DNA of 64,000 bases. Source: Candidatus Sericytochromatia bacterium (lineage in GTDB: Bacteria > Cyanobacteriota > Sericytochromatia > S15B-MN24 > JAQBPE01). Each line of letters begins with the position of its first letter. Within the stretch, counting starts at the first letter, position 1. The stretch spans positions 16,429 to 80,428 of the forward strand of contig JAYKJB010000120.1 of NCBI GenBank assembly GCA_035285325.1, read 5' to 3'. Both the position numbers and the translations under genes were made by a program. Shown piece after piece: positions 1-64,000 of the stretch. The notes beneath the pieces are model-generated. The model saw nothing but the letters and a program-made list of their open reading frames with translations, was not told where the DNA came from and made no database searches.

Positions 1-833
1 TGCCAGCCCCCGAGGAAAAGGGTGGCAAACAAGGCCGAGCTCACCACCATCGCGGAATACTCCGCCAAAAAGAACATGCCGAACTTCATCGCAGAGTACT
101 CGGTGTGATAACCGGCGACCAGCTCCGATTCCGACTCGGCGAGATCGAATGGCACGCGGTTGGTTTCGGCAAAGGCACAGACAATGAAAATGATGGCGGC
201 GATGGGCTGCAAGAAGATCCCCCAGGTGTGGGCCCCTTGCCAGCGTGCAATCTCGGGCAAGCTCACCGTGCCATACAGCATCAGGGCGCCGATCACCGAG
301 AGGCCGAGGGGAATCTCGTAGCTCAGCACCGCGGCCGACGCACGCATGGCCCCCAGCAATGAGTACTTGTTGTTACTGGACCAGCCGGCAAAGATGATGC
401 CATATACCGTCAGCGAGGCAATCGCGAAAAACCAGAGGATGCCTGGGTCGATGTCCAGCACCTGCCCCCACACGGTCGGCCATCCGGAGAGCCCCACGCG
501 ATTGAAGTCTACCGTGTCGAAAAAGGGCACGATGCAAATGGTCGAAAAGGCAATGGCGACCACGATGACCGGAGCCGCAATGTAATAGAAGCGGTTCGCG
601 CCAGCCGGAATCACGCTTTCTTTGAAGAACAGCTTGATGGCGTCGGCCACCACGTGAAACAGACCGGCCAGGCGCAACGGACCGACCGCTGCACGTTCAG
701 GACCAGGTCGATCCTGAATGTACGCAGCCCCTTTCCGTTCGAGCCAGATCAGCAAAGGCACGATCTGCAAGACCACGCCGATGACAACGAGATTGAGAAT
801 GATGGCGATGATGGGGTCGAGCCAGTGGGACAT
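1..833 (-). CDS. nuoH: NADH-quinone oxidoreductase subunit H (partial; runs off the left edge)
   Basis: Not in the ORF track. Manual translation from ATG at 833 gives MSHWLDPIIAIILNLVVIGVVLQIVPLLIWLERKGAAYIQDRPGPERA, the NuoH WLERK...QDRPGP motif; follows nuoG. Confidence 0.95.
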   Translation of the reverse strand, partial: MSHWLDPIIAIILNLVVIGVVLQIVPLLIWLERKGAAYIQDRPGPERAAVGPLRLAGLFHVVADAIKLFFKESVIPAGANRFYYIAAPVIVVAIAFSTICIVPFFDTVDFNRVGLSGWPTVWGQVLDIDPGILWFFAIASLTVYGIIFAGWSSNNKYSLLGAMRASAAVLSYEIPLGLSVIGALMLYGTVSLPEIARWQGAHTWGIFLQPIAAIIFIVCAFAETNRVPFDLAESESELVAGYHTEYSAMKFGMFFLAEYSAMVVSSALFATLFLGGW

Positions 834-845
834 GAAAGGGCTCCG

Positions 846-2453
846 TCAGTGAGAAGAAGAGGTGGCCAGGGCGCGCCCACGACCAACACCGAGCGGTGCC
901 GCCTGGACGTCTCCCAGGGAAGGAATCTGGAAGCCCTCGTCGGGAATGCCATACCAGCTGAGCGAGGCCAGTTCGGCGTGGGCAGCGCGTAGGTCCGCCC
1001 ACACCTCCTCGACGTCGGCCCAGCCGAACGTCCGATCCAATTCGCGCCCGATCCGGGAGAGCAGTTCCCACTCGGGAACCGCGTCTCCGGGTGCCTCGAA
1101 CGCTTGGAAAAACCGCTGAAGGCGACCCTGGAAATTGATGAAACTGCCGTACTGCTCGGCGTGAGTCGCCACCGGAAGGACGTGCGTGGCGAGCGCCGAT
1201 GTCGCATTGGTGTGAGCGCCCAGGTAAATGCGGACAGGCACCTTACGCAGGGCTTCGGCCACCTCGGCATCCTGAGCCAGGTCGTTGTTCAGGATGAACA
1301 GCACCTGCAGACGCCCGCCTTGCAAGGCCTGCAGAAGGGCCTGACGGGAGCCGTCGAAGCCGAGGTAGCGCACCCCCGCTCGGTTGGGGGATTGGTCCGC
1401 CTCGCGCAAAAAGTCGTCTTGTGGCCCAGCCGCGGTCGAGTCCCAGGCCAGACGGGTGACCCCCGGCATGAATCGCGCCGCCAGCGCCAACAACGCCTGG
1501 TTCGCCTCCAGCGAACTGAACGGCGAACCGACGACCGCGTAAGCGTCCGCAGGGCGGTCGCCCAGCATCAAGCCCGACACCTCTCGCAGAGCATCCATGA
1601 AGGGCGCCTGCTGACCGCGAATCGAAACGTGCGACAGTCGGTTTTCGTGGATGGCTTTGTAACTCAGGCGACCCGCGTCACACATCCAGTGGCCGTTCAC
1701 GTGAGCATTGGCGCGTGGGCGGTAACGATAGGCCACCTCATCCTTGTAATCAAGCAAGACGTTGCAGCCGCGGCTGCAACCCGTGCAAACGCTCTTGACC
1801 GTCTTCATGAACCAGACCCGCATCTTGAAACGGAAATCCTTGCTGGTCAGGGCGCCCACCGGACACACGTCCACGACGTTGCCCGAGTAAGGATTGTCGA
1901 GTTGTTTGCCCGGGAAGGTCTCGATGACGGAGGTGTCACCGCGTCCACTCACAATCAGCTCGTGCGAGTCAGAAATTTCCTCACAGAAACGTACACAGCG
2001 GGTGCAAAGGATGCAGCGCTCCTGGTCCAGAACCACCATCGGTCCAATATCAAGGGCCTTTTCCTTCTGGACCTTGTTGACGTCGGAGCGGTTGTCGTAC
2101 TTCCCGTACTCCATGTAGTAGTCCTGCAGACGACACTCGCCGGCCTGGTCGCAGATCGGACAATCGATGGGGTGATTGAGCAACAAGAACTCTTGCACCC
2201 CCTTGCGCATTTTCTCGACCGCCGGCGTGTCCGTGCGCACCACCAGACCGTCTTTCACCTGCTGTGCGCAGGCGATCTGCGGACCACGCGCTCCCTCGAC
2301 CTCGCAAAGGCACATGCGGCAGTTGCCTGCCACGCTCAAACCAGGGTGGTAGCAATAGTGGGGAATCTCGACGCCGTGAAGCTTGGCCGCCTCGATGAGG
2401 TTCATCCCATCCGGCGCGTCGACCTGCTTGCCATTGAGCGAGAAGGTAGCCAT
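846..2453 (-). CDS. nuoG: NADH-quinone oxidoreductase subunit G (short, 535 aa)
   Basis: Fe-S motifs CYHPGLSVAGNCRMC, HPIDCPICDQAGEC, CILCTRC...CPVG and CTGCSRGC...C; position in the nuo operon. Confidence 0.95.
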   Translation of the reverse strand: MATFSLNGKQVDAPDGMNLIEAAKLHGVEIPHYCYHPGLSVAGNCRMCLCEVEGARGPQIACAQQVKDGLVVRTDTPAVEKMRKGVQEFLLLNHPIDCPICDQAGECRLQDYYMEYGKYDNRSDVNKVQKEKALDIGPMVVLDQERCILCTRCVRFCEEISDSHELIVSGRGDTSVIETFPGKQLDNPYSGNVVDVCPVGALTSKDFRFKMRVWFMKTVKSVCTGCSRGCNVLLDYKDEVAYRYRPRANAHVNGHWMCDAGRLSYKAIHENRLSHVSIRGQQAPFMDALREVSGLMLGDRPADAYAVVGSPFSSLEANQALLALAARFMPGVTRLAWDSTAAGPQDDFLREADQSPNRAGVRYLGFDGSRQALLQALQGGRLQVLFILNNDLAQDAEVAEALRKVPVRIYLGAHTNATSALATHVLPVATHAEQYGSFINFQGRLQRFFQAFEAPGDAVPEWELLSRIGRELDRTFGWADVEEVWADLRAAHAELASLSWYGIPDEGFQIPSLGDVQAAPLGVGRGRALATSSSH

Positions 2454-2468
2454 GACCAGTCCTCAGTT

Positions 2469-3821
2469 CTAATGCGCCGCGCCAACCGGCGCGGGCGAGA
2501 GTAGGTAGCGACCACGGCGATCGACGGGCCGCCCACCTTTGACAAAATACGAGACGAATTCTTCACGGAACTTCTGGATGTAACTGCGCGTGGGCATGGT
2601 GGCTGCGGCCGCCAGCGCACAGATGGTACGTCCCTCCATGTTGTCCGCGATATCGAGAATCTCCTGGAGGTCAGCTTCCGTGCCCTTGCCCTGCAGCATG
2701 CGCCCGAGAATCTTGTACAGCCAATCCGTGCCTTCGCGGCAGGGAGTACACTGCCCGCACGATTCGTGCGAATAAAAGCGCAGCAGGTTGTGCAAGGCCC
2801 AAACCAAACTGGTTTCGCGATCAATCACGATCAATCCGCCAGAGCCGAACATCGTGCCGTGCTTGGCCATCGATTCATAGGTCATTTCCACGGTGTGAAC
2901 TTCCTCAGCCGTCAAAATCGGGCAGGAAGACCCTCCCGGGATCGCCGCCTTGAGTTCGCCCTTGACCCCACCGCAGTACTCGTTGATGTAGTCGATGAGC
3001 TTGATCCCTAGCGGAATCTCATGAACGCCAGGCTTGTTGACCGCCCCCGAGGCGCACATCAAGCGCGTGCCGCGCGAGTCGATCTGCGGGCGCCCGTCAG
3101 GCCCCACAACGTACTTACCGACATGAGAGTAGGCATCTCCACCGTGGCGCACAATCCAGGGCACGTTGGCGATCGTTTCCACGTTGTTGACCACGGTGGG
3201 ACACTGAAACAAACCGTGGGTGGCCGGAAATGGCGGTTTGAGCCGCGGGTATCCGCGTTCGCCTTCCAGGGAAGACAGCAAGGCGGTCTCCTCGCCACAG
3301 ATGTAGGCGCCGGCCCCCGTGTGGACCGTGATGTCCAGGTGAAAGTCAGTTCCGAAGCAAGACTTCCCGAGGAAGCCCTTGTTATACGCTTCCTGCACGG
3401 CCTGCCGAAGGACGGCCTGCTGGTGCCAGAACTCCCCGCGCACGTAGATGTAGCAAGCGTGGGATCGAATGGCATAACAAGCGAGGATGCAGCCCTCGAT
3501 CAGCATGTGGGGATCGTTCTCGAGGATCCGCCGGTCCTTGTAGGTTCCAGGCTCGGATTCATCCGCGTTGATGACCAAATAGCGGGGACGGCCGTCGTCC
3601 TTCGGAAGGAAGCCCCACTTCATGCCCGCAGGGAAGCCGGCGCCGCCACGACCACGCAGGCCACTCTTCTTGACCTCGTTCACGACGTCTTCTGGCGACT
3701 TACCGCCACGAAGGACTTCCGCCGCCACCTCGTACTGTCCCCGCGACATCGCCACGTTGATGTGGTGGCTGTCGGGAACGCCCCAGTTGCCGGAAAGGAT
3801 TTTGGGAAAAGACATCTGCAA
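2469..3821 (-). CDS. nuoF: NADH-quinone oxidoreductase subunit F
   Basis: GLRGRGGAGFPAGMKW, NADESEPGT, GAGAYICGEETALLSSLEG, ESCGQCTPCREG. Confidence 0.98.
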   Translation of the reverse strand: MQMSFPKILSGNWGVPDSHHINVAMSRGQYEVAAEVLRGGKSPEDVVNEVKKSGLRGRGGAGFPAGMKWGFLPKDDGRPRYLVINADESEPGTYKDRRILENDPHMLIEGCILACYAIRSHACYIYVRGEFWHQQAVLRQAVQEAYNKGFLGKSCFGTDFHLDITVHTGAGAYICGEETALLSSLEGERGYPRLKPPFPATHGLFQCPTVVNNVETIANVPWIVRHGGDAYSHVGKYVVGPDGRPQIDSRGTRLMCASGAVNKPGVHEIPLGIKLIDYINEYCGGVKGELKAAIPGGSSCPILTAEEVHTVEMTYESMAKHGTMFGSGGLIVIDRETSLVWALHNLLRFYSHESCGQCTPCREGTDWLYKILGRMLQGKGTEADLQEILDIADNMEGRTICALAAAATMPTRSYIQKFREEFVSYFVKGGRPVDRRGRYLLSPAPVGAAH

Positions 3822-3824
3822 CTC

Positions 3825-4301
3825 CTAGGCCAGGCTCGCCAGAATCTCATCCACCTTGGCGGGCGTGAGGTTCTCGTGATAACGCTTGCCATTGATCTGC
3901 ATCAGGGGCCCCGTCCCGCAGGACGCGAGACATTCCTGGGTCATCAAGGTGAATCGACCATCTGCCGTGGTTTCACCCACATGAATTCCCAGACGTTGCT
4001 CAAGGTGGTCCAGAATTTCAAACGCCCCGCACATAGCGCAGGAGAGAGTCCGGCAGACTTCAATCTTGTATTTACCGACCGGCTTCAGATTGAACATCGT
4101 GTAGAACGACGCGACGCTGAGTGCCTTGGACGGAGGGAGATCCAGCATTTCCGCGCAGTAAGCTAGTGCCTCGGGCGGCAACCAACCCAACTCTTCCTGG
4201 GCGAGCCAGAGCGTCGGGATCAAGGCCGCTTTTTTCTGCGGATAGCGAGTGACCAGATGGTCGAACTTCGCCTTGGTCTCGGGGGAAAACGAATAGGCCA
4301 T
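3825..4301 (-). CDS. nuoE: NADH-quinone oxidoreductase subunit E
   Basis: VASFYTMF, CRTLSC...ECLASCGTGP 2Fe-2S motif. Start moved to MAYSFS (ATG 4301) to remove the overlap with nuoD. Confidence 0.95.
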   Translation of the reverse strand: MAYSFSPETKAKFDHLVTRYPQKKAALIPTLWLAQEELGWLPPEALAYCAEMLDLPPSKALSVASFYTMFNLKPVGKYKIEVCRTLSCAMCGAFEILDHLEQRLGIHVGETTADGRFTLMTQECLASCGTGPLMQINGKRYHENLTPAKVDEILASLA

Positions 4302-4327
4302 AACGACAAGCGCTCCTGAGAACCCGG

Positions 4328-5569
4328 CTACCGCTCCAGCTCGCCGGCGATGATATTGATGGACCCCAAGGTCGCCACGGCATCCGCGATCATGTGCCCC
4401 TCGATCATCTCGTGGAAGGCATTGAATGCGTAGAAGCACGGCGGCCGACACTTGATGCGGTAGGGGTAACCGCTGCCGTCCGACACGATGTAGAAGCCAA
4501 GCTCACCGTTACCAGCTTCAGTGGCATCGTAGATCTCACCGGGCGGAACCTTGACCCCCTCGAACACCAGCTTGAAATGGTTGATCAGGCCTTCGATGTT
4601 CTGGTAGGTATCGGCCTTGGGAGGCAGGGTCACCCGCTTGTCATCCACGTTGACCGGTCCACCAGGCAGTTGCTTGACGGCTTGCCGGATGATTCGCAAG
4701 GACTGCTCGATCTCGACAAACCGAATCATGATGCGGTCGTAAGTATCGCCGGTCGACCCTAACGCCACCTCCCAATCGAAGGTGTCGTAGTAGTAGTAGG
4801 GATGCGCCTTTCGAATATCGAACGGAACCCCCGCGGCCCGCAGATTCGGACCAGTAAAGCCATAAGAGATGGCCCGTTCGGGGGTCAAAATGCAGATACC
4901 CTGGGTGCGGTCCACAAAGATGCGATTTTTGGCGACCAGGCCCTGCACCTCGGCAGCCGCCTGTTCCAGACCCTTGCAGACCTCAAGAACGTCGGCCTCG
5001 AAACCGTCGTAAGCATCACGATACAACCCCCCGATCCGGGTGAAGCTGTTCGTCAAGCGCGCGCCCGTCAACTTCTCGAGGATGGTGTAGACCTCTTCGC
5101 GCTTGTTGAAGAGATACCAGAAGTTGGTCAACGCGCCGATATCGACGAGGTTGGTGCCGATGCAGATACAGTGGTCCACAATCCGCATCAGTTCTCCCAC
5201 AATCACGCGCAGGAACTTGCAGCGGTCCGTGATTTCAATCTCGAGCATCCGTTCCACCGCCTTGGCGAAACCGATGTTATTGAGAATGGCCGAGCAGTAA
5301 TTGAGCCGATCGGTGTAGGGAATGCACTGGTTGTAGGTGCGCTGCTCGCAAGTCTTTTCAAATCCGCGATGCAAGTAGCCAATCTCGGTCACCGCCGCCG
5401 CGATGGTTTCCCCATCGAGTGCCACAAAGGCCCGCAAGGTGCCGTGGCTGGCCGGGTGAGATGGCCCAAGATTGAGGAACATCAGCTCCGTGTGCAGGTC
5501 CTTGTAAAACTGTGGCTGCTCGCCAGGGGCAAGGACCTGTGGCTTTTGGTCGAGTGACGGTATCTGCAT
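4328..5569 (-). CDS. nuoD: NADH-quinone oxidoreductase subunit D
   Basis: NLGPSHPASHGTLR, GYLHRGFEK, YTDRLNY, C-terminal GELER. ATG 5569 follows a GAGGAGG RBS. Confidence 0.97.
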   Translation of the reverse strand: MQIPSLDQKPQVLAPGEQPQFYKDLHTELMFLNLGPSHPASHGTLRAFVALDGETIAAAVTEIGYLHRGFEKTCEQRTYNQCIPYTDRLNYCSAILNNIGFAKAVERMLEIEITDRCKFLRVIVGELMRIVDHCICIGTNLVDIGALTNFWYLFNKREEVYTILEKLTGARLTNSFTRIGGLYRDAYDGFEADVLEVCKGLEQAAAEVQGLVAKNRIFVDRTQGICILTPERAISYGFTGPNLRAAGVPFDIRKAHPYYYYDTFDWEVALGSTGDTYDRIMIRFVEIEQSLRIIRQAVKQLPGGPVNVDDKRVTLPPKADTYQNIEGLINHFKLVFEGVKVPPGEIYDATEAGNGELGFYIVSDGSGYPYRIKCRPPCFYAFNAFHEMIEGHMIADAVATLGSINIIAGELER

Positions 5570-5588
5570 GGGGTTCACCTCCTCGTCC

Positions 5589-6137
5589 CTACTTCAACCC
5601 CTTGAAGCGAAGACGCTGTTCCATTTCGTCCACCAAGGTGTCCGATTCGGAGAGGGCTTGGCGCTTCTTGGTGGGGTAATCCTTGCGCAGAGGATGCCCG
5701 ACGAAGTCCTTATGCGTCAGCAAACGCTTCAAATTGGGATGTCCGTCGAACACGATGCCATACATCTCCCAGGTTTCGCGCTCACCCCAATCCGCGCTGG
5801 CCCAGAGGTCACTCACGGTCGGAACCGACTCCCCAGGGTTGAGCGCCACACGGATGCGCAGCCGGTGCCCCCAACGCAGGGAGTAGAGCTGGTAGGCCAC
5901 CTCATAACGCTTGGGGCGAGGCGTCGGATGCGTCAGGTAGTCGACCCCGGAGACGTCCATCAGGAAATTGAATTCAAGTCCGGGCTCATCTCGCAGAAAA
6001 CCCAAGACCTCGCGCAGGGACGCCGGCTCGGTGCGGAAAGCGAGGTCTCCCCCCAGCACGTCCCCGCACGGGATTACCCCAGGATAGCGAGCGGCGAGCG
6101 CCTCAGCAGGATTGGCTTTGGTTCCGGAAATGGTCAT
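5589..6137 (-). CDS. nuoC: NADH-quinone oxidoreductase subunit C
   Basis: [24 protein letters not shown]...GHPLRKDYP. Confidence 0.97.
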
Positions 6138-6161
6138 GTGGTGTGCCTTGTTGACTGAAGG

Positions 6162-6704
6162 TCAGCGAGAGGGGGCTTCGAGACGCCGTTGGGGCAGGGC
6201 GTCTCCGCCGCCGGTATAGCCCTTGTCCTTGACCGAAGCCGCCTCCATCTTGCCCTGGAGCTTCATAATGGCGTCCAGCACGGCTTCGGGACGCGGAGGG
6301 CAGCCCCCGATGTACACGTCAACCGGTACGATCTCATCCACCCCCTGCACCACGGCGTAGTTGTCGTAGAATCCGCCGCTGCTGGCACAAACCCCCATCG
6401 AAATGACCCACTTGGGTGAGGCCATCTGTTCATAAATGCGCCTGAGGATGGGGGCCTGCTTGTAGTTGATGGTGCCGGCGATGATCATCAGATCGGCCTG
6501 TCGAGGAGAGAAACGCACCAACTCGGCCCCGAAGCGGCTGATGTCGTAGGCCGATGACACGGTCCCCATGAATTCAATGGCGCAGCAAGCCGTGCCAAAG
6601 GGCATGGGCCACAAAGAGTGTTCCCGGCCCCAATTCAACACCGCATCGATGGTGGTCGTAATGACGCCGTCGGGCAGTCTTGATTCCAGCGAATCTAGTC
6701 CCAT
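6162..6704 (-). CDS. nuoB: NADH-quinone oxidoreductase subunit B
   Basis: [36 protein letters not shown]. Confidence 0.98.
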
Positions 6705-7054
6705 TTGAGCGCCCCTTTCTTCAGCACGTAAATGAACCCGGCGAACAACACGCCGATAAAGATGAACATTTCGACCAGGCCAAACAGACCGAGGTCACGG
6801 AAATTGACCGCCCACGGGAAGAGAAAGACCGCTTCCACGTCGAAGACAATGAAAAGGATGGCGACCAGATAGAACTTGATCGAAAACCGCTCACGCGCGG
6901 AGCCAACCGGGGCCGTGATGCCCGACTCGTAAGGCTCGAACTTGTGGGCCCCGACCTTGCGAGGTCCCAAGACCGTGTTCAGGGCCAGGATGATGAGGGG
7001 AAGGCCGATGGCGATCGCCAAGGCGACGATCAAGCTGAAAACGGTATGACTCAT
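6695..7054 (-). CDS. nuoA: NADH-quinone oxidoreductase subunit A
   Basis: [36 protein letters not shown]. Start trimmed to MSHTVF. Confidence 0.97.
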
Positions 7055-7432
7055 GGCGGCGTCAGATTCTCGTGAGGTGGTCGAGGCGTGGGCAAAGGGC
7101 GGCGATGCCGGGTGCGATGAGAAAAATGACCGGTCGTATCTTCGCACGCTTTGGGCGAGACGTCCACGCAGTCGCTGGGAGCAGGGGCGCGCCGGACCCG
7201 TCGGCATCCCGAACGATGGCCAGGCGTTAATTTAGCGCGCGATCTGGTTATATAGGGAATGAAGCGCCCGGGAGGTGATCAATTTAACATCCTCGGCGCT
7301 GACGCAACTCTATGCTGGGCGTGATCGGGCCGAAATCCTCCTCGGGGGGCATTCCGATGAAAACCTGCGGCTCGCTGCCGCGGAACTGGCACCATCGCAG
7401 AACACATCAATCATTGAAGAGGTTGGCGCCCC

Positions 7433-8347
7433 ATGTTGGCAGACGCGAACGACTCCCCCGTCGAAGCGAATTCCGTGTCCACTGAACTCGACGACATCTC
7501 TTCCGAGATGTCGCTGCTGTTGCAGTTGCTCGAGCAAGCCGGCTCCACCATTGAGAGCACGGCATTGTCCGGCTGCGAGCTGGTAAGTGAAACCGTCGCG
7601 GACCAGGCCCCCAGAGATCGGTACAAGCTGATCGGGCCAGCCGTCACCAAGGTTGCGGCGGCCGGTATCGCGACTCTGCCTGCCGTCCTCGCGCCAATTC
7701 CCGCCTTTGCGGGCACCCCTCACGCCCCGAATCTGATGCTGGCGATGGCCGCCCGGCCGGTATCGACGCCTAACCACAACGTGCCGCCTGCGCTGGCGGC
7801 GACGGGGCCCCAGCTGTTTCCCTTCTCCCGCCCGATGCAAACCGTGCGAAGCCAGGCAGTGATGCCGATGGCCGAACCCACGGTGTCACGGGCTGCGGAC
7901 AAGTCTGCGTTCGTGCTGAACCCTCGGCTGCGCTCGATTTTCTCCGAGCAACGCAAGGTGGCCGTGACGAGCAAACTGCAAGCTGAGCGCACCTTCTACC
8001 GCGTCCAGCAAGGCGATTCGCTCTATTCGATCTCGCGGGAATTGCTGGGCAGTGGCGCGCGCTGGCGCGAGATCTACGCAGCAAATGAGGATCTGGTGGG
8101 CACCGGCTACCTGTTGCGGCCGGGCCAGCGTCTGGTGATCAAGACCTCTCCCGTCAAGGAGGCGCCCTCGCTGGCGTCCAAGGGCTACATGGTCAGCATC
8201 GGCGACAACCTGTACTCGATTGCGGCCAAGAAGCTGGGTGATGCGAATCGCTGGCGTGAGATCGTGGCGCTGAACAAGGCCGCGCTGAAGGGCCGGACCA
8301 CGATCTACCCCAACCAGTGGTTGATGCTGCCGGTACAGCCGGCCTGA
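7433..8347 (+). CDS. LysM peptidoglycan-binding protein with two C-terminal LysM domains
   Basis: YRVQQGDSLYSISRELLGSGARWREIYAAN...L.PGQRL and YMVSIGDNLYSIAAKKLGDANRWREI...IYPNQWL. Start uncertain. Confidence 0.85.
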   Translation: MLADANDSPVEANSVSTELDDISSEMSLLLQLLEQAGSTIESTALSGCELVSETVADQAPRDRYKLIGPAVTKVAAAGIATLPAVLAPIPAFAGTPHAPNLMLAMAARPVSTPNHNVPPALAATGPQLFPFSRPMQTVRSQAVMPMAEPTVSRAADKSAFVLNPRLRSIFSEQRKVAVTSKLQAERTFYRVQQGDSLYSISRELLGSGARWREIYAANEDLVGTGYLLRPGQRLVIKTSPVKEAPSLASKGYMVSIGDNLYSIAAKKLGDANRWREIVALNKAALKGRTTIYPNQWLMLPVQPA

Positions 8348-8382
8348 CCCGTTGGCCGCCTGACCGCTGAGACGGAACCTCG

Positions 8383-9135
8383 ATGAGCGAACAAGACCTC
8401 GTCTTTCACCCGGGAGAGCGCCTCGCCCTGAACCTCGAGGGGCAAGAGGCGGTGGGGGAAGTGGTCGAGATGCGTGGTCACAACCTGGTGATGCGCGTAC
8501 CCGTCCGCTACGCCGCCCAGCACTACAGTGGCCTGATCGGGCGAGCGGCACTCCCGGACGGGCGGGAATTGCGGTTCGATCTGGGCGCGGTGGGCCATTT
8601 CGTCATGCTCGAGGTGGAAATCCCGCTGGTCGCTCACACGGAGCCCATTGAGGCAGCGCCGCCGGTGGAAAGACGCAAGTTCTATCGACTGGCCTGCGAG
8701 TTGGATCTGGAAGTGCTCGAGTCGATCGGCATCACAGGGGGCGCGGTCCGCAAAGGGTTTGGCGCGGAAATCGTGAAAACACGCGGCCGTACCGTCAACC
8801 TGAGTGGCGGTGGACTGATGGCTGCATTGGACCAACCTTTGATGCCGGGACTCTATACCGTCCGCATCCATATGCCGCAGGAATCGGTGACCGTGTCTGC
8901 CAAGGTCCTGCGCAAACCCCTGGCCTCGCCAGTGTTTTCAGCGATGGAATTCGTGAACATCCACGAACTGGACCGTTCCAAGATCATCCGCATGATCTTC
9001 AATCGAATGCGGCACGTGCGAGACAAATCGAACAAAGAGCCAGAGCGCATCAAGACCAAGCGCACGGAAGGGCCCTCGCGTCACGCGCAACGTCGCGAGA
9101 AATATTACTCCCCGCCCAAAATCCGCTACTGGTAG
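8383..9135 (+). CDS. PilZ-domain (c-di-GMP-binding) protein
   Basis: ERRKFYR (RxxxR) and NLSGGG ([D/N]xSxxG) PilZ motifs, preceded by a YcgR-like beta domain. Confidence 0.85.
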   Translation: MSEQDLVFHPGERLALNLEGQEAVGEVVEMRGHNLVMRVPVRYAAQHYSGLIGRAALPDGRELRFDLGAVGHFVMLEVEIPLVAHTEPIEAAPPVERRKFYRLACELDLEVLESIGITGGAVRKGFGAEIVKTRGRTVNLSGGGLMAALDQPLMPGLYTVRIHMPQESVTVSAKVLRKPLASPVFSAMEFVNIHELDRSKIIRMIFNRMRHVRDKSNKEPERIKTKRTEGPSRHAQRREKYYSPPKIRYW

Positions 9136-9284
9136 CCGGTCGCACTTCCTCATTGACGCCAATGAGGCCCTGCTCCCAGCAATTGAGCGCACCTGGCAAC
9201 CGTCAAGTCTCTCCTGCTTGTGGGTATTTAGAAGCGGACAGCGTTCACCTGTCCCTCTCTCCCGGCCGGTTTCAGGAGGCGGAT

Positions 9285-10907
9285 TTGACAGCTCCCACAG
9301 GGCCCCGTTCGTGCCCTTCCCCCTTCATCTCCGCGCGCAAACAGACTCGGACGTCAGCGGTTCGGGGCGCTCTCGGTCTGGCCTGCTGGTTGTCCCTGGC
9401 TGCTCCCGGTCTCGCGGCAAGTGTCTCGGAGATGTCAGACCTGCCCGGTGACCACTGGGCCTACAAGGCCATCCAGCAGCTCGCAGAACGCTATGGCGTC
9501 ATGGAGGGATTTCCCGACAATACCTTCCGAGGCGCCAAGACCGTCAGCCGGTACGAACTGGCGGCGGCCCTGACCAAGGTGATGCAACGGATGGACGCGC
9601 TGTCCGTGCAACCGGCTCCCCCCTTGCCAACCGCCCAGACGAATGCAGCTGGCGCACCGGCGTTAGACCACACCTCAACGGATCGCGCCACGCTGGAGCG
9701 TTTGCGCACAGAGTTCAGGAAAGAACTTCAGGACGTGGAGGAGCGCCTCAAGCGAAGCGATGAAACCCTGAAGGGCCTTCAGGACAAGCTCAACAAAATG
9801 GTCACGGTGAAGGGGCGAGTGGATACCCTGTTCGGTGACGAAACACTGGATGTGGGCAAAGACCGAACAGCCCCCTACGTGGGCAGCAATCTGTCGTTGA
9901 CCTTCAAGGGCAGCGTTTCCGAGCAAACCACCTACGACGCCACGATCGGAGGCGCCCTGAAAGCGGCCGGTTCTGGCGATGTGCCGGCGGTCATGGCGGG
10001 CGCCTTGGGCCGCACCCCCACCGCCGATACGGTGTCTCTGCGCGGAGCACGGGTGACCAGCAAGGTGGGGGCCGCCACCGTCAATCTGGGGCGTTTCCCG
10101 CTCTGGCTGGTGGGGTTCGGCCCCAGTTCAGACCAACCATTCAAAGCGGGCGACTTTCTGGTAGGCGTCGGGGCCCTGTCTCCGGACTCCGCCGCCTTGC
10201 GGGTCGGCAGCGACGTGGGCCTGGCTGTGGAAGCCCCGGTCGGCCCCGTTACCGTGCTGGGGGGCCTGAACTCGAACATTCTGATCACGCAGGTGAACGC
10301 CAGTTGGGGCCTGTTCTCGCTCAAGGCCGGATTCGAAACCGACCACAAGGCGATCACGCAACAACTGCTGAATACCACCCAACGCGTCAAGACTACCTAC
10401 AACACGGCGGCTGTGGTGGACATTGGTGGAGAAGGGCCGATCGGTGGAACGGTGCAACTCAATGTGACCAATGACGCGCTCACGCAATTCGGGGGAGGCA
10501 TCCGGGGGACGTTTGCCGACATCGCGCTCAATGGTGTTGTGCTCTCCGCATCCGATCCGGGTCGCAGTGTGGACGTCCTCAGTTACGGCGCGCTGGCCGC
10601 CTTTCCCAGCTACAAATGGTTCGGGGAGCGTCTGACCCTGCCCAGCTTCAATCTGGCGCTGGTAGACAATTTCACTTACAACGCCCCTGCGCGTCGTGAT
10701 GCCAAGGCCACCACCGGTCCAGGGGGGCAGGCGCTCGGTAAGAACGCTGGTCTCAGTCTCCAGGTCGCGCTCGAAAATCCACTCATTCCAGGCCTCATCC
10801 TGGAATACAACGCGCAAGCAAAACTGATCGAGGACATCTTTCTTCCGAATCCCCAGGACCCCATCACCTCGGAGTCGGTCTTGCTCAAATCGACCCTGCG
10901 GTTCTGA
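9285..10907 (+). CDS. SLH-domain outer-membrane porin-like protein (SomA/OmpM/iron-uptake porin type)
   Basis: Signal-like segment, then SDLPGDHWAYKAIQQLAERYGVMEGFPDNTFRG...SRYELAAAL (SLH), a coiled coil, a beta-rich C-terminus and terminal Phe. TTG 9285 follows an AGGAGG RBS. Confidence 0.8.
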   Translation: MTAPTGPRSCPSPFISARKQTRTSAVRGALGLACWLSLAAPGLAASVSEMSDLPGDHWAYKAIQQLAERYGVMEGFPDNTFRGAKTVSRYELAAALTKVMQRMDALSVQPAPPLPTAQTNAAGAPALDHTSTDRATLERLRTEFRKELQDVEERLKRSDETLKGLQDKLNKMVTVKGRVDTLFGDETLDVGKDRTAPYVGSNLSLTFKGSVSEQTTYDATIGGALKAAGSGDVPAVMAGALGRTPTADTVSLRGARVTSKVGAATVNLGRFPLWLVGFGPSSDQPFKAGDFLVGVGALSPDSAALRVGSDVGLAVEAPVGPVTVLGGLNSNILITQVNASWGLFSLKAGFETDHKAITQQLLNTTQRVKTTYNTAAVVDIGGEGPIGGTVQLNVTNDALTQFGGGIRGTFADIALNGVVLSASDPGRSVDVLSYGALAAFPSYKWFGERLTLPSFNLALVDNFTYNAPARRDAKATTGPGGQALGKNAGLSLQVALENPLIPGLILEYNAQAKLIEDIFLPNPQDPITSESVLLKSTLRF

Positions 10908-10928
10908 ATCACGGCGGGGGACAGCGGC

Positions 10929-11570
10929 ATGACGCGCTGGAGGCAAGGCCCACGGGGTCTCTGGACTTTCATCCCCTTGGCCTGCGTCGCGGCCACAGTC
11001 CACGGATGCTGGGGAGGCGTGGGACCTGGGATCGTGACAGGAACGGTGACTTGGAACGGGCAACCGGCGGCCGGCAAACGGGTGTTTTTGTTGGGTGGGG
11101 AGAGCCGGGTCGTGGCGACCGACGGCAACGGCCGTTACACCTTCTCCAACATCTCGGCACGCCGAGGACAGGTGCTCTATCGCGGCGAGGGCGATAGCAG
11201 CCGCATCCCCCCCAACGAAATCTCAGAGTGGCGAAGCCTCCCTTTTGAACTGGGCGAGGGGGCGGGTAAGGACGTCCCTGCGATTGAAGTGGCCTATAAT
11301 GGACTGCTGTACCCGGACGAGGGAATGGCCTTGCTGGTGAGCGGGGAAGCGGTGGTGCCATTCCATTGGTCCACCCATCCGAGGGCTCAGCGTTATCGGG
11401 TCAAGCTCGAGTCCGAAGCCGGCGGGTTCCGCTGGTACAGCCCATGGAGCACGGACCCCACGGCCATTTTCGGGCAAACCGTGAACACGGGGAGATACCG
11501 CTGGACGGTGGAAATTGACGGGGGAGAAACGGGCCTCGGCGCCAGTCGCTCCCGACAGGTAGATTTCTAA
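10929..11570 (+). CDS. Putative lipoprotein with carboxypeptidase-regulatory-like / Ig-like beta domains
   Basis: Lipobox-like VHGC, then GTVTWNGQPAAG...TDGNGRYTF. Confidence 0.65.
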   Translation: MTRWRQGPRGLWTFIPLACVAATVHGCWGGVGPGIVTGTVTWNGQPAAGKRVFLLGGESRVVATDGNGRYTFSNISARRGQVLYRGEGDSSRIPPNEISEWRSLPFELGEGAGKDVPAIEVAYNGLLYPDEGMALLVSGEAVVPFHWSTHPRAQRYRVKLESEAGGFRWYSPWSTDPTAIFGQTVNTGRYRWTVEIDGGETGLGASRSRQVDF

Positions 11571-12587
11571 ATGGAACCTTACATCGGGCAAGCCCTCGAC
11601 CAAGACGCGCCGATCGCCCCGGAGGCGGAGCGGACGGCGGAGCTACGAATCAAACGCCTCATGCCCAGCAGGCTGCACGAGGCCCTTCAGGACCTGCGTT
11701 TTCGAAGCCTTTACGAACCCTTTGCCGGCCAATGCCAGATCTCGCGCTACTTCAAGCGACAAGGCAAGCGGGTCTTCGCCGGGGATCTGCTGGAGGGCCA
11801 TTACTGCATGGCCAAGGCCTTGATCGCCAACAACGACAAGCTGGTCTCGCCCGAACGGCTAAACACCTGGCAAGAGGTCATTCGCGACCCACGGATCGCG
11901 ACGCGTTTCAGCCCCTGGGCCCACCAGCATTTCACACCGGAGGAAACGATCTGGCTGGGTATCTGGAATGCGCACCTCGCCGCCAGTGACGTGGACGTGA
12001 CCGAACGTGCCCTGGGAGCTACCGCTGTGGCCTACACCATGCGTTACTGGCTCTCTCTGCGAAACAGCGAAATCAAGGGCAGCCCCCTCACGCCCTCACA
12101 GGCCTTCTCCCATTACGTACAAACGCTCAATGCGTGGGTATTCAACAATGGAGTCCAGAATCGCGCCCTGTGGGGAGACGCCTATCAGCAGGCCTCCCGT
12201 GTTGAAGCGGACCTCCTTTTCTGCTATCCTCCCACCCACCTTGGTTTCCACCAATATCCTCTGGCCCTCACCTTGTTTGAGGGATGGCTCAAGGGGGATC
12301 CCCACCTGACCCTACCCGGCCAAGTCGAAATGATCCCGGGCCCCCCAACCCTCGGGATGAGTCTCACCTCCGCATCGCTATACGCGGAAGCCCTGCGGCG
12401 TTTCCTTTCCCGTTGCACGCACATTCCGCTGTGGGTCGTGGCTTATCATGAAGGTTATCTTCTCGACGAGACGGCATGGACGGAGCTGGTGGGAGAATTC
12501 CGCACGATTGTCCGGCATGTCACGCTCAGTCCCCCGGACTCCCTTCATCCTCGGCGACACGCGGAAAAACTGTTAGTCGCCCGCTGA
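11571..12587 (+). CDS. D12-class DNA adenine methyltransferase-like protein, probably catalytically degenerate
   Basis: N-terminal YIG, SAM-binding motif I EPFAG...GD and the VFNNG..N motif are present. Motif IV reads FCYPPT instead of LDPPY. Confidence 0.7.
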   Translation: MEPYIGQALDQDAPIAPEAERTAELRIKRLMPSRLHEALQDLRFRSLYEPFAGQCQISRYFKRQGKRVFAGDLLEGHYCMAKALIANNDKLVSPERLNTWQEVIRDPRIATRFSPWAHQHFTPEETIWLGIWNAHLAASDVDVTERALGATAVAYTMRYWLSLRNSEIKGSPLTPSQAFSHYVQTLNAWVFNNGVQNRALWGDAYQQASRVEADLLFCYPPTHLGFHQYPLALTLFEGWLKGDPHLTLPGQVEMIPGPPTLGMSLTSASLYAEALRRFLSRCTHIPLWVVAYHEGYLLDETAWTELVGEFRTIVRHVTLSPPDSLHPRRHAEKLLVAR

Positions 12588-12617
12588 CCACCTGGCCACC
12601 AGTACAAGGAACCCGTC

Positions 12618-13526
12618 ATGCTCAAAGAGGGCAGCCTTCAGGACTTCAGCCTACCTGACTTGTTGCAGATTCTCGTGCTCGGCAAAGCATCCGGCACGCT
12701 CTCGATGCGACGGGATGGACGAACGGGCAGCCTGACCTTTGTGGACGGGCAACTCGTGCAGGCACGCACGGGCGAACGTTTCGGGGAAGACGTGGCCGCG
12801 GACCTGTTCCTGTGGACGTCGGGCGTCTTCGATTTCGCTGAAGGAATGCCGCCCACCGCCCCCGCAGACGTCTTACCACTGGATAGCATCACCCAGGAGG
12901 GCATCCGGCGACTGGATCGTTGGCGACAGGTGCGCGAGAGCTTACCCTCATTCTTCTCGTCGCGAGCCTGGCTGCATCCCACGCAGATGTACCAGGCCGA
13001 ACCATCACCGCTGTTGCAAACCCTCGGCAGCGGTAAAACCTACGGTGACCTGGTCAAGGACTGGGCGGCAAGTGAACTGGAGTTGCTTGAAGAACTTGCC
13101 CGCCTTTACCACGAGGATCAGTTGGGCATTTCGTGTGCCCCCGAGGAACAACTGCGCCAGCTGTTCGACAATGTGGCCACTGAGTTGTTCAGCCAGTTTG
13201 CCTCGATCAGTGGCGTCAAGATGGTGGAAGGACTGGAAGCGCGGCTCAACGAAGATGCCCGTCTGGCAGCGCTCGGCCTGCGCTGGCGCGCTGGTAAGCC
13301 CCAGGACAGCCTCCCCGGCAATTGGCCGAAGGCCCAGTTGATGGGGGCTTATCGCTCCCAGTTTCACGTGATGTCGGATTTCATTTCGAGGGTGTATGGA
13401 GCGGCCTTCGTGGAGCGTGTCATCCAGCCCGTCCTCGAGGAAGCGACGGCCCCCCAGCGGGCCCTCTGGCTGGAATTGACGGCAACCGCCCCGTCGTCCT
13501 CTTCGAGCGGGCACTCGGGAGGCTGA
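12618..13526 (+). CDS. DUF4388 (PATAN-like) domain protein
   Basis: LKEGSLQDFSLPDLLQIL...SGTL...G.LTFVDGQLVQA...F.W.SG.FDF signature. Confidence 0.85.
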   Translation: MLKEGSLQDFSLPDLLQILVLGKASGTLSMRRDGRTGSLTFVDGQLVQARTGERFGEDVAADLFLWTSGVFDFAEGMPPTAPADVLPLDSITQEGIRRLDRWRQVRESLPSFFSSRAWLHPTQMYQAEPSPLLQTLGSGKTYGDLVKDWAASELELLEELARLYHEDQLGISCAPEEQLRQLFDNVATELFSQFASISGVKMVEGLEARLNEDARLAALGLRWRAGKPQDSLPGNWPKAQLMGAYRSQFHVMSDFISRVYGAAFVERVIQPVLEEATAPQRALWLELTATAPSSSSSGHSGG

Positions 13527-13528
13527 GA

Positions 13529-13993
13529 ATGGCGAAACCGAATGGCAATCTGGTCCTCACGGAGGCAGGGGTTCACGCCCTGAACAGTCTGACGTCCCAG
13601 TTGCAACTTGACACGCAGGCGCGGGCGGTTTTGCTGATCGAAAAGAGCGGGCAGATCATCACGGCCCAAGGCCAAACCAGCACCCTCGACACGCTCTCTC
13701 TGGCCGCCCTGATCAGTGGTTCGTTTGCCTCGACCAAAGCCCTGGCACGGCTCCTCGGAGAGAAGAACTTCAAGACCCTGTTTCAGCAGGGCAAAACCGA
13801 AAGCATCTTCGTGGTACAACTCGAAACCACGGATACCTTGGCCGTGGTGTTCGGTGCCAACGTGACGATCGGCCTGGTGAAGTTCAAGACGATGCAGGCC
13901 CTGGAGCGAATCAATTCCCAAATGCAGGCGCTTTACACCGACAAGAAGCCCACGCTGTCGAATCTTTCCCAGTCCATCGACAATCTGTTCTAG
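13529..13993 (+). CDS. mglB: Roadblock/LC7 GTPase regulator MglB
   Basis: LIEKSGQII...LDTLSLAAL...LARLLGE..F...F.QG and C-terminal IDNLF, as in myxobacterial MglB; directly upstream of mglA. Confidence 0.9.
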
Positions 13994-14022
13994 CAGACGC
14001 CCTGACATCGGAGGAACCCGAC

Positions 14023-14601
14023 GTGGCACTGATCAACTACGCCACCCGCGAAGTCAATTGCAAAATTGTCTATTACGGGACGGGGCTCGGTGGCAAGACC
14101 ACCAACCTGGAGTTCATCCACAAGCAGGTGCCTCCTCATGTGAGGGGGGAAATGGTCAATCTGGCGACGCCAACGGAACGCACCCTGTATTTCGACTTTC
14201 TCTCCCTCGACCTCGGCAGCGTGCAGGGGTTCAAGACCAGATTTGCGCTGTATACCGTGCCCGGGCAAGTGGAATACAATGCGAGCCGAAAGCTGATTCT
14301 CAACGGGGTCGATGGCATCGTTTTTGTGGCCGATTCCCAGATCAGCCGCTGGAACGAGAACATCGAATCGATGCGCAACATGGCAGAAAACCTGGCAGAA
14401 TACGGACTGAAGACCGATGAAGTGCCCTGGGTGCTGCAGTTGAACAAGCGCGATCTGCCACAGGTGAGCCCGATCGATGAGCTCAATCGGGCCCTGAATC
14501 CCAAGGGAGTTCCTCATTTTGCGGCCGCAGCGCATCAAGGTTTGGGGGTGTTTGACACCCTCAAGGCCGTGAGTCGTTCCGTCCTGACCCGACTGTCATA
14601 G
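14023..14601 (+). CDS. mglA: Small Ras-like GTPase MglA
   Basis: [56 protein letters not shown]. Confidence 0.97.
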
Positions 14602-14759
14602 GGCGCGCTTGCCACCAGCGTTAAGACTGGACTAAGTTCCAGTTCCGTGGTACGTTGGAAGGCCGCTCAAGTACGGTCTGCCCGACTCCACGCTGCAAGT
14701 CGAGCCCGTTGTGTTTATCGCCGTCTGGCGGTCCCGAACCACCAAGGAGTTCCTGTCCC

Positions 14760-15137
14760 ATGTCCAAGTTCAACGCCGGCGAAATCCTCAAGTCGATCGA
14801 ACAGCCTCACCTGAAGGCAAGTGTGCCTGATATGGCACCGGGCGACACCGTCAAGGTGTTTGCCAAGATTCGGGAAGGCGGCAAAGAGCGCATCCAGGCC
14901 TACGAAGGAACCGTCATCAAGCTCCAGGGCGCCGGAGTGAACCGCGCCGTGGTCGTGCGCCGCATCTTCCAAGGTGTCGGCGTGGAACGGACCTTCCCTG
15001 TCCACTCTCCCCGCGTCGATCGCATTGAGGTCCTTCGCAAGGGCGACGTGCGTCGCGCCCGCCTGTACTACCTCCGGGGCCTGCAAGGTAAGGCCACCCG
15101 GATCAAGGAAAAATCGTCCAGCCGGCCGGCCAAGTAG
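14760..15137 (+). CDS. rplS: 50S ribosomal protein L19
   Basis: PGDTVKV...[11 protein letters not shown]...[14 protein letters not shown]...[12 protein letters not shown]; AAGGAG RBS. Confidence 0.98.
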
Positions 15138-15150
15138 CCTTCCCCCGTTG

Positions 15151-15186
15151 AGGCCCCGAGCGAAAACTCGCTCGGGGCCTTGTTTT
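15151..15186 (+). terminator. Intrinsic terminator after rplS
   Basis: Perfect 13-bp stem AGGCCCCGAGCGA / TCGCTCGGGGCCT, 4-nt loop, followed by TGTTTT. Confidence 0.85.
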
Positions 15187-15242
15187 ATCGTCGCGAACAC
15201 GGGGAAAAATACGGTCGCAACTTGTTGGAAGGACTGAACGGG

Positions 15243-16088
15243 ATGGCCCTCTGCGCGTATCACGAAGACACCGAGAGCGAAGCCGTTTGCGTCTCCTGCA
15301 AGTCTCCCATCTGCGCCAAGTGCAGAGATTACGGGGCGGATGGCATGTGTGGCATGTGCCTGGAAATGTCGAACGCGCGTCGTTTCAAGCCGGACGTGGC
15401 GGCACCCAGTGCAGACCCGGACGCCCAACCCAAACCACGCCAACCCACCGTCCTGAAGAGCGCCGCCGCAACAGCGCGCAGTTCGCAAAAAGGACCCAAA
15501 GAAGGCGCTCCCCCAGGCCCACGCTTACCGGTCACCAGAAAGGCAGCGCCCAAGAATGCCGCTGGTAAGCGCGCAGCTGCCCCCACTGGCACGGCCCCGC
15601 GCGGGAACGCCAAAGGACCAGCCTGGCTCCATCAGACGCGGTATCGCCTCTACCTGATCGTGACCGTGGCTCTCCTGGGCTCCCTGGGGGGATTCTCCTG
15701 GTGGTCAGGCCAGTTGGGGGCCGATGATGAACTGCAGCTGCAGATGCGGCAACACATGGGCATGGTGAAAGCCGCCGTGCTGACGTTACAAGAGCGCACG
15801 GGCAATCTGCCTACCGACGTTTCTGCCATCGAGACCCAACTCCGCTTGCGGGGCGTCGACCCGGAAGGCTTGGTGCCGCCGCTGCGAATGGAGTTGAACC
15901 CGCGCACCCCGGCAGCCTGCACGGTCTTGCTACGCCAGACACCCGAGGGCCTTGAGATTCGAGCCACTGATGGCGCCGGGGCCGAGGTCACCTTGGATGA
16001 CAAACCTCACGTGCTGGTCGCCCTCAAGCGCGAGGTATCAGCCGTTCCCGCCGCCACGGAGACTTTGCCATCTCCGGGGACGCCCTGA
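15243..16088 (+). CDS. B-box zinc-finger membrane protein
   Basis: CAYH...AVCVSCKSPICAKC...CGMC, a Pro/Ala/Lys-rich linker, one TM helix and an extracytoplasmic domain. Start set at MALCAY. Confidence 0.75.
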   Translation: MALCAYHEDTESEAVCVSCKSPICAKCRDYGADGMCGMCLEMSNARRFKPDVAAPSADPDAQPKPRQPTVLKSAAATARSSQKGPKEGAPPGPRLPVTRKAAPKNAAGKRAAAPTGTAPRGNAKGPAWLHQTRYRLYLIVTVALLGSLGGFSWWSGQLGADDELQLQMRQHMGMVKAAVLTLQERTGNLPTDVSAIETQLRLRGVDPEGLVPPLRMELNPRTPAACTVLLRQTPEGLEIRATDGAGAEVTLDDKPHVLVALKREVSAVPAATETLPSPGTP

Positions 16089-16242
16089 GAAGCACGCCGC
16101 CCTCGACGCGCCGGCATCAGTCGGGGAGCGAGCCCCCTCCCCCGTGTTCTGCCCCCCTGAGGCACGGCCGGCCGCTCCCGCAACGAGAGAACACCAGCCT
16201 CCGTCAGCAGGCCTTCGGGACCACACCCCCGTGGTCCCGTGT

Positions 16243-16731
16243 TCACTGGGTAAAGGCAAAATTGAACTGATTCCAGGCCGGCGCGTTGAAACTCCACCCG
16301 CGCAGATCCTGCTTTCGAAGTTCCCATTGACCGCCCAATTTCTCGTTCAGGTCACGAATGCCGTTGCGGTTGATATCGTCCCAGGCGAATACGTTGATCA
16401 GCCCATAGCGTGTTCGCACGGAGAAGGTCTTTTTAAAGCGATTTTCGGAATCGACCAGGACAATCTCACTCGGGACATAAATACCAGTCGCCAGGAGTCC
16501 AGCCCCTTGGGGTCCCAGGATGCGAAAACTGCCCCGGTCGGTGCTGTTGCCTTCCCCCTGCACGAAGCCCACGCGAGGATAACTGGCATAGCCCCGCGTG
16601 ACGGCGCCCTCGATCATGTAGGTCTCGGCATCCGGGCGCCAGAGCGTTTCAAAATTGGGGTTCATAGGGGCACAGGCCGCCGCAGAGAGGGCAAGCAGGG
16701 GGGCTGGAAGGAGGCGGAGGCAGGCGAACAT
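16243..16731 (-). CDS. Hypothetical lipoprotein with a DxNxNGxxD Ca-binding-like motif
   Basis: Lipobox LSAAAC; WDDINRNGIRDLNE motif. Confidence 0.7.
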   Translation of the reverse strand: MFACLRLLPAPLLALSAAACAPMNPNFETLWRPDAETYMIEGAVTRGYASYPRVGFVQGEGNSTDRGSFRILGPQGAGLLATGIYVPSEIVLVDSENRFKKTFSVRTRYGLINVFAWDDINRNGIRDLNEKLGGQWELRKQDLRGWSFNAPAWNQFNFAFTQ

Positions 16732-16839
16732 GACAGGCGGAAACGGGTATGTTGAGGGGGTGGGTCGACACGAGGCGGCCAGGCCACCCGGTCGGTATAT
16801 ACCCGCTGGCTCCCCCCCATCGCACCCGGAGGTTCCGCG

Positions 16840-17121
16840 TTGACGACGAAGCCGCTGGAAAAAGTTGAATCCAAGCAACGTCTGTTTGACCCCTACAAGG
16901 TTCTGCTTCACAACGACGACCACAATGAAATGATGCATGTGGTCCAATCCATTGTGAAGTCTGTGCCGCAGATCGCCCAGCGCGAAGCGGTCTCGATCAT
17001 GGAAGAGGCCCATCTCACCGGCGTGGCCGTGGTGATTGCTGCGCCCTTGGAATACGCCGAAATGTACTGCGACCGTCTGCGCAGCTTCGGGCTGGTGGCC
17101 TCGATCGAGCAGGACGTTTAG
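16840..17121 (+). CDS. clpS: ATP-dependent Clp protease adaptor ClpS
   Basis: YKVLLHNDDHN.M.HVV...MEEAHLTGVAVV...AEMY; TTG start after GGAGG. Confidence 0.95.
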   Translation: MTTKPLEKVESKQRLFDPYKVLLHNDDHNEMMHVVQSIVKSVPQIAQREAVSIMEEAHLTGVAVVIAAPLEYAEMYCDRLRSFGLVASIEQDV

Positions 17122-17152
17122 CGACGCACCGTTCGCCCGGAAGGAAAGAATT

Positions 17153-17189
17153 GAGCCCCGCCCCCCTCGTTCAGCGAGACGCGGGGCTC
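17153..17189. terminator. Hairpin between convergent clpS and ilvE
   Basis: GAGCCCCGC...GCGGGGCTC stem with inner CTCG/CGAG; no clear U-tract. Confidence 0.45.
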
Positions 17190-18144
17190 AGTGCGCGGAG
17201 CCCACAGGCGGCAATGCCCCCATGTAGACCGGCGTCACCCAGTCCGTGAAACTCGGATGATTGCCTCGAACGGCCCGGTTGTAGATCTCCATGATCTGGC
17301 GCGTGACAGGTCCCACTTGCTCTGTCCCGCCAACAGGCCGATGGTCAATCGAGGTCACCGGCGAGATCTGGGCACCCGTCCCGCAAAGAAACATCTCGTC
17401 CGCGATATAGAGTTCGGTGCGGTCCACGGAGCGCTCATCCGTCGCGATACCCAGCTCCTCGCGGGCAATCCGCATCACAGCCCGGCGCGTGACCCCCTCC
17501 AAAATGTTGTGCTGAACGCCCGGCGTCACCAGTTCACCGTGCCGCACGAGGAACAGGTTCATCGCGCTGCCCTCCGACACGTGACCATCCGCATTCAGAA
17601 AGATCGCGTCATCAAAGCCGTTGTGGTAAGCCTCGGTCTTCGCCAGGGCAGAGTTGATGTAGGCGCCCGTGATCTTGGCCCTGGCCGGTACTGCGTTGTC
17701 ATCCAAGCGGCGCCAGCTGGAAACCCCGACCTTGATGCCGGTGGTGTCGATGTAATCGCCCATGGGGGTCGCAAACATCGTGAAGTCCGTATTCAGCTTG
17801 TGCAGACGGACCCCGATAATCTCATCCCCCATGTAGAGCAGGGGACGAATGTAAACATCTTCCCGAAATCCATTGCGCCGGATCAGTTCGAGCGTGATCT
17901 CACACAGCTCATCAACCGAGTACGGAAGGTTCATGTACAGGATGCGCGCAGACTGGTGGAGACGCTCGAAGTGCGGCCGCATCTTCAGAACGAACAGCTC
18001 GTTCTTGTCGGCATTCCAGTAGCCGCGAATTCCTTCGAAGCAGCCAGTGCCGTAGTTCAGACCGTGGGTCATCACCCCCACCTTGGCTTCCTCGAAGGGC
18101 ACAAACTGGCCTCGAAAAAAGACAAAGGATGGTTTGGTCGCCAT
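17188..18144 (-). CDS. ilvE: Branched-chain amino acid aminotransferase
   Basis: LNYGTGCFEGIRGY, AKITGAYINS, EGSAMNLF, LEGVTR, GTGAQI (PLP fold IV). Confidence 0.95.
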   Translation of the reverse strand: MATKPSFVFFRGQFVPFEEAKVGVMTHGLNYGTGCFEGIRGYWNADKNELFVLKMRPHFERLHQSARILYMNLPYSVDELCEITLELIRRNGFREDVYIRPLLYMGDEIIGVRLHKLNTDFTMFATPMGDYIDTTGIKVGVSSWRRLDDNAVPARAKITGAYINSALAKTEAYHNGFDDAIFLNADGHVSEGSAMNLFLVRHGELVTPGVQHNILEGVTRRAVMRIAREELGIATDERSVDRTELYIADEMFLCGTGAQISPVTSIDHRPVGGTEQVGPVTRQIMEIYNRAVRGNHPSFTDWVTPVYMGALPPVGSAH

Positions 18145-18219
18145 GGGGGCTCCTTTCAGGTCCGGCCATCTCACGCGCGCGACGCTGCGCACTCACCGGC
18201 CGTAGGCTTGAATTCCCGA

Positions 18220-19359
18220 TTATAGCAGTTTCGAGGGGTCCGACAGGCCCGAGAGCGTTTCAGCCCGTCCAGAGAACAAAGGGGTAAAGGAAGCCGGGTG
18301 AGGCAGCCCCAGATGCGCATAGGCCTTGGGATTCACCACCCGTCCGCGGGGGGTGCGGGCCAGGAAGCCTGCCTGCATGAGGTAGGGCTCATAAATGTCC
18401 TCGATGGTGGCCGGATCCTCACCCAGCGCGGCAGCCACCGTTTCGAGCCCCACCGGCCCCCCTCGGTGATGGTCGATGATGACCGTGAGCAACTGGCGGT
18501 CGAGGGGCTCCAGGCCAGAGGGATCCACGCCAAGACGATCGAGAGCGGCAGCCGCCACCGGCTCCGTGATGGCCCCCCCTCCGTTCACTTCGGAAAAGTC
18601 ACGTACTCGCCTCAGCAAGCGGTTCGCGACGCGGGGGGTGCCCCTGGCCCGACGTGCCATGGCCAAAGCCCCGGAAGGTTCCAGGACCAGCCCGAAAATG
18701 TCGGCAGCCCGATGCAGGATCGCAACGAGTTCGTCTTCGCGGTAGAAATTGAGGCGCTGAATCAACCCAAACCGATCACGCAGCGGCGCACTGAGGGCAC
18801 CCGCGCGGGTGGTGGCCCCGATCAGGGTGAAGCGAGGCAACGGCAAGCGACGCGTCCGGGCCGTTTGTCCCTTGCCTATCGTGATATCCAGGCTGAAATC
18901 TTCCATGGCCGGATAGAGCAGTTCTTCAGCCAGACGACTCAACCGGTGGATTTCATCGATGAACAGGACTTCACCCGGTTGCAGGGTGGCCAGCAAGCCC
19001 GCAATATCGCGCGGACGTTCAAGGGCAGGCGCCGAGGTGATGCGAACGGGCACGCCCATCTCTGCCGCGACAATCTGGGCCATGGTGGTCTTTCCAAGGC
19101 CCGGAGGCCCGTGCAGCAACAAATGGTCCAGCGGCTCCTGGCGACGACGCGCGGCATCGATCGCCACCTGCAGAACGTCCTTGAGCTCGCTCTGACCCGC
19201 ATAATCCGCCAAGCGCCGCGGTCTCAGGCCACCATTCTCCGCCTGATCTTCGGGTTGTACTTCGGGCGTCAATAGACGCACGGGCGGCGTGACGGGCGCA
19301 CTCAGCGTGTCACGCACCCGTTTCGGAATGGGGTCCTCGGAAGAATTGATGATGGCCAA
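18220..19359 (-). CDS. ruvB: Holliday junction branch migration helicase RuvB
   Basis: [47 protein letters not shown]. Confidence 0.98.
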
Positions 19360-19437
19360 TGGGCTGTCTCACCACGTCGGCCGACACCGGCCTGGAGGCA
19401 TGGTAGCATAGAACAAGTGTTCCAGGTACCACAGGGC

Positions 19438-19806
19438 TCACGCAGGGGGCGAGAGAACCTGAGCCAGAGCGTCGAGCAGCATTTGACTGCGAATGGCTTT
19501 CTCCAGACACAGGGTGTGATGGGGGCGCAGCAAGTCCATCACGCGCGTTTCCGATTCGGCCGTCACGAACACCATCGGGATGTCCCGCGTGGCCGTCTGA
19601 CCACGTAACCTACGGGCCACCTCATCGCCATCCAACAAGGGCAGGTTGACGTCGAGCACAATGGCTGCCGGCAACTCAGCCTCCGCGATGCGCAGAGCGT
19701 CCAAGCCGTTCCGTGCGATCAACACCTCGTAGCCGCGATCACGCAGGCGACGAGAGAGAAACTCGACGGTGTCTGGGTTGTCCTCAACCAGCAAGATCGT
19801 GGGCAT
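19438..19806 (-). CDS. Single-domain response regulator (CheY/DivK-like)
   Basis: ILLVEDN, phospho-acceptor LDVNLP, TA and conserved K. Confidence 0.9.
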   Translation of the reverse strand: MPTILLVEDNPDTVEFLSRRLRDRGYEVLIARNGLDALRIAEAELPAAIVLDVNLPLLDGDEVARRLRGQTATRDIPMVFVTAESETRVMDLLRPHHTLCLEKAIRSQMLLDALAQVLSPPA

Positions 19807-19891
19807 GGCAGGTACCGCGCACCCAAGCTCAGGCAGTCATCGCACGGAATGGTGACACGCAAGCCCGGCCCTGTTCGACCGGGCCACAGAT

Positions 19892-20731
19892 TCAGTTCAA
19901 TCCAAAAGTGGTTTGGAGGGCTTGGACGCAGTGAGGCAGGTCCACAGATTGCACCTGGCCCATCACGATCAAGCGCACGTCTTGTTCGGAGACACCCGCC
20001 TCTTCTGCCACCTGGCGAACTCCGAGGCCACGCCTCCCCATTTCGCGAAACAATTCTCTGACCCAAGGCTCATAGCGATCATCGGGGGGGAAAATTTTCA
20101 GCATCTCATCGGAAAGGTGACGGGCCGAGGAGACCTGGGCGGCGTATCCACGCGCCACCAACATTTTGGATACCAGCAGGTTCATAAAGACGTGTTCGAT
20201 GGCCCCCGGATTGCGGTCCGCCCAGTCCTGGACCGGCGCAAGATACTCGGAGAAGGCTTCCGGCGCCATTCCAGCGGCCGTGGCAATCTTCTCAATCACC
20301 TCGGGGTTGCGCGGAAATGGGACATCTCCACGCAGAATTTCGTACATGTAGGTGCGGCTGACCGGGACCTGGCGTGCGAATTCCTGCCGGCTGAGACCGA
20401 GGTCCTGTAGACGTTCCCACAGCTTACGCGTCGAAACGGGCAGGACGCTGACGAGTTGTTGATACTCGACGAACAGCATGGGGTCGATCCGGGCCACTTC
20501 GGCGAACTTCTCAAGCGTTTCCCGGACCGCTGGAAATTTGACCTTGCTGTTGAATATGCGCGACACATACTCGTAGCTCAGGCCGGTCTCGTTGACGAAC
20601 GTGCGGCGGTTAACGCCGGCCGCATCCAAGCTTCGCTTGAGAATCTCGATCGACGGTGAGCGCGGCTTGATGCCGGCAGAATCGCGGCGCACAGGCCGAC
20701 GAGAAGGAAGAGCACGAGCGCGTTCGGACAC
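19892..20731 (-). CDS. Multi-HTH (XRE/cI-like) DNA-binding protein
   Basis: Three HTH-like segments (GVNRRTFVNETGLSYEYVSRI, GLSRQEFARQVPVSRTYMYEI, GLGVRQVAEEAGVS). Confidence 0.75.
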   Translation of the reverse strand: MSERARALPSRRPVRRDSAGIKPRSPSIEILKRSLDAAGVNRRTFVNETGLSYEYVSRIFNSKVKFPAVRETLEKFAEVARIDPMLFVEYQQLVSVLPVSTRKLWERLQDLGLSRQEFARQVPVSRTYMYEILRGDVPFPRNPEVIEKIATAAGMAPEAFSEYLAPVQDWADRNPGAIEHVFMNLLVSKMLVARGYAAQVSSARHLSDEMLKIFPPDDRYEPWVRELFREMGRRGLGVRQVAEEAGVSEQDVRLIVMGQVQSVDLPHCVQALQTTFGLN

Positions 20732-20898
20732 GTTGAACCACCCTTTCTGCGACGCTGTTCAGGTCATCGCGAGGTGCTGATAAACGCTGTCCCACCAGCT
20801 GAGCTGATAACGCTCCAGTGTCACTATAGCACGAAGGATGGGTGAGCAAACAAGCCCCTGGCCGGCCTTCCTTGGAGCGGAGCGGGACTCCGATGACG

Positions 20899-20924
20899 CA
20901 AGGGCCGCCAGACGGCGGCCCTTG
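20899..20924. terminator. GC-rich hairpin downstream of the amylase gene
   Basis: 11-bp stem CAAGGGCCGCC / GGCGGCCCTTG with a 4-nt loop; no U-tract. Confidence 0.4.
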
Positions 20925-21033
20925 GGTGGTGATTCGGTCAGATCAAACGATCGGCCGCGCGCGGACGACTCCCCCCGGTGCTCGGTGTTCCTCGCTTGAG
21001 CCCAGGCAGCAGCGCGAGGCCGGCCCGCTGCCA

Positions 21034-22599
21034 TCAGCGCGTTTCGGGAGCGAGGATGGCAGTCTGATGGGCCTCAAGTTTGTCGAGGCGAACGGAACCA
21101 CCGACCACCGTGACCGTCCGCCGCGAGAGCAGGTCACGCAGCCGCGTGCCCTCAGGGTAGATCTGGCCCACGCTGAAGGCCAGATCACGCGTTTCGTCGC
21201 CGCTGTTCATCGCCACGACCACCTGTTGCCCCTGATCGGCCCGCGCGAAGACGAACTGACGGTAGTGATTGTGACGCATCAAGGTGCGAACTTCCCCCCC
21301 ACGCAGGGCCGGGTTGGACTTGCGCAACGCCACCAGCCGCTTCACGAAGCGCAGCATGTCGTTGCCCTCGTTGGCCTCCTCCCAGGGAAAACAGCGCCGG
21401 TTATCCGGGTCCTTGCCGCCCAGCATGCCGATTTCATCCCCGTAATAGATCACGGGAGCGCCGGGCTGAGTGAACATGTAGAGCAAGGCTTCCTTGGTTC
21501 GAACGAGATCGCCGCCGGCCTCGGTGCGCACCCGCGCCACGTCGTGGCTGCCGAGGATGTTGAAGCTGGCCTCCGTCACCTCCTGGCCATAATGCCGGCG
21601 CAGGGAACTCTGACGCGCATCAAGGTCGTCCACGCTGGATTTGCGGTAAGCGAAGAAATCGAGAATGGCGGAACGCCCCACATAGTTCATGACCGCATCG
21701 AACTGGTCCCCTTGCAACCACTGAGAGCCGTCCTCCCAGATTTCACCCACAATGTAGGCTTCTGGATTGATGGCGCGCACGCGACGCCGCCACTCCCGCC
21801 AGAAATCCGCGTTGTCGATCTCATTGGGCACGTCGAGGCGCCAGCCATCGATGCCCTGGCGGGTCCAGTACTCGGTGACGTCGAACAGGTACTCCTGAAC
21901 CTTCCGGTTGCGGGCCGCCGTCAATTGAGGCAAGGTCCCAAACCCCCACCAGGCGTTGTAATTCGGCTTTGGCGAAGTGACCACCGGGAAGCCCCAGATG
22001 CTGTAATAGCTCCAGTAGGGGCTCTGGGGACCGTTTTGCTTGCAGTCCAGGAAGAACGGATGGTCATCGCCGGTATGGTTGAAGACCCCATCCAGCAGAA
22101 CCCGGATTCCCGCCGCGTGCAAGGCGTCCAGCGTGGCCTTGAAATCCGCATTGGTCCCGAAGGCCGGGTCAATCTGCATGTAGTCGGCGGTGTTGTACTT
22201 GTGGTTGGAACTGGCCTTGAACAGCGGATTGAAGTAAACCGCATTGATCCCCAGCGACTTCAAGTAGGGAATTTTGGCCTTCACGCCGGCCAGGTCGCCA
22301 CCAAAAAAGTTTTCGTATTCAGGCTTTCCTCCCCAGGGTTGCGCGCCGGCAGGGTCATTGGCCCGGCTTCCGTTGGCAAAGCGCTCGGGGAAGATCTGGT
22401 AGAAAACAGCGTCCTTGACCCACTTCGGCGTGAAACCCTGGCGCTTGATGGCGGGTCCCCGCCGTTGCGCCTGCTGAACGAGACCGGAGCGCTTGGTTTG
22501 TGATTGCGCGGCCCCTAGCACAGCGCCACAGCCCGTCAAAGCGAGAGACGCGACCAGGCAAGCAGACCCCCAGGTTTTGGCACCCATTGCGTTGCGCAC
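21034..22599 (-). CDS. GH13 alpha-amylase / cyclomaltodextrinase-neopullulanase-like lipoprotein
   Basis: YQIFPERF, catalytic GWRLDV, VGEIW and GSHD motifs; lipobox LTGC. Confidence 0.93.
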   Translation of the reverse strand: MRNAMGAKTWGSACLVASLALTGCGAVLGAAQSQTKRSGLVQQAQRRGPAIKRQGFTPKWVKDAVFYQIFPERFANGSRANDPAGAQPWGGKPEYENFFGGDLAGVKAKIPYLKSLGINAVYFNPLFKASSNHKYNTADYMQIDPAFGTNADFKATLDALHAAGIRVLLDGVFNHTGDDHPFFLDCKQNGPQSPYWSYYSIWGFPVVTSPKPNYNAWWGFGTLPQLTAARNRKVQEYLFDVTEYWTRQGIDGWRLDVPNEIDNADFWREWRRRVRAINPEAYIVGEIWEDGSQWLQGDQFDAVMNYVGRSAILDFFAYRKSSVDDLDARQSSLRRHYGQEVTEASFNILGSHDVARVRTEAGGDLVRTKEALLYMFTQPGAPVIYYGDEIGMLGGKDPDNRRCFPWEEANEGNDMLRFVKRLVALRKSNPALRGGEVRTLMRHNHYRQFVFARADQGQQVVVAMNSGDETRDLAFSVGQIYPEGTRLRDLLSRRTVTVVGGSVRLDKLEAHQTAILAPETR

Positions 22600-22663
22600 A
22601 GCTTCACTCCATCCAACTTATCAATGCGACCCGTCAAGCGATAGACGTCTTTTTATTTTACGC

Positions 22664-22707
22664 GAATTTAAACTAAATTCAACCTTTATTTTTTATTTTC
22701 TTAACTA
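22664..22707. promoter_or_regulatory. AT-rich operator-like region upstream of the amylase gene
   Basis: Perfect inverted repeat GAATTTA-AAC-TAAATTC (22664-22680), overlapping 11-bp-periodic units TTTAAACT, TTCAACCT and CTTAACTA. Confidence 0.5.
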
Positions 22708-22986
22708 TCGCGACCAGGCGGCCAGCTGTCGGTCACTCAGGTGTCGTTCTGTCCCCAAAACCGCGTCCGGGTGGCGGTTGCATCAGGCGCCCCCCTGCCA
22801 GCCGAGAAGAGCACCCCTGCGCGCCGGCCTCGCATCCCCCCAGGGCATCGGGATTCAGATCGTGTGGCGACGAGCACCGGGCAGGCCAGGTTGCTCGCCG
22901 GGTCGCCCCGTGAGGGTCAAGCCACGGCATAAGGCCGCACATGGCGCGGGACTTGCGACACCAACCATGCCGATGGAGGGGGGCGT

Positions 22987-24423
22987 TCAGTACCGTTCGG
23001 CGAACAAGGGCGCTTCGACCGCAGCCCGCCAGACGACCTCGCGTGCCGGACTCACCTCGATCACGCGCTGGTTGCCCGTGTCGGCAATCAGCGTGTTCCC
23101 GTTCGGCAGACGCACCGCAGAATTGGGCAGAAAACAGGTGGCACGATTGCCGTCGCCACCAAAGTCCCAAGCCAGGCGGTGGTCTGGGGTGATCTCCAGA
23201 ATTCGGCTGTTCCCGGTGTCGGTCACCAGGGTGTTGCCGTTGGGCAAGCGCGTGGCGTGCGTCGGGCGATTGAGATTGCTCAGATCGCCGTCCCCGAAGC
23301 CCCAGACAATGCGACCCGCATCATTGACTTCGATCACGCGATGATGGCCCGTATCAGCCACCAGAGTGGTCTTGCTGAGGTCGAGGCGCTCCACGCTCAT
23401 CGGGCGAGCCAGATCGACCTTCAGCGTCCGCTGAACCTGCTGGGAAGACGAGACCTCGATGACCCGGTCATTGCCGGTATCGGCAATGAACGTGTTGCCG
23501 CTGGCCGCGCGATGAACACCCTGTGGCTGACTCAAGCGACCGAGCACGAGCGGCTTGTAGGACCACACAGAGGTCCCGGTCGGGGTAACCTCTTCCACCC
23601 CCTGAGAGGTGGCCAGCAACAGGTGACCATTCGCCAGCACGCGAACCTGGCCCGCCCCTCGCCGGAGTTGCGCCAGTCGACTGGTCGCAGAGTCGAGTTC
23701 CAGGACGGCCTGCGAGGTGGCGATCCAGGTGTGTCCCAACCGGTTCAGATCACGGGCAGGCACCAGGCGAAAGTCCGCCCGCATCGAAGCACCAGCCCGC
23801 AGGGCCACCCCGAGCCGTTGCTCCCGGAAACCCGGAAAGTGGGCCAAGACGATGGGAGTCCCGACAGGCACGGCTTTCAGAAGAAAAGAACCATCGGCAT
23901 TGGAACGGGTTGAACCGGAAATCCCCACCACCGAAACGGTGGCTCCGTGCAAGGGGCGCCCCGTGACGGCATCCAGGACCGCGCCCCCGATGGTTCCCCT
24001 TGGCGCGTTGGCCGGCGCCACCAGCACGGTGACCAGCACAGGCGCTTCATTCTCCACATCCAGCGCGTGAGTGGCGCGCAGTTCCTGCAGGCGAGCCACG
24101 GCCTGGTATCCCTTCCCTGGCGGAACCTTCGGGAAGCTGGCGCGACCCTCGACGTCGGTCTTGATTTCCGGCCCCACGGAAGCGCCGCCGGCATCCAGCA
24201 GGGCCACACTGGCGCCTGCCAGCGGCCTGGCCGCGGCGTCAATCACGGTGATCGTCACGCCGGAGGTTCGTCCCTTGGCCTCCGCGGCAGGGGCCGCCCC
24301 CAGGGCCGAGGGAGCGGGCGTGTTGAATTCTTGACGAGAGCCGCAGGCCGAAAGGACGACACTCGCCCCGGTCAGGGCGACCATCATCCATCGGCGAGTA
24401 TGCGGCAGCAGCATCAGCAGCAC
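22987..24423 (-). CDS. Lipoprotein with two carboxypeptidase-regulatory-like domains and an NHL-like beta-propeller
   Basis: Lipobox LSAC; repeats IADTGNDRVIEV, VADTGHHRVIEV, VTDTGNSRILEI, IADTGNQRVIEV. Confidence 0.85.
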   Translation of the reverse strand: MLLMLLPHTRRWMMVALTGASVVLSACGSRQEFNTPAPSALGAAPAAEAKGRTSGVTITVIDAAARPLAGASVALLDAGGASVGPEIKTDVEGRASFPKVPPGKGYQAVARLQELRATHALDVENEAPVLVTVLVAPANAPRGTIGGAVLDAVTGRPLHGATVSVVGISGSTRSNADGSFLLKAVPVGTPIVLAHFPGFREQRLGVALRAGASMRADFRLVPARDLNRLGHTWIATSQAVLELDSATSRLAQLRRGAGQVRVLANGHLLLATSQGVEEVTPTGTSVWSYKPLVLGRLSQPQGVHRAASGNTFIADTGNDRVIEVSSSQQVQRTLKVDLARPMSVERLDLSKTTLVADTGHHRVIEVNDAGRIVWGFGDGDLSNLNRPTHATRLPNGNTLVTDTGNSRILEITPDHRLAWDFGGDGNRATCFLPNSAVRLPNGNTLIADTGNQRVIEVSPAREVVWRAAVEAPLFAERY

Positions 24424-25416
24424 TCAGGGCACGAAGTAACCGAGCGGAGCGATCGCCTTGGCGATCGCCTTGGCGTTGTGCATGTTATGGGTATCCGTCC
24501 GAACCGCGCAAACGGTCCAGGTATAGCGTGTACCGACATTCAGAGGAACCGACCACTGCATCGGGCGGGTGCCTTCGAAGACGTCCATCTGTTGGCCATA
24601 CATCATGACGCTGGCGTCCGTGTCGGTCCGGAAGCCACGCCACATCGGCAACGACGGAAGCACGCCCCGCACGGTCTTGAAGACCTCGACGTAGTAACCA
24701 TCCGCCCCCCGAGAAGGGGTCCACTTGAAATAAGGCGTCTGCCCCACCTGGCTCGCCCCCTGGCCTGGCTCACGCAGGTAAGGAACGTCCAGTGGAGAGA
24801 GCGGCGCGCAGTTGTCCTGGCCCGCCGCAATCACGTTGCCGGCTCGGTCCAGCGCTTCGACGGTGAAGACGTATTCCTGGCCGACGTTGAGATTCCCAAG
24901 TCCGCCCATCCCGCCCCCGACGATGGCCACGGGCATCCACTGGGGCAGGTAGTAGCACAACTTGCCCTTGTCCCCGGAGGCCTGACCTTCACGGGAAGCC
25001 AGGGAATAGATGCGATAAGCCCCGGCGCCCTTCACGGGGGTCCAGGTCACGCGCGCCCGGATCACGGTGGCTTTGAGATTCCCCATGCTCGGAGCCGGCA
25101 TCAAGGTGTGAGTCGAGGCCAGGGCGCGCACCTGCAAGCTGGCCGGCTCGACCGGAGTGGAGGAGGCCTTCGGGATCGGCGGAAGGTTGACAGGGCCTTC
25201 GACCGGATCGGACTCGGCCATCTCCGGTTGGGTCTCCTGGTAGACCTCGTTCACGATCGGGTTGCGCGGCGCTGCGGGAGCGGCCTTGTCGCTGAGTGCG
25301 GTCTGGCTGCCGAAATTGGGCGTGGGGCGACCACAGCCAGCCACCCAGGTCGCGCAGAGAATCGCCAGGGCGAGTGACTTCGCCACGTCGTTCTGGCACC
25401 ACATTCCGGCCATCAC
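24424..25416 (-). CDS. Lipoprotein with fibronectin type III-like domains
   Basis: Lipobox VAGC; VTWTPVKGAGAYRIY...YVFTVEA and FKWTPSRGADGYYVEV...YTWTV. Confidence 0.75.
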   Translation of the reverse strand: MMAGMWCQNDVAKSLALAILCATWVAGCGRPTPNFGSQTALSDKAAPAAPRNPIVNEVYQETQPEMAESDPVEGPVNLPPIPKASSTPVEPASLQVRALASTHTLMPAPSMGNLKATVIRARVTWTPVKGAGAYRIYSLASREGQASGDKGKLCYYLPQWMPVAIVGGGMGGLGNLNVGQEYVFTVEALDRAGNVIAAGQDNCAPLSPLDVPYLREPGQGASQVGQTPYFKWTPSRGADGYYVEVFKTVRGVLPSLPMWRGFRTDTDASVMMYGQQMDVFEGTRPMQWSVPLNVGTRYTWTVCAVRTDTHNMHNAKAIAKAIAPLGYFVP

Positions 25417-25528
25417 AGGTCCCCTTCCATCACGTGGCGACTCGCCACGGTGCTCTTCACACGAGGGCCACCCTGACGTGGCACCTGATGAATCTATCGC
25501 TGATGATCCGAGTGGGGTTGCGTCCAGA

Positions 25529-25558
25529 AGTTGAAGAAAACGTTAAGTTATACTTAAC
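25529..25558 (-). promoter_or_regulatory. Three 8-bp direct repeats at 11-bp period (Pho-box-like)
   Basis: Minus strand reads GTTAAGTA-TAA-CTTAACGT-TTT-CTTCAACT; includes the palindrome GTTAAGT-TAT-ACTTAAC. Confidence 0.55.
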
Positions 25559-25607
25559 TGGGCGCTAATTCACAGCATCTTGACGCGGCGAAGGGGAGCC
25601 GAAGCCG

Positions 25608-25639
25608 CAAACAAAACAGCCATCCAAAATGGATGGCTG
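25608..25639 (-). terminator. Intrinsic terminator after tRNA-Gly
   Basis: 10-bp stem CAGCCATCCA / TGGATGGCTG followed on the minus strand by TTTTGTTT. Confidence 0.85.
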
Positions 25640-25646
25640 TCGGAGG

Positions 25647-25718
25647 AGCGGGAAAAGGGATTCGAACCCTCGACCCCCACCTTGGCAAGGTGGTGTTCTA
25701 CCACTGAACTATTCCCGC
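25647..25718 (-). tRNA. tRNA-Gly (GCC), 3' CCA not encoded
   Basis: GCGGGAA acceptor stem, D-loop AGTGGTA, anticodon loop TTGCCAA, T-loop TTCGAAT; followed by CCT rather than CCA. Confidence 0.98.
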
Positions 25719-25861
25719 AATTTGTTTGGCGCGCCTTAACGACACCGCAAACGTGTTTAAACAATAGCACGGGTGGTGCCCGCTGTAAAGTGGGTCGGGA
25801 GATTCTCGTGACAATTGCCGGAGTCCGCTCGGCGACAAGCGCCCTGCGGGCTGAACGTCCG

Positions 25862-27565
25862 TCAAGTCAAGCGCAAGCGCTGCTGAAGCGCCGTGAGACG
25901 AGCCTGAAGCTCGGACGTCTCCAGGTCCCGGTACAAGGGAGGCAACAAGCGACGACTGGAACATTCGAAGATGGCCAGCAACTCCATGAAGGCGATCATG
26001 TCCCGATCGCGGTGGGGAATGTAATCCCGACACGCCGCGTCCGCATCGGAGCGCGTGATCTCTTCCCGCGCCTCCAGGGCCGCGAAGCGCGCGGCGATCA
26101 GCAAGACGGCCTCAAGTTCCGCCCCGGAATACCCTTCCAGCAGGCTCAACGGCTCCAGCGCATCGGTGGTCGCGCAGCGCAGTCGATTCTTTCGCACGAG
26201 CGCCTCCACCAGCGCCCGGCGTGCCTCCCGGTGATGGGGAAAGAACAGCGGAATTTTCAGGTCAAACCGCCCCGGCCGCTTGAGATCGACATCCAGCTTG
26301 TCGGGGCGGTTGGTCATCACCAACCAGAGCACCCGCCCACGCTGACGCGTGTCGGCCATGAAAGCCTTCAAGGTGGCAAACACCCGGCTACTGGTTCCAG
26401 AGTCGCCATCCTCCCCTCCGAAAGCCCGCTCCACCTCATCCACCACCACCATGACCGAGCCCATGGTCTGGATCAGGCCCAGAATTTTTTGCAGATTGGC
26501 CTCGGTGGACCCGACCCATTTTTCCCGAAAGTTCTTCAAGACCAGGCACGTGAGTCCCGACTCCCGTGCGAAGGCAGCGGCCAAGAAGCTCTTGCCCGTT
26601 CCCATGGGCCCTACCAGCATCACGCCCATCGGCACCTGCTGCGTCTGCCCCTCCCGGATCGCCCGGGCCGCCGCCAGCAAGACCCCCTTGGGCTCCTCCA
26701 GCCCGCCGACGGCATCCAGTCCGTGCGGGGCCTCCATCAACTCCACCAGGCCCTGGCACTCGGCCTCGATCACCTCTTTGCGACGCTGCGACACCAGGGC
26801 AAAATCCACCGGCAACGCGGATTGCCTGGCCATGCGGAACATGTTGTCGATCTGAATGAAGCGCAACCCACTGGTGATGCGCGCCAGCGTCGCATCGTCC
26901 AGCACGCTTTCAAAAGCCCCCTCGCTCCGCCGGCGTGCGATCAGGGCGCAGCGATCCGCTTCAGGGGGACGTGGAATGACCAGTTGGGCCAGTTGCGGAC
27001 TGCCTGCGACGCGGCGATTCAGGTCCGCGACGTGCTCGCTGACCAGCAAGATCAGGTTGTCACCGCCCAAAATCCGGGCGTCCTTGGCCCAACGTTGCAA
27101 GGTCAGCACACAGACCCGGTCGTCGGCACTCAGCATGGCCAGGTCGGCCGCCGGGGCGATCGCCTCGGCAAAGTCGATCACGAGCGCCAAGCGCGAGCCC
27201 GGCGCCAGCAAAAAACGCTCGAGCAATGGCAGAACCTGGGCGGCCGCCGTGGGCAATTCCGCGGGTTCGAAGACCTCACCATCGGCCAGCGCCAGCGTCG
27301 CCCGCTGTTGCAAGAAGCGTCGTTTCATCTCGGGCTGCGCAAACGTGAGCCCTTCTGACGGGTCGTAGAAGACGACCAGTTCCTTGGCCGCCAGCAACCC
27401 CTCGGCCAGGAACGTTCGCAGCGGCACGAAGCCGCTCCGCCAGGGCACCAGGTCATGAACGTTTCCGTGAAGCAAGAACTGCGCGGATTCGCCAGCCAGA
27501 TAGCGGCGCCGGAGGTCCTGGGCCCAGCCCGGTAGCGCCACGATGTCCTGGGAGGTGTCGGTCAC
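25862..27565 (-). CDS. AAA+ ATPase (SpoVK/Ycf46/Vps4-like) with a degenerate N-terminal AAA-like domain
   Basis: Walker A GPMGTGKS, Walker B VVVVDE, SRH TNRPDKLD...RPGRFD; N-terminal LLHGNVHD without a Walker A. Confidence 0.92.
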   Translation of the reverse strand: MTDTSQDIVALPGWAQDLRRRYLAGESAQFLLHGNVHDLVPWRSGFVPLRTFLAEGLLAAKELVVFYDPSEGLTFAQPEMKRRFLQQRATLALADGEVFEPAELPTAAAQVLPLLERFLLAPGSRLALVIDFAEAIAPAADLAMLSADDRVCVLTLQRWAKDARILGGDNLILLVSEHVADLNRRVAGSPQLAQLVIPRPPEADRCALIARRRSEGAFESVLDDATLARITSGLRFIQIDNMFRMARQSALPVDFALVSQRRKEVIEAECQGLVELMEAPHGLDAVGGLEEPKGVLLAAARAIREGQTQQVPMGVMLVGPMGTGKSFLAAAFARESGLTCLVLKNFREKWVGSTEANLQKILGLIQTMGSVMVVVDEVERAFGGEDGDSGTSSRVFATLKAFMADTRQRGRVLWLVMTNRPDKLDVDLKRPGRFDLKIPLFFPHHREARRALVEALVRKNRLRCATTDALEPLSLLEGYSGAELEAVLLIAARFAALEAREEITRSDADAACRDYIPHRDRDMIAFMELLAIFECSSRRLLPPLYRDLETSELQARLTALQQRLRLT

Positions 27566-27574
27566 GGGAGGCCC

Positions 27575-28279
27575 TTACAAGGTCTTTTCCGCTCCAGCTT
27601 GCTGCTGAGCGGCCATCTGACGCTTGAGGGCTTCCAACTCACTGCGTGCCACGGAGGTGGTCGTCGCGGCCTTGATCTGGCGCAATTTGTGATCGACCCC
27701 GGCCCCCTGGACCTCGCTGGCCACGTCCGCCTGAGCCTCCAGTTTGTGGATGCTCTCCCGGACCGCAGCCAGGGCACGAGTTTCTGCGGCCGTGCTGAGA
27801 CCGGATAGCTGTTCTTGAATCTTGAGACGCGCCCGGGCGTGCTCTCGCTTGGCGAGCATGCGATCGCGCTCGGCCTTGAGCTTCTCGATCTCGCCCTGAA
27901 AGCTGACCAGGCCCGCTTTGGCCTCGTCGGCCTGCTGCGTGACCTCCTTGAGTTCCCGTTCGGTTTCGGCCAGTTCCGCGGTGAGCTGATTCTTCCGTTC
28001 GATCAGGAGCAAAGCGGCTTCTTCCTCCCCCTGCTGCACGGCCACGGGGATCTGGGCCGTCACCTCTTCCAGCGCCTTGCGCTGGGCCTGCAGGTCTCGG
28101 GAGAGCTTGTTGCGCAGCGTGACGATGCTCGCCACCGCGCCCAGTAACTTTTGATGCTGGGTCACCCGTTCATTGATGGCTTGCTGATAAACGATCTCCG
28201 GGTTGTCCTTTTCCAGGTCCTCGACCCAAACGGAAAAGAACCCTTTGAACACGTTCAGGAAGCGAGCGAAGAAACCCAT
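27575..28279 (-). CDS. pspA: PspA/IM30 (ESCRT-III-like) family protein
   Basis: Amphipathic MGFFARFLNVFKG N-terminus, EKDNPE, long coiled coil, G.EEAA...IERK, C-terminal ELEALK. Confidence 0.9.
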   Translation of the reverse strand: MGFFARFLNVFKGFFSVWVEDLEKDNPEIVYQQAINERVTQHQKLLGAVASIVTLRNKLSRDLQAQRKALEEVTAQIPVAVQQGEEEAALLLIERKNQLTAELAETERELKEVTQQADEAKAGLVSFQGEIEKLKAERDRMLAKREHARARLKIQEQLSGLSTAAETRALAAVRESIHKLEAQADVASEVQGAGVDHKLRQIKAATTTSVARSELEALKRQMAAQQQAGAEKTL

Positions 28280-28461
28280 GCCGTCGTTCCTTTCCGAGGT
28301 TGGTGCCGGGGCGCCCGGCGATCGTCCCCAGGCCCCGCAGGGCGCCCAGGCGATGGAGCGTGCCGCTCCAAGCTGCTCCCAACATACCCTCTGACAGTGC
28401 TTTAATGATCGGGCCACCGGGCGGCCTTGGCCCTGTCCATTTTTCCGGGGAGTTCCCGCGC

Positions 28462-29313
28462 GTGACCTTCCAGCCTGAGCCTGGCACCTTGTATCTCGTC
28501 GGCACGCCGATCGGCAACCGGGGAGACCTCTCGCCGCGCGCCAAAGCCGTCCTTGAGGGCGTGAACGTGATCGCGGCCGAGGATACCCGGGAAACCCTCA
28601 ACTTGTTGCGGGCCGAGGGGATCGACACCCCACTGGTCAGCCACCACGCGCACAACGAGGCCGCCTCCGCGGCGCGCCTGGTGGGGCGGCTGCAGCAGGG
28701 GGAGGCGATCGCCCTGGTGTCGGATGCCGGCATGCCGGCCATCTCGGACCCCGGGGAACGACTGGTGCGCGAGGTGGCGGAGGCCGGCCTGCCGATGACG
28801 GCGGTGCCGGGCCCGACCGCCTTCGTGACGGCCCTGGCACTGTCGGGCCTGCCCACGGCCCGGTTCGTGTTCGAGGGTTTCCTGCCCCGCGAAGCCAAGC
28901 TGCGCCGGCGGCGGCTGCGGGCCTTGCAGGGGGAGACCCGCACGATGATCTTCTACGAGGCCCCCCACCGCCTGCTCGACACGTTGCAGGACATGGCCGG
29001 CTTGTTCGGTCCAACGCGCCCCGCCGCGGCCGCCCGAGAACTCACGAAACGCTTCGAAGAGGTTCGACGCGGCTCCATCGGCGAGTTGGAAAGCCACTTT
29101 GCGACGTCGGCACCACGCGGCGAATTCGTTCTGGTGGTCGGTGGCGGCGAGCCGGCGGCCGCCGAGGCAGCCTCTGCCGCCGATTGGGAAGCGGCCCTGT
29201 CAGCCCTGCTGGCGGAAGGAGTGAGGCCCAGCGAGGCGGCCCGCCAGATCGCGCAAAGCCACGGCGTGGCGAAAAAGGTCGCATACGACGCGGCGCAGCG
29301 CCTGCGGACCTGA
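28462..29313 (+). CDS. rsmI: 16S rRNA (cytidine1402-2'-O)-methyltransferase
   Basis: LYLVGTPIGN..D.S.RA, AAEDTR, LVSDAGMPAISDPG, FYEAPHRL, RELTK.FEE. Confidence 0.97.
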   Translation: MTFQPEPGTLYLVGTPIGNRGDLSPRAKAVLEGVNVIAAEDTRETLNLLRAEGIDTPLVSHHAHNEAASAARLVGRLQQGEAIALVSDAGMPAISDPGERLVREVAEAGLPMTAVPGPTAFVTALALSGLPTARFVFEGFLPREAKLRRRRLRALQGETRTMIFYEAPHRLLDTLQDMAGLFGPTRPAAAARELTKRFEEVRRGSIGELESHFATSAPRGEFVLVVGGGEPAAAEAASAADWEAALSALLAEGVRPSEAARQIAQSHGVAKKVAYDAAQRLRT

Positions 29314-29414
29314 GCCAGACCTGACGCGCGCGGGGGAGGCCGCGGCCATCCGGGATTTTCCCGCTGTCCCCTCGGGGAAGGGCGGCCTGGGCCGCTGGCT
29401 CAGCGCGGCGTCGG

Positions 29415-31073
29415 CTACAACTTGAGGTCCTGCCCGGGGGCCAGCACGTGCAGCTTGAGGTCCCGCGCACTGGCCAGGGCGGGATTGGCCAGGCTGACGC
29501 GCCCCGTCTCCACCACCACCGCGGGGGTCTCGCCCCAGACGCGCAACTGTCCGCTTTCGATGCGAACCCCATTGTTGGACGACAGGCCGACCCCCAGCGC
29601 GCCACCGGCCAGCATGGCATCCACCACCAGGCGGTCCAGCGAACCGGGCGCCCACACGTCCGCCGAGGTGATCACCCCGGGAACGATACGCAAGCCCGAG
29701 GAAAGGTCTTGCAAGCCGGTGCCCCCCCGCGTAGCCGGTTCTCCCACCGTGCCGACGGCGCCGCCCGCCGCCACCACTTGCAAGCTGGTCGCCGCCTGTC
29801 GCAACAACTGGCCTGGTTCCCCCATGAGGGCGTTGGCCAGGGACCCATCGGCATCGTCCAGCAGCACGACCCCGCCGGCGATGCCCAGATATTGCCGCAA
29901 GATCGGGCTGCGCACCTGCGCGGCTGACAACACGCGCAGGGTGGTGCGTCCCTCCGCAGCCAGGCTGCGCTGCCAGGCCTGGGCTTGCGGCATCGCCAGA
30001 TGCCCGGCCAGGATCAGCAGTTCGTCAGGGAGCGGCCAGAACGGCCCTCGAAAGGAGCTACCGAGTCCGGCAAACCAGGCGGGGGGCGGCAGGGCATCAC
30101 CGCCCTGGAGCCAGAGCGAGGTGGCACCCAGGGGTTCTCGGCCCCGGCTTGGCAGCATGGGCGCCCGCTCCTGGTTCTCCCGGCGCCAGCGGAAGGTCTC
30201 GCCCGCGGAGAGCGTGTGGAGGTCCACGTCACGGATCGAGACCGGCCCGCGCGCAGGGGTGGTCACCCGGGCCTTGGCCACATCCAGCACCGTCACCCGC
30301 CCACTGCCGAGAACCCGCACCCCCTCGGCGGTGAAAACGGCGGCCGTGCCTTCATCCACGCCCACGCCCAGCATGCGCGGGGTCTGGGCTGCAGCCAGCA
30401 GCAGGCGTCCCAGGCGCCCTTCTCGCCCGAAATGCGTGTCGATGATCGCGTTGGGCAAAACGGCCAGACCATCCCGCACCTCCAGGCTGCCAGGCCCGAT
30501 CCCCCGCTGCAAGGCGGGCACGCTGGCCCCTGAGGTGATGTAACTGGGACCCCAGACCATGGCCCCCGCGCTGGTTCCGGCCAGCACCACGCCACGTTGC
30601 CAGGCCGCCAGCAGCGCCCCGTGGGCCGGTGTGCCGGTGATGGTTTGGACCAGGCGGATCTGGTTGCCGCCCGTGGCGTAGATCAGATCCGCCTGGGCGA
30701 TCGCCTCGATGACGGTGGGCTCATAGGCCTGCTCGCGGGAGAGCAAGGGCAGCACCGAGACCTGAGACACCCCGAGGCTTTGCTGAAAGAACCGCGTGTA
30801 GACCGTTCCGCTCTGGGTCGGATTGCCGGAGGCGGTGTTCACGATCAACACCTTGCTCGCCCGGCCTCGGGCCAGTTCAATCACGTCTTGCATCAGTTCG
30901 ACGTTCTCGGAACCGCCCCCCACGGCCACCAAGGTGCCGCCCTGCGCCTCGGCGTCGGCACGGAGCCCCAGCAAGGTCCCCAGCAGCACGCAGGCGAGCG
31001 CGACAGGCAACAATCGCTTGACCGGGAGGCCCCGGTTCGGTCGTGACGGGTTCAAGGCGCTTCCAACTTCCAT
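29415..31073 (-). CDS. Secreted cyanophycinase-like S51 peptidase with an inactive second S51 domain
   Basis: Signal peptide; TGGNQ, GTSAG (Ser), DTHF (His) and GVDE (Glu) triad in domain 1; the C-terminal repeat lacks all three residues. Confidence 0.85.
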   Translation of the reverse strand: MEVGSALNPSRPNRGLPVKRLLPVALACVLLGTLLGLRADAEAQGGTLVAVGGGSENVELMQDVIELARGRASKVLIVNTASGNPTQSGTVYTRFFQQSLGVSQVSVLPLLSREQAYEPTVIEAIAQADLIYATGGNQIRLVQTITGTPAHGALLAAWQRGVVLAGTSAGAMVWGPSYITSGASVPALQRGIGPGSLEVRDGLAVLPNAIIDTHFGREGRLGRLLLAAAQTPRMLGVGVDEGTAAVFTAEGVRVLGSGRVTVLDVAKARVTTPARGPVSIRDVDLHTLSAGETFRWRRENQERAPMLPSRGREPLGATSLWLQGGDALPPPAWFAGLGSSFRGPFWPLPDELLILAGHLAMPQAQAWQRSLAAEGRTTLRVLSAAQVRSPILRQYLGIAGGVVLLDDADGSLANALMGEPGQLLRQAATSLQVVAAGGAVGTVGEPATRGGTGLQDLSSGLRIVPGVITSADVWAPGSLDRLVVDAMLAGGALGVGLSSNNGVRIESGQLRVWGETPAVVVETGRVSLANPALASARDLKLHVLAPGQDLKL

Positions 31074-32722
31074 TCCCAGACGTTCCACAAGTTGCCGCGG
31101 ATCGTCGGGTTGGGACGAAATCCGCGCAGCCGCGTGCTGGTCGCATCCGTGCCCGACCAATATAACAGGGGGATCACCGGAAGATCGAGGCGCAGGTGAC
31201 GCGCCACTTCACGATAGATCGCGGCCCGCTCGCGCTGTCGCAGGGTACGTAGGCCGGCGTCGAGCAGGGCGTCCACGCGGGCGTTGCGATATCGCGCCCG
31301 ATTTTGCCCCAGCGGGGGAATCTGGTCCGAGCGCCAACGAAAACTCGTGTCGGGGTCCGGACGGGACATGGAGGCCAGCAAGGCCAGATCGAAGGTGCCG
31401 TCGACCAGGCGCCCGTGAGGCGAGCCCAGCAGCACGGAGGGCGGCCATTTCTCCAGCGTGAGTTCGATCCCGGCTGCCTGCCACTGCTTTCGCCAGATCT
31501 GCGCCGCCAGGGAGCGGGCCGGCTTGTCGGCCGTGGTCAGCAAGGTGAGGCTGAGACGGGCCGCGCCGCGCCGCCGGATCCCGTCCGGGCCCACGCGCCA
31601 ACCCGCGGCGTCGAGGAGCGCGGCAGCGGCCCGTGGGTCGTGGGGATAGGCGTTCACCGCCTGCGGGTCGAAAGCCCAGTGAGACGGGGGCAACTCGCTC
31701 CAGGCGGGCTGCATCAAGCCCCCGTAGGCCCGGGCATTCAGCTGCTGACGGTCGATCAGGTGGGCGATCGCCTGACGCACCCGTCGGTCTGCCAGGACCG
31801 GCCGTGACAGGTTGAAGACCAGATGCTCCCAGGAGCCTGAATGGCTGACGTGCACGCGTTCTGCGGCCTCCCGTTGCAAGGCGTCGAAGGCCGTCGGGGG
31901 AGCCCCCTGCAGCAGGTCCACTTCCCCCGTGCGCCACAGTTGATAGGACGTGGCCTCCTGCGGGATGAATCGCAGATCCAGGCGCGCCACCGCCGGCTTG
32001 CCGCGGAAATAATCGGGGTTGGCCTCGGCCAGGATGCGATCCCCGGTGCGCCAACCCGCGAAGCGGTAGGGGCCGGTGCCGATCGGCTCCCGATTCCAGC
32101 GCTGCCGCGCCAGGTCGCGCGACGCCGAGGCCAGCTGATGAGCGGGCAACACGAATGGAAACAGTTCGGCGTAAGGCGCGTAGGGGCGTCGGAACTCCAG
32201 CCGCACCGTATGAGCATCAAGGGGCACCACCTGCTGAATCTGCTCGAATCCGGCGCGCGAAATGGCCGGAAAGTCCGGGTTCATCAGCAGGCGCCAGGTG
32301 GCCTGGACATCGCGCGAGGTGAAGGGCTTGCCGTCGTGCCAGCGCACCCCGCGCCGCAGCCGGTAGGTCACGTGCATGCCGGCCCCGACGGGGCGAACCC
32401 CGCCATTCTCCAGCGTGGGCACTTGCTCGGCCAGATCGGGCAACCAGTGCCCCTGCGGGTCGAGCAGCAGCAAGCCACTATGAAAGGCCGCCGCGGTGGT
32501 GCCCACCACCGCCATTGGCGAGAGGTAGGGATTGAGCGTCTCCGGCTCCTGAGCGAACACCACGACGGCCGTGTCGCGAGATGGCGCCTGCGAGGCTCCC
32601 CCCCGCGCGCAACCCGGCGCAAGCATCAGCACGGCCAGTCCCAGGCCAAGCGCAGGTCTTGCTGCCGTCTTCCAGCGCGCCAGGCCCGGCAGCGCCCCGC
32701 CATGTCGCCTCAAACGCGTCAC
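31052..32722 (-). CDS. Peptide ABC transporter substrate-binding lipoprotein (family 5)
   Basis: QEPETLNP, LRRGVRWHDGKPFTS.DV, PIGTGPY, D.RVRQAIA..IDR; GTGA overlap with the upstream gene. Confidence 0.95.
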   Translation of the reverse strand: MTRLRRHGGALPGLARWKTAARPALGLGLAVLMLAPGCARGGASQAPSRDTAVVVFAQEPETLNPYLSPMAVVGTTAAAFHSGLLLLDPQGHWLPDLAEQVPTLENGGVRPVGAGMHVTYRLRRGVRWHDGKPFTSRDVQATWRLLMNPDFPAISRAGFEQIQQVVPLDAHTVRLEFRRPYAPYAELFPFVLPAHQLASASRDLARQRWNREPIGTGPYRFAGWRTGDRILAEANPDYFRGKPAVARLDLRFIPQEATSYQLWRTGEVDLLQGAPPTAFDALQREAAERVHVSHSGSWEHLVFNLSRPVLADRRVRQAIAHLIDRQQLNARAYGGLMQPAWSELPPSHWAFDPQAVNAYPHDPRAAAALLDAAGWRVGPDGIRRRGAARLSLTLLTTADKPARSLAAQIWRKQWQAAGIELTLEKWPPSVLLGSPHGRLVDGTFDLALLASMSRPDPDTSFRWRSDQIPPLGQNRARYRNARVDALLDAGLRTLRQRERAAIYREVARHLRLDLPVIPLLYWSGTDATSTRLRGFRPNPTIRGNLWNVWEWKLEAP

Positions 32723-33720
32723 GGCTGGTCTGCCTCCAACCAGGTGGGCGCGGCCCAGTCCTCCCCGGGTTCCGCCAATCCGTCAGGCTCAGCTTGGCCG
32801 GGCGCGCGGCGGAAGGCCTGTTCGAGGTCATCTCGGACGGCGACCAGACTCACCTCCAGTTGATCGAGGATGAACAGCGCCCCACCGACATCGAGGTCCA
32901 GCAAGGCCAGCAACAGATGCCCCGTCCCCACCTGAGCGAGGCCCGCGGCCCGGGCGATCGCCCAGGCGTTCTCGCAAACCTCCTCGCTCCAGCGCGAGAG
33001 TTTCAAGCGCCCGGGCATCGTCCCGCTTCCCCGACCAATCGCCTGATAGGCCACGGCCTCCACCTCCAGGGGGTCGACCCCGTGGGCCTCCAGCAGTTTG
33101 GCGGCAAGCCCGCTGCGCACGTACAGCAGGCCCGTGAACAGCTGCTCCGTGCCCACGATCGTGTGCCCATAAAAACGCGCGGCGGCATAGGCGTAACTGA
33201 GCACGGACTGGGCCGCCGGCGTCAGCAGTCGCCGGGCAAAGCGCCTGGGGCGCAGCGGCAGCTCCTCCGCGTGTTCTGCCGCTTGTTCCGCTTCGCTCTG
33301 CGCCGCCAGGGCCTGAAACGCCTCCAGCAAGGGCTCACGCTCGAGGCCCAGCTGGGCCAGCAGGCGCTGCGCCACCGTATCCGGCTCTTCCAGCAAGGCC
33401 TTGAAGAGGTCCTGGCTCTCGACCAGACGAAGTGCGGGTTGATTGAGTCGTGCCAGCACCCGCAGGGTTCCAGGCGCGAAGACCAGCTCTTCCTGACGTG
33501 CCAGGCTGTAGCCACGCCCGCTCAGATGCTCCACGGCCAGCCGGAGCTTTTTTGCGTGCAACCCCTGGCGCTGCAACAGACGATTGGCCAGGCCGCGCTG
33601 CTCATGCAGCAAGCCCAGCAACAGATGGTCCGTGTCGACCTGGTGGAAGGCCAGGCGCAAGGCCTCTTCACGGGCCGCGTTCAGGGCCTGGATCGCGCCA
33701 GCAGAGAATTTTTCTAACAG
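32719..33720 (-). CDS. Stand-alone tandem Clp N-terminal (Clp_N repeat) domain protein, no ATPase
   Basis: VDTDHLLLGLL, VGTEQLFTGLL and VGTGHLLLALL repeats. Frame stays open to CTG 33720, 6 nt after GGAGG, giving (M)LEKFS like the ClpC MFERFT start. Confidence 0.85.
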   Translation of the reverse strand: MLEKFSAGAIQALNAAREEALRLAFHQVDTDHLLLGLLHEQRGLANRLLQRQGLHAKKLRLAVEHLSGRGYSLARQEELVFAPGTLRVLARLNQPALRLVESQDLFKALLEEPDTVAQRLLAQLGLEREPLLEAFQALAAQSEAEQAAEHAEELPLRPRRFARRLLTPAAQSVLSYAYAAARFYGHTIVGTEQLFTGLLYVRSGLAAKLLEAHGVDPLEVEAVAYQAIGRGSGTMPGRLKLSRWSEEVCENAWAIARAAGLAQVGTGHLLLALLDLDVGGALFILDQLEVSLVAVRDDLEQAFRRAPGQAEPDGLAEPGEDWAAPTWLEADQP

Positions 33721-33751
33721 GAGAAACCTCCCTCGTCACGCCCGGGTGCCG

Positions 33752-35209
33752 TCAATCGGCGACAGCCTGGCGCACGGGCAAGGCCAGATAGACGGTGGTG
33801 CCCTGTCCTTCGGTCGATTCTACGTGAATCTCGCCCCGGTGCGCATCCACGGCCTGTTTCACGATCGTGAGGCCCAATCCGCTGCCGCCCTGAAGGCGAG
33901 AGCGGTTGCGGGTGACCCGGAAGAAGCGGTCAAAAATATGCGGCAGATCTTTGGCGGGGATCCCGATGCCGGTGTCGGCGATGGCCAGATGGACGCGTTC
34001 CGATTCTCCCCAGGCCCGCAGCGTCACCGTTCCCCCGGAGGGGGTGAACTTGACCGCATTGGCCACCAGATTGACCAGCACCTGGCGGAGCCGTGAGGCG
34101 TCCCCCTCCAGGTCCAGCGACGTCTCGGGCAGGTCGGTGCGCAGCGCCACCTCGCGCTGCTTGGCCTGCGGAGCCACCGTCTCGACGGCCTCGGCGATCA
34201 CCGTGGCGATCGCCAGCGGGGCGATCTGCAGGGTGTCACGGCCCGACTCCAGGGCCGCCAGGTCGAGCAGATCGTTCACCAAGGTGTGCATCCGCTCCAT
34301 CTCCCGCAAGGCATCGGCCAGGAACTCGTCCGCCACGGCAGGATCGTCCTTGGCTCCCTCGACGAGATTCTCCAGCAGCAGCTTGACCGACGTCACCGGG
34401 GTGCGCAGTTCGTGCGAGGCGTTGGCGATGAAATCCTGCCGCAACCGATCTTGTTCCACCTCCCGCGTGATGTCCTGATAGCTGACCAGAAAGCCGGCGC
34501 ACCGGCCCCGGTCATCCTGAAGCGGTGCCCCGTAGCGACGCAGGAACTGGCGGGGACGCTCGAGCTGGATGATGTCGGTGCGGGGCCGGTCGGGATGATG
34601 ACGCATCTCGTCTTCGATCAGGGCCAGCTGATCCGGCACGAAGCAGCGCGTGTGAAAGGCGGTGCGATAGCCGCTCAGTCCGGTGCCCTCACTGGTTTCA
34701 GCCGTGGCCATCGAGCGCAGCGCGAGGTTCGCCAGCAGCGGCTCGAAGTCGCGGTCCAGCAGCAGCACCCCTTCACTCAAGCCGTCCAGCACCAGGCCGA
34801 GCGCAGCGGGCAGGGGACGCAACTCCCCGTGTTCGACCGTGCCCCCACGGGGCTCGGAAAGTGCCGGCCCCGAGGCCTGCCCAGCGTCCGCCGGGCCGCG
34901 TGCCGCCAGACGCGCCAAGAGCGCCTCGTGGACCCGCCGCCAGGCCGCCCCATCCGGCCCAGGCAAGGGCCCCAGAGGCACGGGTACCCCCTGCGAGAGG
35001 CGTTGGAGGGCCTGCAGGAGCTGGTCCAGGGGATGCAGCAGCAGACCGACGACCAGGGCCGACAGCAACCAGGCGACGCCGGCCACCACCATCAGCGAGA
35101 GCGGCTCCGGCCAATCCCAGCGAATCGCCAGAAGCCAGAAGACCGCGCCCGCCAGGCCCACCAGCAGGAAGTGGAAAAACATCAGGCGAGCGTACAGGGA
35201 GCGAACCAT
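33752..35209 (-). CDS. PhoR/SphS-like sensor histidine kinase (TM, HAMP-like, PAS-like, HisKA, HATPase)
   Basis: FIANASHELRTPVT, NLVANAVKF, DTGIGI, GSGLGL. Confidence 0.93.
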   Translation of the reverse strand: MVRSLYARLMFFHFLLVGLAGAVFWLLAIRWDWPEPLSLMVVAGVAWLLSALVVGLLLHPLDQLLQALQRLSQGVPVPLGPLPGPDGAAWRRVHEALLARLAARGPADAGQASGPALSEPRGGTVEHGELRPLPAALGLVLDGLSEGVLLLDRDFEPLLANLALRSMATAETSEGTGLSGYRTAFHTRCFVPDQLALIEDEMRHHPDRPRTDIIQLERPRQFLRRYGAPLQDDRGRCAGFLVSYQDITREVEQDRLRQDFIANASHELRTPVTSVKLLLENLVEGAKDDPAVADEFLADALREMERMHTLVNDLLDLAALESGRDTLQIAPLAIATVIAEAVETVAPQAKQREVALRTDLPETSLDLEGDASRLRQVLVNLVANAVKFTPSGGTVTLRAWGESERVHLAIADTGIGIPAKDLPHIFDRFFRVTRNRSRLQGGSGLGLTIVKQAVDAHRGEIHVESTEGQGTTVYLALPVRQAVAD

Positions 35210-35239
35210 GGAAATGTGGTCTCGGGCGCGCGCGGGGGT

Positions 35240-35959
35240 TCAGGTCACCTCGGCCGGGCGCGTGCGACGCTCGAAGCGATAGCCCACGCCACGAACCGTC
35301 TGGATGCGCATGGGGTGGTTGGGATCCTTTTCAATTTTTTCGCGCAGCCAGTGGATGTGAACATCGACGGTGCGGCCTTCTCCGGTGAAGTCGTAGCCCC
35401 ACACCTGTTCGATCAGATACTCGCGGCTCAGCACCTTGTTCGCGTTCAGGGCCAGCAGTTTCAACAACTCGTATTCTTTCAGCGTGAGGTTGAGCACCCG
35501 GCCTCCCAGCGTCACCTCGTGCCGGGTCAGGTCGATGATCAGGTCTCCAATTTCGATCTTGTCGGGCTGGGCCTGCTTCTGTTCCCCGTATCGCGTCACC
35601 AGGCGCAGCAGCGCCTTCACGCGGGCCAACAATTCGCGCAAGCTGAACGGCTTGGTCACATACTCGTCCGCCCCAATCTCGAGGCCGACCACCTTGTCGA
35701 TTTCCTCGCCCTTGGCCGTGAGCATGATGACGGGAATCGGCATCTCCTGGCGCAACTGCCGGCAGACCTCGTAGCCATCCAGATGGGGCAGCATCACGTC
35801 CAACACCATCAGGTTCGGCTTCTCCCGCCGGGCCACCTCGAGCGCCTGCTGGCCGTCCTGGGCCGTGACCACCACGTAGCCCTCTTTTTCGAGACTGTAC
35901 TGGATGCTTTTGACGATGGAGGGTTCGTCATCCACGACCAGGATCTTGGCAGCCGGCAT
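35240..35959 (-). CDS. OmpR-family response regulator (PhoB/SphR-like)
   Basis: Receiver domain plus winged helix; RTVDVHIHWLREKIEKDP resembles the SphR-type HIRWLREK. Start trimmed to MPAAKI. Confidence 0.95.
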   Translation of the reverse strand: MPAAKILVVDDEPSIVKSIQYSLEKEGYVVVTAQDGQQALEVARREKPNLMVLDVMLPHLDGYEVCRQLRQEMPIPVIMLTAKGEEIDKVVGLEIGADEYVTKPFSLRELLARVKALLRLVTRYGEQKQAQPDKIEIGDLIIDLTRHEVTLGGRVLNLTLKEYELLKLLALNANKVLSREYLIEQVWGYDFTGEGRTVDVHIHWLREKIEKDPNHPMRIQTVRGVGYRFERRTRPAEVT

Positions 35960-36108
35960 ACGCCTCGCGCTCCTTGAGTTCTGCCGCCGGGGCGTGGTCA
36001 CGCTGCGACGGGCTTCGTTTACGGACGAGAAATTGACCCTTGTCAGTTCCTTGATCCAATTTTCAAAAACTTAATCGCGTTATACCCATCCGCCGGAGAG
36101 GTAGCAGG

Positions 36109-36138
36109 CCTTCACGAAGATTTACCCAAAATTACCCT
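36109..36138 (+). promoter_or_regulatory. Imperfect direct repeats between the divergent regulator and Omp85-like gene
   Basis: CTTCACGA, ATTTACCC and ATTACCCT units spaced 10-11 bp. Confidence 0.35.
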
Positions 36139-36231
36139 TGAAAGCCTGTCACAGCGCTCATTTCCGCCGCCCCAAAGGGGAACGATCGGGAGGACCATCC
36201 GAGTCCCCCTCGCGCTTGCCCCGGAGGCCGC

Positions 36232-39051
36232 ATGCCCCCCACGGTCTTGCCCCTCGCCAGTCTGCTCACCACTCTGGCATTGCTGTGGACGGCTCCAGCC
36301 GCCCACGGGGCCGAGCCACAGAAAGAGGGCTGGCAGGTGTGGCACAGCCCTCACTTCGTGGTGCACTTCCCGCCCGGCCTGACACGCACCGCGCGCCGGG
36401 TGATCACGGCAGCGGAACGGGTTTACCCTCGTCTTCAGCAAGATTTCGAGGTGCCGCCTGGTCCCCCGATTCCGATCATTCTGACCCCGGAAGCCCTGTT
36501 CAATGGCGAGGCGGAACCGCTCAAGGAACGCATCACCCTCGATCCGGGCCTGACCGTGTCATCCGTCGTCGGCACCGAGCGATTCGTGGCGCACGAACTG
36601 GCCCACGTCCTGACCTTTCGCGCCCTCTCGACGGGGGCCCCGCTGAGCAGACTGAATGCCCTGACCGGGCTACCAACCTGGTTCCTGGAGGGTCTGGCCC
36701 AGTTCGAAGCGGAGGCCTGGACCCCAGCCCTGGACCGCATGCTGCGCCTCGCGAGCCTGGAGGGTCGCCTGCTGAGCACCTCGGAGCGACAACATTTCCG
36801 CGTCCTCGGGATGCATGCGGGTGCGGCCGGCTACAACGAGGGGTTTTCGTTGTGTCGCCACCTGTTCGTCAACCCCGAAGGGAGCCAGAGGCGACAGCTG
36901 ATGCGCCTCCTCAAGGAGGGGCGAGGTTCCTTCGAACAGGCCTTGCAACGCTGTTTCGGAAAGTCGTGGCCGGCGCTCGAAAGCCAGTGGCGACAAACCC
37001 TCACGACCCATTATCAGCAGCAGGTGGTGGGCAGGGACGGCACCGTCCCAGGCGCGGTGACCCTGGTGGAAAGCCAGGAGGGAGCCTTCAACGTCCAAGC
37101 CGTGCCCTCGCCGGATGGTCGCCGCCTGGCTTACATGACCAGCGCGCCGCAGCGACGCTGCCTGTATCTGCGCGGGCAGGTGCTGGGGCTGCTTTCCTTG
37201 ATGGTGGCCGACCGTGACGGAAAACATCCCCTGCCGCTCCCGGAGGCCGAGGGACTGGTCAGCCAGTTTGCCTGGGCCCCCGATGGCGATCGCCTGGCCA
37301 CCGTCCAGCTGTCACGCGATGGCGGAAGCAGCCCCAGCTTCGACATCTTCCTGTACGACCTGCCGCACGGGGCGCGAACGCGCCTGACGCGGGGCGAACG
37401 GGTCGAGGCCATCGGTTGGCATCCGACGCACGACGAGTTGCTCTACGTCGCCAACACAGACGGCCGCAACACGCTGCATGCCATCCATCGACGCACCCTG
37501 AAACGACGGCTGTTGCAGGCCGCGCCGGGGGACACCCAGTGGCGGGAGATCCAGGTGTCACCGGATGGCAAACGCCTGGCCATGGTCTCGTTCCAGCCGG
37601 GCGAGAGCGGTCGGCTCGCCTTGCTGCAGCTGAGCCGCGGCCAGGTGCAGTTCGTCAGGGGGAGGCGCGATGACGCGCGCACGCCCCGTTGGCTGCCGGA
37701 TGGACGCCAGCTGATTTACAGTTCGGAGCGAAGTGGCTTCTCCGATCTGTACCTGCGCGATGTCGCGAGCGGGAAGGACCGAGCACTCACTCACAGCTAT
37801 GCCGGCGTGGAGGCACCGGCCATCTCGGCCGACGCCAAGATGGTCTATTTCACGACCTTTGCAGCGCGCGGCAGCCACCTCGCCCGCGTGCCGCTGGCAA
37901 CGCTCCGGGACAGGCTGCCCGGCACGCGCGCTGCCGCCTCGGGGCGCCCCCGGACAAGCCCGGCTGGGCAGCTCGAGGACGAGGCGGAGGAGGCCTCCTG
38001 GGGCTCGCCCCTGGCGGACATCCGCCCTTATCGCGCCACCCTCACGCACGACCTGATGGTGCCCCGAGTCAGCAACGACGAGCGAGGCTATCAGGTCGGG
38101 CTGACCAACTATTACAGCGACATTCTGCGCCGCCACGAAGTGGGCGTCGACGTCGGCTATGGACTGCAGAGTGGGCGATTTGGCTACAGCGCGAGCTACC
38201 AGAATCGAATGGGAGCGACCCCCTGGGAGCTCCGGCTCCAGGACGTGCCTCAGCTCGCCATCGCCCCCGAACTGGGCGGCTCGGGACGTCCCGTTCTCGA
38301 GCATCTCTACCTGCAACGAGACACCGGCGTGTCGCTTCGATTTCAGCAGCGCCTGGGGGGCGGCCGAAGCCTGCAATGGGGAGGGCAGCTGGGCACGCTG
38401 GGCAGCCTGACCCGCCCGACGGCCGGCAGCCCCCTGCCGGAGGCCCCTCTGCACACCCTGAGTGCCACCTGGCAGGAGGAGAATGTGCCAGGCAATCCGG
38501 TGGAGGGGCTGCTGCCCCGAAGGGGCCACCGCCTGGCCCTGAACGGCAGCCTGAGCGACCCCAGCTTCGGCAGCGGCTACCGCTTCCAGCGCTGGCTGTT
38601 TCAGGGCGAACGCTATTTCGGACTCCCGGGTGGGCCGCGCCAGAATCTGGTCTGGCAATGGAATCTGGGACTTCAGAGCGGAGAGGCCCCCCAGCCGTTC
38701 CTGCTCGGTGGCGCGAACACCGCCGGCCCGCTGGCGGCCTTGCGAGGCCACAGCGTCGGCATCCAGAGCGGCCAGCGTCTGGCGGTCTCCTCGCTGGCCT
38801 GGAATGCGCAGCTCGCCAATCATCTCGATGTCAGCCTGGGGGCTTTCTACCTGGACCGGCTCTCGCTCTCGGTATTTTCAGAGCTCGGCAGTGCCTGGCG
38901 CGAGGAGGCACGCCCGCTGGGACTGGGCAGTTCAGGCTTGGAGCTGCGCGGGGAAGGCGTCGTCATGGGCCGCCAGCCGTTCTCCCTGCGGCTCGGGGGG
39001 GCCTACCGCTGGGGACAGGCCGATTGGCCGGCCTTTTACCTCACCTTCTGA
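36232..39051 (+). CDS. Exported Zn-metallopeptidase (MA-like) + TolB/PD40 propeller + Omp85/BamA-like C-terminal barrel
   Basis: Signal peptide; HELAH...WFLEGLAQ; repeated SPDG/WAPDG/WLPDG; LRGH motif and C-terminal FYLTF. Confidence 0.8.
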   Translation: MPPTVLPLASLLTTLALLWTAPAAHGAEPQKEGWQVWHSPHFVVHFPPGLTRTARRVITAAERVYPRLQQDFEVPPGPPIPIILTPEALFNGEAEPLKERITLDPGLTVSSVVGTERFVAHELAHVLTFRALSTGAPLSRLNALTGLPTWFLEGLAQFEAEAWTPALDRMLRLASLEGRLLSTSERQHFRVLGMHAGAAGYNEGFSLCRHLFVNPEGSQRRQLMRLLKEGRGSFEQALQRCFGKSWPALESQWRQTLTTHYQQQVVGRDGTVPGAVTLVESQEGAFNVQAVPSPDGRRLAYMTSAPQRRCLYLRGQVLGLLSLMVADRDGKHPLPLPEAEGLVSQFAWAPDGDRLATVQLSRDGGSSPSFDIFLYDLPHGARTRLTRGERVEAIGWHPTHDELLYVANTDGRNTLHAIHRRTLKRRLLQAAPGDTQWREIQVSPDGKRLAMVSFQPGESGRLALLQLSRGQVQFVRGRRDDARTPRWLPDGRQLIYSSERSGFSDLYLRDVASGKDRALTHSYAGVEAPAISADAKMVYFTTFAARGSHLARVPLATLRDRLPGTRAAASGRPRTSPAGQLEDEAEEASWGSPLADIRPYRATLTHDLMVPRVSNDERGYQVGLTNYYSDILRRHEVGVDVGYGLQSGRFGYSASYQNRMGATPWELRLQDVPQLAIAPELGGSGRPVLEHLYLQRDTGVSLRFQQRLGGGRSLQWGGQLGTLGSLTRPTAGSPLPEAPLHTLSATWQEENVPGNPVEGLLPRRGHRLALNGSLSDPSFGSGYRFQRWLFQGERYFGLPGGPRQNLVWQWNLGLQSGEAPQPFLLGGANTAGPLAALRGHSVGIQSGQRLAVSSLAWNAQLANHLDVSLGAFYLDRLSLSVFSELGSAWREEARPLGLGSSGLELRGEGVVMGRQPFSLRLGGAYRWGQADWPAFYLTF

Positions 39052-39128
39052 TGGGCCGGGGACGACGGGCCCCCACACCCCTGCCAAGCTCTGATACCAT
39101 GAGCCCCCGATTGAGAGGAGGCTCCGCG

Positions 39129-39902
39129 ATGCCGTCCATGGCTTTTTCCGACCTGATGCGCCTGAAGGAACAACTTGGACGCCCCTTGATCATGGGGCAC
39201 CGCGGCGCCATGGGGCACGCCCCGGAAAACACCATGGCCAGCTTTCAGCTTGCGCAACGCATGGGGGTGGAAGCGATTGAACTGGATGTTCATCTCTCCC
39301 GGGATGGCGTGCTGGTGGTGCATCATGACGAAACCTTGGAGCGCACCACAAACGGCCAGGGCGAGCTGTCGGCGCTGACGCTGGCGCAGTTGCAGGAACT
39401 GGACGCCGGCCGTCACTTCTCGAGCGAGTTCGCGGGGGAGCGCATTCCCACCCTGGAAGAGGTGCTGGTCTGGGCCCGCGGCCACGCCCTGCCGGTGGTG
39501 ATCGAATTCAAGCGCAACCTCAACGTGAAGGCGATCGTGCAAGCAGCGATCGCCCTGGTGGAGCGTCTGGAGGCCGGTGACAACGTCGCCTTCATCTCGT
39601 TCGACCACTTCGTCCCGGCCGGCCTGAAGCAGGCACGTCCAGACTGGTGTACCGGTGTGCTCTATGCCGGTCGGCCGATTGACTCCGTGGAACTGGCCCA
39701 CAAGGCGGGGGCCGATGGTCTGCTGCCCAATTTTTATTTCGTGGAAAAGGACATGGTTGAAGCCGCACACGCCGCCGGCAAGTGGGTCGGCTGCTGGGCG
39801 CCCAACACGCCCCGCGAAATGGCCTACGCGCTCTCGCAGGACGTCGACATGATCGGCACCAACTTCCCCGATCGCCTGCACGATTTGCTGAAGCAGGGCT
39901 GA
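39129..39902 (+). CDS. glpQ: Glycerophosphodiester phosphodiesterase
   Basis: GHRGAMGHAPENT, IELDVHLSRDG..VVHHDETLERTT, IPTLEEVL; GAGGAG RBS before ATG 39129. Confidence 0.95.
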   Translation: MPSMAFSDLMRLKEQLGRPLIMGHRGAMGHAPENTMASFQLAQRMGVEAIELDVHLSRDGVLVVHHDETLERTTNGQGELSALTLAQLQELDAGRHFSSEFAGERIPTLEEVLVWARGHALPVVIEFKRNLNVKAIVQAAIALVERLEAGDNVAFISFDHFVPAGLKQARPDWCTGVLYAGRPIDSVELAHKAGADGLLPNFYFVEKDMVEAAHAAGKWVGCWAPNTPREMAYALSQDVDMIGTNFPDRLHDLLKQG

Positions 39903-39906
39903 GCCG

Positions 39907-41346
39907 GTGTCCGCCAAGCCGCCTCGCCACAAGCTCCGCGTCGGGGAGCGCATCACCCTGGAACCAGATTGCCTGGTCGCGGGCGGGGAAGCGCTGGGAC
40001 GACTCGACGGGCTGCCGGTCTTCGTTCCCTTCGCCGTGCCGGGGGATCGCCTGCAGGCCCGGGTCATCAGCACCAAGCCCGATTACGCCCGCGCCCTGAT
40101 CACGACGGTCGAGACGCCAGGGACCGACCGGCAAGACCCGCCCTGCCCGGTCTTCGGCCAGTGTGGCGGGTGCCAGTGGCAGATGCTCGGCCCGGCCGCG
40201 CAGCTGCGCTGGAAAACGCGCCTGGTGGGCGAGGCGCTGCAGCGCACGGGAGGATTCGGCCCGGACACCCTGGTGGCGCCTTGCCTGCCGTCCCCGGAGA
40301 TCTGGCATTACCGCAACAAGGTCCACTGGGCGATCGCCAAGCCCGGCACGCAATGGGAACTCGGGCTTTACGAGGCGCGCAGCCATTCCGTCGTGATGAC
40401 CTCCGCCTGCGCCATTCAGCATCCCCGTCTCAATGCCGTCCAGCAGGCTCTCAAGGAAGTCTTGCCGATGCTCGACCTGAGCCCCTACGACGAGCGACGC
40501 GGCACGGGCTTTTTGCGTTCCGCCTTTGCCAAGGTCGGGCACCGCACCGGCGCGCTCATGGTCGGCCTGGTGACCCGCGAAGCCGCCTTTCCCCAGGGGC
40601 CGGCCCTGGTGGCTGCGCTACGCGAGCGCCTGCCAGACGTCCACAGCATCGTGCAGAATGTCCATCCGGGCGTTGGGAACAAGTTGCTCGGGCCGCGCAA
40701 TCTGGTGCTCGACGGGGCCGAGGCCATCGAGGAAACGCTGGCCGTCAGCCCGGAGAGGGCCCCTTTGCGTCTGTCCATCTCGCCCTTGGCCTTCTTCCAG
40801 GTCAATGGCGCTGCGGTCGAAGTGCTGTATGACCAGGTGGCCCGCGCGTGCGGGCTTCCGCCGGAGCCGTCGGCCCAGCGTGTCCCCTCGCTGATCGTGG
40901 ATGCCTACAGCGGGACCGGGGCGATCGCGATGTTTCTGGCGGCGCGCGGCGCGCCGCGGGTGGTGGGCATCGAAGTGGTGGCGGAAGCCACGCGGGACGC
41001 CGAACGAGGCGCCAGCAACAACGGTCTGACCGAGCGCTGTCGCTTCAAGACCGGCAAGGTGGAGGACCTGCTGGCGGGTGTGCTGGCCGCCGCCCCGGGC
41101 GATACCCTGGTGGTCCTCGACCCGCCGAGGAAAGGCTGCGAAGAGAGCGTTCTCCAGTGCCTGCTGCAGGCCCGCCCCAGCGTGATCGTGTACGTCTCGT
41201 GTCATCCCGTCACGCTCGCGCGCGACCTCAAGCGATTGGCTGCCGGCGGCTACGTGCTCGAAAGCGTCCAACCGGTCGACATGTTTCCCCAGACGGCCCA
41301 CGTGGAATGCGTGGTGCGCTTGCGCGCGGTCGATGCCCCGGTATGA
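39907..41346 (+). CDS. rlmD: 23S rRNA (uracil1939-C5)-methyltransferase
   Basis: TRAM domain, CPVFGQCGGCQW, YRNK, DAYSGTG, DPPRKG, DMFPQTAHVE. Confidence 0.95.
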   Translation: MSAKPPRHKLRVGERITLEPDCLVAGGEALGRLDGLPVFVPFAVPGDRLQARVISTKPDYARALITTVETPGTDRQDPPCPVFGQCGGCQWQMLGPAAQLRWKTRLVGEALQRTGGFGPDTLVAPCLPSPEIWHYRNKVHWAIAKPGTQWELGLYEARSHSVVMTSACAIQHPRLNAVQQALKEVLPMLDLSPYDERRGTGFLRSAFAKVGHRTGALMVGLVTREAAFPQGPALVAALRERLPDVHSIVQNVHPGVGNKLLGPRNLVLDGAEAIEETLAVSPERAPLRLSISPLAFFQVNGAAVEVLYDQVARACGLPPEPSAQRVPSLIVDAYSGTGAIAMFLAARGAPRVVGIEVVAEATRDAERGASNNGLTERCRFKTGKVEDLLAGVLAAAPGDTLVVLDPPRKGCEESVLQCLLQARPSVIVYVSCHPVTLARDLKRLAAGGYVLESVQPVDMFPQTAHVECVVRLRAVDAPV

Positions 41347-41404
41347 CCTGCCCGTCCATCGGGTATGTAGGTCTTGGATCCAGTCGCTGGTTAGGAGGCC
41401 CCCG

Positions 41405-41620
41405 ATGCCTGCACCGCGAAAAGGCCCGCAACGCACCCCAGCGGTGCCAGAACCGAGCCGCCGGTCACCGCCCGTGGGCAGGCCTCAGGCCGGTCGCCCT
41501 CGTGACACGGCCCCTGGCGAACTGACACCGGATCAGGTGCGGCGCGCCTGGTCACTGCAACATCCCGAACGGCCGGAGGTCGCCTCGGCGCTCGAACGCC
41601 TCTACCGTCGTCGCTTCTGA
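41405..41620 (+). CDS. Small hypothetical protein (71 aa)
   Basis: AGGAGG RBS 6 nt before ATG 41405; fills an otherwise empty gap. Confidence 0.5.
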   Translation: MPAPRKGPQRTPAVPEPSRRSPPVGRPQAGRPRDTAPGELTPDQVRRAWSLQHPERPEVASALERLYRRRF

Positions 41621-41695
41621 GCGCCCGGACCAGCCAAACGCTGACCTGACGTGGCTGAAGGCGCGGTAGGACTGCGGGCGAGTGTCCGGGCTGGC

Positions 41696-42028
41696 TCAAG
41701 GCCGACGCCGGCTGTCCCCACCGGGCCAGAGCGCCTCCCGCAGACGTGCCAGGCCGCTTTGCCCCTGGACGCGGATCTCCACCAAACCCAGCGTATAGAG
41801 GGCCTCATCACGCACATACTGATGTAGCAGGCGGCGCACGGCGCCCACCGACTGCCCGACCTGGGAGAAGCGATGTACCGAATGCGATCGGCCGTCGATC
41901 ACGATCTGAGCGATGATCACGTTGTCCCCCACCTCTGCGACTGGCCCCATTTGTAAATTATTGTAAACCCAGCGATCCTCCTCCGCAAGCACCGCGCGCA
42001 GCGGGGAGCACGTCAGGCTACGGGGCAA
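41696..42028 (-). CDS. Hypothetical protein
   Basis: TTG start 2 nt after the HD-GYP stop; globular-looking composition. Confidence 0.55.
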   Translation of the reverse strand: MPRSLTCSPLRAVLAEEDRWVYNNLQMGPVAEVGDNVIIAQIVIDGRSHSVHRFSQVGQSVGAVRRLLHQYVRDEALYTLGLVEIRVQGQSGLARLREALWPGGDSRRRP

Positions 42029-42030
42029 GG

Positions 42031-42783
42031 TCAGGACGGGAGGTCCGAGCGAACCGAGCTGGAAACCTCCTGCAGGAGGTAGTGCGGCAACACGTAATCG
42101 ACGAACAGGGGAACCAGATGGGGGTCGTACATCACCCCACTGAAGCGGATCAGTTCAGCCGACACCTCGTCGGGAATCAGCGCCGGCCGATAGGGACGGT
42201 CTTGCAACATGGCTTCCGCACTGTCGGCAATGCGCAGAATTCGGGCGGGCAGCGGAATTTCCTCGCCGGCCAGGCCATCGGGATAACCCAGGCCATCCCA
42301 GCGTTCGTGCGAGGCGCGCACCCAACCGGCCAGCTCCGGATCCTTCGTCAATTCCAGGGCCTTGGCGGCCCCGCGAACGGGATGACGCCAGATCGGGCCC
42401 ATGTCGGCCTGAGGCAGCACGGACGAGCGCGCCAGCAACTCCGCAGGCACCTCCATCATGCCGATGTCATGCAACAAACCGGCCTGGTGAATCCGCGCGC
42501 GAAGCTCTGCCGGCAGCCCAGCGGCGCCAGCCAGCGCGGACGCCAGCCGCGCCACGCGCCCGGCGTGACCAGGCACGTAGCGCTCGTGCGCGTCGGACTG
42601 CGCGATCAGGTCCGCCATGTCGATCGCGCGGTGGGGCTTGGTGCCCCCCTTGCGCGGGGCCGGGGCCGCGCGAGGCGCCTCACCCGGGGCCTGGGCCGGC
42701 AACAGGTAATAGACCAGCACCAGGATGGCACCGAACAGGAACAGGTAGCCGAGCAGCTGCACGAAATCTGACAGGCTGGTCAC
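42031..42783 (-). CDS. HD-GYP domain phosphodiesterase with an N-terminal TM helix
   Basis: H..RVA, LLHDIG, HP..GA, HERWDG.GYPDGL, ARIL..AD...AM...RPYR. Confidence 0.92.
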   Translation of the reverse strand: MTSLSDFVQLLGYLFLFGAILVLVYYLLPAQAPGEAPRAAPAPRKGGTKPHRAIDMADLIAQSDAHERYVPGHAGRVARLASALAGAAGLPAELRARIHQAGLLHDIGMMEVPAELLARSSVLPQADMGPIWRHPVRGAAKALELTKDPELAGWVRASHERWDGLGYPDGLAGEEIPLPARILRIADSAEAMLQDRPYRPALIPDEVSAELIRFSGVMYDPHLVPLFVDYVLPHYLLQEVSSSVRSDLPS

Positions 42784-42796
42784 GGATGCCTCGCTG

Positions 42797-42832
42797 GAAA
42801 ACGCGGCCCGGACCCCACGAGGGGCCCGGGCC
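42797..42832 (-). terminator. Probable intrinsic terminator after hppA
   Basis: GGCCCGG-CCCC / GGGG-CCGGGCC stem followed on the minus strand by GCGTTTT. Confidence 0.55.
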
Positions 42833-42896
42833 GGCGTGTGACGGGAAGCGGATGGGCTGTCTCCCCGAACGGAGAGACGGCCCGGTCAGCCGGGAC

Positions 42897-45203
42897 TCAG
42901 TGCGAGGCCTCGGGCGACGGCGCAGCCGGAGAGGCCGCCCCTTCCGCAGGCGCCGACGTTTCAGCCGAGGCGGCCGGCGAAGCGGGGGCCTCGGAGGGCG
43001 CTGCCGCCGGAGCTTCCGCCGAGGCAGGAGCGACCGGCGACTCGATCACGGCGGCCGGAGACTCGACGGGAGCCGCGGAGGCCTCCGGCGACGCTGCCGG
43101 GCTCACGATGGCGTGAGGCGCCGCCAGGGCAGGCCCGATCGACTTGGGCGCCGTGTGAATCGCGAGCATGTAGGGGATGACCAGCAGGGCCACGATGTTC
43201 AGGATCTTGATCATCGGGTTCAAGGAAGGACCCGCGGTGTCCTTGAAGGGGTCACCCACGGTGTCGCCGACCACGGCGGCGGCGTGCGCCGGCGTGCCCT
43301 TGGCACCCTTGATCTCGATCAGCTTCTTACCGTTGTCCCACGCGGCACCGCCGGTGGTCATCAGCAGGGCCAGCATCAGACCGGTGATGATGGCACCGAC
43401 CAGCAGGCCGCCCAGTGCGATGGGGCCGAGCACCAGGCCCACGACCAGCGGAATCGCCACCGCCAGGGCACCCGGCAGGAACATTTCCTTGATCGCGGCT
43501 TCGGTGACGATCGCGACGCAGCGGTCGTACTGAGGCTTGTTCTTGCCTTCGAGGATGCCGAGTTCCCGGAACTGACGGCGCACCTCGGTGATGACCGACT
43601 GCGCGGCCTTCGACACGGCCGTCATGAAGATGGAGCCGAAGTAGAAGGGCAGCACGCCGCCGATGAACAGACCCGCGATCACCTGAGGATCGGAGAGGCT
43701 GAAGGTGATGAATTCAGCCGAACCGCCGGCCTTTTCACTCATGAACTTGTGGAGGTCTTGGGTGTAAGAGGCGAACAGCACCAGGGCAGCCAGACCGGCG
43801 GAGCCGATGGCGTAACCCTTGGTCACGGCCTTGGTCGTGTTGCCGACGGCGTCGAGCGCGTCGGTGATCTGACGGACCTCGTGGGGGAGTTCGCTCATCT
43901 CGGCGATGCCGCCCGCGTTGTCGGTGATGGGACCGAACGAGTCGATCGCAACCACCATGCCGGCGGTCGAGAGCATCGCCACGGCCGCCACCGCGATGGC
44001 GTAGAGGCCTTCGTTGTAGTTTCCGGCGAAGCCGCCGGCCGCGTAGAACGACCCGATGATGGCCGCAACGATCACCAGCACGGGAGCCAGCGTCGACTCC
44101 ATGCCGACCGCGAGACCCGCGATGATGTTGGTGGCCGCACCGGTTTCGGAGGCCTTGGCGACTTCCTGAACCGGCCGGTATTCCGTGGCCGTGTAGTACT
44201 CGGTGATGACGGTGATGATGACCATGACGGCCAGACCGATCAGCGAGGCCCACAGGTACTGATACGGATTGGTGGGGAACATCTTGAAGGTCAGCCAGAC
44301 GAAGCCGACCAGGGCCACCAGGGCCGTGATGCCGGTGCCCGCGTAGAGGGCGTGCATGATGTTGTTGTTGCGGCCCAGCTTGACGCTGAAGGTGCCGACG
44401 ATCGAGGCCAGGATGGCGATGGCGCCCAGACCGATCGGGTAGAGCACGAACGCTTCGTTGGTCGGGAAGAAGAGGTGGCCGAGCAGCATCGCGGCGATCA
44501 GCGTCACGACGTAGGTCTCGAACAGGTCGGCGCCCATGCCGGCACAGTCACCGACGTTATCGCCCACGTTGTCGGCGATGACGGCCGGGTTACGAGGGTC
44601 GTCCTCAGGGATGCCGGCTTCGACCTTACCCACCAGGTCAGCGCCGACGTCGGCGGCCTTGGTGAAGATGCCGCCGCCCACGCGGGCGAACAGCGAGATC
44701 AGCGAGGCACCGAAGCCCATGCCGATGATCGATTCGACGCTGTGCGTCACGCCATAAAAGGCGGCCACGCCCAGCAAGCCCAGACCCGCGACCGCCAAAC
44801 CCGTCACGGCACCGCCCCGGAAGGCGACCTGCAAGGCAGGCGCAAGGCCCTTCTCAGCCGCGGCGGCCGTGCGCACGTTGGAGCGAACGGAAATGTTCAT
44901 TCCGACGTAACCAGCGGCGGCCGAGAACGCGGCGCCGATGGCGAAGCCGATGGCAGAGGTCCAGCCCAGCGGGGCCTTGCCGGCGAGGCCGATCAGCACG
45001 AACAGCACCGCGCCGACGATGGCAACCCACTTGTACTGGGTGTTGAGGTAGGCCGAGGCCCCCTCCTGGATGGCGGAGGCGATCTCCTTCATCCGCGCGT
45101 TGCCGTCAGGCAAGCGCAAAATCCCCATCGCGAGATAGGCGCTGGTGGCCAGCGTCAGGATAGCGGCGACGACGCTACCCCAAATGATGAAATTTGGATC
45201 CAT
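42897..45203 (-). CDS. hppA: Membrane-bound H+-translocating pyrophosphatase, K+-independent type
   Basis: [40 protein letters not shown] (Lys form), [11 protein letters not shown]. Confidence 0.97.
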
Positions 45204-45393
45204 GATGACGATGTACCTACTCCTTGCGTTGCAGAGGCGTGTGGGTTCGGTGCAAGTCCAAGCAACAACCAAACCGACGAACGTTGCAAAAATGAAACCG
45301 TATTTTACCTGCATTTAATACTGCGGGCAACCAAGCCCGTCACGACGGGATCGCCGGCGCTTCCGCGAGCAGGCCTCAAGAGCGACCGGGACC

Positions 45394-46995
45394 TCAGCAG
45401 GCTGGCGAGACGGGCACGGTCTCCTCGGTGTCATCCGCCACGTGACTGCAATTACGTCCCGACGCCTTGGAGCGGTAGAGGGCCCGATCGGCCGCTTCCA
45501 GCAAGGCCGTGGCCGTGCGGGCGTGGCGCGGCCAGGTCGCCACGCCGACGCTCACCGTCACGTGCAAGGCCTCCCCGCCGGGGCCTGACACGCGACACCC
45601 TGCGATCGCCTCCCGGACCCGCTCGGCCATGGCCAGGGCTCCCGACATGTCGGTTTCCGGCATGAGGACCAGCAACTCTTCCCCCCCGTAGCGCCCCGGA
45701 ACGTCCACATCCCGCACGCTGGCGCGGATCGTGCGGGCCACCGCCTTCAAGACCTCGTCCCCCGTCTGGTGGCCATAGGTGTCGTTGAAGCGCTTGAAAT
45801 GGTCGATGTCCATGATCAGCACCGACAGGGGGGTCCCGTAGCGCTCGGCACGCCGGAGTTCCTCGGCGAGGCGATGTTCGAAGTGGCGCCGGATGTAGAG
45901 GCGGGTCAGGCCGTCGGTGGTGGCCAGCTCGTACAGGCGTGCGTTCTCGATCGCGGTGGCCGCCAGGCTCGCCAGATTGGCCAGCAGCGGCACATCGTCC
46001 TCCGGGTCGAACGGCGAGACGGCGTGACGGGATTCCTTGTCGAAGACCGCAATCACCCCGACCTGGCGTTCCTGATAGGCGATCGCCGAAACCAGCCCCA
46101 CGCGCGCGCCCAGTTCCGCGGGCAGCCCCTCCGACGAGAGGGTACAGGGGCCCGTGGCGCCCAGCACGGGAGCCAGCCAGGCGGCGCCGACCGGCCAGAC
46201 GAAGGGGGTTTCCCGCTCTTCGAAGCCAAATACCGCCGCGGACTCGAGCCACTCTCCCGACTCATCTTTGAGCAGCAGGAAGCCCTTGCGGGCATCCAGC
46301 AACTCCACGGTCCGCAGCATCAGTTCATCCGTGATCCGCAAGCGGTCGAGCGTCGATGTGATGGCCCGGCTGATGTCATACAGCTGTTCGAGCTGCCGCA
46401 CCTTGAACCCGAGCTGCCGGTTGGCCCGCGTCAGGCTGGTGGTGAGCTGATGGTTGTGCAAGGCCACAGCCAGCTGGCGTCCGATCAGAATCAGCAGGTC
46501 CGCTTCGGTGCGCCCCAGCGGACGCTGATCAGGGGTATCCCCCACCATCAGCAGACCAAGGAAATGGCGATTGACCGCCAGCGGCAGCCAGACCGTCGCC
46601 GGTAGCAACGCCAGGATGGTCTCGTTCGCCGCCCGAAACTCATCCAGCAGGTCGTGGCGACGCGTGTGCGCGATCAGCGTGCCGGCCTCATCCAAAAACC
46701 ACCGACGCACGTCGGGTGAGACCGCCAGCAGGCCGGTCGGCTCGTCGGCCAGCACCACCGGCTCAAGCTGCTGTCGCTCCGGCTGGTACAGCAACAGGCT
46801 GGCCCGGCCAATGCCCAAGGCCCCAGTCGCCATCCGCACGATCGCCTGGATACTCGAGCGCGGATTGGGGTTGGTCGTGAGCTGCTCGGCCATCTCTTCG
46901 AGGGCCGCAAACAGATAAAGCAAGCGTTCCAGCGACTGTCCGCCGGGCGATGCGTCCGGCACGATGCGAGTGGCAGCTCCGTCGCGTTGGTCCAC
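45394..46995 (-). CDS. GAF-GAF-GGDEF diguanylate cyclase
   Basis: DGLT, DIDHFK.FND.YGH..GD, RYGGEEL A-site with RDVD I-site; two GAF-like segments. Confidence 0.93.
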   Translation of the reverse strand: MDQRDGAATRIVPDASPGGQSLERLLYLFAALEEMAEQLTTNPNPRSSIQAIVRMATGALGIGRASLLLYQPERQQLEPVVLADEPTGLLAVSPDVRRWFLDEAGTLIAHTRRHDLLDEFRAANETILALLPATVWLPLAVNRHFLGLLMVGDTPDQRPLGRTEADLLILIGRQLAVALHNHQLTTSLTRANRQLGFKVRQLEQLYDISRAITSTLDRLRITDELMLRTVELLDARKGFLLLKDESGEWLESAAVFGFEERETPFVWPVGAAWLAPVLGATGPCTLSSEGLPAELGARVGLVSAIAYQERQVGVIAVFDKESRHAVSPFDPEDDVPLLANLASLAATAIENARLYELATTDGLTRLYIRRHFEHRLAEELRRAERYGTPLSVLIMDIDHFKRFNDTYGHQTGDEVLKAVARTIRASVRDVDVPGRYGGEELLVLMPETDMSGALAMAERVREAIAGCRVSGPGGEALHVTVSVGVATWPRHARTATALLEAADRALYRSKASGRNCSHVADDTEETVPVSPAC

Positions 46996-47008
46996 CTCTC
47001 AGGCTCCC

Positions 47009-47371
47009 TCAGGCCCTTGCCAGCAACGCCTGGACGGCCTCAGGCTCGGTTTCGAAAACGGCCGCGTACTGGGCCAAGCCCATGATCGTGAAGGTCTTTT
47101 GAATCGTGCGCGTCAGATGACAGAAGGCCAGCGCGCCGTGCGACTCCTGCATCTTCTCGATCACCTCGATCAGAATGGAGATCCCGATGGAGTTGATCAC
47201 GGTGCTCTTTTCCAGGTTGATCACGAGCCGCGTGTACCCCTCGGCCATCAGCAAATTGGCCGCCTCACCGAGGCGTTCACCCCCCACATTGTTGATGTAC
47301 CCCTCGGTGGCGAGCACCGCGTAGCGGCCTTGAGGGTCCTTACGGACAGCGAGGTTGAACGGTCCCGTCAC
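47009..47371 (-). CDS. STAS-domain anti-anti-sigma factor (RsbV/SpoIIAA-like)
   Basis: LVINL....VINSIGISIL (conserved Ser), F.IMGL. Confidence 0.9.
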   Translation of the reverse strand: MTGPFNLAVRKDPQGRYAVLATEGYINNVGGERLGEAANLLMAEGYTRLVINLEKSTVINSIGISILIEVIEKMQESHGALAFCHLTRTIQKTFTIMGLAQYAAVFETEPEAVQALLARA

Positions 47372-47811
47372 GGCTGGCCCTCCTCGATTCGTTTCTTGGT
47401 CATGGTGATCCGCGTGCCCTCGGGTCCGCTCTCGATCGCCACCTCATCCATCAAGGCCTGCATGAGCATCAGCCCCCAGCCGCGCTTGTTCTCGGTTCCT
47501 GACAACTTCTGCTGAAGGTCGGGATGAGGCACGGCATTCGGCTGAAAGCCACGGCCATGGTCCTGGATCACCACGCGGACCTCGTCGGCCTCGAGCACAA
47601 ACCGGATGTAGACGTGACCATCCTGGCTGGTGCTGTGTTCGAACGCGTTGATGCACGCCTCGATCAGGGCGTGTTTGACCTCGTCGATCTGGTCCGACGT
47701 GAAGGCCATGAAACGCAACACCGCCTCGGCCGTGTGCGTGGCCGCCACTTCCATGTCCGGCACGATCGGGATTTTGAGCGAGACTTCCCGCGGGGAGTCC
47801 GGTGGTCGCAA
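47368..47811 (-). CDS. Anti-sigma factor / Ser kinase (RsbW-like)
   Basis: L.EACINAFEH, IQDHG.GF, RGWGL.LM..LMDEV; TTG 47811 after GAGGAGG; 4-nt overlap with the STAS gene. Confidence 0.9.
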   Translation of the reverse strand: MRPPDSPREVSLKIPIVPDMEVAATHTAEAVLRFMAFTSDQIDEVKHALIEACINAFEHSTSQDGHVYIRFVLEADEVRVVIQDHGRGFQPNAVPHPDLQQKLSGTENKRGWGLMLMQALMDEVAIESGPEGTRITMTKKRIEEGQP

Positions 47812-47927
47812 GCGCCGCCTCCTCGACCAAGGGTGCCCGAGCTGCCGGGGAACCCCGGACGGGAAACGGTCGAACAACGGCCTTATACCTGTGTACCGCG
47901 GCGAGCAAACGCCCCGGGAGACCGCCC

Positions 47928-48827
47928 TCACTCGACCTGAACCAGCCGGGTGTAGATCTTGTGCCCGAGCAAGCTCTCCTGGCCGCCGCGGCGCCAAAGT
48001 TTAGGCACCACCAGCACATGCGTGTAGGTGCCGGGCGCGGAGGGCGCCGCCCGGTTCACATTCAGCCCACGCTTGGGGACCAGCGTGAAACGAAGGGAAC
48101 GATACACGTCTTCCGCGCCAGTCTTCGAGATCACGGTGGCCAGCGGCACCAGCGAATAGGCGTATTCCGTGCGCGCCCCGGACATGCTGTCATCCCCGAA
48201 ATACATCCGCAGCTTGTAGGGTTGCTTGGCACTCAGCAGAACCGGCAGACTGGTGAAGCCCATGACCCCGAAGGGCTGGCCGATGTCGATGAAACTGTCG
48301 TTCCAGGCCACCTGGAGCGTATCGGCCCGCCAGCCGTCGGCGGCCCGTCGATACATCGCAGTGACCTCGCCCACCTCGGAATAGGTGGCCGGGAGACCTG
48401 AACCATCGTAATTCGCGGTGGTGCCGGTGAACTCGGCCACGGTGGTGACATTGGCCTCTCCATCGCCCATCTCGGACACCGTGACGGCGCGATAGCGCAT
48501 GCGGAGGTCTCCGAAGGAACGCTTCAATTCGCGATTGATTTCCACCAGACGGGCCCGCTCGACCTGGATTCCGTTGTAGGTGACCTGCGGGGACAGGTCG
48601 TGCAAGTAACCATCGAAATCACCGCGATTGAAAGCCTTGAGGCTGAGCTCCAGGTGACTACGCAAGGCCTGTTCCGCCCCCGACGGGCCGACCTCCGCGG
48701 GCGTGGCCACCGACTGCGCTTCCGCGGAAAATCCCCAGGCCCTCGCCTCGAGGCGTCCACCCAGAGCCAGCGCGAGGCTGAGGCCCGTGGCCAGCACGGC
48801 CGAACGGAAAAGGATTGCAGGTCTCAT
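47928..48827 (-). CDS. Exported protein with an NTF2/SnoaL-like domain
   Basis: Signal peptide; AFNRGDFDGYLHDLSPQVTY; ATGA overlap with the upstream GH57 gene. Confidence 0.7.
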   Translation of the reverse strand: MRPAILFRSAVLATGLSLALALGGRLEARAWGFSAEAQSVATPAEVGPSGAEQALRSHLELSLKAFNRGDFDGYLHDLSPQVTYNGIQVERARLVEINRELKRSFGDLRMRYRAVTVSEMGDGEANVTTVAEFTGTTANYDGSGLPATYSEVGEVTAMYRRAADGWRADTLQVAWNDSFIDIGQPFGVMGFTSLPVLLSAKQPYKLRMYFGDDSMSGARTEYAYSLVPLATVISKTGAEDVYRSLRFTLVPKRGLNVNRAAPSAPGTYTHVLVVPKLWRRGGQESLLGHKIYTRLVQVE

Positions 48828-51043
48828 GGGCTGGCCACCTGTTGTTTGATATCCATCACCAAGCGGCACCGCCACTGCCCATTTTCACTGAGGGACAGAC
48901 GCCAGTTCGGGAACAGAACGGAGGACTGATAGACACGCTCGAAACCCCATTCGCTGCGTGAGACGGTCTCGACCGGAAAGCGCCAGAGCGAACCGGCCCT
49001 GTTCCAGGCGAGATGGGTATCCACGCCCAGGGATTCATCGCGCAGACCGATCTCGGAGATGTGCTCTTCCTCGCACAGGGCCGCCGGGTGGGACGATTCC
49101 AGATGCCGACCTGTCGCGCTGTAGTAGCCGTGCCCTTGGCCCGCCCCGGCCCGCATGTTGAGGTTGAATTCCACGCCGAACCAGAGTTCGACGGGCCGCT
49201 CCCACAGGTTGGTGACCTCGTAGTCGACCGTGAAGCCATCGCCGTCGCGCGGAATCTGAATCGACTTGGCCACCCGCACCGGCCAGAATTCGGAACCGAC
49301 CCAGACATGACCGTCGCGTACCAGGTCCAACACCACGGCGTCGGGCAGTTCGCGGGTGTGCAGGTGGTATGGCTGGTTGATGAAGTCGCCCTGCTCGCCG
49401 TAAGACACGTTGTAAAAGGTCTCGAGTTGCGTGTCCGGGTGCACGAAATGGTCCAGCAGCGACATGCGTCGGTACCAGTCGTAATGCAAGAAACGTTCCA
49501 GGCCACTTTCCTTGACCACCGCCCGCTCTCCAAGAGCGGCCAAGGGCAAGCGCTCCACGTCCCGGGCCGGCACCGCCCCCGCGATCTTGGGATGGTAGGA
49601 CTCCGGGCGACGCGCCAAAGTGTCGAGCAAGTTCAGCCGGGCCGACTTGAGGTCGTGCTCGAACAGGCCGCCGCCATAGGCGGGAGAGAAATACAGATTC
49701 TGATGTCGGGTCGAGACCAGGGCCTCGGTGGCCCCATCGCAATCAAAGTCGACGATTTCCAGCTCACAGAAGGGCCCCGGCCCACGCACCAGCCTGTCAC
49801 AGAGGGCCTCGGCCTCGATCAAGGCGGCGTAGTTGGCCCCGCGCAGGTGATTCAGGTAGATGCCACCGAACACGCCGTGCCAGTAAGCATCATGGCTCTG
49901 GCCCCGCCAGAGGGCTTCCTGGGCTCGGGCCAGCAGATCGTCGGTCGGGTCGGCCAGCGTGGAACCACCGGCGTCGGAGGCGTTGGCCACCACCCGGTCA
50001 GGCTCCCCCACCCGGCGCAAGGCTTGCACCCGGGCCGCCACGCGAAGCATTTTCTTGTGCATGTTGTTCGACTCGGGATAGCGCACCAGGAAATGGCGCC
50101 AGTACCCCCCCTGCAGAAACTCCGCATACCGGCTCGGCACCTGGCTTCGGGCTTCTTCAAAAAGTGCCGCCTGTTCCGGGGGCAGCGACCAGGTCTGCAT
50201 TTCGGCGAAGGAGCCGACCGGCAGGTAGACGCGCCCCCACGGCCGAAATCGCTCACGATAGTCACTCAGTGTGACGCAAGCGACCCAATCGCGATGGGTC
50301 TCGAGCAACTGGAAGAAACGTTCCAGCCACCCCTGCACATAGACGGCCTCATAAGTCCCGGGCCAACCGCCCATCTTGGCGCCGTCGTCCACATGCACCA
50401 GGATTCGCGAGCCGTCAGCCGTCGCGTGCTGGCGCAGGTGCTCGATCACGCGCTCAGGCGACTCGAAGGGAATCAGCGCGCGCAGTTCGCGGGAGTTGGG
50501 GAACAGCGCCAGGCTCTCGCCCAGTTCCTCGGTCTGGTAGTAGCCGAGCAGGTCCTCATCGCGCAGACCGACCATGCGGAACGGCTGGTCATCCAGCACA
50601 CTGTAACGTAAACCCGCCTGGACGATCGGCTTGACCAGATGAGGCTCCCACACGCGACCCGCCAGGGCCATCCCCACCGGGTCGAAGCCCACCATCCCTC
50701 GCACCGCATCCGATAGGCGTCGCATCTGACCGAGCTGGTCGTCGGGCGGGATCATGGCCATCATCGGCTCATAAAAGGCCCCCCCGAGCAATTCCACCTG
50801 CCCACGCCCGACCATGACCTTGAGCCGCTGCACGAACTCGGGGTGGTGGGTCGTCAACCAGTTCAGCAGGTGCCCGTCATAATGCAGGGTGAAGCGAATG
50901 GCCTCGTGACGTTCCAGAACGTCCAGAAACGGCAAATAGGAATGCTGGTAGGCATCCTCTACCACATAATCCCAGTTGCCGACGGGCTGGTGGTTGTAGA
51001 GGCCCAGGGCGAGATGAATCTTGGTCTGGTCAGCGAGCAGCAT
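48824..51043 (-). CDS. GH57 4-alpha-glucanotransferase/AmyA homolog (DUF1925/DUF1926), catalytic nucleophile missing
   Basis: NHQP, GGAFYEP, DDG.K.G.WPGTY, WRGQSHDAYWHGVFGGIYL.HLR, C-terminal ETVS.SE.GFE..YQ. CSR3 reads GMALAGRVW instead of G.WL.ERVW. Confidence 0.92.
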   Translation of the reverse strand: MLLADQTKIHLALGLYNHQPVGNWDYVVEDAYQHSYLPFLDVLERHEAIRFTLHYDGHLLNWLTTHHPEFVQRLKVMVGRGQVELLGGAFYEPMMAMIPPDDQLGQMRRLSDAVRGMVGFDPVGMALAGRVWEPHLVKPIVQAGLRYSVLDDQPFRMVGLRDEDLLGYYQTEELGESLALFPNSRELRALIPFESPERVIEHLRQHATADGSRILVHVDDGAKMGGWPGTYEAVYVQGWLERFFQLLETHRDWVACVTLSDYRERFRPWGRVYLPVGSFAEMQTWSLPPEQAALFEEARSQVPSRYAEFLQGGYWRHFLVRYPESNNMHKKMLRVAARVQALRRVGEPDRVVANASDAGGSTLADPTDDLLARAQEALWRGQSHDAYWHGVFGGIYLNHLRGANYAALIEAEALCDRLVRGPGPFCELEIVDFDCDGATEALVSTRHQNLYFSPAYGGGLFEHDLKSARLNLLDTLARRPESYHPKIAGAVPARDVERLPLAALGERAVVKESGLERFLHYDWYRRMSLLDHFVHPDTQLETFYNVSYGEQGDFINQPYHLHTRELPDAVVLDLVRDGHVWVGSEFWPVRVAKSIQIPRDGDGFTVDYEVTNLWERPVELWFGVEFNLNMRAGAGQGHGYYSATGRHLESSHPAALCEEEHISEIGLRDESLGVDTHLAWNRAGSLWRFPVETVSRSEWGFERVYQSSVLFPNWRLSLSENGQWRCRLVMDIKQQVASP

Positions 51044-51113
51044 GGCACACTTGAAAGCAAGGGCTCATCCGGAGAGCCGTGGCGTTCAGTGTAGCGGATG
51101 ACCAGACCGAACG

Positions 51114-53162
51114 CTATCGGGTGAGACCGACGCGCTCCTGGCGCGACGCAAACAGGCGGTAATCGATGTCAGGGAACAGGTTGTCGATGTCCTCGCAGGC
51201 GGACACCAGCCCGTCCGTGACCTGATCCGCCATGAGGGCGTCCGCCAGCGCATCGAAGCGGGCCACGTGCTCGTTGAAGCGGTCGATGGCGTAGGTTCGA
51301 GCCTGACCGGTGGTCACGAGGAAGGGCCAATCACTGCCCTCCAGCAACAGCACCTCGCGGGCCGCCTGAGCGAGGGCCCGGGCATGAAAGGGGGAAGGGG
51401 GAACGGGATAGGTCCGCACGAGTTCCTCCATGCGCCGCTCACAGCGATGGATGATCGGCCACATCCACTCCACCTGGGGATTCATCCACACGTGATAGTG
51501 GCCCCCTGCCCCCCAGGTGCTCTCAGGCAACTGGAACGCGTGCGCGGGCGGGTTGCTCCGGTGCAGTTCACCCACGGTGATGGGGCGAATGCCGGGATGG
51601 AGGGCCATTTTACGCAACACGGCCTTGATCCAGTCGATGCCCTCGAACCACCAGTGACCGAACAGCTCAGTATCGAACGGCACCACCACGTGGCCCACCT
51701 CCCCGTTGGCGTCGTGATAGCCCTTGAGCATGTCGTGAATCAGGCCGACGTAATGGTCACTGTGTTCCGCCACCCGTTCAGCGGCGTGCTGAGGATCGTA
51801 GAAGGCCTTGTCCGCCAGATCGCAGCGCGCCCCCGTGATCCGCCAGTAACACATGCCACTGTTGCCGTCGCGCTTGTGAAACTCCCGGTAGCCCGGGTCC
51901 CCCGGGTAGCCCATATCGGCCGACCAGACCTGCCAGCCGGCCCGTTCATTGCGAGCATAGAAGGCCACCGGATGGTCAGGGAGCCAGTAGCCGTGGAACG
52001 TGTCCAGACCTGAGAGCGGGCGCTCGGGCATCTCCAGATATTCGATATTGCCGTAAAGGCCGATGTGGCGGCGATAACCGCTGGTTTTTCCGCCCACCAC
52101 CGCGTGGGCGTCGGTGAAGAAATAGGCCAGCCCGTGTTCAGCCAGGAATTGCTCGACGGGGGGACGGTAATCGCGCTCATCCTCATAGCCGGGACGGTAC
52201 GCGCATTCGGGCAGCCAGACGCCCAGTGGCGCCGCTCCGAAGTGGCGCTGATGGGTCTGCACCGCGGTGGCGAATTGCGCGTGCAGCGTGGAGTCACGGC
52301 TGAAGAGCGGACTGAAGCCGTGGGTGGCCGCGCAGGTGATCAGCTCGATTGCCCCGGCTTCCTGAAGGCGGCGGAAGGCGCCGAGGAGGTCCCCGTGATA
52401 GCGCTCGCGGAAGTCGCTCAGCCGTTCCCGGTACCAGTCCAGGTACCACTGCGACAGCTCGCGGCGTGGGTCGGCTTCCGCCGGCAGGTCGAGCGGTTCT
52501 TCCGGAATGTCTGCCAGAGTGGGTTCCAGACTCGCCTTCAGGGCCGCGGGAAGGGGCTCCGCCGTCTCCCGGGCGCCGGCCCGGGCCGCCGCCTCAGCGC
52601 CGGCCTGCTCGGCAGTCGCGACCAGGCGAACCAGCTTCGCCGGGCGCTCGAAAGTGAGGTGCTGCAGGGTGGCCAGCGGCAAACCGGCCACCAGGGTGCG
52701 CGCAAAGCGACGGGACTTCAGGCTGCGGAGAAGGGGCCCATGGTCGGCCGTGCCGGTCGCGTCGGCGATCGCCGCCTCCTGCTCGGCCAGCCAGGCCAGG
52801 CGCGCCTGCTCCAGCTTCTGGGCCCGACGCTCGCCCGCCCGCCAACGGGCCGACTCGAGCTCGCCCTCAGGGGAGTACCGCTGCACATCCCGCTCGATGC
52901 GGACCAGAATGTCCTCGACGTAGCGCTCGAAGCCTTGCTTGAGGTGCGCGTCCGCCAATTGCTCCGCCAGCACCGGCGTGATGCCGATCGTCAACTTCGG
53001 TGCGATGCCCTCGGCCAGCAGTTCATCCACGGCACGAAGCAGCGGCAGATAGGTCTCGGCCATGGCCTCGTAGAGGTTTTCCTCGCCGAACGGCCACATG
53101 CCGGCCTTGCGATAGTACGGCAGGTGACTGTGGAGAACCAGACTGAAGGTGCCGACGGCCAT
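51114..53162 (-). CDS. GH57 1,4-alpha-glucan branching enzyme (DUF1957) with a large insertion
   Basis: HSHLPY, ATHG, WLPECAY (Glu), PFDTELFGHWWFEG (Asp), STWG, RE.LLLEGSDWPFL. Confidence 0.95.
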   Translation of the reverse strand: MAVGTFSLVLHSHLPYYRKAGMWPFGEENLYEAMAETYLPLLRAVDELLAEGIAPKLTIGITPVLAEQLADAHLKQGFERYVEDILVRIERDVQRYSPEGELESARWRAGERRAQKLEQARLAWLAEQEAAIADATGTADHGPLLRSLKSRRFARTLVAGLPLATLQHLTFERPAKLVRLVATAEQAGAEAAARAGARETAEPLPAALKASLEPTLADIPEEPLDLPAEADPRRELSQWYLDWYRERLSDFRERYHGDLLGAFRRLQEAGAIELITCAATHGFSPLFSRDSTLHAQFATAVQTHQRHFGAAPLGVWLPECAYRPGYEDERDYRPPVEQFLAEHGLAYFFTDAHAVVGGKTSGYRRHIGLYGNIEYLEMPERPLSGLDTFHGYWLPDHPVAFYARNERAGWQVWSADMGYPGDPGYREFHKRDGNSGMCYWRITGARCDLADKAFYDPQHAAERVAEHSDHYVGLIHDMLKGYHDANGEVGHVVVPFDTELFGHWWFEGIDWIKAVLRKMALHPGIRPITVGELHRSNPPAHAFQLPESTWGAGGHYHVWMNPQVEWMWPIIHRCERRMEELVRTYPVPPSPFHARALAQAAREVLLLEGSDWPFLVTTGQARTYAIDRFNEHVARFDALADALMADQVTDGLVSACEDIDNLFPDIDYRLFASRQERVGLTR

Positions 53163-53174
53163 GAGAGCGTTTCC

Positions 53175-53204
53175 CTCAACTCAAATACTACCTAAAGTTA
53201 GCAT
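53175..53204 (+). promoter_or_regulatory. 11-bp-periodic repeats / promoter region upstream of the branching enzyme
   Basis: CTCAACTC-AAA-TACTACCT-AAA-GTTAGCAT; also contains a minus-strand -10-like TAGTAT. Confidence 0.35.
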
Positions 53205-53213
53205 ATCATTCAC

Positions 53214-54461
53214 TCAAGCACCATCCCTCAAGCAAGCATTGATGCGCCTTCGCAGCAGGTCCAGGGCCGCTTGAGAGGCTCGCTGCTTGATCGTCGCCCT
53301 CGGAAAAGCGCCAAAACGGCAGCACTCCGCGCTCACGCCGTCCGGACCGGCCACCGCGATCCAGACCAGACCCACCTGTTCGGCTGGCAGGTCCGGCGCC
53401 GGCCCGGCCCAGCCGGTGGTGGCCACGCCCCAGTCGGCGCTCATGGCAGAACGGGCTCCCGTGGCCATGCCCTCGGCCACCGCCTGACTGACCACGCCGT
53501 GTTCGGCGATCACGGCATCAGGAACCGACAAGTAGCTGGTCTTGAGGTCCGTGGCGTAGCTGACGAGACCGCCCCGCAGCCAGCGACTGCTGCCGGGGAC
53601 GTCGGTGAGTCGACTGGCCACCAGCCCCCCGGTGCACGATTCGGCCGTGGCCAGGGTCTGAGCGGCGCGCAAGAGGGCCTCGCCCACGACCACCGGCAAG
53701 GTCTGGTCGTCCTCTCCGTAGTAGTAGGGGGCGATCGCCCGCAGGCGCTCCAGCACAGGCGCCAGCGCCGCCTGCGCCTCCGCCAGGGTACCGGCCCGGG
53801 CGGTCGCCCGCAGGTGGACCTCACCCTCGCCGGCATAGGGGGCGACCGAGGGGTTCTCGCCTTCCAGCAGATCCGCCAGGCCCTCGGCCAGGACGGACTC
53901 CCCGATGCCCACGTATCGCAGCAGCACCGAATGGATCACCCCTTGGCCCCGCGCGGCGATCGCCGGTCGTGCCCACGCGCCCCACATGGCGTGCAGTTCC
54001 TGAGGCACGCCGGGATAGGTCATGACCCAGGCTGCCCCGAGGCGAACCGAAGCCCCCCAAGCCGTCCCCACCGGATTCGGGATCAGGTCGGCCGAGGGAG
54101 GAAACAGCGCCATTTTCAGGTTGGTAGGCGAGATCGGCCGGCGACGCTGGGCGAAGTAGGCCTCGATGTGTTGCTTGACCTCCGGCCGTTCCTCGAGCGG
54201 CTCCCCGAGCAGGTCGGCCAGCGTCGCCATGGTGATGTCATCCGCCGTCGGGCCCAGCCCGCCGGTCGTGATCACCAGGTCAGCCCGCGCAGCGGCATCC
54301 GCCAGGGCCTGCCGCATGCGCCCCGGATTGTCTCCCACCGTCGTGACCCACAGCAGGGAGACCCCCATGGCCGCCAATTCCTGGCCCAGCCAGGTGGCGT
54401 TGGTATTGATGACCTGGCCGATCAGCAGCTCGGTGCCAATGCAGACCAACTCGGCACGCAT
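53214..54461 (-). CDS. cinA: Competence/damage-inducible protein A (MCF domain + NMN deamidase PncC)
   Basis: GTELL.GQVINTN, TGGLGPT.DD.T, AESCTGG, GVVS..VA..MA.GA. Confidence 0.96.
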   Translation of the reverse strand: MRAELVCIGTELLIGQVINTNATWLGQELAAMGVSLLWVTTVGDNPGRMRQALADAAARADLVITTGGLGPTADDITMATLADLLGEPLEERPEVKQHIEAYFAQRRRPISPTNLKMALFPPSADLIPNPVGTAWGASVRLGAAWVMTYPGVPQELHAMWGAWARPAIAARGQGVIHSVLLRYVGIGESVLAEGLADLLEGENPSVAPYAGEGEVHLRATARAGTLAEAQAALAPVLERLRAIAPYYYGEDDQTLPVVVGEALLRAAQTLATAESCTGGLVASRLTDVPGSSRWLRGGLVSYATDLKTSYLSVPDAVIAEHGVVSQAVAEGMATGARSAMSADWGVATTGWAGPAPDLPAEQVGLVWIAVAGPDGVSAECCRFGAFPRATIKQRASQAALDLLRRRINACLRDGA

Positions 54462-54467
54462 GGGCGC

Positions 54468-55133
54468 TCAGACCTGAACGGTTCCGAAGGCACGATCCCC
54501 CGCGTCCCCCAGACCCGGCACGATGTAACCCTGATCATTCAGGTGAGAGTCGACCGAGACACAGTAGATCGGAACATCCGGGTGGGCGGCATGCACGTTG
54601 CGCACCCCCTCGGGCGCGGCAATCAGACAGAGGAACTTGATGCGGGACGCCTGGCGCCGCTTGAACGCGTCGATGGTGGCGGTGGCGGAGCCACCCGTCG
54701 CGAGCATGGGATCAAGGATCAGCACGGTGGCGTCCGGGCTGATCGCACCGGGCAATTTGAGGTAGTACTCCACGGGCTGGAGCGTTTCCTCATTGCGGTA
54801 AAGGCCGATGTGTCGAACCTGCGCCTCCGGTAGCAGCTCGGTCGCAGATTCCATCATGGCCAGGCCCGCCCGCAGGATCGGCGCCACGATCAAGGGGCGA
54901 TCGCCCAGAGTGCGGCCGGGTGTCAGTGCCAGGGGCGTGGGGACCTCGATCGGATCGGTTTCCAGGTCCCGCGTGGCCTCGTAGATGAGGAACTTCGCCA
55001 GTTCCCGCACCCGGGCACGAAAACGCGGCGTGGGCGTGTCCTTGTGGCGCAATTCGGCCAACGCCGTCACCACCAGGGGGTGGTCCAGCTGGACGACGCG
55101 CGCTTGACTCACGGTTTCGGGCGAGGGCGACAT
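54468..55133 (-). CDS. upp: Uracil phosphoribosyltransferase
   Basis: PILRAGL, DPMLATGGS, GYIVPGLGDAGDR; AGGAGG RBS. Confidence 0.98.
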   Translation of the reverse strand: MSPSPETVSQARVVQLDHPLVVTALAELRHKDTPTPRFRARVRELAKFLIYEATRDLETDPIEVPTPLALTPGRTLGDRPLIVAPILRAGLAMMESATELLPEAQVRHIGLYRNEETLQPVEYYLKLPGAISPDATVLILDPMLATGGSATATIDAFKRRQASRIKFLCLIAAPEGVRNVHAAHPDVPIYCVSVDSHLNDQGYIVPGLGDAGDRAFGTVQV

Positions 55134-55188
55134 GCATGACCTCCTGAGGGTGAGGCCATCATGACCTTGCTGCCGGAGGCTTGTCCAG

Positions 55189-56445
55189 TCAGTTGGCGAG
55201 GGCCGCCAGCGGATTGACCTCACCGTGGCCGAAGAGCGGATCCACCCCCGGGGCGCCCCGATCCGAGGCCGTCTGTTCAAGGTGCTCCTTGACCTGCTGT
55301 GCCGTCCAATCCGGGTGCTTGCTCCAGACCAGCGCGGCCACACCGGCGACAAAGGGGGAGGCCATGGACGTGCCGCTCATCTTCGCATAGGCCTCACCCG
55401 GCACGGTCGAGAGAATCCCGACGCCCGGTGCGGTGACGCTCATCGAAGCATCATGATTCGAGAAGCGCGCGAGTCCCCCCGTGCTATCCGTGGCTCCCAC
55501 CGAGAGGACCCCGGGATAGGCCGCGGGGAAACCCAGCGAGTCGGCGCTGTTGCCGGCGGCCGCGACGATCAAGCTGCCGCTCTGCACCGCCGTCTCGTAA
55601 AACTTGCGCTCGACGCTGGTGGTGGCGGTGCCTCCGAGGCTCATGTTGACGATCTTGGCCCCGTGGGTGATGGCGTGCGCCACGCCCTTCATGACGTCGT
55701 AGCTGGTTCCCTCCCCGCGAGCCCCCAGCACCTTGACGGCCAGGATCTTGACCCCGGGGGCCACGCCCGCGATGCCAAGCCCGTTGTTGGTGAGGGCGCC
55801 GATGATCCCGGCACAGTGGGTGCCGTGCCCGTTGTCATCCATGGGCCCGTTCTTGTCCTTGCGATTGAAGATGCGGCCAGGCCGGAAAGCCAGATCGGGC
55901 CCCTGGGTCACGCGATCCTTGAGGTCCGGATGGGTGAAGTCGACCCCGGTATCCACCACCGCCACGTTCACGGCGGGATCCCCTGTCGTGATCCGCCAGG
56001 CCAGCGGAATTTCTTTCTGGACCAGGCCGAACTGGAGGTTGTAATACTCATCATCGGGCGCCTGACCTGCCCCGGGCAGGTCGAGCGCGTAGACCATGGC
56101 GTTCGGCTCGGCCGCCCGCACGCCTCGCACGCTGCGCAGGGCCCCCAGCGCGCGCTGGATCAGGCTGCGCTGGCCCACGTCGTACAGGTGGTAGTTCAGT
56201 CCCGCGAAGCTGAAACTGTCGAGGTGCTTGGCACCGGCGAGCGAGAGGGCTGGGCCCTCACTGGCGACCACGACCTCACTGGGAGCTTCCAAAAAAGCTT
56301 GTTTGGCTTGCATCACGGGGCGCTCGGAGATCCCCTTGGACCTCGCCGCTTGGGGTGCCCGCATCGGCCCAGCACCGCAGGCGCCCAGCAGGGAAGCCAG
56401 CAAGACGACGGGGGCGACGGCGAGACACGGACGACGGACAAGCAT
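55189..56445 (-). CDS. S8 subtilisin/thermitase-like serine protease, lipoprotein
   Basis: Triad VVDTG, HGTHCAG, SGTSMASP; oxyanion AAAGN; lipobox LGAC. Confidence 0.96.
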   Translation of the reverse strand: MLVRRPCLAVAPVVLLASLLGACGAGPMRAPQAARSKGISERPVMQAKQAFLEAPSEVVVASEGPALSLAGAKHLDSFSFAGLNYHLYDVGQRSLIQRALGALRSVRGVRAAEPNAMVYALDLPGAGQAPDDEYYNLQFGLVQKEIPLAWRITTGDPAVNVAVVDTGVDFTHPDLKDRVTQGPDLAFRPGRIFNRKDKNGPMDDNGHGTHCAGIIGALTNNGLGIAGVAPGVKILAVKVLGARGEGTSYDVMKGVAHAITHGAKIVNMSLGGTATTSVERKFYETAVQSGSLIVAAAGNSADSLGFPAAYPGVLSVGATDSTGGLARFSNHDASMSVTAPGVGILSTVPGEAYAKMSGTSMASPFVAGVAALVWSKHPDWTAQQVKEHLEQTASDRGAPGVDPLFGHGEVNPLAALAN

Positions 56446-56562
56446 GGGGTACCTCCGGCTGCGGGCAAGCAGGCCGCGTCCCAGCCCACCATTCAGGCAG
56501 GCAACGACCGAAGCGGCCTGAGATCTGGTATCCGGCCCCCGGCGCGGAAACTTGTGGGCATC

Positions 56563-56592
56563 CGCCTAAGAAAAGGTTAATTTTAGGTAGCG
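56563..56592 (-). promoter_or_regulatory. Three units at 11-bp period upstream of the S8 protease
   Basis: Minus strand reads CGCTACCT-AAA-ATTAACCT-TTT-CTTAGGCG. Confidence 0.45.
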
Positions 56593-57707
56593 GATTCTTC
56601 AAGAAGCCGCGGAGAAGCCGGATGCATCGACAGCGCGGCCAGGGCCGTCAGGGGGATGACCGCCAGCAAACCGGCCAATCCCACCAGCAGGGTCACGCTG
56701 AAGGCGCCGACCGTTTCGAGATGCTGCACCCGCAACCACGGCAGCGGATGGACGGCCAGGTTCAGCAACACGGGCAGGAAGCCCCCCAGATAGGCCAGCA
56801 GCAGGGTGTTGGAGGTGGTCGAAAGCAGGTCGCGCCCCACCTGCCACCCCGCCGCGAACAACGCTTTGCGGGGCAAGTTGGGATTGGCCTGCCGCAGTTC
56901 ATCCACCGCCGAGGAGATCGACAGCGACAGGTCCAGCATGATGCCCAGCGCGCCCACCAGCATGCTCGCGGCCAGCAATCCTGGGGCATCCACCACGGCC
57001 CCCTGGGCGCCGTGGACGATCACGGAATCTTCGTTGGCCAGACCCGATAAGCGCCCCCACGTGACAAACAGGGCGGCCAGCACCGCCGAGACCAGCACCG
57101 CGCCGCTGGTGCCTGCGACCGCGGCCCAGGCCTTGCGACCGGCACCGGCCGTCAGCAGGGTCGTGGCCAGGGCGATCGCCGAGGCGAGCAGCACCGCCAG
57201 TGGTAAGGGAGACCAGCCCCGCAGGGTCAGCGGCAGCAGGATCCCGGCGATCGCCAGCACGGTCACCAGCAACACGGCCAGGGTCTTCAAGCCTCGCCCG
57301 CCGCCGACCAGAAGAAAGGCCAGCACCGTCAGCGCGGCCAGGATCCAGCTGGCGTTGGCTCGCTGGTAGTCGACGATCTGCCAGTCGAACTCTTCGGCTT
57401 CCTCCAACGGCACGGCCGACAGCACCACCCGATCGCCGGCCACCACCGGCAATTCCATCCCCCCTGGCCCCCCCGCGCGCTGGACCACGGTGACGGCCTG
57501 CCCGGCGCCGTAGCCGGAACTGACATCCACCGTCACCAGCCGCTCTTCGGGCGTCGCGCCGGGCACGACCTGCCGCACCATCCCCAGCGCACTGCGCAGC
57601 GCCACCTCGTCGTGAGCGCCATGCTCCTCCGCCCCGACGGGGGCAGCCAAGCAAAGGCACAGCAGCGGCAGGAACAACCAGCGAAGGAGGCAGGGCAATG
57701 GATTCAT
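56583..57707 (-). CDS. YibE/F family membrane protein
   Basis: Periplasmic beta domain, DYQR, multiple TMs, GALG..LD...SISSAV.EL, G..VGRD...T..NTL.LAY.G. Confidence 0.92.
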   Translation of the reverse strand: MNPLPCLLRWLFLPLLCLCLAAPVGAEEHGAHDEVALRSALGMVRQVVPGATPEERLVTVDVSSGYGAGQAVTVVQRAGGPGGMELPVVAGDRVVLSAVPLEEAEEFDWQIVDYQRANASWILAALTVLAFLLVGGGRGLKTLAVLLVTVLAIAGILLPLTLRGWSPLPLAVLLASAIALATTLLTAGAGRKAWAAVAGTSGAVLVSAVLAALFVTWGRLSGLANEDSVIVHGAQGAVVDAPGLLAASMLVGALGIMLDLSLSISSAVDELRQANPNLPRKALFAAGWQVGRDLLSTTSNTLLLAYLGGFLPVLLNLAVHPLPWLRVQHLETVGAFSVTLLVGLAGLLAVIPLTALAALSMHPASPRLLEESAT

Positions 57708-57761
57708 GTTTCTTAGGGGCTTGTGGACAAGGCTGCGACGGTCTCCCAGTATACACGGGAA

Positions 57762-57791
57762 GGACGAGGCAACCGAACGGTTGCCTCGTCC
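57762..57791 (-). terminator. Hairpin after ndk
   Basis: Perfect 13-bp stem GGACGAGGCAACC / GGTTGCCTCGTCC; weak U-tract. Confidence 0.6.
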
Positions 57792-57830
57792 CAGGGCGAA
57801 GGCGAGGTCACCTGGCCGGCGCCAGGTGGC

Positions 57831-58292
57831 TCACTCCCGGATCCAGGTCTCGCCGGTGCGCTGCCACGACACCAGTTCATCGGCCTTGAAGAAGATGCCG
57901 ATCTCACGCTCCGCGCTCTCAGGTCCGTCCGAGCCGTGAATCACGTTGCGGCCGATGTCCACCGAGAGGTCCCCGCGAATGGTGCCCGGTTCGGCGTTGG
58001 CGGGATTCGTGGCCCCCATCATCCGACGCGCGGTCGCGATCACGGCCGGGCCTTCCCACACCATCGCGGTGATCGGGCCCGAGGTGATGAAGCCGACCAG
58101 ACCATCGAAGAACGGCTTGCCCTTGTGCTCTCCATAATGCGTCTCGGCCATTTCGCGGGTGACCTGCATGAGCTTCAGGCCGACGAGCTTGAAGCCCTTC
58201 TTCTCGAAGCGGCCGATGATCTCGCTGACGAGACCCCGCTGCACCCCGTCGGGCTTGATGGCCAGGAATGTACGTTCGTTGGTTGCAGCCAT
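57831..58292 (-). CDS. ndk: Nucleoside diphosphate kinase
   Basis: [30 protein letters not shown]. Confidence 0.98.
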
Positions 58293-58457
58293 AGGGATTG
58301 AACTCCTTGTCAAAAAATGGCGACGTGTGCGGCTAAAATCGCTGGCATCATAACCGGTGACCGGTGGGCGGGCAAGGGTGAGACCCCCGTCTGTAATCGG
58401 GGTAAAACTAGGTGGTCCCGTACCGAATCGGATTCCGCTGTAGAAGGGGAGAGCATC

Positions 58458-58673
58458 TTGCGCACGTTGACACCTTTCGTGATAGGCGCAGCCGTGGTCA
58501 GTCTGTGCGGCTGCGCCGCCCCAAGCGTTGCGCCTCTCCCCGGTGTTCAGGCGGACACCCCGTCCCCATCCAAAACCCCCGAGGCGACGCCCACGATGAT
58601 CGCCGTGATCGCCGCCGGTAGCATGAACTACCTCGTGCCAGACGGTGCGCCCCTGAAGGGCACCCTCCGCTAG
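58458..58673 (+). CDS. Small putative lipoprotein (71 aa)
   Basis: TTG after GGGGAG; lipobox LCGC; Pro/Thr-rich linker. Confidence 0.55.
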
Positions 58674-58689
58674 GCGCGGGTACCCCGAC

Positions 58690-61026
58690 TCAGCGCAGCA
58701 CCACGCGCGTGACCCCGTCACCGCCCTCGCTCGGGCCCCCCGGTCGGAACGAGGCCACGGCCGGATTGTCCTTCAGCCAGGCGCGCAGCGCATTGCGCAG
58801 CGCGCCGGAGCCGGCCCCGTGGATCAGGGTGACCTCTCGCAACTGGCTGCGCAGCGCCTGGTCGAGGTAGCGATCGGCGGCCGGGACGGCCTCGTGCTGC
58901 ATCAAGCCGCGCATGTCGAGGCTGAGGCCCGCCGGTTCCGCGGGAATCACGATCGTGCCGGTGCGCCGGGGCGGCGGCGGGGTGTCGACCAGTTGCGCGC
59001 CCGACTTCAGGGACAGGTCCCGGCGGTGGACCGTGACTGTCAGGATTCCCACCTGCACCTTGAGGTTGCCGTCAGCATCGGGCAAGGTCAGCACCTTGCC
59101 GCTCTGCCCCAGTTTGGCGACCAGCACCGTTTTGCCCACTTCCAGCACCTCTTGCGGACCTACCGGGGCCGCCGGAGGCTTTTTCTTCTTCTGGAACTTC
59201 TCCAACCGCTCGGTGGCCCGCTGCGCGGCCTGGGCCGTGCGCACGCCTTGCAGATCGCGAATGATCGCCGCGATCTCCCCTTTCGCGGAACGCACCTGCT
59301 GTTCGACCCGTTCTTTGGCTTTGGCCTCCAGGTCACGCCGCTCCTGGTGCCAGGCCGCGAGCTTGGCGTCGTACTCGTGTTTCAAAGCCTCGGCCCGGTT
59401 GCGCGCCTTCTCGGCCCGTTGCAACCATTCGGCCGCCAGGTGTCGATCGCGCTCGACCTCGGCCACCAGTTCCGAGGTTTCGGTGGCGCGGTGCGCGAGC
59501 AGCTCCCGGCTACGCGCCACCAGGGGCTCGGAGAGCCCCAGGCGCTCGGCGATCGCCACGGCATTCGACTGCCCGGAGACGCCCAGCAGCAGCCGGTAGG
59601 TCGGAGAAAGCGTCTCGAGATCGAACTCCACGGCGGCGTTGCGGACGCCCGCCCGCTGATAGGCCAACATCTTCAACTCGCCGTAGTGCGTGGTGGCCAC
59701 CAGGCGGGCCCCGCGGGCCTGCAGTTCCTCGATGATGGCCCGCCCCAGCGCCGCCCCCTCGGCCGGGTCCGTCCCGGCCCCCAGTTCATCCAGCAACACC
59801 AGGGTGCGCCCGTCAGCCTGGGCCAGGATCCGGATGATGTTGGCCATATGGCCCGAGAAGGTCGAGAGATTCTGCGACAGGCTCTGCTCATCTCCGATGT
59901 CGGCAAACAGTTCCGACACCACCCCCACCTCGGAGCCGCGCGCCACCGGCGGCAACAGACCGGCCTGGGTCATCAGGACGCACAGGCCCAGGGTTTTCAG
60001 TGCCACCGTCTTGCCCCCCGTGTTGGGCCCGGTGATCAGCAGGATCGGATGGTCGTCCTCGACCTGCATATCGATCGGCACCACCGCGTCGCCCAGTCGC
60101 TCGACCAGCAGGGGGTGGCGCGCCTTGAACAGGCGGGTGTTGCCCTTGCGATTGAGCCGAGGCAGTTCCCCACGAAGCCGGTCGGCCAGGCGCGCCTTGG
60201 CCTGGGCGAAGTCCAGGTCGCCCAGGGCTTCACAGGTCCAGGCGATCGGGTCATGCACGGCGGCGACCTGCGCCGTCAGGTCGGCCAGGATCCGCTCCTC
60301 CTCGGCCCGGGCATCGAGCTGGCGCTGCCGCACCGCGTTGTTGAGTTCCACCACGCCCAGCGGTTCGATGTAGAGGGTCTGCCCGCTACCGGACTGGTCG
60401 TGGACCAGACCGGGCACGGAGGCCTTGGCGTCGGCCCGCACCGGCAACACGAAGCGATCGCCGCGGAGCGTGGCGATCGGGTCCTGCAAGGCCGCGGCCT
60501 GCGCGCTGATGATGCGCTGCAGAGCGTGCCGCACGGCACTCTGCGCCTCGCGCAGGCGCTGCCGGATGCGCGCCAGCTCCGGGCTGGCCGAATCCGCCAG
60601 CGACCCGGCCGCATCGAAGGCGGCCAGCAGGGTGTCGCTCAGGCTGGAGAGACCCGCGATCGGCTCTGCCAGCTCCACCAGGGCGGGAAAATCGTCTCGG
60701 CGCTCGTGTAGCCAATCTTTCAGGCGACGAGCTGAACGCAAGGTGTGCCCGACCGCCAGCAGGTCCTCGCCGGCCAGGGTGAGGCCCTGTGCGGCCCGGC
60801 GCAGGGCCGGGCGGATGTCCACGATGCCGCCTTGCGGCAATTCGCCGGCCAGCTGCCGCAACTCCCGACATTCGGTGGTGATGCGAAGCGCCGCGGACAC
60901 CTCATCGAGCGGCACACGGGGCCGCAGCGCCAGGCAGCGTTCGTGCCCCATCGCGTGGGAGGCCTGCGCGGCCAACAACGCGATCAAGGCATCCCATTCC
61001 AGGACCTTCAAGGTTTTCGCATCCAT
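58690..61026 (-). CDS. mutS2: Endonuclease MutS2
   Basis: [52 protein letters not shown]-like segment and Smr (IHG.GSG.LR). Confidence 0.97.
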
Positions 61027-61189
61027 GGTTCCATTGTAACGGACCTCGTCGTCGTCGCAGCGCCGAGGTCCTGCGGGGAGCGGCCGCTGCGGCCCAGGCG
61101 TCTGAAATGGCGCTTGCCGGGCCGCCCCAAAGTTCTCTACAATGAACCGCTTGACCAGGATGGCGCGGCCATCGTGGGGGATTGGCAGG

Positions 61190-61876
61190 ATGCGCATCGG
61201 GATCCTGACGGACATCCATGGCGATCACGAGACCATGGTCCGCATCATCGACCACCTCGAGACCAAACGGGTGGACCGCTTGGTCTGCCTGGGTGATCTG
61301 GTGGTGCACGGCCCCGCCCCCAACCGGGTGGTCGACTGGTTCCGTCAGCGCCCCGAGGTCACCGTCGTGAAGGGCAATCACGACATCGGGGCCACCATCG
61401 CCGAGGACCAGCTCGACCGTCTGCACTTTTTCAGCCCTGATTCGCGGGCCAACACCGAGGCCGCGCGACGGGCGCTGAGTGATGAGAACAAGGCCTATCT
61501 GACCGCCTTGCCCCTGGAGGTCCACGAGAATGAGGTCTGCTTCACGCACGCCGCGCGGGGCAACCCCTTCGCCCTGCTCCGCCAGCCGGAGACGATCGCC
61601 CGGGGATTCGACTCCCTGAACGGCTCCATTCTGATCGCCGGCCACACCCACCGCACCCGCGTGCACCACTGGCCCGCGACCCGTCCGCTGTGGTGCACCG
61701 ACCATCCCACGGAAAGCGGCACCTGGGTTCACGAGCTGGTGCCGGGCGATCGCTACATCATCAACGTCGGCTGCACGGCCCAGTTGAAGTACGACCCGTT
61801 TCCGCCAGTCTGCGCCGTTTACGAGCCGGGCAACCGCCGCCTCGAGTTCCACGAACTGCCCGATCTGCGTCGTTGA
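61190..61876 (+). CDS. Metallophosphoesterase (YfcE/MJ0912-like)
   Basis: DIHG, GDLV, GNHD, THA, GHTH. Confidence 0.92.
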   Translation: MRIGILTDIHGDHETMVRIIDHLETKRVDRLVCLGDLVVHGPAPNRVVDWFRQRPEVTVVKGNHDIGATIAEDQLDRLHFFSPDSRANTEAARRALSDENKAYLTALPLEVHENEVCFTHAARGNPFALLRQPETIARGFDSLNGSILIAGHTHRTRVHHWPATRPLWCTDHPTESGTWVHELVPGDRYIINVGCTAQLKYDPFPPVCAVYEPGNRRLEFHELPDLRR

Positions 61877-61937
61877 CCGAGCGGGGTCACCCGGACGCTC
61901 AGGCGACGGGGCCACGGCGTCTGGGGGCAGCTCGGGT

Positions 61938-62336
61938 TCAGAATCGCTGCAGCGGCTTCGGCGTCACGCAGGTTCCGGACGCGCGCGCCACCAACAGCGG
62001 CTCGGGCAGCAGTTCGGCCGCCGAGGGCGCCAGCCCCTCCCGTCGACACAGCTGAATCACCTTGTGCGCCGTGAACTGCATCTTGCGCGAGGTGTTGCCC
62101 GTGCTGAGCAAGTCGCCGCGAATTTCCAGGTAGTCTCCGGCATGGACAGGCGCCTTGAACTCGACCATGTCGTAAGCCACGAAGAGGCCCTCATCGCCAT
62201 CCAAGCGGATCAGGAGCTCGGTGGCCACATCTCCGAAAAACGTCATCAAGGCGCCACCGGCCACCAGGCCACCGGCATAATGGGCGTCGTGCTCGCCAAT
62301 GCGAACGCGCAGCAAACTCGTGATCGGTTCCGCCAT
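61938..62336 (-). CDS. kal: 3-aminobutyryl-CoA ammonia-lyase-like hotdog protein
   Basis: [61 protein letters not shown]...R. Confidence 0.88.
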
Positions 62337-62364
62337 GGGGATTCTCCTCTTTCCTGCTAACGGG

Positions 62365-63657
62365 TCACACCAGCATGGCGCCCTGTCCTGCGCCAGGCTC
62401 GAAGAGACGCTGATAGAGCCGCAGGGCATGCCCATCGGTCATGCTGGCGATGTAATCGCACACCACCCGCAGGCGGGGGCGCTCCTCGTTCCGCACCGCC
62501 TCCCACCATTCCCGCACGTCGACCGGGAACAGGTCGCCGGCATCCGGCTGCGCGTGGGCCTCGAACAGACGTTGCACGATGTGGCGTCCCTTGTACTCCA
62601 GGGTCGTGACGCGCGGATTGCGGATCAGCAACACGTACTCGACGCCCATCAGGATGCAAGCCTCCCGCCGAATCTCGGGCGGAATCGCCAGGGCCCAACC
62701 GTAACCCGGCAGATCATCGCGCCGGCTCAGGGAGGTGTGCGTCACGAACCGATGGATCAGGCGGGAAGTGAGCGCCTTGCGACGCTCCTTGACCTCGTTG
62801 GCCGAGGAGGCCTTGAGCGAATCGAGCAGGTGACGCATCAGGTCATGAACGTCCTGAGGCCTCACGTCCTCGGCTCCTTTTTTGCGCGCGTAGGCCGCGA
62901 TCCGGTCCAGCGTGCCGGCGTGTTCGAAGTGCTCCGGGCGGATCAGGTCAGCATGCAACCCGTCCTCCAGGTCATGCACCGAATAGGCGATGTCGTCCGC
63001 CCATTCCATGATCTCCGCCTCGAGGGAGCGGTGGCGATGGGACACCCCGCCGCGGATCCAGGCCACCGTCTCGGCATCTTCGTCGTAGAAACACTTTTCG
63101 ACCGCCCGCTCCCCCTCCGGGCCGGGCGGCCGCTGGCGCTTGCGCACGGAATAGGCATCGAGATACTTCAACACGGCCTCCAGGGTGGCACGCGTGAGGT
63201 TCAGCCCGAAACCGGGACGTTTGACCTCGAGGCGCGTCAAGATCCGCAGGTTCTGAGCGTTTCCTTCAAAGCCGCCGTGGGCGCACATCATCTCCTGCAG
63301 GGCGGCCTCACCGTTGTGGCCGAACGGCGGATGGCCCAGGTCATGCGCCAGGCAGGCCGCCTCGATCAGTTCAGGCGACACCCACTCTGATTCCGGCAAA
63401 ACCCGTCGATTCAGGAACAGGGCCACGCCTTTGCCGACCTGGGCCACCTCCATGGAGTGGGTCAGGCGGGTCCGAAAAAAGTCGCCCTCGCCGACGCCAA
63501 AAATCTGGGTCTTTCCCTGCAGGCGACGAAAGGCCGAGGCATGCACGATGCGCGCCCGGTCGACCTCGAACGGGTCGCGGGGGTCGACCTGTTCCGGTCG
63601 GTCTTCAGGGTCTCGGCGGGCCCATTCCCGCGAACCGTAACGCTGGGTTGTGCTCAT
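62365..63657 (-). CDS. dgt: Deoxyguanosinetriphosphate triphosphohydrolase (dNTPase, HD family)
   Basis: [64 protein letters not shown]. Confidence 0.95.
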
Positions 63658-63780
63658 GCCGTGACGCCCCCTCTTCCAGACGTCATGGGACCCCGATTCC
63701 CTGCCTGCCGTCAATCGTGACCGGCATCCGCGAAAGGCGGGACAGGGCGTGGTACAAGAGGCTCGGGTGGGCGTATCCGC

Positions 63781-64000
63781 GTGACTTCGACGTCGTTCTT
63801 TTCTGATGAGTTCCCGGACGACGGCGTGCGTCTGGCCGCCCCGCAGGCGCCTGAACCCCCGACCGTGCGGCGCCGCGTGGGACGTTCGGGGTTCGTCACG
63901 GAGCGCTTCGGGGAGTCCGCCAACCCGTGGGCAGGCCTGCTGCTGCCCCTGCCAGGCTTGGCCTTCACGCTGCAGCTGGGCCTGTTGGTGGCAGGTCTGC
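63781..64000 (+). CDS. Probable membrane protein, 5' part only (runs off the right edge)
   Basis: Not in the ORF track. Open frame from GTG 63781: VTSTSFFSDEFPDDG...LLLPLPGLAFTLQLGLLVAGL. Confidence 0.45.
   Translation, partial: MTSTSFFSDEFPDDGVRLAAPQAPEPPTVRRRVGRSGFVTERFGESANPWAGLLLPLPGLAFTLQLGLLVAGL

Follow-up and report, generated by a model that had tools for sequence, protein, structure and literature searches.

A conserved five-gene operon of Sericytochromatia combining a two-component system, a Clp-N-only protein, a solute-binding protein and a tandem cyanophycinase-like enzyme

Operon organization and conservation

Do a two-component system, a Clp-N-only protein, a solute-binding protein and a cyanophycinase-like enzyme encoded side by side form one functional unit, and on what would such a unit act? 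We addressed this for a locus within a 64-kb window, i.e., the whole stretch of Sericytochromatia DNA that was analysed. Open reading frame and profile searches placed five genes on the minus strand, with domains as given in an initial annotation: an OmpR-family response regulator (RR; 35240..35959, 239 aa; Response_reg and Trans_reg_C), a sensor histidine kinase (HK; 33752..35209; PAS_4, HisKA with the motif SHELRTP, and HATPase_c), a cytoplasmic tandem Clp-N-only protein (32719..33720, 333 aa from CTG 33720), a family-5 solute-binding lipoprotein (SBP; 31052..32722, 556 aa; SBP_bac_5, 269 bits; lipobox LAPGC), and the S51 enzyme (29415..31073; Peptidase_S51 and TIGR02069 cyanophycinase). Sequence reading reproduced the annotated order, strand and junctions, namely a 30-nt gap between the RR and HK genes, a 31-nt gap between the HK and Clp-N genes, a 4-nt overlap (GTGA) between the Clp-N and SBP genes, and a 22-nt overlap between the SBP and S51 genes. 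The 31-nt gap is conditional on a Clp-N start at CTG 33720, which has the SD sequence GAGGGAGG 6 nt upstream and corresponds to ATG, GTG or TTG in six relatives; the first canonical alternative, TTG 33660, would remove the first Clp_N helix. The 22-nt overlap applies to an S51 start at ATG 31073, while TTG 31055, which the database entry of the protein (P0001, 546 aa) implies as its start codon, gives a 4-nt overlap (TTGA). The RR reading frame is open up to GTG 36001, and ATG 35959 was preferred because RR orthologues have 236–239 aa. A site scan returned no terminator-like sites within the operon on the minus strand.

The five-gene order was found again in nine other Sericytochromatia contigs with G+C contents of 56 to 74%. 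It is identical in L001, L010, L090, L003, and L004/L005, and varied in L092, L093, and L095. S51 identity over the syntenic loci is 45–61%. Flanking genes differ between loci while the order of the block holds, and the stop-start overlaps at the Clp-N/SBP and SBP/S51 junctions are preserved in most of them. This synteny exceeds chance; the comparison with relatives that the initial annotation had called for thus revealed a conserved, tightly packed unit across nine other loci. Could RR-HK, with or without Clp-N, and SBP-S51 nevertheless be independent units that are merely adjacent? Consistent with this, the Clp-N and SBP genes are separated by gaps of about 45–90 nt in L004/L005, a distant genome (L094) has the RR as an orphan, without the other operon genes, and more remotely related tandem S51 genes (~35% identity; L006, L008, L009, L011) lie in unrelated contexts without two-component system, Clp-N or SBP genes. 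We find such independence barely credible, given the preserved overlaps, an order that is stable over this G+C range despite changing flanks, and a Clp-N family that is almost confined to the five-gene block. The tight unit, kept in one Sericytochromatia subclade, is best read as a lineage-specific operon. L093 carries an inserted secondary transporter gene between Clp-N and SBP, an arrangement that fits an uptake locus. Sericytochromatia are non-photosynthetic relatives of cyanobacteria, and the source names of the homologues place the organism among them.

A predicted exported tandem cyanophycinase-like enzyme

The S51 enzyme begins with a signal peptide (about aa 1–41, ...LGLRADA|EAQ; 30951..31073, minus strand, by sequence reading); all S51 orthologues have N-terminal hydrophobic segments, and residues 1–43 have an AF2 pLDDT below 50. 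The N-terminal catalytic domain (30174..30944, minus strand) passes the TIGR02069 cyanophycinase model with 184.7 bits (cutoff 126.6) and carries the predicted triad Ser168 (GTSAGAM), His214 (DTHF), and Glu241 (DE), which is invariant in the alignment (A1). The C-terminal domain (29415..30173, minus strand) is a degenerate duplicate that lacks Ser, His, and Glu. The two halves match each other by BLASTP (E 1e-8), and their profiles align over 223 columns (hhalign probability 98.7%, E 3e-16). The C-terminal domain had 13 matches among 1.84 billion representative proteins, most of them at positions ~300–570 of proteins of 546–582 aa. The AF2 model of the enzyme is confident (pTM 0.85). As judged from its sequence, the enzyme is a predicted active cyanophycinase-like domain fused to a predicted dead duplicate.

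The enzyme has a cyanophycinase fold (Foldseek TM-score to CphB 0.85, target-normalised), has PDB sequence matches 7uqv and 3en0, and is 29–33% identical to the solved enzymes. With CphE of Pseudomonas anguilliseptica and P. alcaligenes and with CphB of Synechocystis (PDB 3EN0, 7UQW; intracellular) it shares the S51 fold, the Ser-His-Glu triad, GxSxG, and the equivalents of Gln101, Asp172, Arg180, and Arg183; these four are invariant, so that four of the five CphE-conserved pocket residues are retained. A Sec signal peptide and Thr in place of Gln in DTHF, invariant among orthologues, are further shared with CphE, of which this Thr is the signature as an extracellular enzyme (PMC3235067). CphB and the CphE type are homodimers, whereas the enzyme described here consists of two fused domains. 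The secreted cyanophycinase-like enzyme proposed initially is thus borne out by signal peptide, model score, triad, and DTHF motif.

Its substrate is a separate matter. Arg178 of CphB and its counterpart Arg228 of CphE are reported to be critical for activity. Unlike in these enzymes, the equivalent position is Glu, Gln or Lys in all 11 tandem enzymes (Glu218 in this operon), while 78 of the 78 other homologues retrieved have Arg. The top PDB sequence match is titled "pseudo-CphB" (131 bits vs 100 bits for CphB). Because of the lost Arg178 equivalent and this best match, cyanophycin as substrate is uncertain. The enzyme might instead be a diverged member acting on something else, such as aspartyl peptides (alpha or beta) or a different branched polyamide, with the SBP binding the product. 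The charge-reversed or neutral residue, the "pseudo-CphB" match, the functional diversity of the S51 family (PMC9239234), and the lack of cyanophycin-pathway neighbours at any tandem-enzyme locus are in line with this, but the curated cutoff is exceeded, the four retained pocket residues and the CphE-type Thr are invariant, and Arg217, adjacent to position 218 in the close clade, might compensate for the lost Arg. On balance, we consider a substrate wholly apart from cyanophycin rather doubtful.

An orphan solute-binding protein and a Clp-N-only protein

The SBP is a predicted exported family-5 orphan without a transporter partner in the window. A lipobox is present in six of eight orthologues, and those of L004/L005 have a plain signal peptide. 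AppA is the top PDB match (4e-38), and no NCBIfam equivalog was reached, with nikA scoring best (132.7, cutoff 393). Profile comparison of 37 ORFs with Pfam revealed no ABC permease or ATPase genes in the 64-kb window, which extends to the whole stretch what had first been noted for the operon. Searches for isoaspartyl dipeptidases (IadA, IaaA, CphZ) and cphA likewise yielded nothing in the window. SBP_bac_5 or Clp-N neighbours were found at 0 of 78 cyanophycinase loci of other phyla.

Cyanophycin-utilisation loci and the scavenging of beta-Asp-Arg have already been published (PMC10206079, PMC9974463), and the initial description of cyanophycin scavenging as undescribed does not hold. As in those loci, an exported cyanophycinase-family enzyme adjoins an uptake component in a host that is not a known cyanophycin maker. 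The published loci, however, combine cyanophycinase with IadA, IaaA or CphZ and a transporter, whereas the operon here lacks a dipeptidase and a membrane transporter and has a two-component system and a Clp-N protein instead. The operon is new in its gene composition and in its tandem enzyme; scavenging loci as such are known.

In the Clp-N protein, Clp_N repeats alone were detected, forming two double-repeat domains, and no signal peptide was found. The canonical T-E dyad is present in repeat 3 only. The family is narrow (46 proteins at ≥43% identity), and its gene adjoins a histidine kinase gene in two different arrangements, the second being L091. Like mycobacterial ClpC2 and plant ClpT, the protein is a free-standing ClpC N-domain homologue without AAA+ module. 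It has one canonical T-E site left, and ClpC2, a phosphoarginine-responsive repressor and antibiotic decoy, keeps one of two phosphoarginine sites (PMC13345244, PMC10030653). In contrast to ClpC2 and ClpT, it comprises two complete Clp_N domains in tandem with no further detectable domain, and its gene sits between those of a kinase and exported proteins.

Regulation of the operon

When the sequences upstream of the RR gene were aligned for seven loci, a conserved element emerged (36079..36127, minus strand). It contains GGGTAAATCTTCGTGAA at 36127–36111, with two GTrAA half-sites spaced 10 nt, and a -10-like GGGTATAAC at 36087–36079. A consensus promoter scan did not report the element 36079..36127; we infer that it is a putative promoter and RR-binding site. 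The same intergenic region borders a divergent gene (36232..39051, plus strand) for a secreted Peptidase_MA_2 protein (HELAH) with PD40/Tricorn-like propellers and an Omp85-type C-terminal barrel. L001, L003, L010, and L090 have this neighbour in the same adjacent, divergent position, and L004/L005 do not; its membership in the module is uncertain. The divergent unit includes a cytoplasmic GDPD gene.

The RR is 92–97% identical between cluster-bearing loci, its partner proteins just 43–69%, and RR orthologues across the class Sericytochromatia are 73–97% identical. Given a conservation far above that of its partners and its orphan occurrence in L094, its main role is probably global, and we regard it as a likely master regulator rather than a sensor dedicated to the module. 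It reached no NCBIfam equivalog cutoff (Pho, Wal, Mtr models), ranking YycF > MtrA > RpaB > PhoB, and its top PDB matches are RegX3 and then MtrA. RegX3 is a phosphate-responsive regulator. The HK has two TM helices joined by a loop of ~8 aa, i.e., almost no periplasmic loop, followed by a Pro/Gly-rich linker, cytoplasmic PAS, HisKA, and HATPase_c; HAMP or an extracellular domain was not detected. All its NCBIfam scores are below cutoff (PnpS 290.6, cutoff 400; WalK 264.5; PhoR 245, cutoff 334), and its PDB matches cover the catalytic core alone, of VicK/WalK type.

The initial annotation viewed this pair as PhoB/PhoR-like. Under such a switch (PhoB/PhoR or SphR/SphS), phosphate starvation would turn on the S51 enzyme and the SBP as a dedicated pair, the first degrading cyanophycin in neighbouring cells and the second importing the released beta-Asp-Arg. 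The kinase does resemble PhoR and SenX3 in architecture (two TM helices, minimal loop, PAS, DHp, CA), Pho-type PnpS and PhoR are among its leading profiles with PnpS first, RegX3 is the closest solved RR relative, some JGI records name RR orthologues PhoP, the GDPD gene lies close by, and the enzyme exceeds the cyanophycinase cutoff. However, unlike PhoR/PhoB and SenX3/RegX3, the pair scores below every Pho threshold, WalR/YycF, MtrA, and RpaB precede PhoB for the RR, and the window contains no pst or phoU. The RR is moreover conserved class-wide and orphan elsewhere, the enzyme has lost its Arg178 equivalent, and a dipeptidase or permease partner is missing. With sub-cutoff scores, split RR and HK rankings, and no pst/phoU, the Pho-like identity is not established, and we judge the phosphate-starvation scenario unlikely.

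In wal and mtr operons, accessory genes come after the kinase gene. The operon resembles walRKHIJ and MtrAB-LpqB in that a highly conserved OmpR-type RR and a kinase are followed by accessory, partly extracytoplasmic proteins, and SBP, S51, and Clp-N could accordingly be signalling parts of an essential WalRK/MtrAB-like system, in the manner of WalH/WalI or LpqB. The enzyme would then make, and the SBP perceive, an extracytoplasmic kinase-tuning ligand, perhaps derived from the envelope. RR conservation typical of master or essential regulators, the leading YycF and MtrA profiles, the coupling of Clp-N to kinases in two arrangements, and an SBP without transporter partner fit this view. Against it, a kinase loop of ~8 aa leaves no surface for an SBP to contact, none of the accessory proteins is related to WalHI or LpqB, scores with the WalK and MtrB models fall far under cutoff, and a transporter gene lies inside the block in L093. 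The HK also differs from the Wal and Mtr kinases in that it lacks an extracellular domain and has no detected HAMP domain. An accessory signalling role therefore appears very unlikely.

Proposed function

In our proposed mechanism, the master-type OmpR-family RR and the membrane kinase would be co-transcribed with the three accessory genes. The kinase may sense a membrane or cytoplasmic cue, possibly passed on by the Clp-N protein, and phosphorylate the RR, which would autoregulate the operon via the upstream direct repeat. Outside the cytoplasm, the S51 enzyme would act as a built-in pseudo-heterodimer in place of the CphB homodimer and, with a P1 pocket altered from Arg to Glu, cut small end units off Asp-rich or beta-Asp-branched peptides or polymers, e.g., cyanophycin or a relative of it. 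The SBP lipoprotein would catch the product and deliver it to an ABC permease whose genes lie elsewhere. The operon probably harvests aspartate-rich peptides or polymers. As a whole, we tentatively give slightly less than an even chance to the reading that the operon, with its predicted co-transcription, represents regulator-coupled scavenging of peptides or polymers by one subclade of Sericytochromatia.

Organization and conservation of the operon

The operon is encoded on the minus strand and comprises, in this order, genes for an OmpR-type response regulator (RR, 35240-35959), a histidine kinase with PAS_4, HisKA, and HATPase_c domains (HK, 33752-35209), a protein of Clp_N repeats only (Clp-N, 32719-33720; all three assigned with Pfam and NCBIfam), an SBP_bac_5 protein (solute-binding protein, SBP, 31052-32722; Pfam), and a Peptidase_S51 protein (S51, 29415-31073; TIGR02069). 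Third-position G+C content is 0.81-0.84 in all five open reading frames (ORFs) of 29415-35959, which are therefore real genes. Our reading of the sequence agrees with the junctions described in the initial annotation: the RR and HK genes lie 30 nt apart and the HK and Clp-N genes 31 nt, the Clp-N and SBP genes share GTGA, and the SBP and S51 genes overlap by 22 nt. The 31-nt gap between the HK and Clp-N genes holds only with a CTG start at 33720, which is preceded by the Shine-Dalgarno sequence GAGGGAGG and corresponds to ATG, GTG, or TTG in six relatives; with TTG 33660, the earliest canonical start, the first domain helix would be lost. The database entry P0001 for the S51 protein, at 546 aa, implies an alternative start at TTG 31055, where the gene would share TTGA with the end of the SBP gene. 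No terminator-like sites were found on the minus strand within the five-gene block.

Named homologues of the S51, Clp-N, and RR proteins derive almost all from Candidatus Sericytochromatia, the non-photosynthetic sister class of oxygenic cyanobacteria. The synteny expected in relatives was recovered, with the complete order RR-HK-Clp-N-SBP-S51 found again in the related loci L001, L003, L010, L090, and L004/L005. Metagenome-assembled genomes with the operon include GCA_035285125.1, GCA_035284745.1, and GCA_028287685.1. Locus L095 has HK-Clp-N-SBP-S51 on a contig that starts within the kinase gene, and in L093 a concentrative nucleoside transporter gene (CNT/NupC family, 1944-3167) lies between the Clp-N and SBP genes. 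The kinase of L092 (306-806) is a 166-aa protein homologous in the two-transmembrane N-terminal part only, either by real deletion or as an assembly artefact, while the other four genes of its block are intact. Amino acid identities to the window proteins in cluster-bearing loci are 92-97% (RR), 48-66% (HK), 43-66% (Clp-N), 49-69% (SBP), and 45-61% (S51). The preservation of gene order across G+C contents of 56-74%, this range of S51 identity, and partly different flanks argues that the block is kept by selection. Adjacency of the five genes without a common function, for which distant S51 relatives in other gene contexts and the orphan RR gene of L094 might be cited, is very improbable beside such preservation. 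A contig search with the full-length S51 alignment was dominated by Bacteroidota cyanophycinases and returned two Sericytochromatia loci.

Genomic context

Divergently from the operon, a gene on the plus strand (36232-39051) encodes a secreted protein of unusual architecture, in which a Peptidase_MA_2 zinc protease (HELAH, aa 121) and PD40/Tricorn-like beta-propellers are fused to a C-terminal outer-membrane barrel of the Omp85 type ending in FYLTF. On the Omp85 model (cutoff 24), the orthologue of L090 reaches 33.5 bits and the window copy only 14 bits; the gene adjoins the operon in five loci. That this protein supplies peptides upstream of the S51 step is speculative. Just 3' of it lies a gene for a cytoplasmic glycerophosphodiester phosphodiesterase (GDPD; 39129-39902, plus strand), whose position is kept in L001, L010, and L090. 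On the other side of the operon, a PspA/IM30 (Vipp1-like) gene (27575-28417, minus strand) precedes a gene for an AAA ATPase (25862-27565, minus strand); L001, L003, and L010 keep this pair next to the operon, and the L092 contig stops just past the PspA gene. Near 26 kb, by a tRNA gene (25647-25718), the G+C content rises from about 0.61 (1-26000) to 0.66-0.69 (26001-64000). Synteny with L001 runs through this step, which makes a chimeric assembly unlikely. Two adjacent GH57 genes (48824-53162, minus strand), one amylase/4-alpha-glucanotransferase-like and one for a branching enzyme, and an alpha-amylase gene at 21034-22599 suggest active glucan metabolism.

A class-wide response regulator and its kinase

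The HK has two transmembrane helices joined by a loop of about eight residues (IRWDWPEP, conserved in orthologues), a Pro/Gly-rich linker, and a cytoplasmic PAS domain. Such a layout, with barely any external loop, is that of PhoR and SenX3, and it points to sensing in the membrane or cytoplasm, usually via partner proteins. None of the NCBIfam equivalog models reached its cutoff, neither for the HK (PnpS 290.6, cutoff 400; WalK 264.5, cutoff 725; PhoR 245, cutoff 334.2; MtrB 161, cutoff 450) nor for the RR (YycF 269.9, cutoff 340; MtrA 256.3, cutoff 300; RpaB 246.2; PhoB 234.3, cutoff 296.2), and the rankings were split between system types. The best solved relative of the RR is RegX3, followed by MtrA. 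WalRK and MtrAB thus do not account for the pair by equivalog score, but it resembles these systems in its very conserved RR (92-97% identity vs 43-69% for the partners) and in the three accessory genes that follow the kinase gene.

The initial annotation had proposed a PhoB/PhoR-like system coupled to the scavenging of cyanophycin or other isopeptides. The PhoB/PhoR-like assignment was not established, since PhoB, PhoR, and PnpS all scored under cutoff and no pst or phoU gene appeared among 37 window ORFs scanned against Pfam across 64 kb; nor did cphA or iadA/iaaA. GDPD genes belong to the Pho regulon in some bacteria, and the GDPD gene near the operon might be taken as a weak hint of Pho control. 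With this hint and the PhoR-like kinase layout on one side and the subthreshold scores on the other, we regard a Pho-controlled module for scavenging cyanophycin as unlikely.

RR orthologues are 73-97% identical throughout the class; outside it identity falls sharply to at most 64%, and the few hits with a source name belong to Chloroflexota. In L094, a 5.18-Mb Sericytochromatia contig, a 76% identical orthologue (10001-10711) is an orphan between VanW and alcohol dehydrogenase genes. Class-wide conservation together with this orphan state indicates the behaviour of a global regulator, and not of a sensor dedicated to the module; the main role of the RR is thus probably global. Upstream of the RR gene, the element GT(T)AAAyCTTCGTGAA, with two half-sites 10 nt apart, and the -10-like box GGGTATAA are both kept in the closer loci; the element fits autoregulation by an OmpR-type protein. 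The same region contains a perfect direct repeat, TTACCC-N4-TTACCC (36122-36137), that occurs once in the window. It was rejected as a site of the HLR1 or Pho-box type, being unconserved in relatives and at chance level in the window; the adjoining GTrAA-N5-GTGAA element is the only conserved one beside it.

A cyanophycinase-like enzyme fused to a degenerate duplicate

The S51 protein scored 184.7 bits on TIGR02069 (curated cutoff 126.6 bits) and only 26.6 bits on the PepE model. Its N-terminal half (about aa 44-300) aligns to solved cyanophycinases, and Ser168 (GTSAGAM), His214 (DTHF), and Glu241 (DE) match the CphB triad and are invariant in 15 aligned sequences. According to PMC3235067, CphB requires Gln101, Asp172, Gln173, Arg178, Arg180, and Arg183 (citing Law et al. 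2009), the extracellular CphE has Thr instead of Gln173, and Arg178 corresponds to CphE Arg228, which is reported to be critical for activity. By this list, Q138, D212, R220, and R223 of the window protein are the equivalents of Gln101, Asp172, Arg180, and Arg183 and are invariant in the alignment, and Thr213 is the CphE-type Thr. The position of Arg178 is occupied by Glu218; every tandem enzyme collected (11/11) carries E, Q, or K there, and every other homologue (78/78; Bacteroidota, Acidobacteriota, and other groups) carries Arg.

Pfam detected no domain in the C-terminal half (about aa 301-552). This half aligned with the N-terminal half by BLASTP (E 1e-8) and by profile-profile comparison with hhalign (98.7% probability, E 3e-16, 223 columns), and by these comparisons is a duplicate of it, in which the Ser, His, and Glu of the triad are all substituted. 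AlphaFold2 gave a confident two-domain model (pLDDT 87.4, pTM 0.85), whose best PDB matches were CphB and a homologue (TM-score 0.85, normalised to target). Law et al. are said to have described CphB as a homodimer in 2009, and the fusion is therefore most likely a pseudo-heterodimer built into one chain, with one active site. The pseudo-domain is rare: a search of 1.84 billion representative proteins gave just 13 matches, mostly at about 300-570 in proteins of 546-582 aa, and a metagenome search with its alignment returned one locus.

The cyanophycinase-like assignment of the initial annotation thus holds for the family profile, the triad, and four pocket residues, but not for the Arg178 equivalent. 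The top PDB sequence match is "Pseudobacteroides cellulosolvens pseudo-CphB" (131 bits vs 100 for CphB), a title that cautions against taking a score above the family cutoff as proof that the enzyme acts on cyanophycin. A substrate other than cyanophycin, to which the re-charged pocket would point and against which the retained residues would count, is in our view somewhat unlikely. Resistance to peptidyl nucleotides of the MccG type, raised by the CNT transporter of L093, was rejected, as the S51 protein has Glu in its triad and fits the cyanophycinase model; MccG forms a separate S51 clade with a Ser-His-Asp triad (PMC9239234).

Further tandem enzymes of Sericytochromatia (about 35% identity) occur in unrelated contexts without two-component system, Clp-N, or SBP genes. 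Beside one of them (L006), an Amidohydro_1 gene considered as IadA proved to match the 8-oxoguanine deaminase equivalog, and a nearby MFS gene is of the efflux type, so this locus gives no support for cyanophycin use. Many distant homologues (P0090-P0120) are fusions of Peptidase_S51 and Asparaginase_2 (IaaA-type isoaspartyl peptidase; about 645 aa), and others carry a T9SS sorting domain (PF18962; about 670 aa).

The binding protein and comparison with cyanophycin systems

The SBP (SBP_bac_5, 269 bits) is predicted to be exported; six of eight orthologues have a lipobox and the remainder a plain signal peptide. All specific models (NikA, Opp4A, GsiB, SapA, OppA, DppA) scored far under their cutoffs, e.g., 132.7 vs 393 for nikA and 72.6 vs 1005 for DppA, and the nearest solved structures have very different ligands. 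A peptide-like ligand is a reasonable guess; none of the profile or structure comparisons pointed to beta-Asp-Arg. As initially noted, no ABC permease or ABC ATPase was detected among 37 ORFs scanned in the 64-kb window (Pfam), and hence none cognate to the SBP. The SBP is the only candidate component for product uptake in the cluster, and only in L093 is a membrane transporter (CNT family) inserted. This lack of a transporter, and the likeness to WalRK and MtrAB, would suit an accessory signalling role of the exported SBP/S51 pair; the kinase loop of about eight residues and the transporter within the L093 block speak against it, and we consider such a signalling role improbable.

Exported cyanophycinase, CphE, is already known (PMC3235067), as are cyanophycin-utilization loci with dipeptidase and transporter, and bacteria that scavenge beta-Asp-Arg without making cyanophycin themselves (PMC10206079, PMC9974463). 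In such loci IadA, IaaA, or CphZ is clustered with the cyanophycinase, whereas the window cluster has no dipeptidase; no Asparaginase_2, IadA-type amidohydrolase, or M14 match was found among the window genes scanned. In 78 cyanophycinase loci of other phyla, the 10-kb surroundings contain no SBP_bac_5 gene. The literature searched links cyanophycinase to no two-component system, Clp-N protein, or family-5 SBP, describes no tandem active/dead cyanophycinase, and makes no mention of cyanophycinase in Sericytochromatia. The module is hence new in this composition, but not, as had been proposed, in the scavenging of cyanophycin or beta-Asp-Arg as such. Its most original parts are the tandem enzyme with altered pocket and the kinase-coupled Clp-N protein.

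A Clp-N protein genetically coupled to histidine kinases

The Clp-N protein consists of two complete Clp_N domains and has no other domain, AAA+ module, or signal peptide. Its family is narrow (46 proteins, at least 43% identity), with members found almost only in the five-gene block; the more distant multi-Clp-N proteins P0167-P0171 revealed no informative fused domain. In L091 (5429-9530), the gene of a 44% identical homologue runs 4 nt into that of a soluble GAF/PAS histidine kinase and is divergent from an M14 peptidase gene, with RR, SBP, and S51 genes absent. The occurrence of two different Clp-N/kinase arrangements suggests that the protein is a kinase accessory.

Only the third of its four repeats has the canonical T-E dyad (E in 45/45, T in 43/45 sequences), and the remaining repeats read DTDH, ESQD, and GTGH. 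The dyad is taken as the mark of a phosphoarginine site partly on account of ClpC E32/E106. A T99A result points the same way (PMC13345244). The mycobacterial ClpC2, which likewise has a Clp_N domain without AAA+ module, is a phosphoarginine-responsive repressor and antibiotic decoy (PMC13345244, PMC10030653).

Putative function of the operon

We tentatively favour regulator-coupled scavenging of Asp-rich or beta-Asp-branched peptides or polymers, with substrate and stimulus as the main uncertainty. The HK would sense a membrane or cytoplasmic cue, perhaps relayed through the Clp-N protein, and the RR, besides its probably global main role, would also drive its own operon. Outside the cytoplasm, the S51 fusion of an active and a dead domain would trim small units off Asp-rich or beta-Asp-branched peptides or polymers, and the lipoprotein SBP would capture these products for a permease encoded elsewhere.

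A bolder and quite improbable reading holds that the three accessory proteins are input devices of a class-wide master regulator, tying an external nitrogen polymer to global transcription. It draws on the one phosphoarginine-type site kept by the Clp-N protein and on the genetic coupling of this protein to histidine kinases in two arrangements. The S51 fusion may then cut a beta-Asp-Arg-like isopeptide signal, captured by the SBP, from the cyanophycin-like material of prey or neighbours, and the cytoplasmic tandem Clp-N protein may be a sensor of arginine derivatives that tunes the kinase or Clp-dependent turnover. If true, these non-photosynthetic relatives of cyanobacteria would have a new type of two-component system, one that depends on accessory proteins.

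The S51 protein is a natural active/dead fusion with a re-charged pocket and could show how the dimer recognizes its polymer, or reveal a new substrate, and the recurrent linkage of Clp-N-only proteins with histidine kinases hints at an unstudied accessory function of the Clp-N domain. The operon joins the most conserved OmpR-type regulator of Sericytochromatia with two exported proteins, a cyanophycinase-like enzyme and a binding protein of the peptide type, and for these uncultured bacteria, whose lifestyle is largely obscure, it provides a testable lead on how they feed or perceive neighbours.

Follow-up and report, generated by a model that had tools for sequence, protein, structure and literature searches.

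A Sericytochromatia clade of GH57 4-alpha-glucanotransferase homologues lacking the catalytic nucleophile, encoded next to a GH57 branching enzyme

Catalytically dead homologues of glycoside hydrolases are established regulators of plant starch metabolism. ISA2, which acts with ISA1, represents one such plant starch pseudo-enzyme. The pseudo-enzyme BAM9 has been shown to bind and activate AMY3 (PMC12046210). In roughly two-thirds of the text of a large 2024 review on the alpha-glucan enzymes of prokaryotes, they do not form a topic: neither "pseudoenzyme" nor "catalytically inactive" occurs there, and "non-catalytic", which is used twice, concerns binding sites and domains. Within GH57, "-like" groups have been catalogued in silico only. 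[quoted passage not shown] Its 63 listed members belong almost all to Treponema, Spirochaeta or Sphaerochaeta, the exceptions being single sequences from Marinithermus, Fibrobacter and Ectothiorhodospira, and these proteins have an average length of approximately 620 aa with most CSRs being degenerate (PMC6037648). The fingerprint of the 4-alpha-glucanotransferases consists of a Lys at logo position 23 and a CSR5 ending with Y-W-H (PMC6037648). Mutagenesis of the P. furiosus enzyme PfuAmyGT revealed that E131, D222, E224 and D362 are individually required, and the Ala substitutions E131A or E224A, each alone, abolished its transferase activity. Crystals of the T. litoralis enzyme TLGT contained maltose at a surface site on domains 2 and 3, hence, the family possesses a non-catalytic glucan site.

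The present study deals with a homologue of these enzymes, which is encoded in a window of 64,000 nucleotides (the whole stretch of DNA that was analysed) from a member of Candidatus Sericytochromatia, an organism known from metagenomes only. The coding sequence at 48824..51043 on the minus strand starts with ATG, is full length with an intact frame and encodes a 739-aa GH57 4-alpha-glucanotransferase-like protein without catalytic nucleophile, for which the label AGTL is used here. It aligns with TLGT (PDB 1K1W) with E=3e-129 and 34% identity, and its AF2 model (pLDDT 94), which extends over all domains, was matched by Foldseek to 1k1x_A (1K1X) with a TM of 0.95. In addition to PF03065 (GH57, E=4.8e-36), the Pfam search found PF09094 and PF09095, which we take to be the former DUF1925 and DUF1926, respectively; the searched NCBIfam models gave no match with AGTL. 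Together with the fact that CSR1-5 can all be aligned to TLGT, the PF03065 match and the fold similarity place AGTL in GH57. It also displays the three-domain architecture of 4-alpha-glucanotransferases, i.e. a catalytic (beta/alpha)7-barrel (residues 8-290, 50174..51022 on the minus strand, TLGT alignment and model secondary structure) carrying CSR1-CSR4, a helical middle part (PF09094) and a C-terminal beta-sandwich (residues 426-739, 48827..49768 on the minus strand, full-length PF09095 match and model secondary structure). The earlier sequence-only reading of this DNA had described all 739 residues as intact including the DUF1925/1926 regions, which agrees with the alignment of PF09095 over 284/284 positions, while PF09094 is found as two partial stretches, the best of which covers positions 36-79 of 80. 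Moreover, the EC 2.4.1.25 fingerprint is present, because AGTL has K223 (corresponding to TLGT K217, logo position 23) and a CSR5 with the end DAYWH.

The closest known relatives, TLGT (1K1W/1K1X/1K1Y) and the homologues from P. furiosus and Pyrococcus sp. ST04, share these three domains and the CSR framework with AGTL. However, AGTL is approximately 80 aa longer than TLGT and contains an extra low-confidence loop (residues 349-359), and it comes from a MAG lineage of bacteria that are probably of mesophilic type, judged from GC content and sources, whereas TLGT originates from a hyperthermophilic archaeon. Further differences were found in the active site, for which the equivalences were taken from a residue-by-residue alignment to TLGT (1K1W). 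Gly, encoded by codon 129 GGT (50657..50659, minus strand), stands in place of the nucleophile Glu (TLGT E123), the invariant CSR3 Trp (W120) is changed to Ala (codon 126 GCC, 50666..50668, minus strand), the CSR1 His (H11) to Tyr (codon 16 TAC, 50996..50998, minus strand), and the CSR4 Glu (E216) to Ala (codon 222, 50378..50380, minus strand) in the segment VDDGAKM (residues 218-224). As in the TLGT group, AGTL has kept the acid/base Asp (D220 for TLGT D214, codon 220, 50384..50386, minus strand), the +1/+2 Trp (W221/W219), F187 and D354, the latter being aligned with D385 of AGTL. Accordingly, the dyad of active GH57 enzymes is broken by Gly129, while its proton donor D220 is still there. 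All of these changes, including the identification of the lost Glu as the GH57 nucleophile, had been recognized from the sequence beforehand and were borne out by the codons and the TLGT alignment. The further claim that they are multi-base changes is correct for the Trp codon, which was altered in several steps, but not for the exchange of Glu by Gly, which needs a single non-synonymous change (GAG to GGG), since the T at the third position makes no difference to the amino acid. Hence, it is the orthologues that speak against a sequencing error, and not the count of altered bases.

With a constant offset of +8 relative to TLGT, E131 and E224 of PfuAmyGT would correspond to positions 129 and 222 of AGTL. 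Of the four acidic residues required in PfuAmyGT, AGTL thus lacks two (G129, A222), whereas the other two have been preserved (D220, D385). Classical transferase activity of AGTL is very unlikely, because Ala at either of the two equivalent Glu positions kills the P. furiosus homologue, and we consider it highly probable that AGTL does not act as a conventional retaining transferase. The Glu-type proteins share 105 positions with a conservation of 97% or more, of which AGTL of the window has lost 7 and kept 98, and all 7 losses are situated in CSR1, 3, 4 or 5 or at a Tyr position that can probably be equated with the +1-subsite Tyr (Y270 of PSGT).

The lack of the nucleophile is not restricted to the window. 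In a neighbor-joining tree, 27 protein clusters from Candidatus Sericytochromatia with identities down to approximately 48% form one clade, in which the nucleophile position is occupied by Gly in 26 and by Ala in one of the 27 clusters, whereas all 104 other homologues compared (104/104) possess Glu. A second, independent change from Glu to Gly occurred in P0036, a member of the sister clade. Among the orthologues, all four Gly codons (GGT, GGA, GGG, GGC) are used, and the Trp codon can be followed from TGG via TCG (Ser, in L002 and L003) to GCN for Ala, as found in the window and in L001; the Tyr16 state is common to the AGTL of the window and P0002 only. Clade-wide, the loss is limited to the nucleophile, and the further erosion of the pocket is graded among members, such that in P0014 and P0016 the nucleophile is the sole changed conserved position compared to the Glu-type proteins. 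Position 189 (+2-subsite Tyr) was considered as second clade-wide loss and rejected, since the Glu-type proteins of the sister clade also vary at this site. In contrast, D220, H18, R130, W227, F193 (+3 subsite), D385, W388 and H389 are found in every clade sequence covering the site (26-27/27), with the acid/base Asp in 27/27 members; the PSGT residue W219, the equivalent of W227, has been shown to be essential.

AGTL is under purifying selection. The comparison of L002 with L003 resulted in a dN/dS of 0.113 for AGTL, which is below the values obtained for the branching enzyme next to it (0.160) and for cinA (0.194). A domain-wide relaxation of the catalytic barrel was not found, because the ratio of catalytic to C-terminal divergence (0.925 in the AGTL clade) resembles that of the active Glu-type sister clade (0.943). 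Several conserved active-site residues are altered in one sequence, which might be taken as indication for a sequencing error, a recently inactivated allele or a decaying pseudogene. However, the frame is intact over the full length, the same substitutions appear in independent assemblies, all four Gly codons occur across the clade, dN/dS is as low as 0.11, and only active-site positions are changed, 98/105 conserved positions being kept, such that this explanation is effectively refuted. Judged from the orthologues, the change from Glu to Gly is not a recent loss; the sequence-only reading would have been contradicted by close orthologues with Glu, and instead Gly or Ala was found in 27/27 clade clusters. 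Its suggestion of a pseudo-enzyme is well supported by the absence of the nucleophile throughout a deep monophyletic clade, the selection in the orthologues and the PfuAmyGT mutagenesis. Among the best 80 genome loci, no paralogue of Glu-type was found in the MAGs that carry AGTL, which is weak evidence given the pattern-based scan and the incompleteness of the MAGs.

By its features, AGTL corresponds to the definition of the 4AGT-like group, because its nearest kin are 4-alpha-glucanotransferases, a catalytic residue is substituted and its source is bacterial. Hence, the category of non-catalytic GH57 proteins is not new, as had also been stated in the sequence-only reading, and the AGTL clade is a new member, with Sericytochromatia being absent from the table of 63 4AGT-like proteins (PMC6037648). 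The members of the AGTL clade are 694-774 aa long and have clade-wide lost the nucleophile only, whereas the CSRs of the published 4AGT-like proteins are much more degenerate. Moreover, the AGTL clade nests among Glu-type sequences in our tree, and this position suggests an origin independent of the published group.

One could also assume that AGTL is still an enzyme but with an altered mechanism, in which an external nucleophile such as phosphate, another anion or water occupies the cavity that results from the exchange of Glu to Gly. Such a protein might act as inverting hydrolase, as phosphorylase or as glycosynthase-like transferase with a beta-configured donor. It is known that such a cavity underlies anion rescue and the action of engineered glycosynthases with a nucleophile-to-Gly exchange, and that GH97 comprises retaining as well as inverting members differing at the nucleophile position. 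Engineered glycosynthases, in which the nucleophile is replaced by Gly, Ala or Ser, show the same kind of substitution as AGTL and likewise retain the remainder of the site. However, these mutants were made in the laboratory and depend on activated donors, and GH97 has an alternative base, while neither such a residue nor a donor was identified in AGTL. The idea is supported by the constancy of Gly in 26/27 members across saturated synonymous divergence and with four codons, by the presence of the acid/base Asp, H18, R130, D385 and W388/H389 in every clade sequence covering the site, by a catalytic domain under the same degree of constraint as its counterpart in the active sister clade, by the basic clade-derived changes H58, H463, R631 and R696, and by the independent Glu to Gly exchange in P0036. 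On the other hand, the sub-lineage of the window is also devoid of the W120, E216 and H11 equivalents, and E224A alone kills PfuAmyGT. The clade alignment revealed no new conserved carboxylate within the CSRs that could replace the nucleophile, and the acidic gains E290, E429, E565 and E659 are either common to the sister clade or located in other domains. Furthermore, a small residue would be equally expected if a glucan chain must cross the -1 subsite. To our knowledge, no natural GH57 enzyme with such a changed mechanism has been described. The GH13 protein BmaN1 is active despite aberrant catalytic residues, but its nucleophile is intact. For AGTL itself, an altered mechanism is regarded as quite improbable, and a slightly smaller chance still is given to the view that the whole clade was mechanistically converted rather than inactivated, using an external nucleophile or donor, e.g. 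phosphate to give beta-glucose-1-phosphate. The strict conservation of Gly, the acid/base Asp and the remaining pocket in deep members of the clade, along with the newly fixed His and Arg residues, would be compatible with a conversion. The additional losses in the pocket argue against it in the case of the window protein. If true, a conversion would mean that a retaining alpha-amylase family has a natural member of inverting, phosphorolytic or glycosynthase-like type, which would be the first of its kind. Regarding the clade-specific residues, which were placed by the secondary-structure context of the AF2 model, H58 is situated just after beta2, H463, R631, E/D659, R696 and C726 belong to the C-terminal domain, and G603 is a further one.

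The explanation we favor is that AGTL is a catalytically dead, yet functional GH57 4-alpha-glucanotransferase homologue that serves as glucan-binding partner of a branching enzyme, and as a whole statement we give it almost, but not quite, an even chance. This branching enzyme is encoded directly upstream at 51114..53162 (minus strand). The 682-aa protein was assigned as GH57 1,4-alpha-glucan branching enzyme by its Pfam GH57 and BE_C domains and by its similarity to PDB 5WU7 (E=3e-134) and 3P0B; the NCBIfam branching-enzyme models match it below cut-off. Its motifs WLPECAY and DTELFGHWW are intact, as in the 7 clade loci with DNA (P0023 was left out), hence, the enzyme beside AGTL is apparently active. 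The 70-nt spacer between the two genes (51044..51113, minus strand) contains a weak hairpin only, and such matches occur at chance frequency, as do the matches from the scan for promoters and terminators. The neighborhood and spacing had been noted already from the sequence, and the order of branching enzyme followed by AGTL proved to be conserved in all 10 clade contexts examined. Glu-type genes show the same adjacency in Vampirovibrionales, Margulisiibacteriota and other Sericytochromatia, and therefore the pairing is older than the loss of the nucleophile. The ancestral adjacency may accordingly reflect an inherited gene order and not a new partnership. The branching enzyme of the window carries an insertion of approximately 125 aa (residues ~107-233); co-evolution of this insertion with the Glu to Gly exchange was ruled out, because the Gly-type loci L086 and L087 have enzymes without it. 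The genes glgA, glgC, glgP and malQ were not detected among the window ORFs scanned with Pfam.

According to the partner model, the ancestor of the Sericytochromatia clade would have possessed an active transferase gene directly downstream of the GH57 branching-enzyme gene. The nucleophile Glu would have become Gly once and then stayed Gly, with purifying selection continuing to act on the three-domain fold and on the greater part of the sugar-binding cleft, and in the sub-lineage of the window a later drift may have affected the -1/+1 subsites (equivalents of W120, E216, H11, F218, Y272 and N353). AGTL could then bind alpha-1,4-glucan chains along its cleft without cutting, and possibly also glucan at a secondary surface site. 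Its partner would be the branching enzyme, whose gene has the same orientation and is probably co-transcribed, and AGTL might, e.g., hold or present chains for this enzyme or keep it attached to glycogen. A glucan-binding scaffold or a regulator of glycogen granule synthesis, as put forward in the sequence-only reading, would be a putative function of this kind. Glucan binding, the lack of residual catalysis and the cooperation with the branching enzyme are what we infer from these data, and the specific role as glucan-binding partner is proposed tentatively, with the balance leaning somewhat against it. BAM9 (PMC12046210) is likewise a glycoside-hydrolase homologue with lost catalytic residues that is maintained by selection and acts via another alpha-glucan enzyme, as is assumed here as working model, and AGTL resembles such pseudo-enzyme partners in combining the loss of catalytic residues with continued purifying selection. 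However, BAM9 and ISA2 belong to GH14 and GH13, respectively, are found in eukaryotic plastids and have experimentally shown interactions, whereas the partnership of AGTL is deduced from gene order. With its single-position members (P0014, P0016), the fixed branching-enzyme gene partner and the graded erosion of the pocket, the AGTL clade represents an unusually clean test case, which makes the role of GH57 pseudo-enzymes directly testable. It also bears on glycogen building in the non-photosynthetic sister lineages of Cyanobacteria.

The gene string around AGTL also includes the unrelated cinA, an exported orphan, rsbW/STAS and GGDEF genes. The orphan encodes a 299-aa exported NTF2-like protein (47928..48827, minus strand), its ATG shares bases with the stop codon of AGTL (ATGA), and it follows AGTL directly in 10/10 clade contexts examined; fold and profile searches with it revealed a generic NTF2-like fold only and no link to glucans. 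This arrangement permits the assumption that AGTL, instead of assisting the branching enzyme, is a glucan or maltodextrin sensor feeding a downstream partner-switching and c-di-GMP module composed of an RsbW-like kinase, a STAS antagonist and a GAF-GGDEF cyclase, a function that we regard as unlikely. Part of the string AGTL, orphan, rsbW-like, STAS and GAF-GGDEF occurs in 10/10 clade contexts, and it is complete in the window, L001, L002, L083, L085 and L087, while L003 and P0023 have no detectable RsbW-like or GGDEF gene. However, no domain or motif connects AGTL to STAS or RsbW proteins, and the orphan plus a gap of approximately 140 nt separate AGTL from rsbW, the start of which is probably near 47784. 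Moreover, upp and cinA upstream are conserved in 9/10 clade contexts, hence, the whole block may be inherited synteny in one lineage. In favor of the sensor, the string is absent from all four sister-clade contexts examined (three Glu-type and P0036), which instead carry MalK-type ABC genes or GH38/M28/Lgt.

The ORF at 48824..51043 (minus strand) encodes AGTL, a 739-aa GH57 4-alpha-glucanotransferase-like protein, for which Pfam finds the GH57 catalytic domain, PF09094 and, over full length, PF09095. PF09094 and PF09095 are accessory domains typical of archaeal-type 4-alpha-glucanotransferases. The closest solved structure is the Thermococcus litoralis homologue TLGT (1K1W, E=3e-129), and an AlphaFold2 model of AGTL, with 66 homologues in the alignment and a mean pLDDT of 94, matches 1K1X with a TM score of 0.95 and an rmsd of 2.5 Å; hence, all three domains are predicted to be structurally intact. 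AGTL has the GH57 fold and belongs to the "4AGT-like" category, and it does not qualify as an active GH57 4-alpha-glucanotransferase. On the plus strand, ORFs at 49013-50611 (532 aa, opposite AGTL) and 42786-45665 (959 aa, opposite the H+-pyrophosphatase gene) have Arg/Gly/His-rich translations and look like high-GC artefacts, not genes.

The alignment to TLGT proposed in the sequence-only reading places Gly129 (codon GGT, 50657-50659, minus strand) opposite the nucleophile E123. Furthermore, Ala126 (GCC, 50666-50668, minus strand) is found at W120 in conserved sequence region (CSR) 3, Tyr16 at H11 in CSR1 and Ala222 at E216 in CSR4; the acid/base Asp220 (D214) and Asp385 (D354, CSR5) are kept. 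Both codons and the CSR4 motif DDGAKM (residues 218-224 are VDDGAKM) had been read correctly, and the claim of a pseudo-enzyme is strongly supported computationally. In the P. furiosus homologue PfuAmyGT, any one of the exchanges E131A, D222A, E224A and D362A is enough to abolish glucanotransferase activity, with no structural effect. From a constant +8 offset we infer that these residues are E123, D214, E216 and D354 of TLGT; two of the four essential acidic residues are absent from AGTL, which is likely catalytically inactive. The GH13 protein BmaN1 is active despite aberrant catalytic residues, though its nucleophile is intact. At the D354 position, archaeal enzymes have Asp, whose mutation abolishes PfuAmyGT activity; 68 of 104 bacterial homologues that keep the nucleophilic Glu (Glu-type) have Cys there (AGTL column 385; GQCNCPYWH), so the archaeal "four acids" rule is not universal. 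The bacterial branch of the family, largely uncharacterised, may follow active-site rules other than the archaeal ones.

Among the 120 best of 2,999 homologues, Gly, or once Ala, occupies the nucleophile position in all sequences of about 57% identity or more and likewise in the clusters P0039 and P0041 at 48-50% identity; all others compared have Glu, except P0036. The 27 Gly/Ala sequences group into one clade in a neighbour-joining tree, with a Glu-type clade as its sister. Source names together with the three closest genome loci assign the Gly/Ala clade to Candidatus Sericytochromatia. This is a non-photosynthetic class of the Cyanobacteriota/Melainabacteria group. Of all columns conserved to 90% or more in the 104 Glu-type sequences, only that of the nucleophile has a different residue fixed throughout the clade (E in 104/104 versus G in 26/27 and A in 1/27); the other flagged columns (31, 395 and 504) show only variation among similar residues. 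All four Gly codons occur among the orthologues, and GAG or GAA in the Glu-type relatives. The change is therefore old, and Gly itself is being maintained. A recent loss with close orthologues retaining Glu, which the sequence-only reading had named as evidence against itself, was thus not found. P0036 (locus L089, 7001-9190; GIWLAGQVWE) acquired its Gly independently inside the Glu-type sister clade, hence the change of the nucleophile to Gly recurs in the family.

The dN/dS analysis of orthologues suggested earlier gave 0.113 for AGTL in the least saturated pair (loci L002/L003, dS 0.76). The corresponding values were 0.160 for the adjacent branching enzyme and 0.194 for cinA, both higher. 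Relative to the C-terminal domain, the catalytic barrel evolves no faster than in the active sister clade (divergence ratio 0.925 versus 0.943), and an artefact or decaying pseudogene is effectively excluded. At the 105 positions with 97% or higher conservation among Glu-type proteins, clusters P0014 and P0016 differ only at the nucleophile. AGTL of the window differs at seven (H16Y, W126A, E129G, E222A, F224M, Y279F and N384H) and keeps the other 98; six of the seven lie within CSR1, 3, 4 or 5, and the seventh is a Tyr putatively equated, by numbering offset alone, with the +1-subsite Y270 of the Pyrococcus sp. ST04 homologue PSGT. The Trp codon at 126 changed stepwise from TGG via TCG (Ser) to GCN (Ala). 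The nucleophile was thus lost first and further -1/+1 subsite residues later, in the sub-lineage of the window.

The cleft residues H18, R130, F193, W227, D385, W388, H389 and the acid/base Asp are kept in all clade sequences covering them (26-27 of 27), with W227 equivalent to the essential W219 of PSGT and F193 to the +3-subsite Phe. In the Gly clade, H58, H463, G603, R631, E/D659, R696 and C726 are derived and nearly fixed, and differ from the residues of both the sister clade and the other homologues; H58 directly follows beta2, H463 lies between the conserved E462 and D464, and the remaining ones are mostly in the C-terminal beta domain. The strict upkeep of Gly, acid/base Asp and pocket in deep clade members and the derived His/Arg at 58, 463, 631 and 696 could point to an altered catalytic mechanism, however, the additional residue losses in its lineage weaken this for the AGTL of the window, and we regard such a conversion as quite improbable. 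If true, this long shot would be a much more interesting outcome than a pseudo-enzyme.

The best-supported reading is that AGTL is a long-lived pseudo-enzyme, i.e. a 4-alpha-glucanotransferase homologue that would be unable to form the glycosyl-enzyme intermediate and kept for another property. This property may be the binding of alpha-1,4-glucan without cleavage, as suggested by the conserved cleft, the small residue maintained at the point where a chain would pass the -1 subsite and the known secondary maltose site in domains 2/3 of TLGT.

The neighbour upstream of AGTL, separated by a 70-nt spacer, is as claimed earlier a GH57 branching enzyme (51114..53162; E=3e-134 to P. horikoshii GBE, 5WU7) with intact catalytic motifs WLPECAY and DTELFGHWW, which are also intact in the seven clade loci with available DNA (there was none for the P0023 contig). 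Compared with solved GH57 branching enzymes it has about 125 additional residues, rich in Ala, Glu and Arg, inserted at 52464-52844 (minus strand; residues ~107-233). Among clade orthologues this insertion ranges from none (proteins of 551-580 aa) to about 210 aa (771 aa); it is therefore variable and independent of the replacement of Glu by Gly. The spacer contains a weak GC hairpin of 5 bp with a tail poor in T (51062-51078, minus strand); terminator-like matches in this region occur at chance frequency.

In all ten clade contexts, given as the window, loci L001-L003 and the contigs of P0013, P0023, P0041, P0017 and P0025, the core order is GH57 branching enzyme, AGTL, an orphan of ~280-300 aa and a STAS antagonist. 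It is preceded by upp and cinA in nine of ten, with a Pirin gene in their place in L085. The window continues with a co-directional string (42031-47997, minus strand), in which an RsbW-like anti-sigma kinase, whose true start is probably close to 47784, is followed by a STAS antagonist, a GAF-GGDEF diguanylate cyclase, an H+-pyrophosphatase and an HD_5 protein. Parts of this string occur in all ten contexts, the kinase in eight and the cyclase in six (additionally as a truncated downstream gene in L086), with the full RsbW-STAS-GGDEF set in six; an H+-pyrophosphatase and/or HD-domain gene comes next where contigs reach that far. This synteny alone also prompts the alternative that AGTL might sense glucans on behalf of the neighbouring RsbW/STAS/GGDEF module.

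Branching enzymes also adjoin Glu-type transferases in other Sericytochromatia (P0040, P0035), Vampirovibrionales (L044) and several Margulisiibacteriota, Saganbacteria and Elusimicrobia loci, so the pairing predates the nucleophile loss. In the four sister-clade contexts examined, the orphan, the partner-switching genes and the rest of the downstream string are missing. The Glu-type P0040 and P0035 contexts contain MalK-type ABC genes, and those of Glu-type P0031 and of P0036 GH38/M28/Lgt genes, the latter with GH38 mannosidase, M28 peptidase, AGT and Lgt and no branching enzyme.

As AGTL of this clade invariably lies next to an intact branching enzyme, cooperation of AGTL with this neighbour would be the most economical hypothesis, and a scaffold or regulator of glycogen synthesis is plausible. 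This would resemble the plant pseudo-enzyme BAM9 acting with AMY3 (PMC12046210), although here it is drawn from gene order. The orphan (47928-48827, minus strand; 299 aa), with a start codon overlapping the stop codon of AGTL (ATGA), has a signal-peptide-like N-terminus, an NTF2-like N-terminal half and a second alpha/beta domain. As the orphan is predicted to be exported, it is unlikely to form a complex with AGTL in the cytoplasm. The orphan family is essentially confined to the Gly clade (28 clusters among 5.8 billion proteins; 4 representatives among 1.84 billion).

GH57 "4AGT-like" proteins without catalytic residues were defined by Martinovicova and Janecek (2018; PMC6037648) with no function given; the 63 members are nearly all from spirochaetes, with degenerate CSRs, and unlike the AGTL clade include no Sericytochromatia. 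We found no report of this clade in the literature on Sericytochromatia glycogen or incomplete GH57 catalytic machinery, and no mention of pseudo-enzymes in the accessible part of a 2024 review of prokaryotic alpha-glucan enzymes. Hence, the clade is an independent, unusually clean origin within an already known category, and offers a well-defined experimental handle on the role of catalytically deficient GH57 proteins.

Finally, the GC content of the window steps from 0.58-0.63 (~1-26000) to 0.65-0.69 (28000-64000) near its only tRNA gene, tRNA-Gly(GCC) (25645-25718, minus strand). The lower-GC side, which may be an island or mosaic region, has several large ORFs without Pfam match, and also carries nuo (complex I) genes, an ORF resembling D12-type adenine methyltransferases and the gene of an SLH-domain protein.
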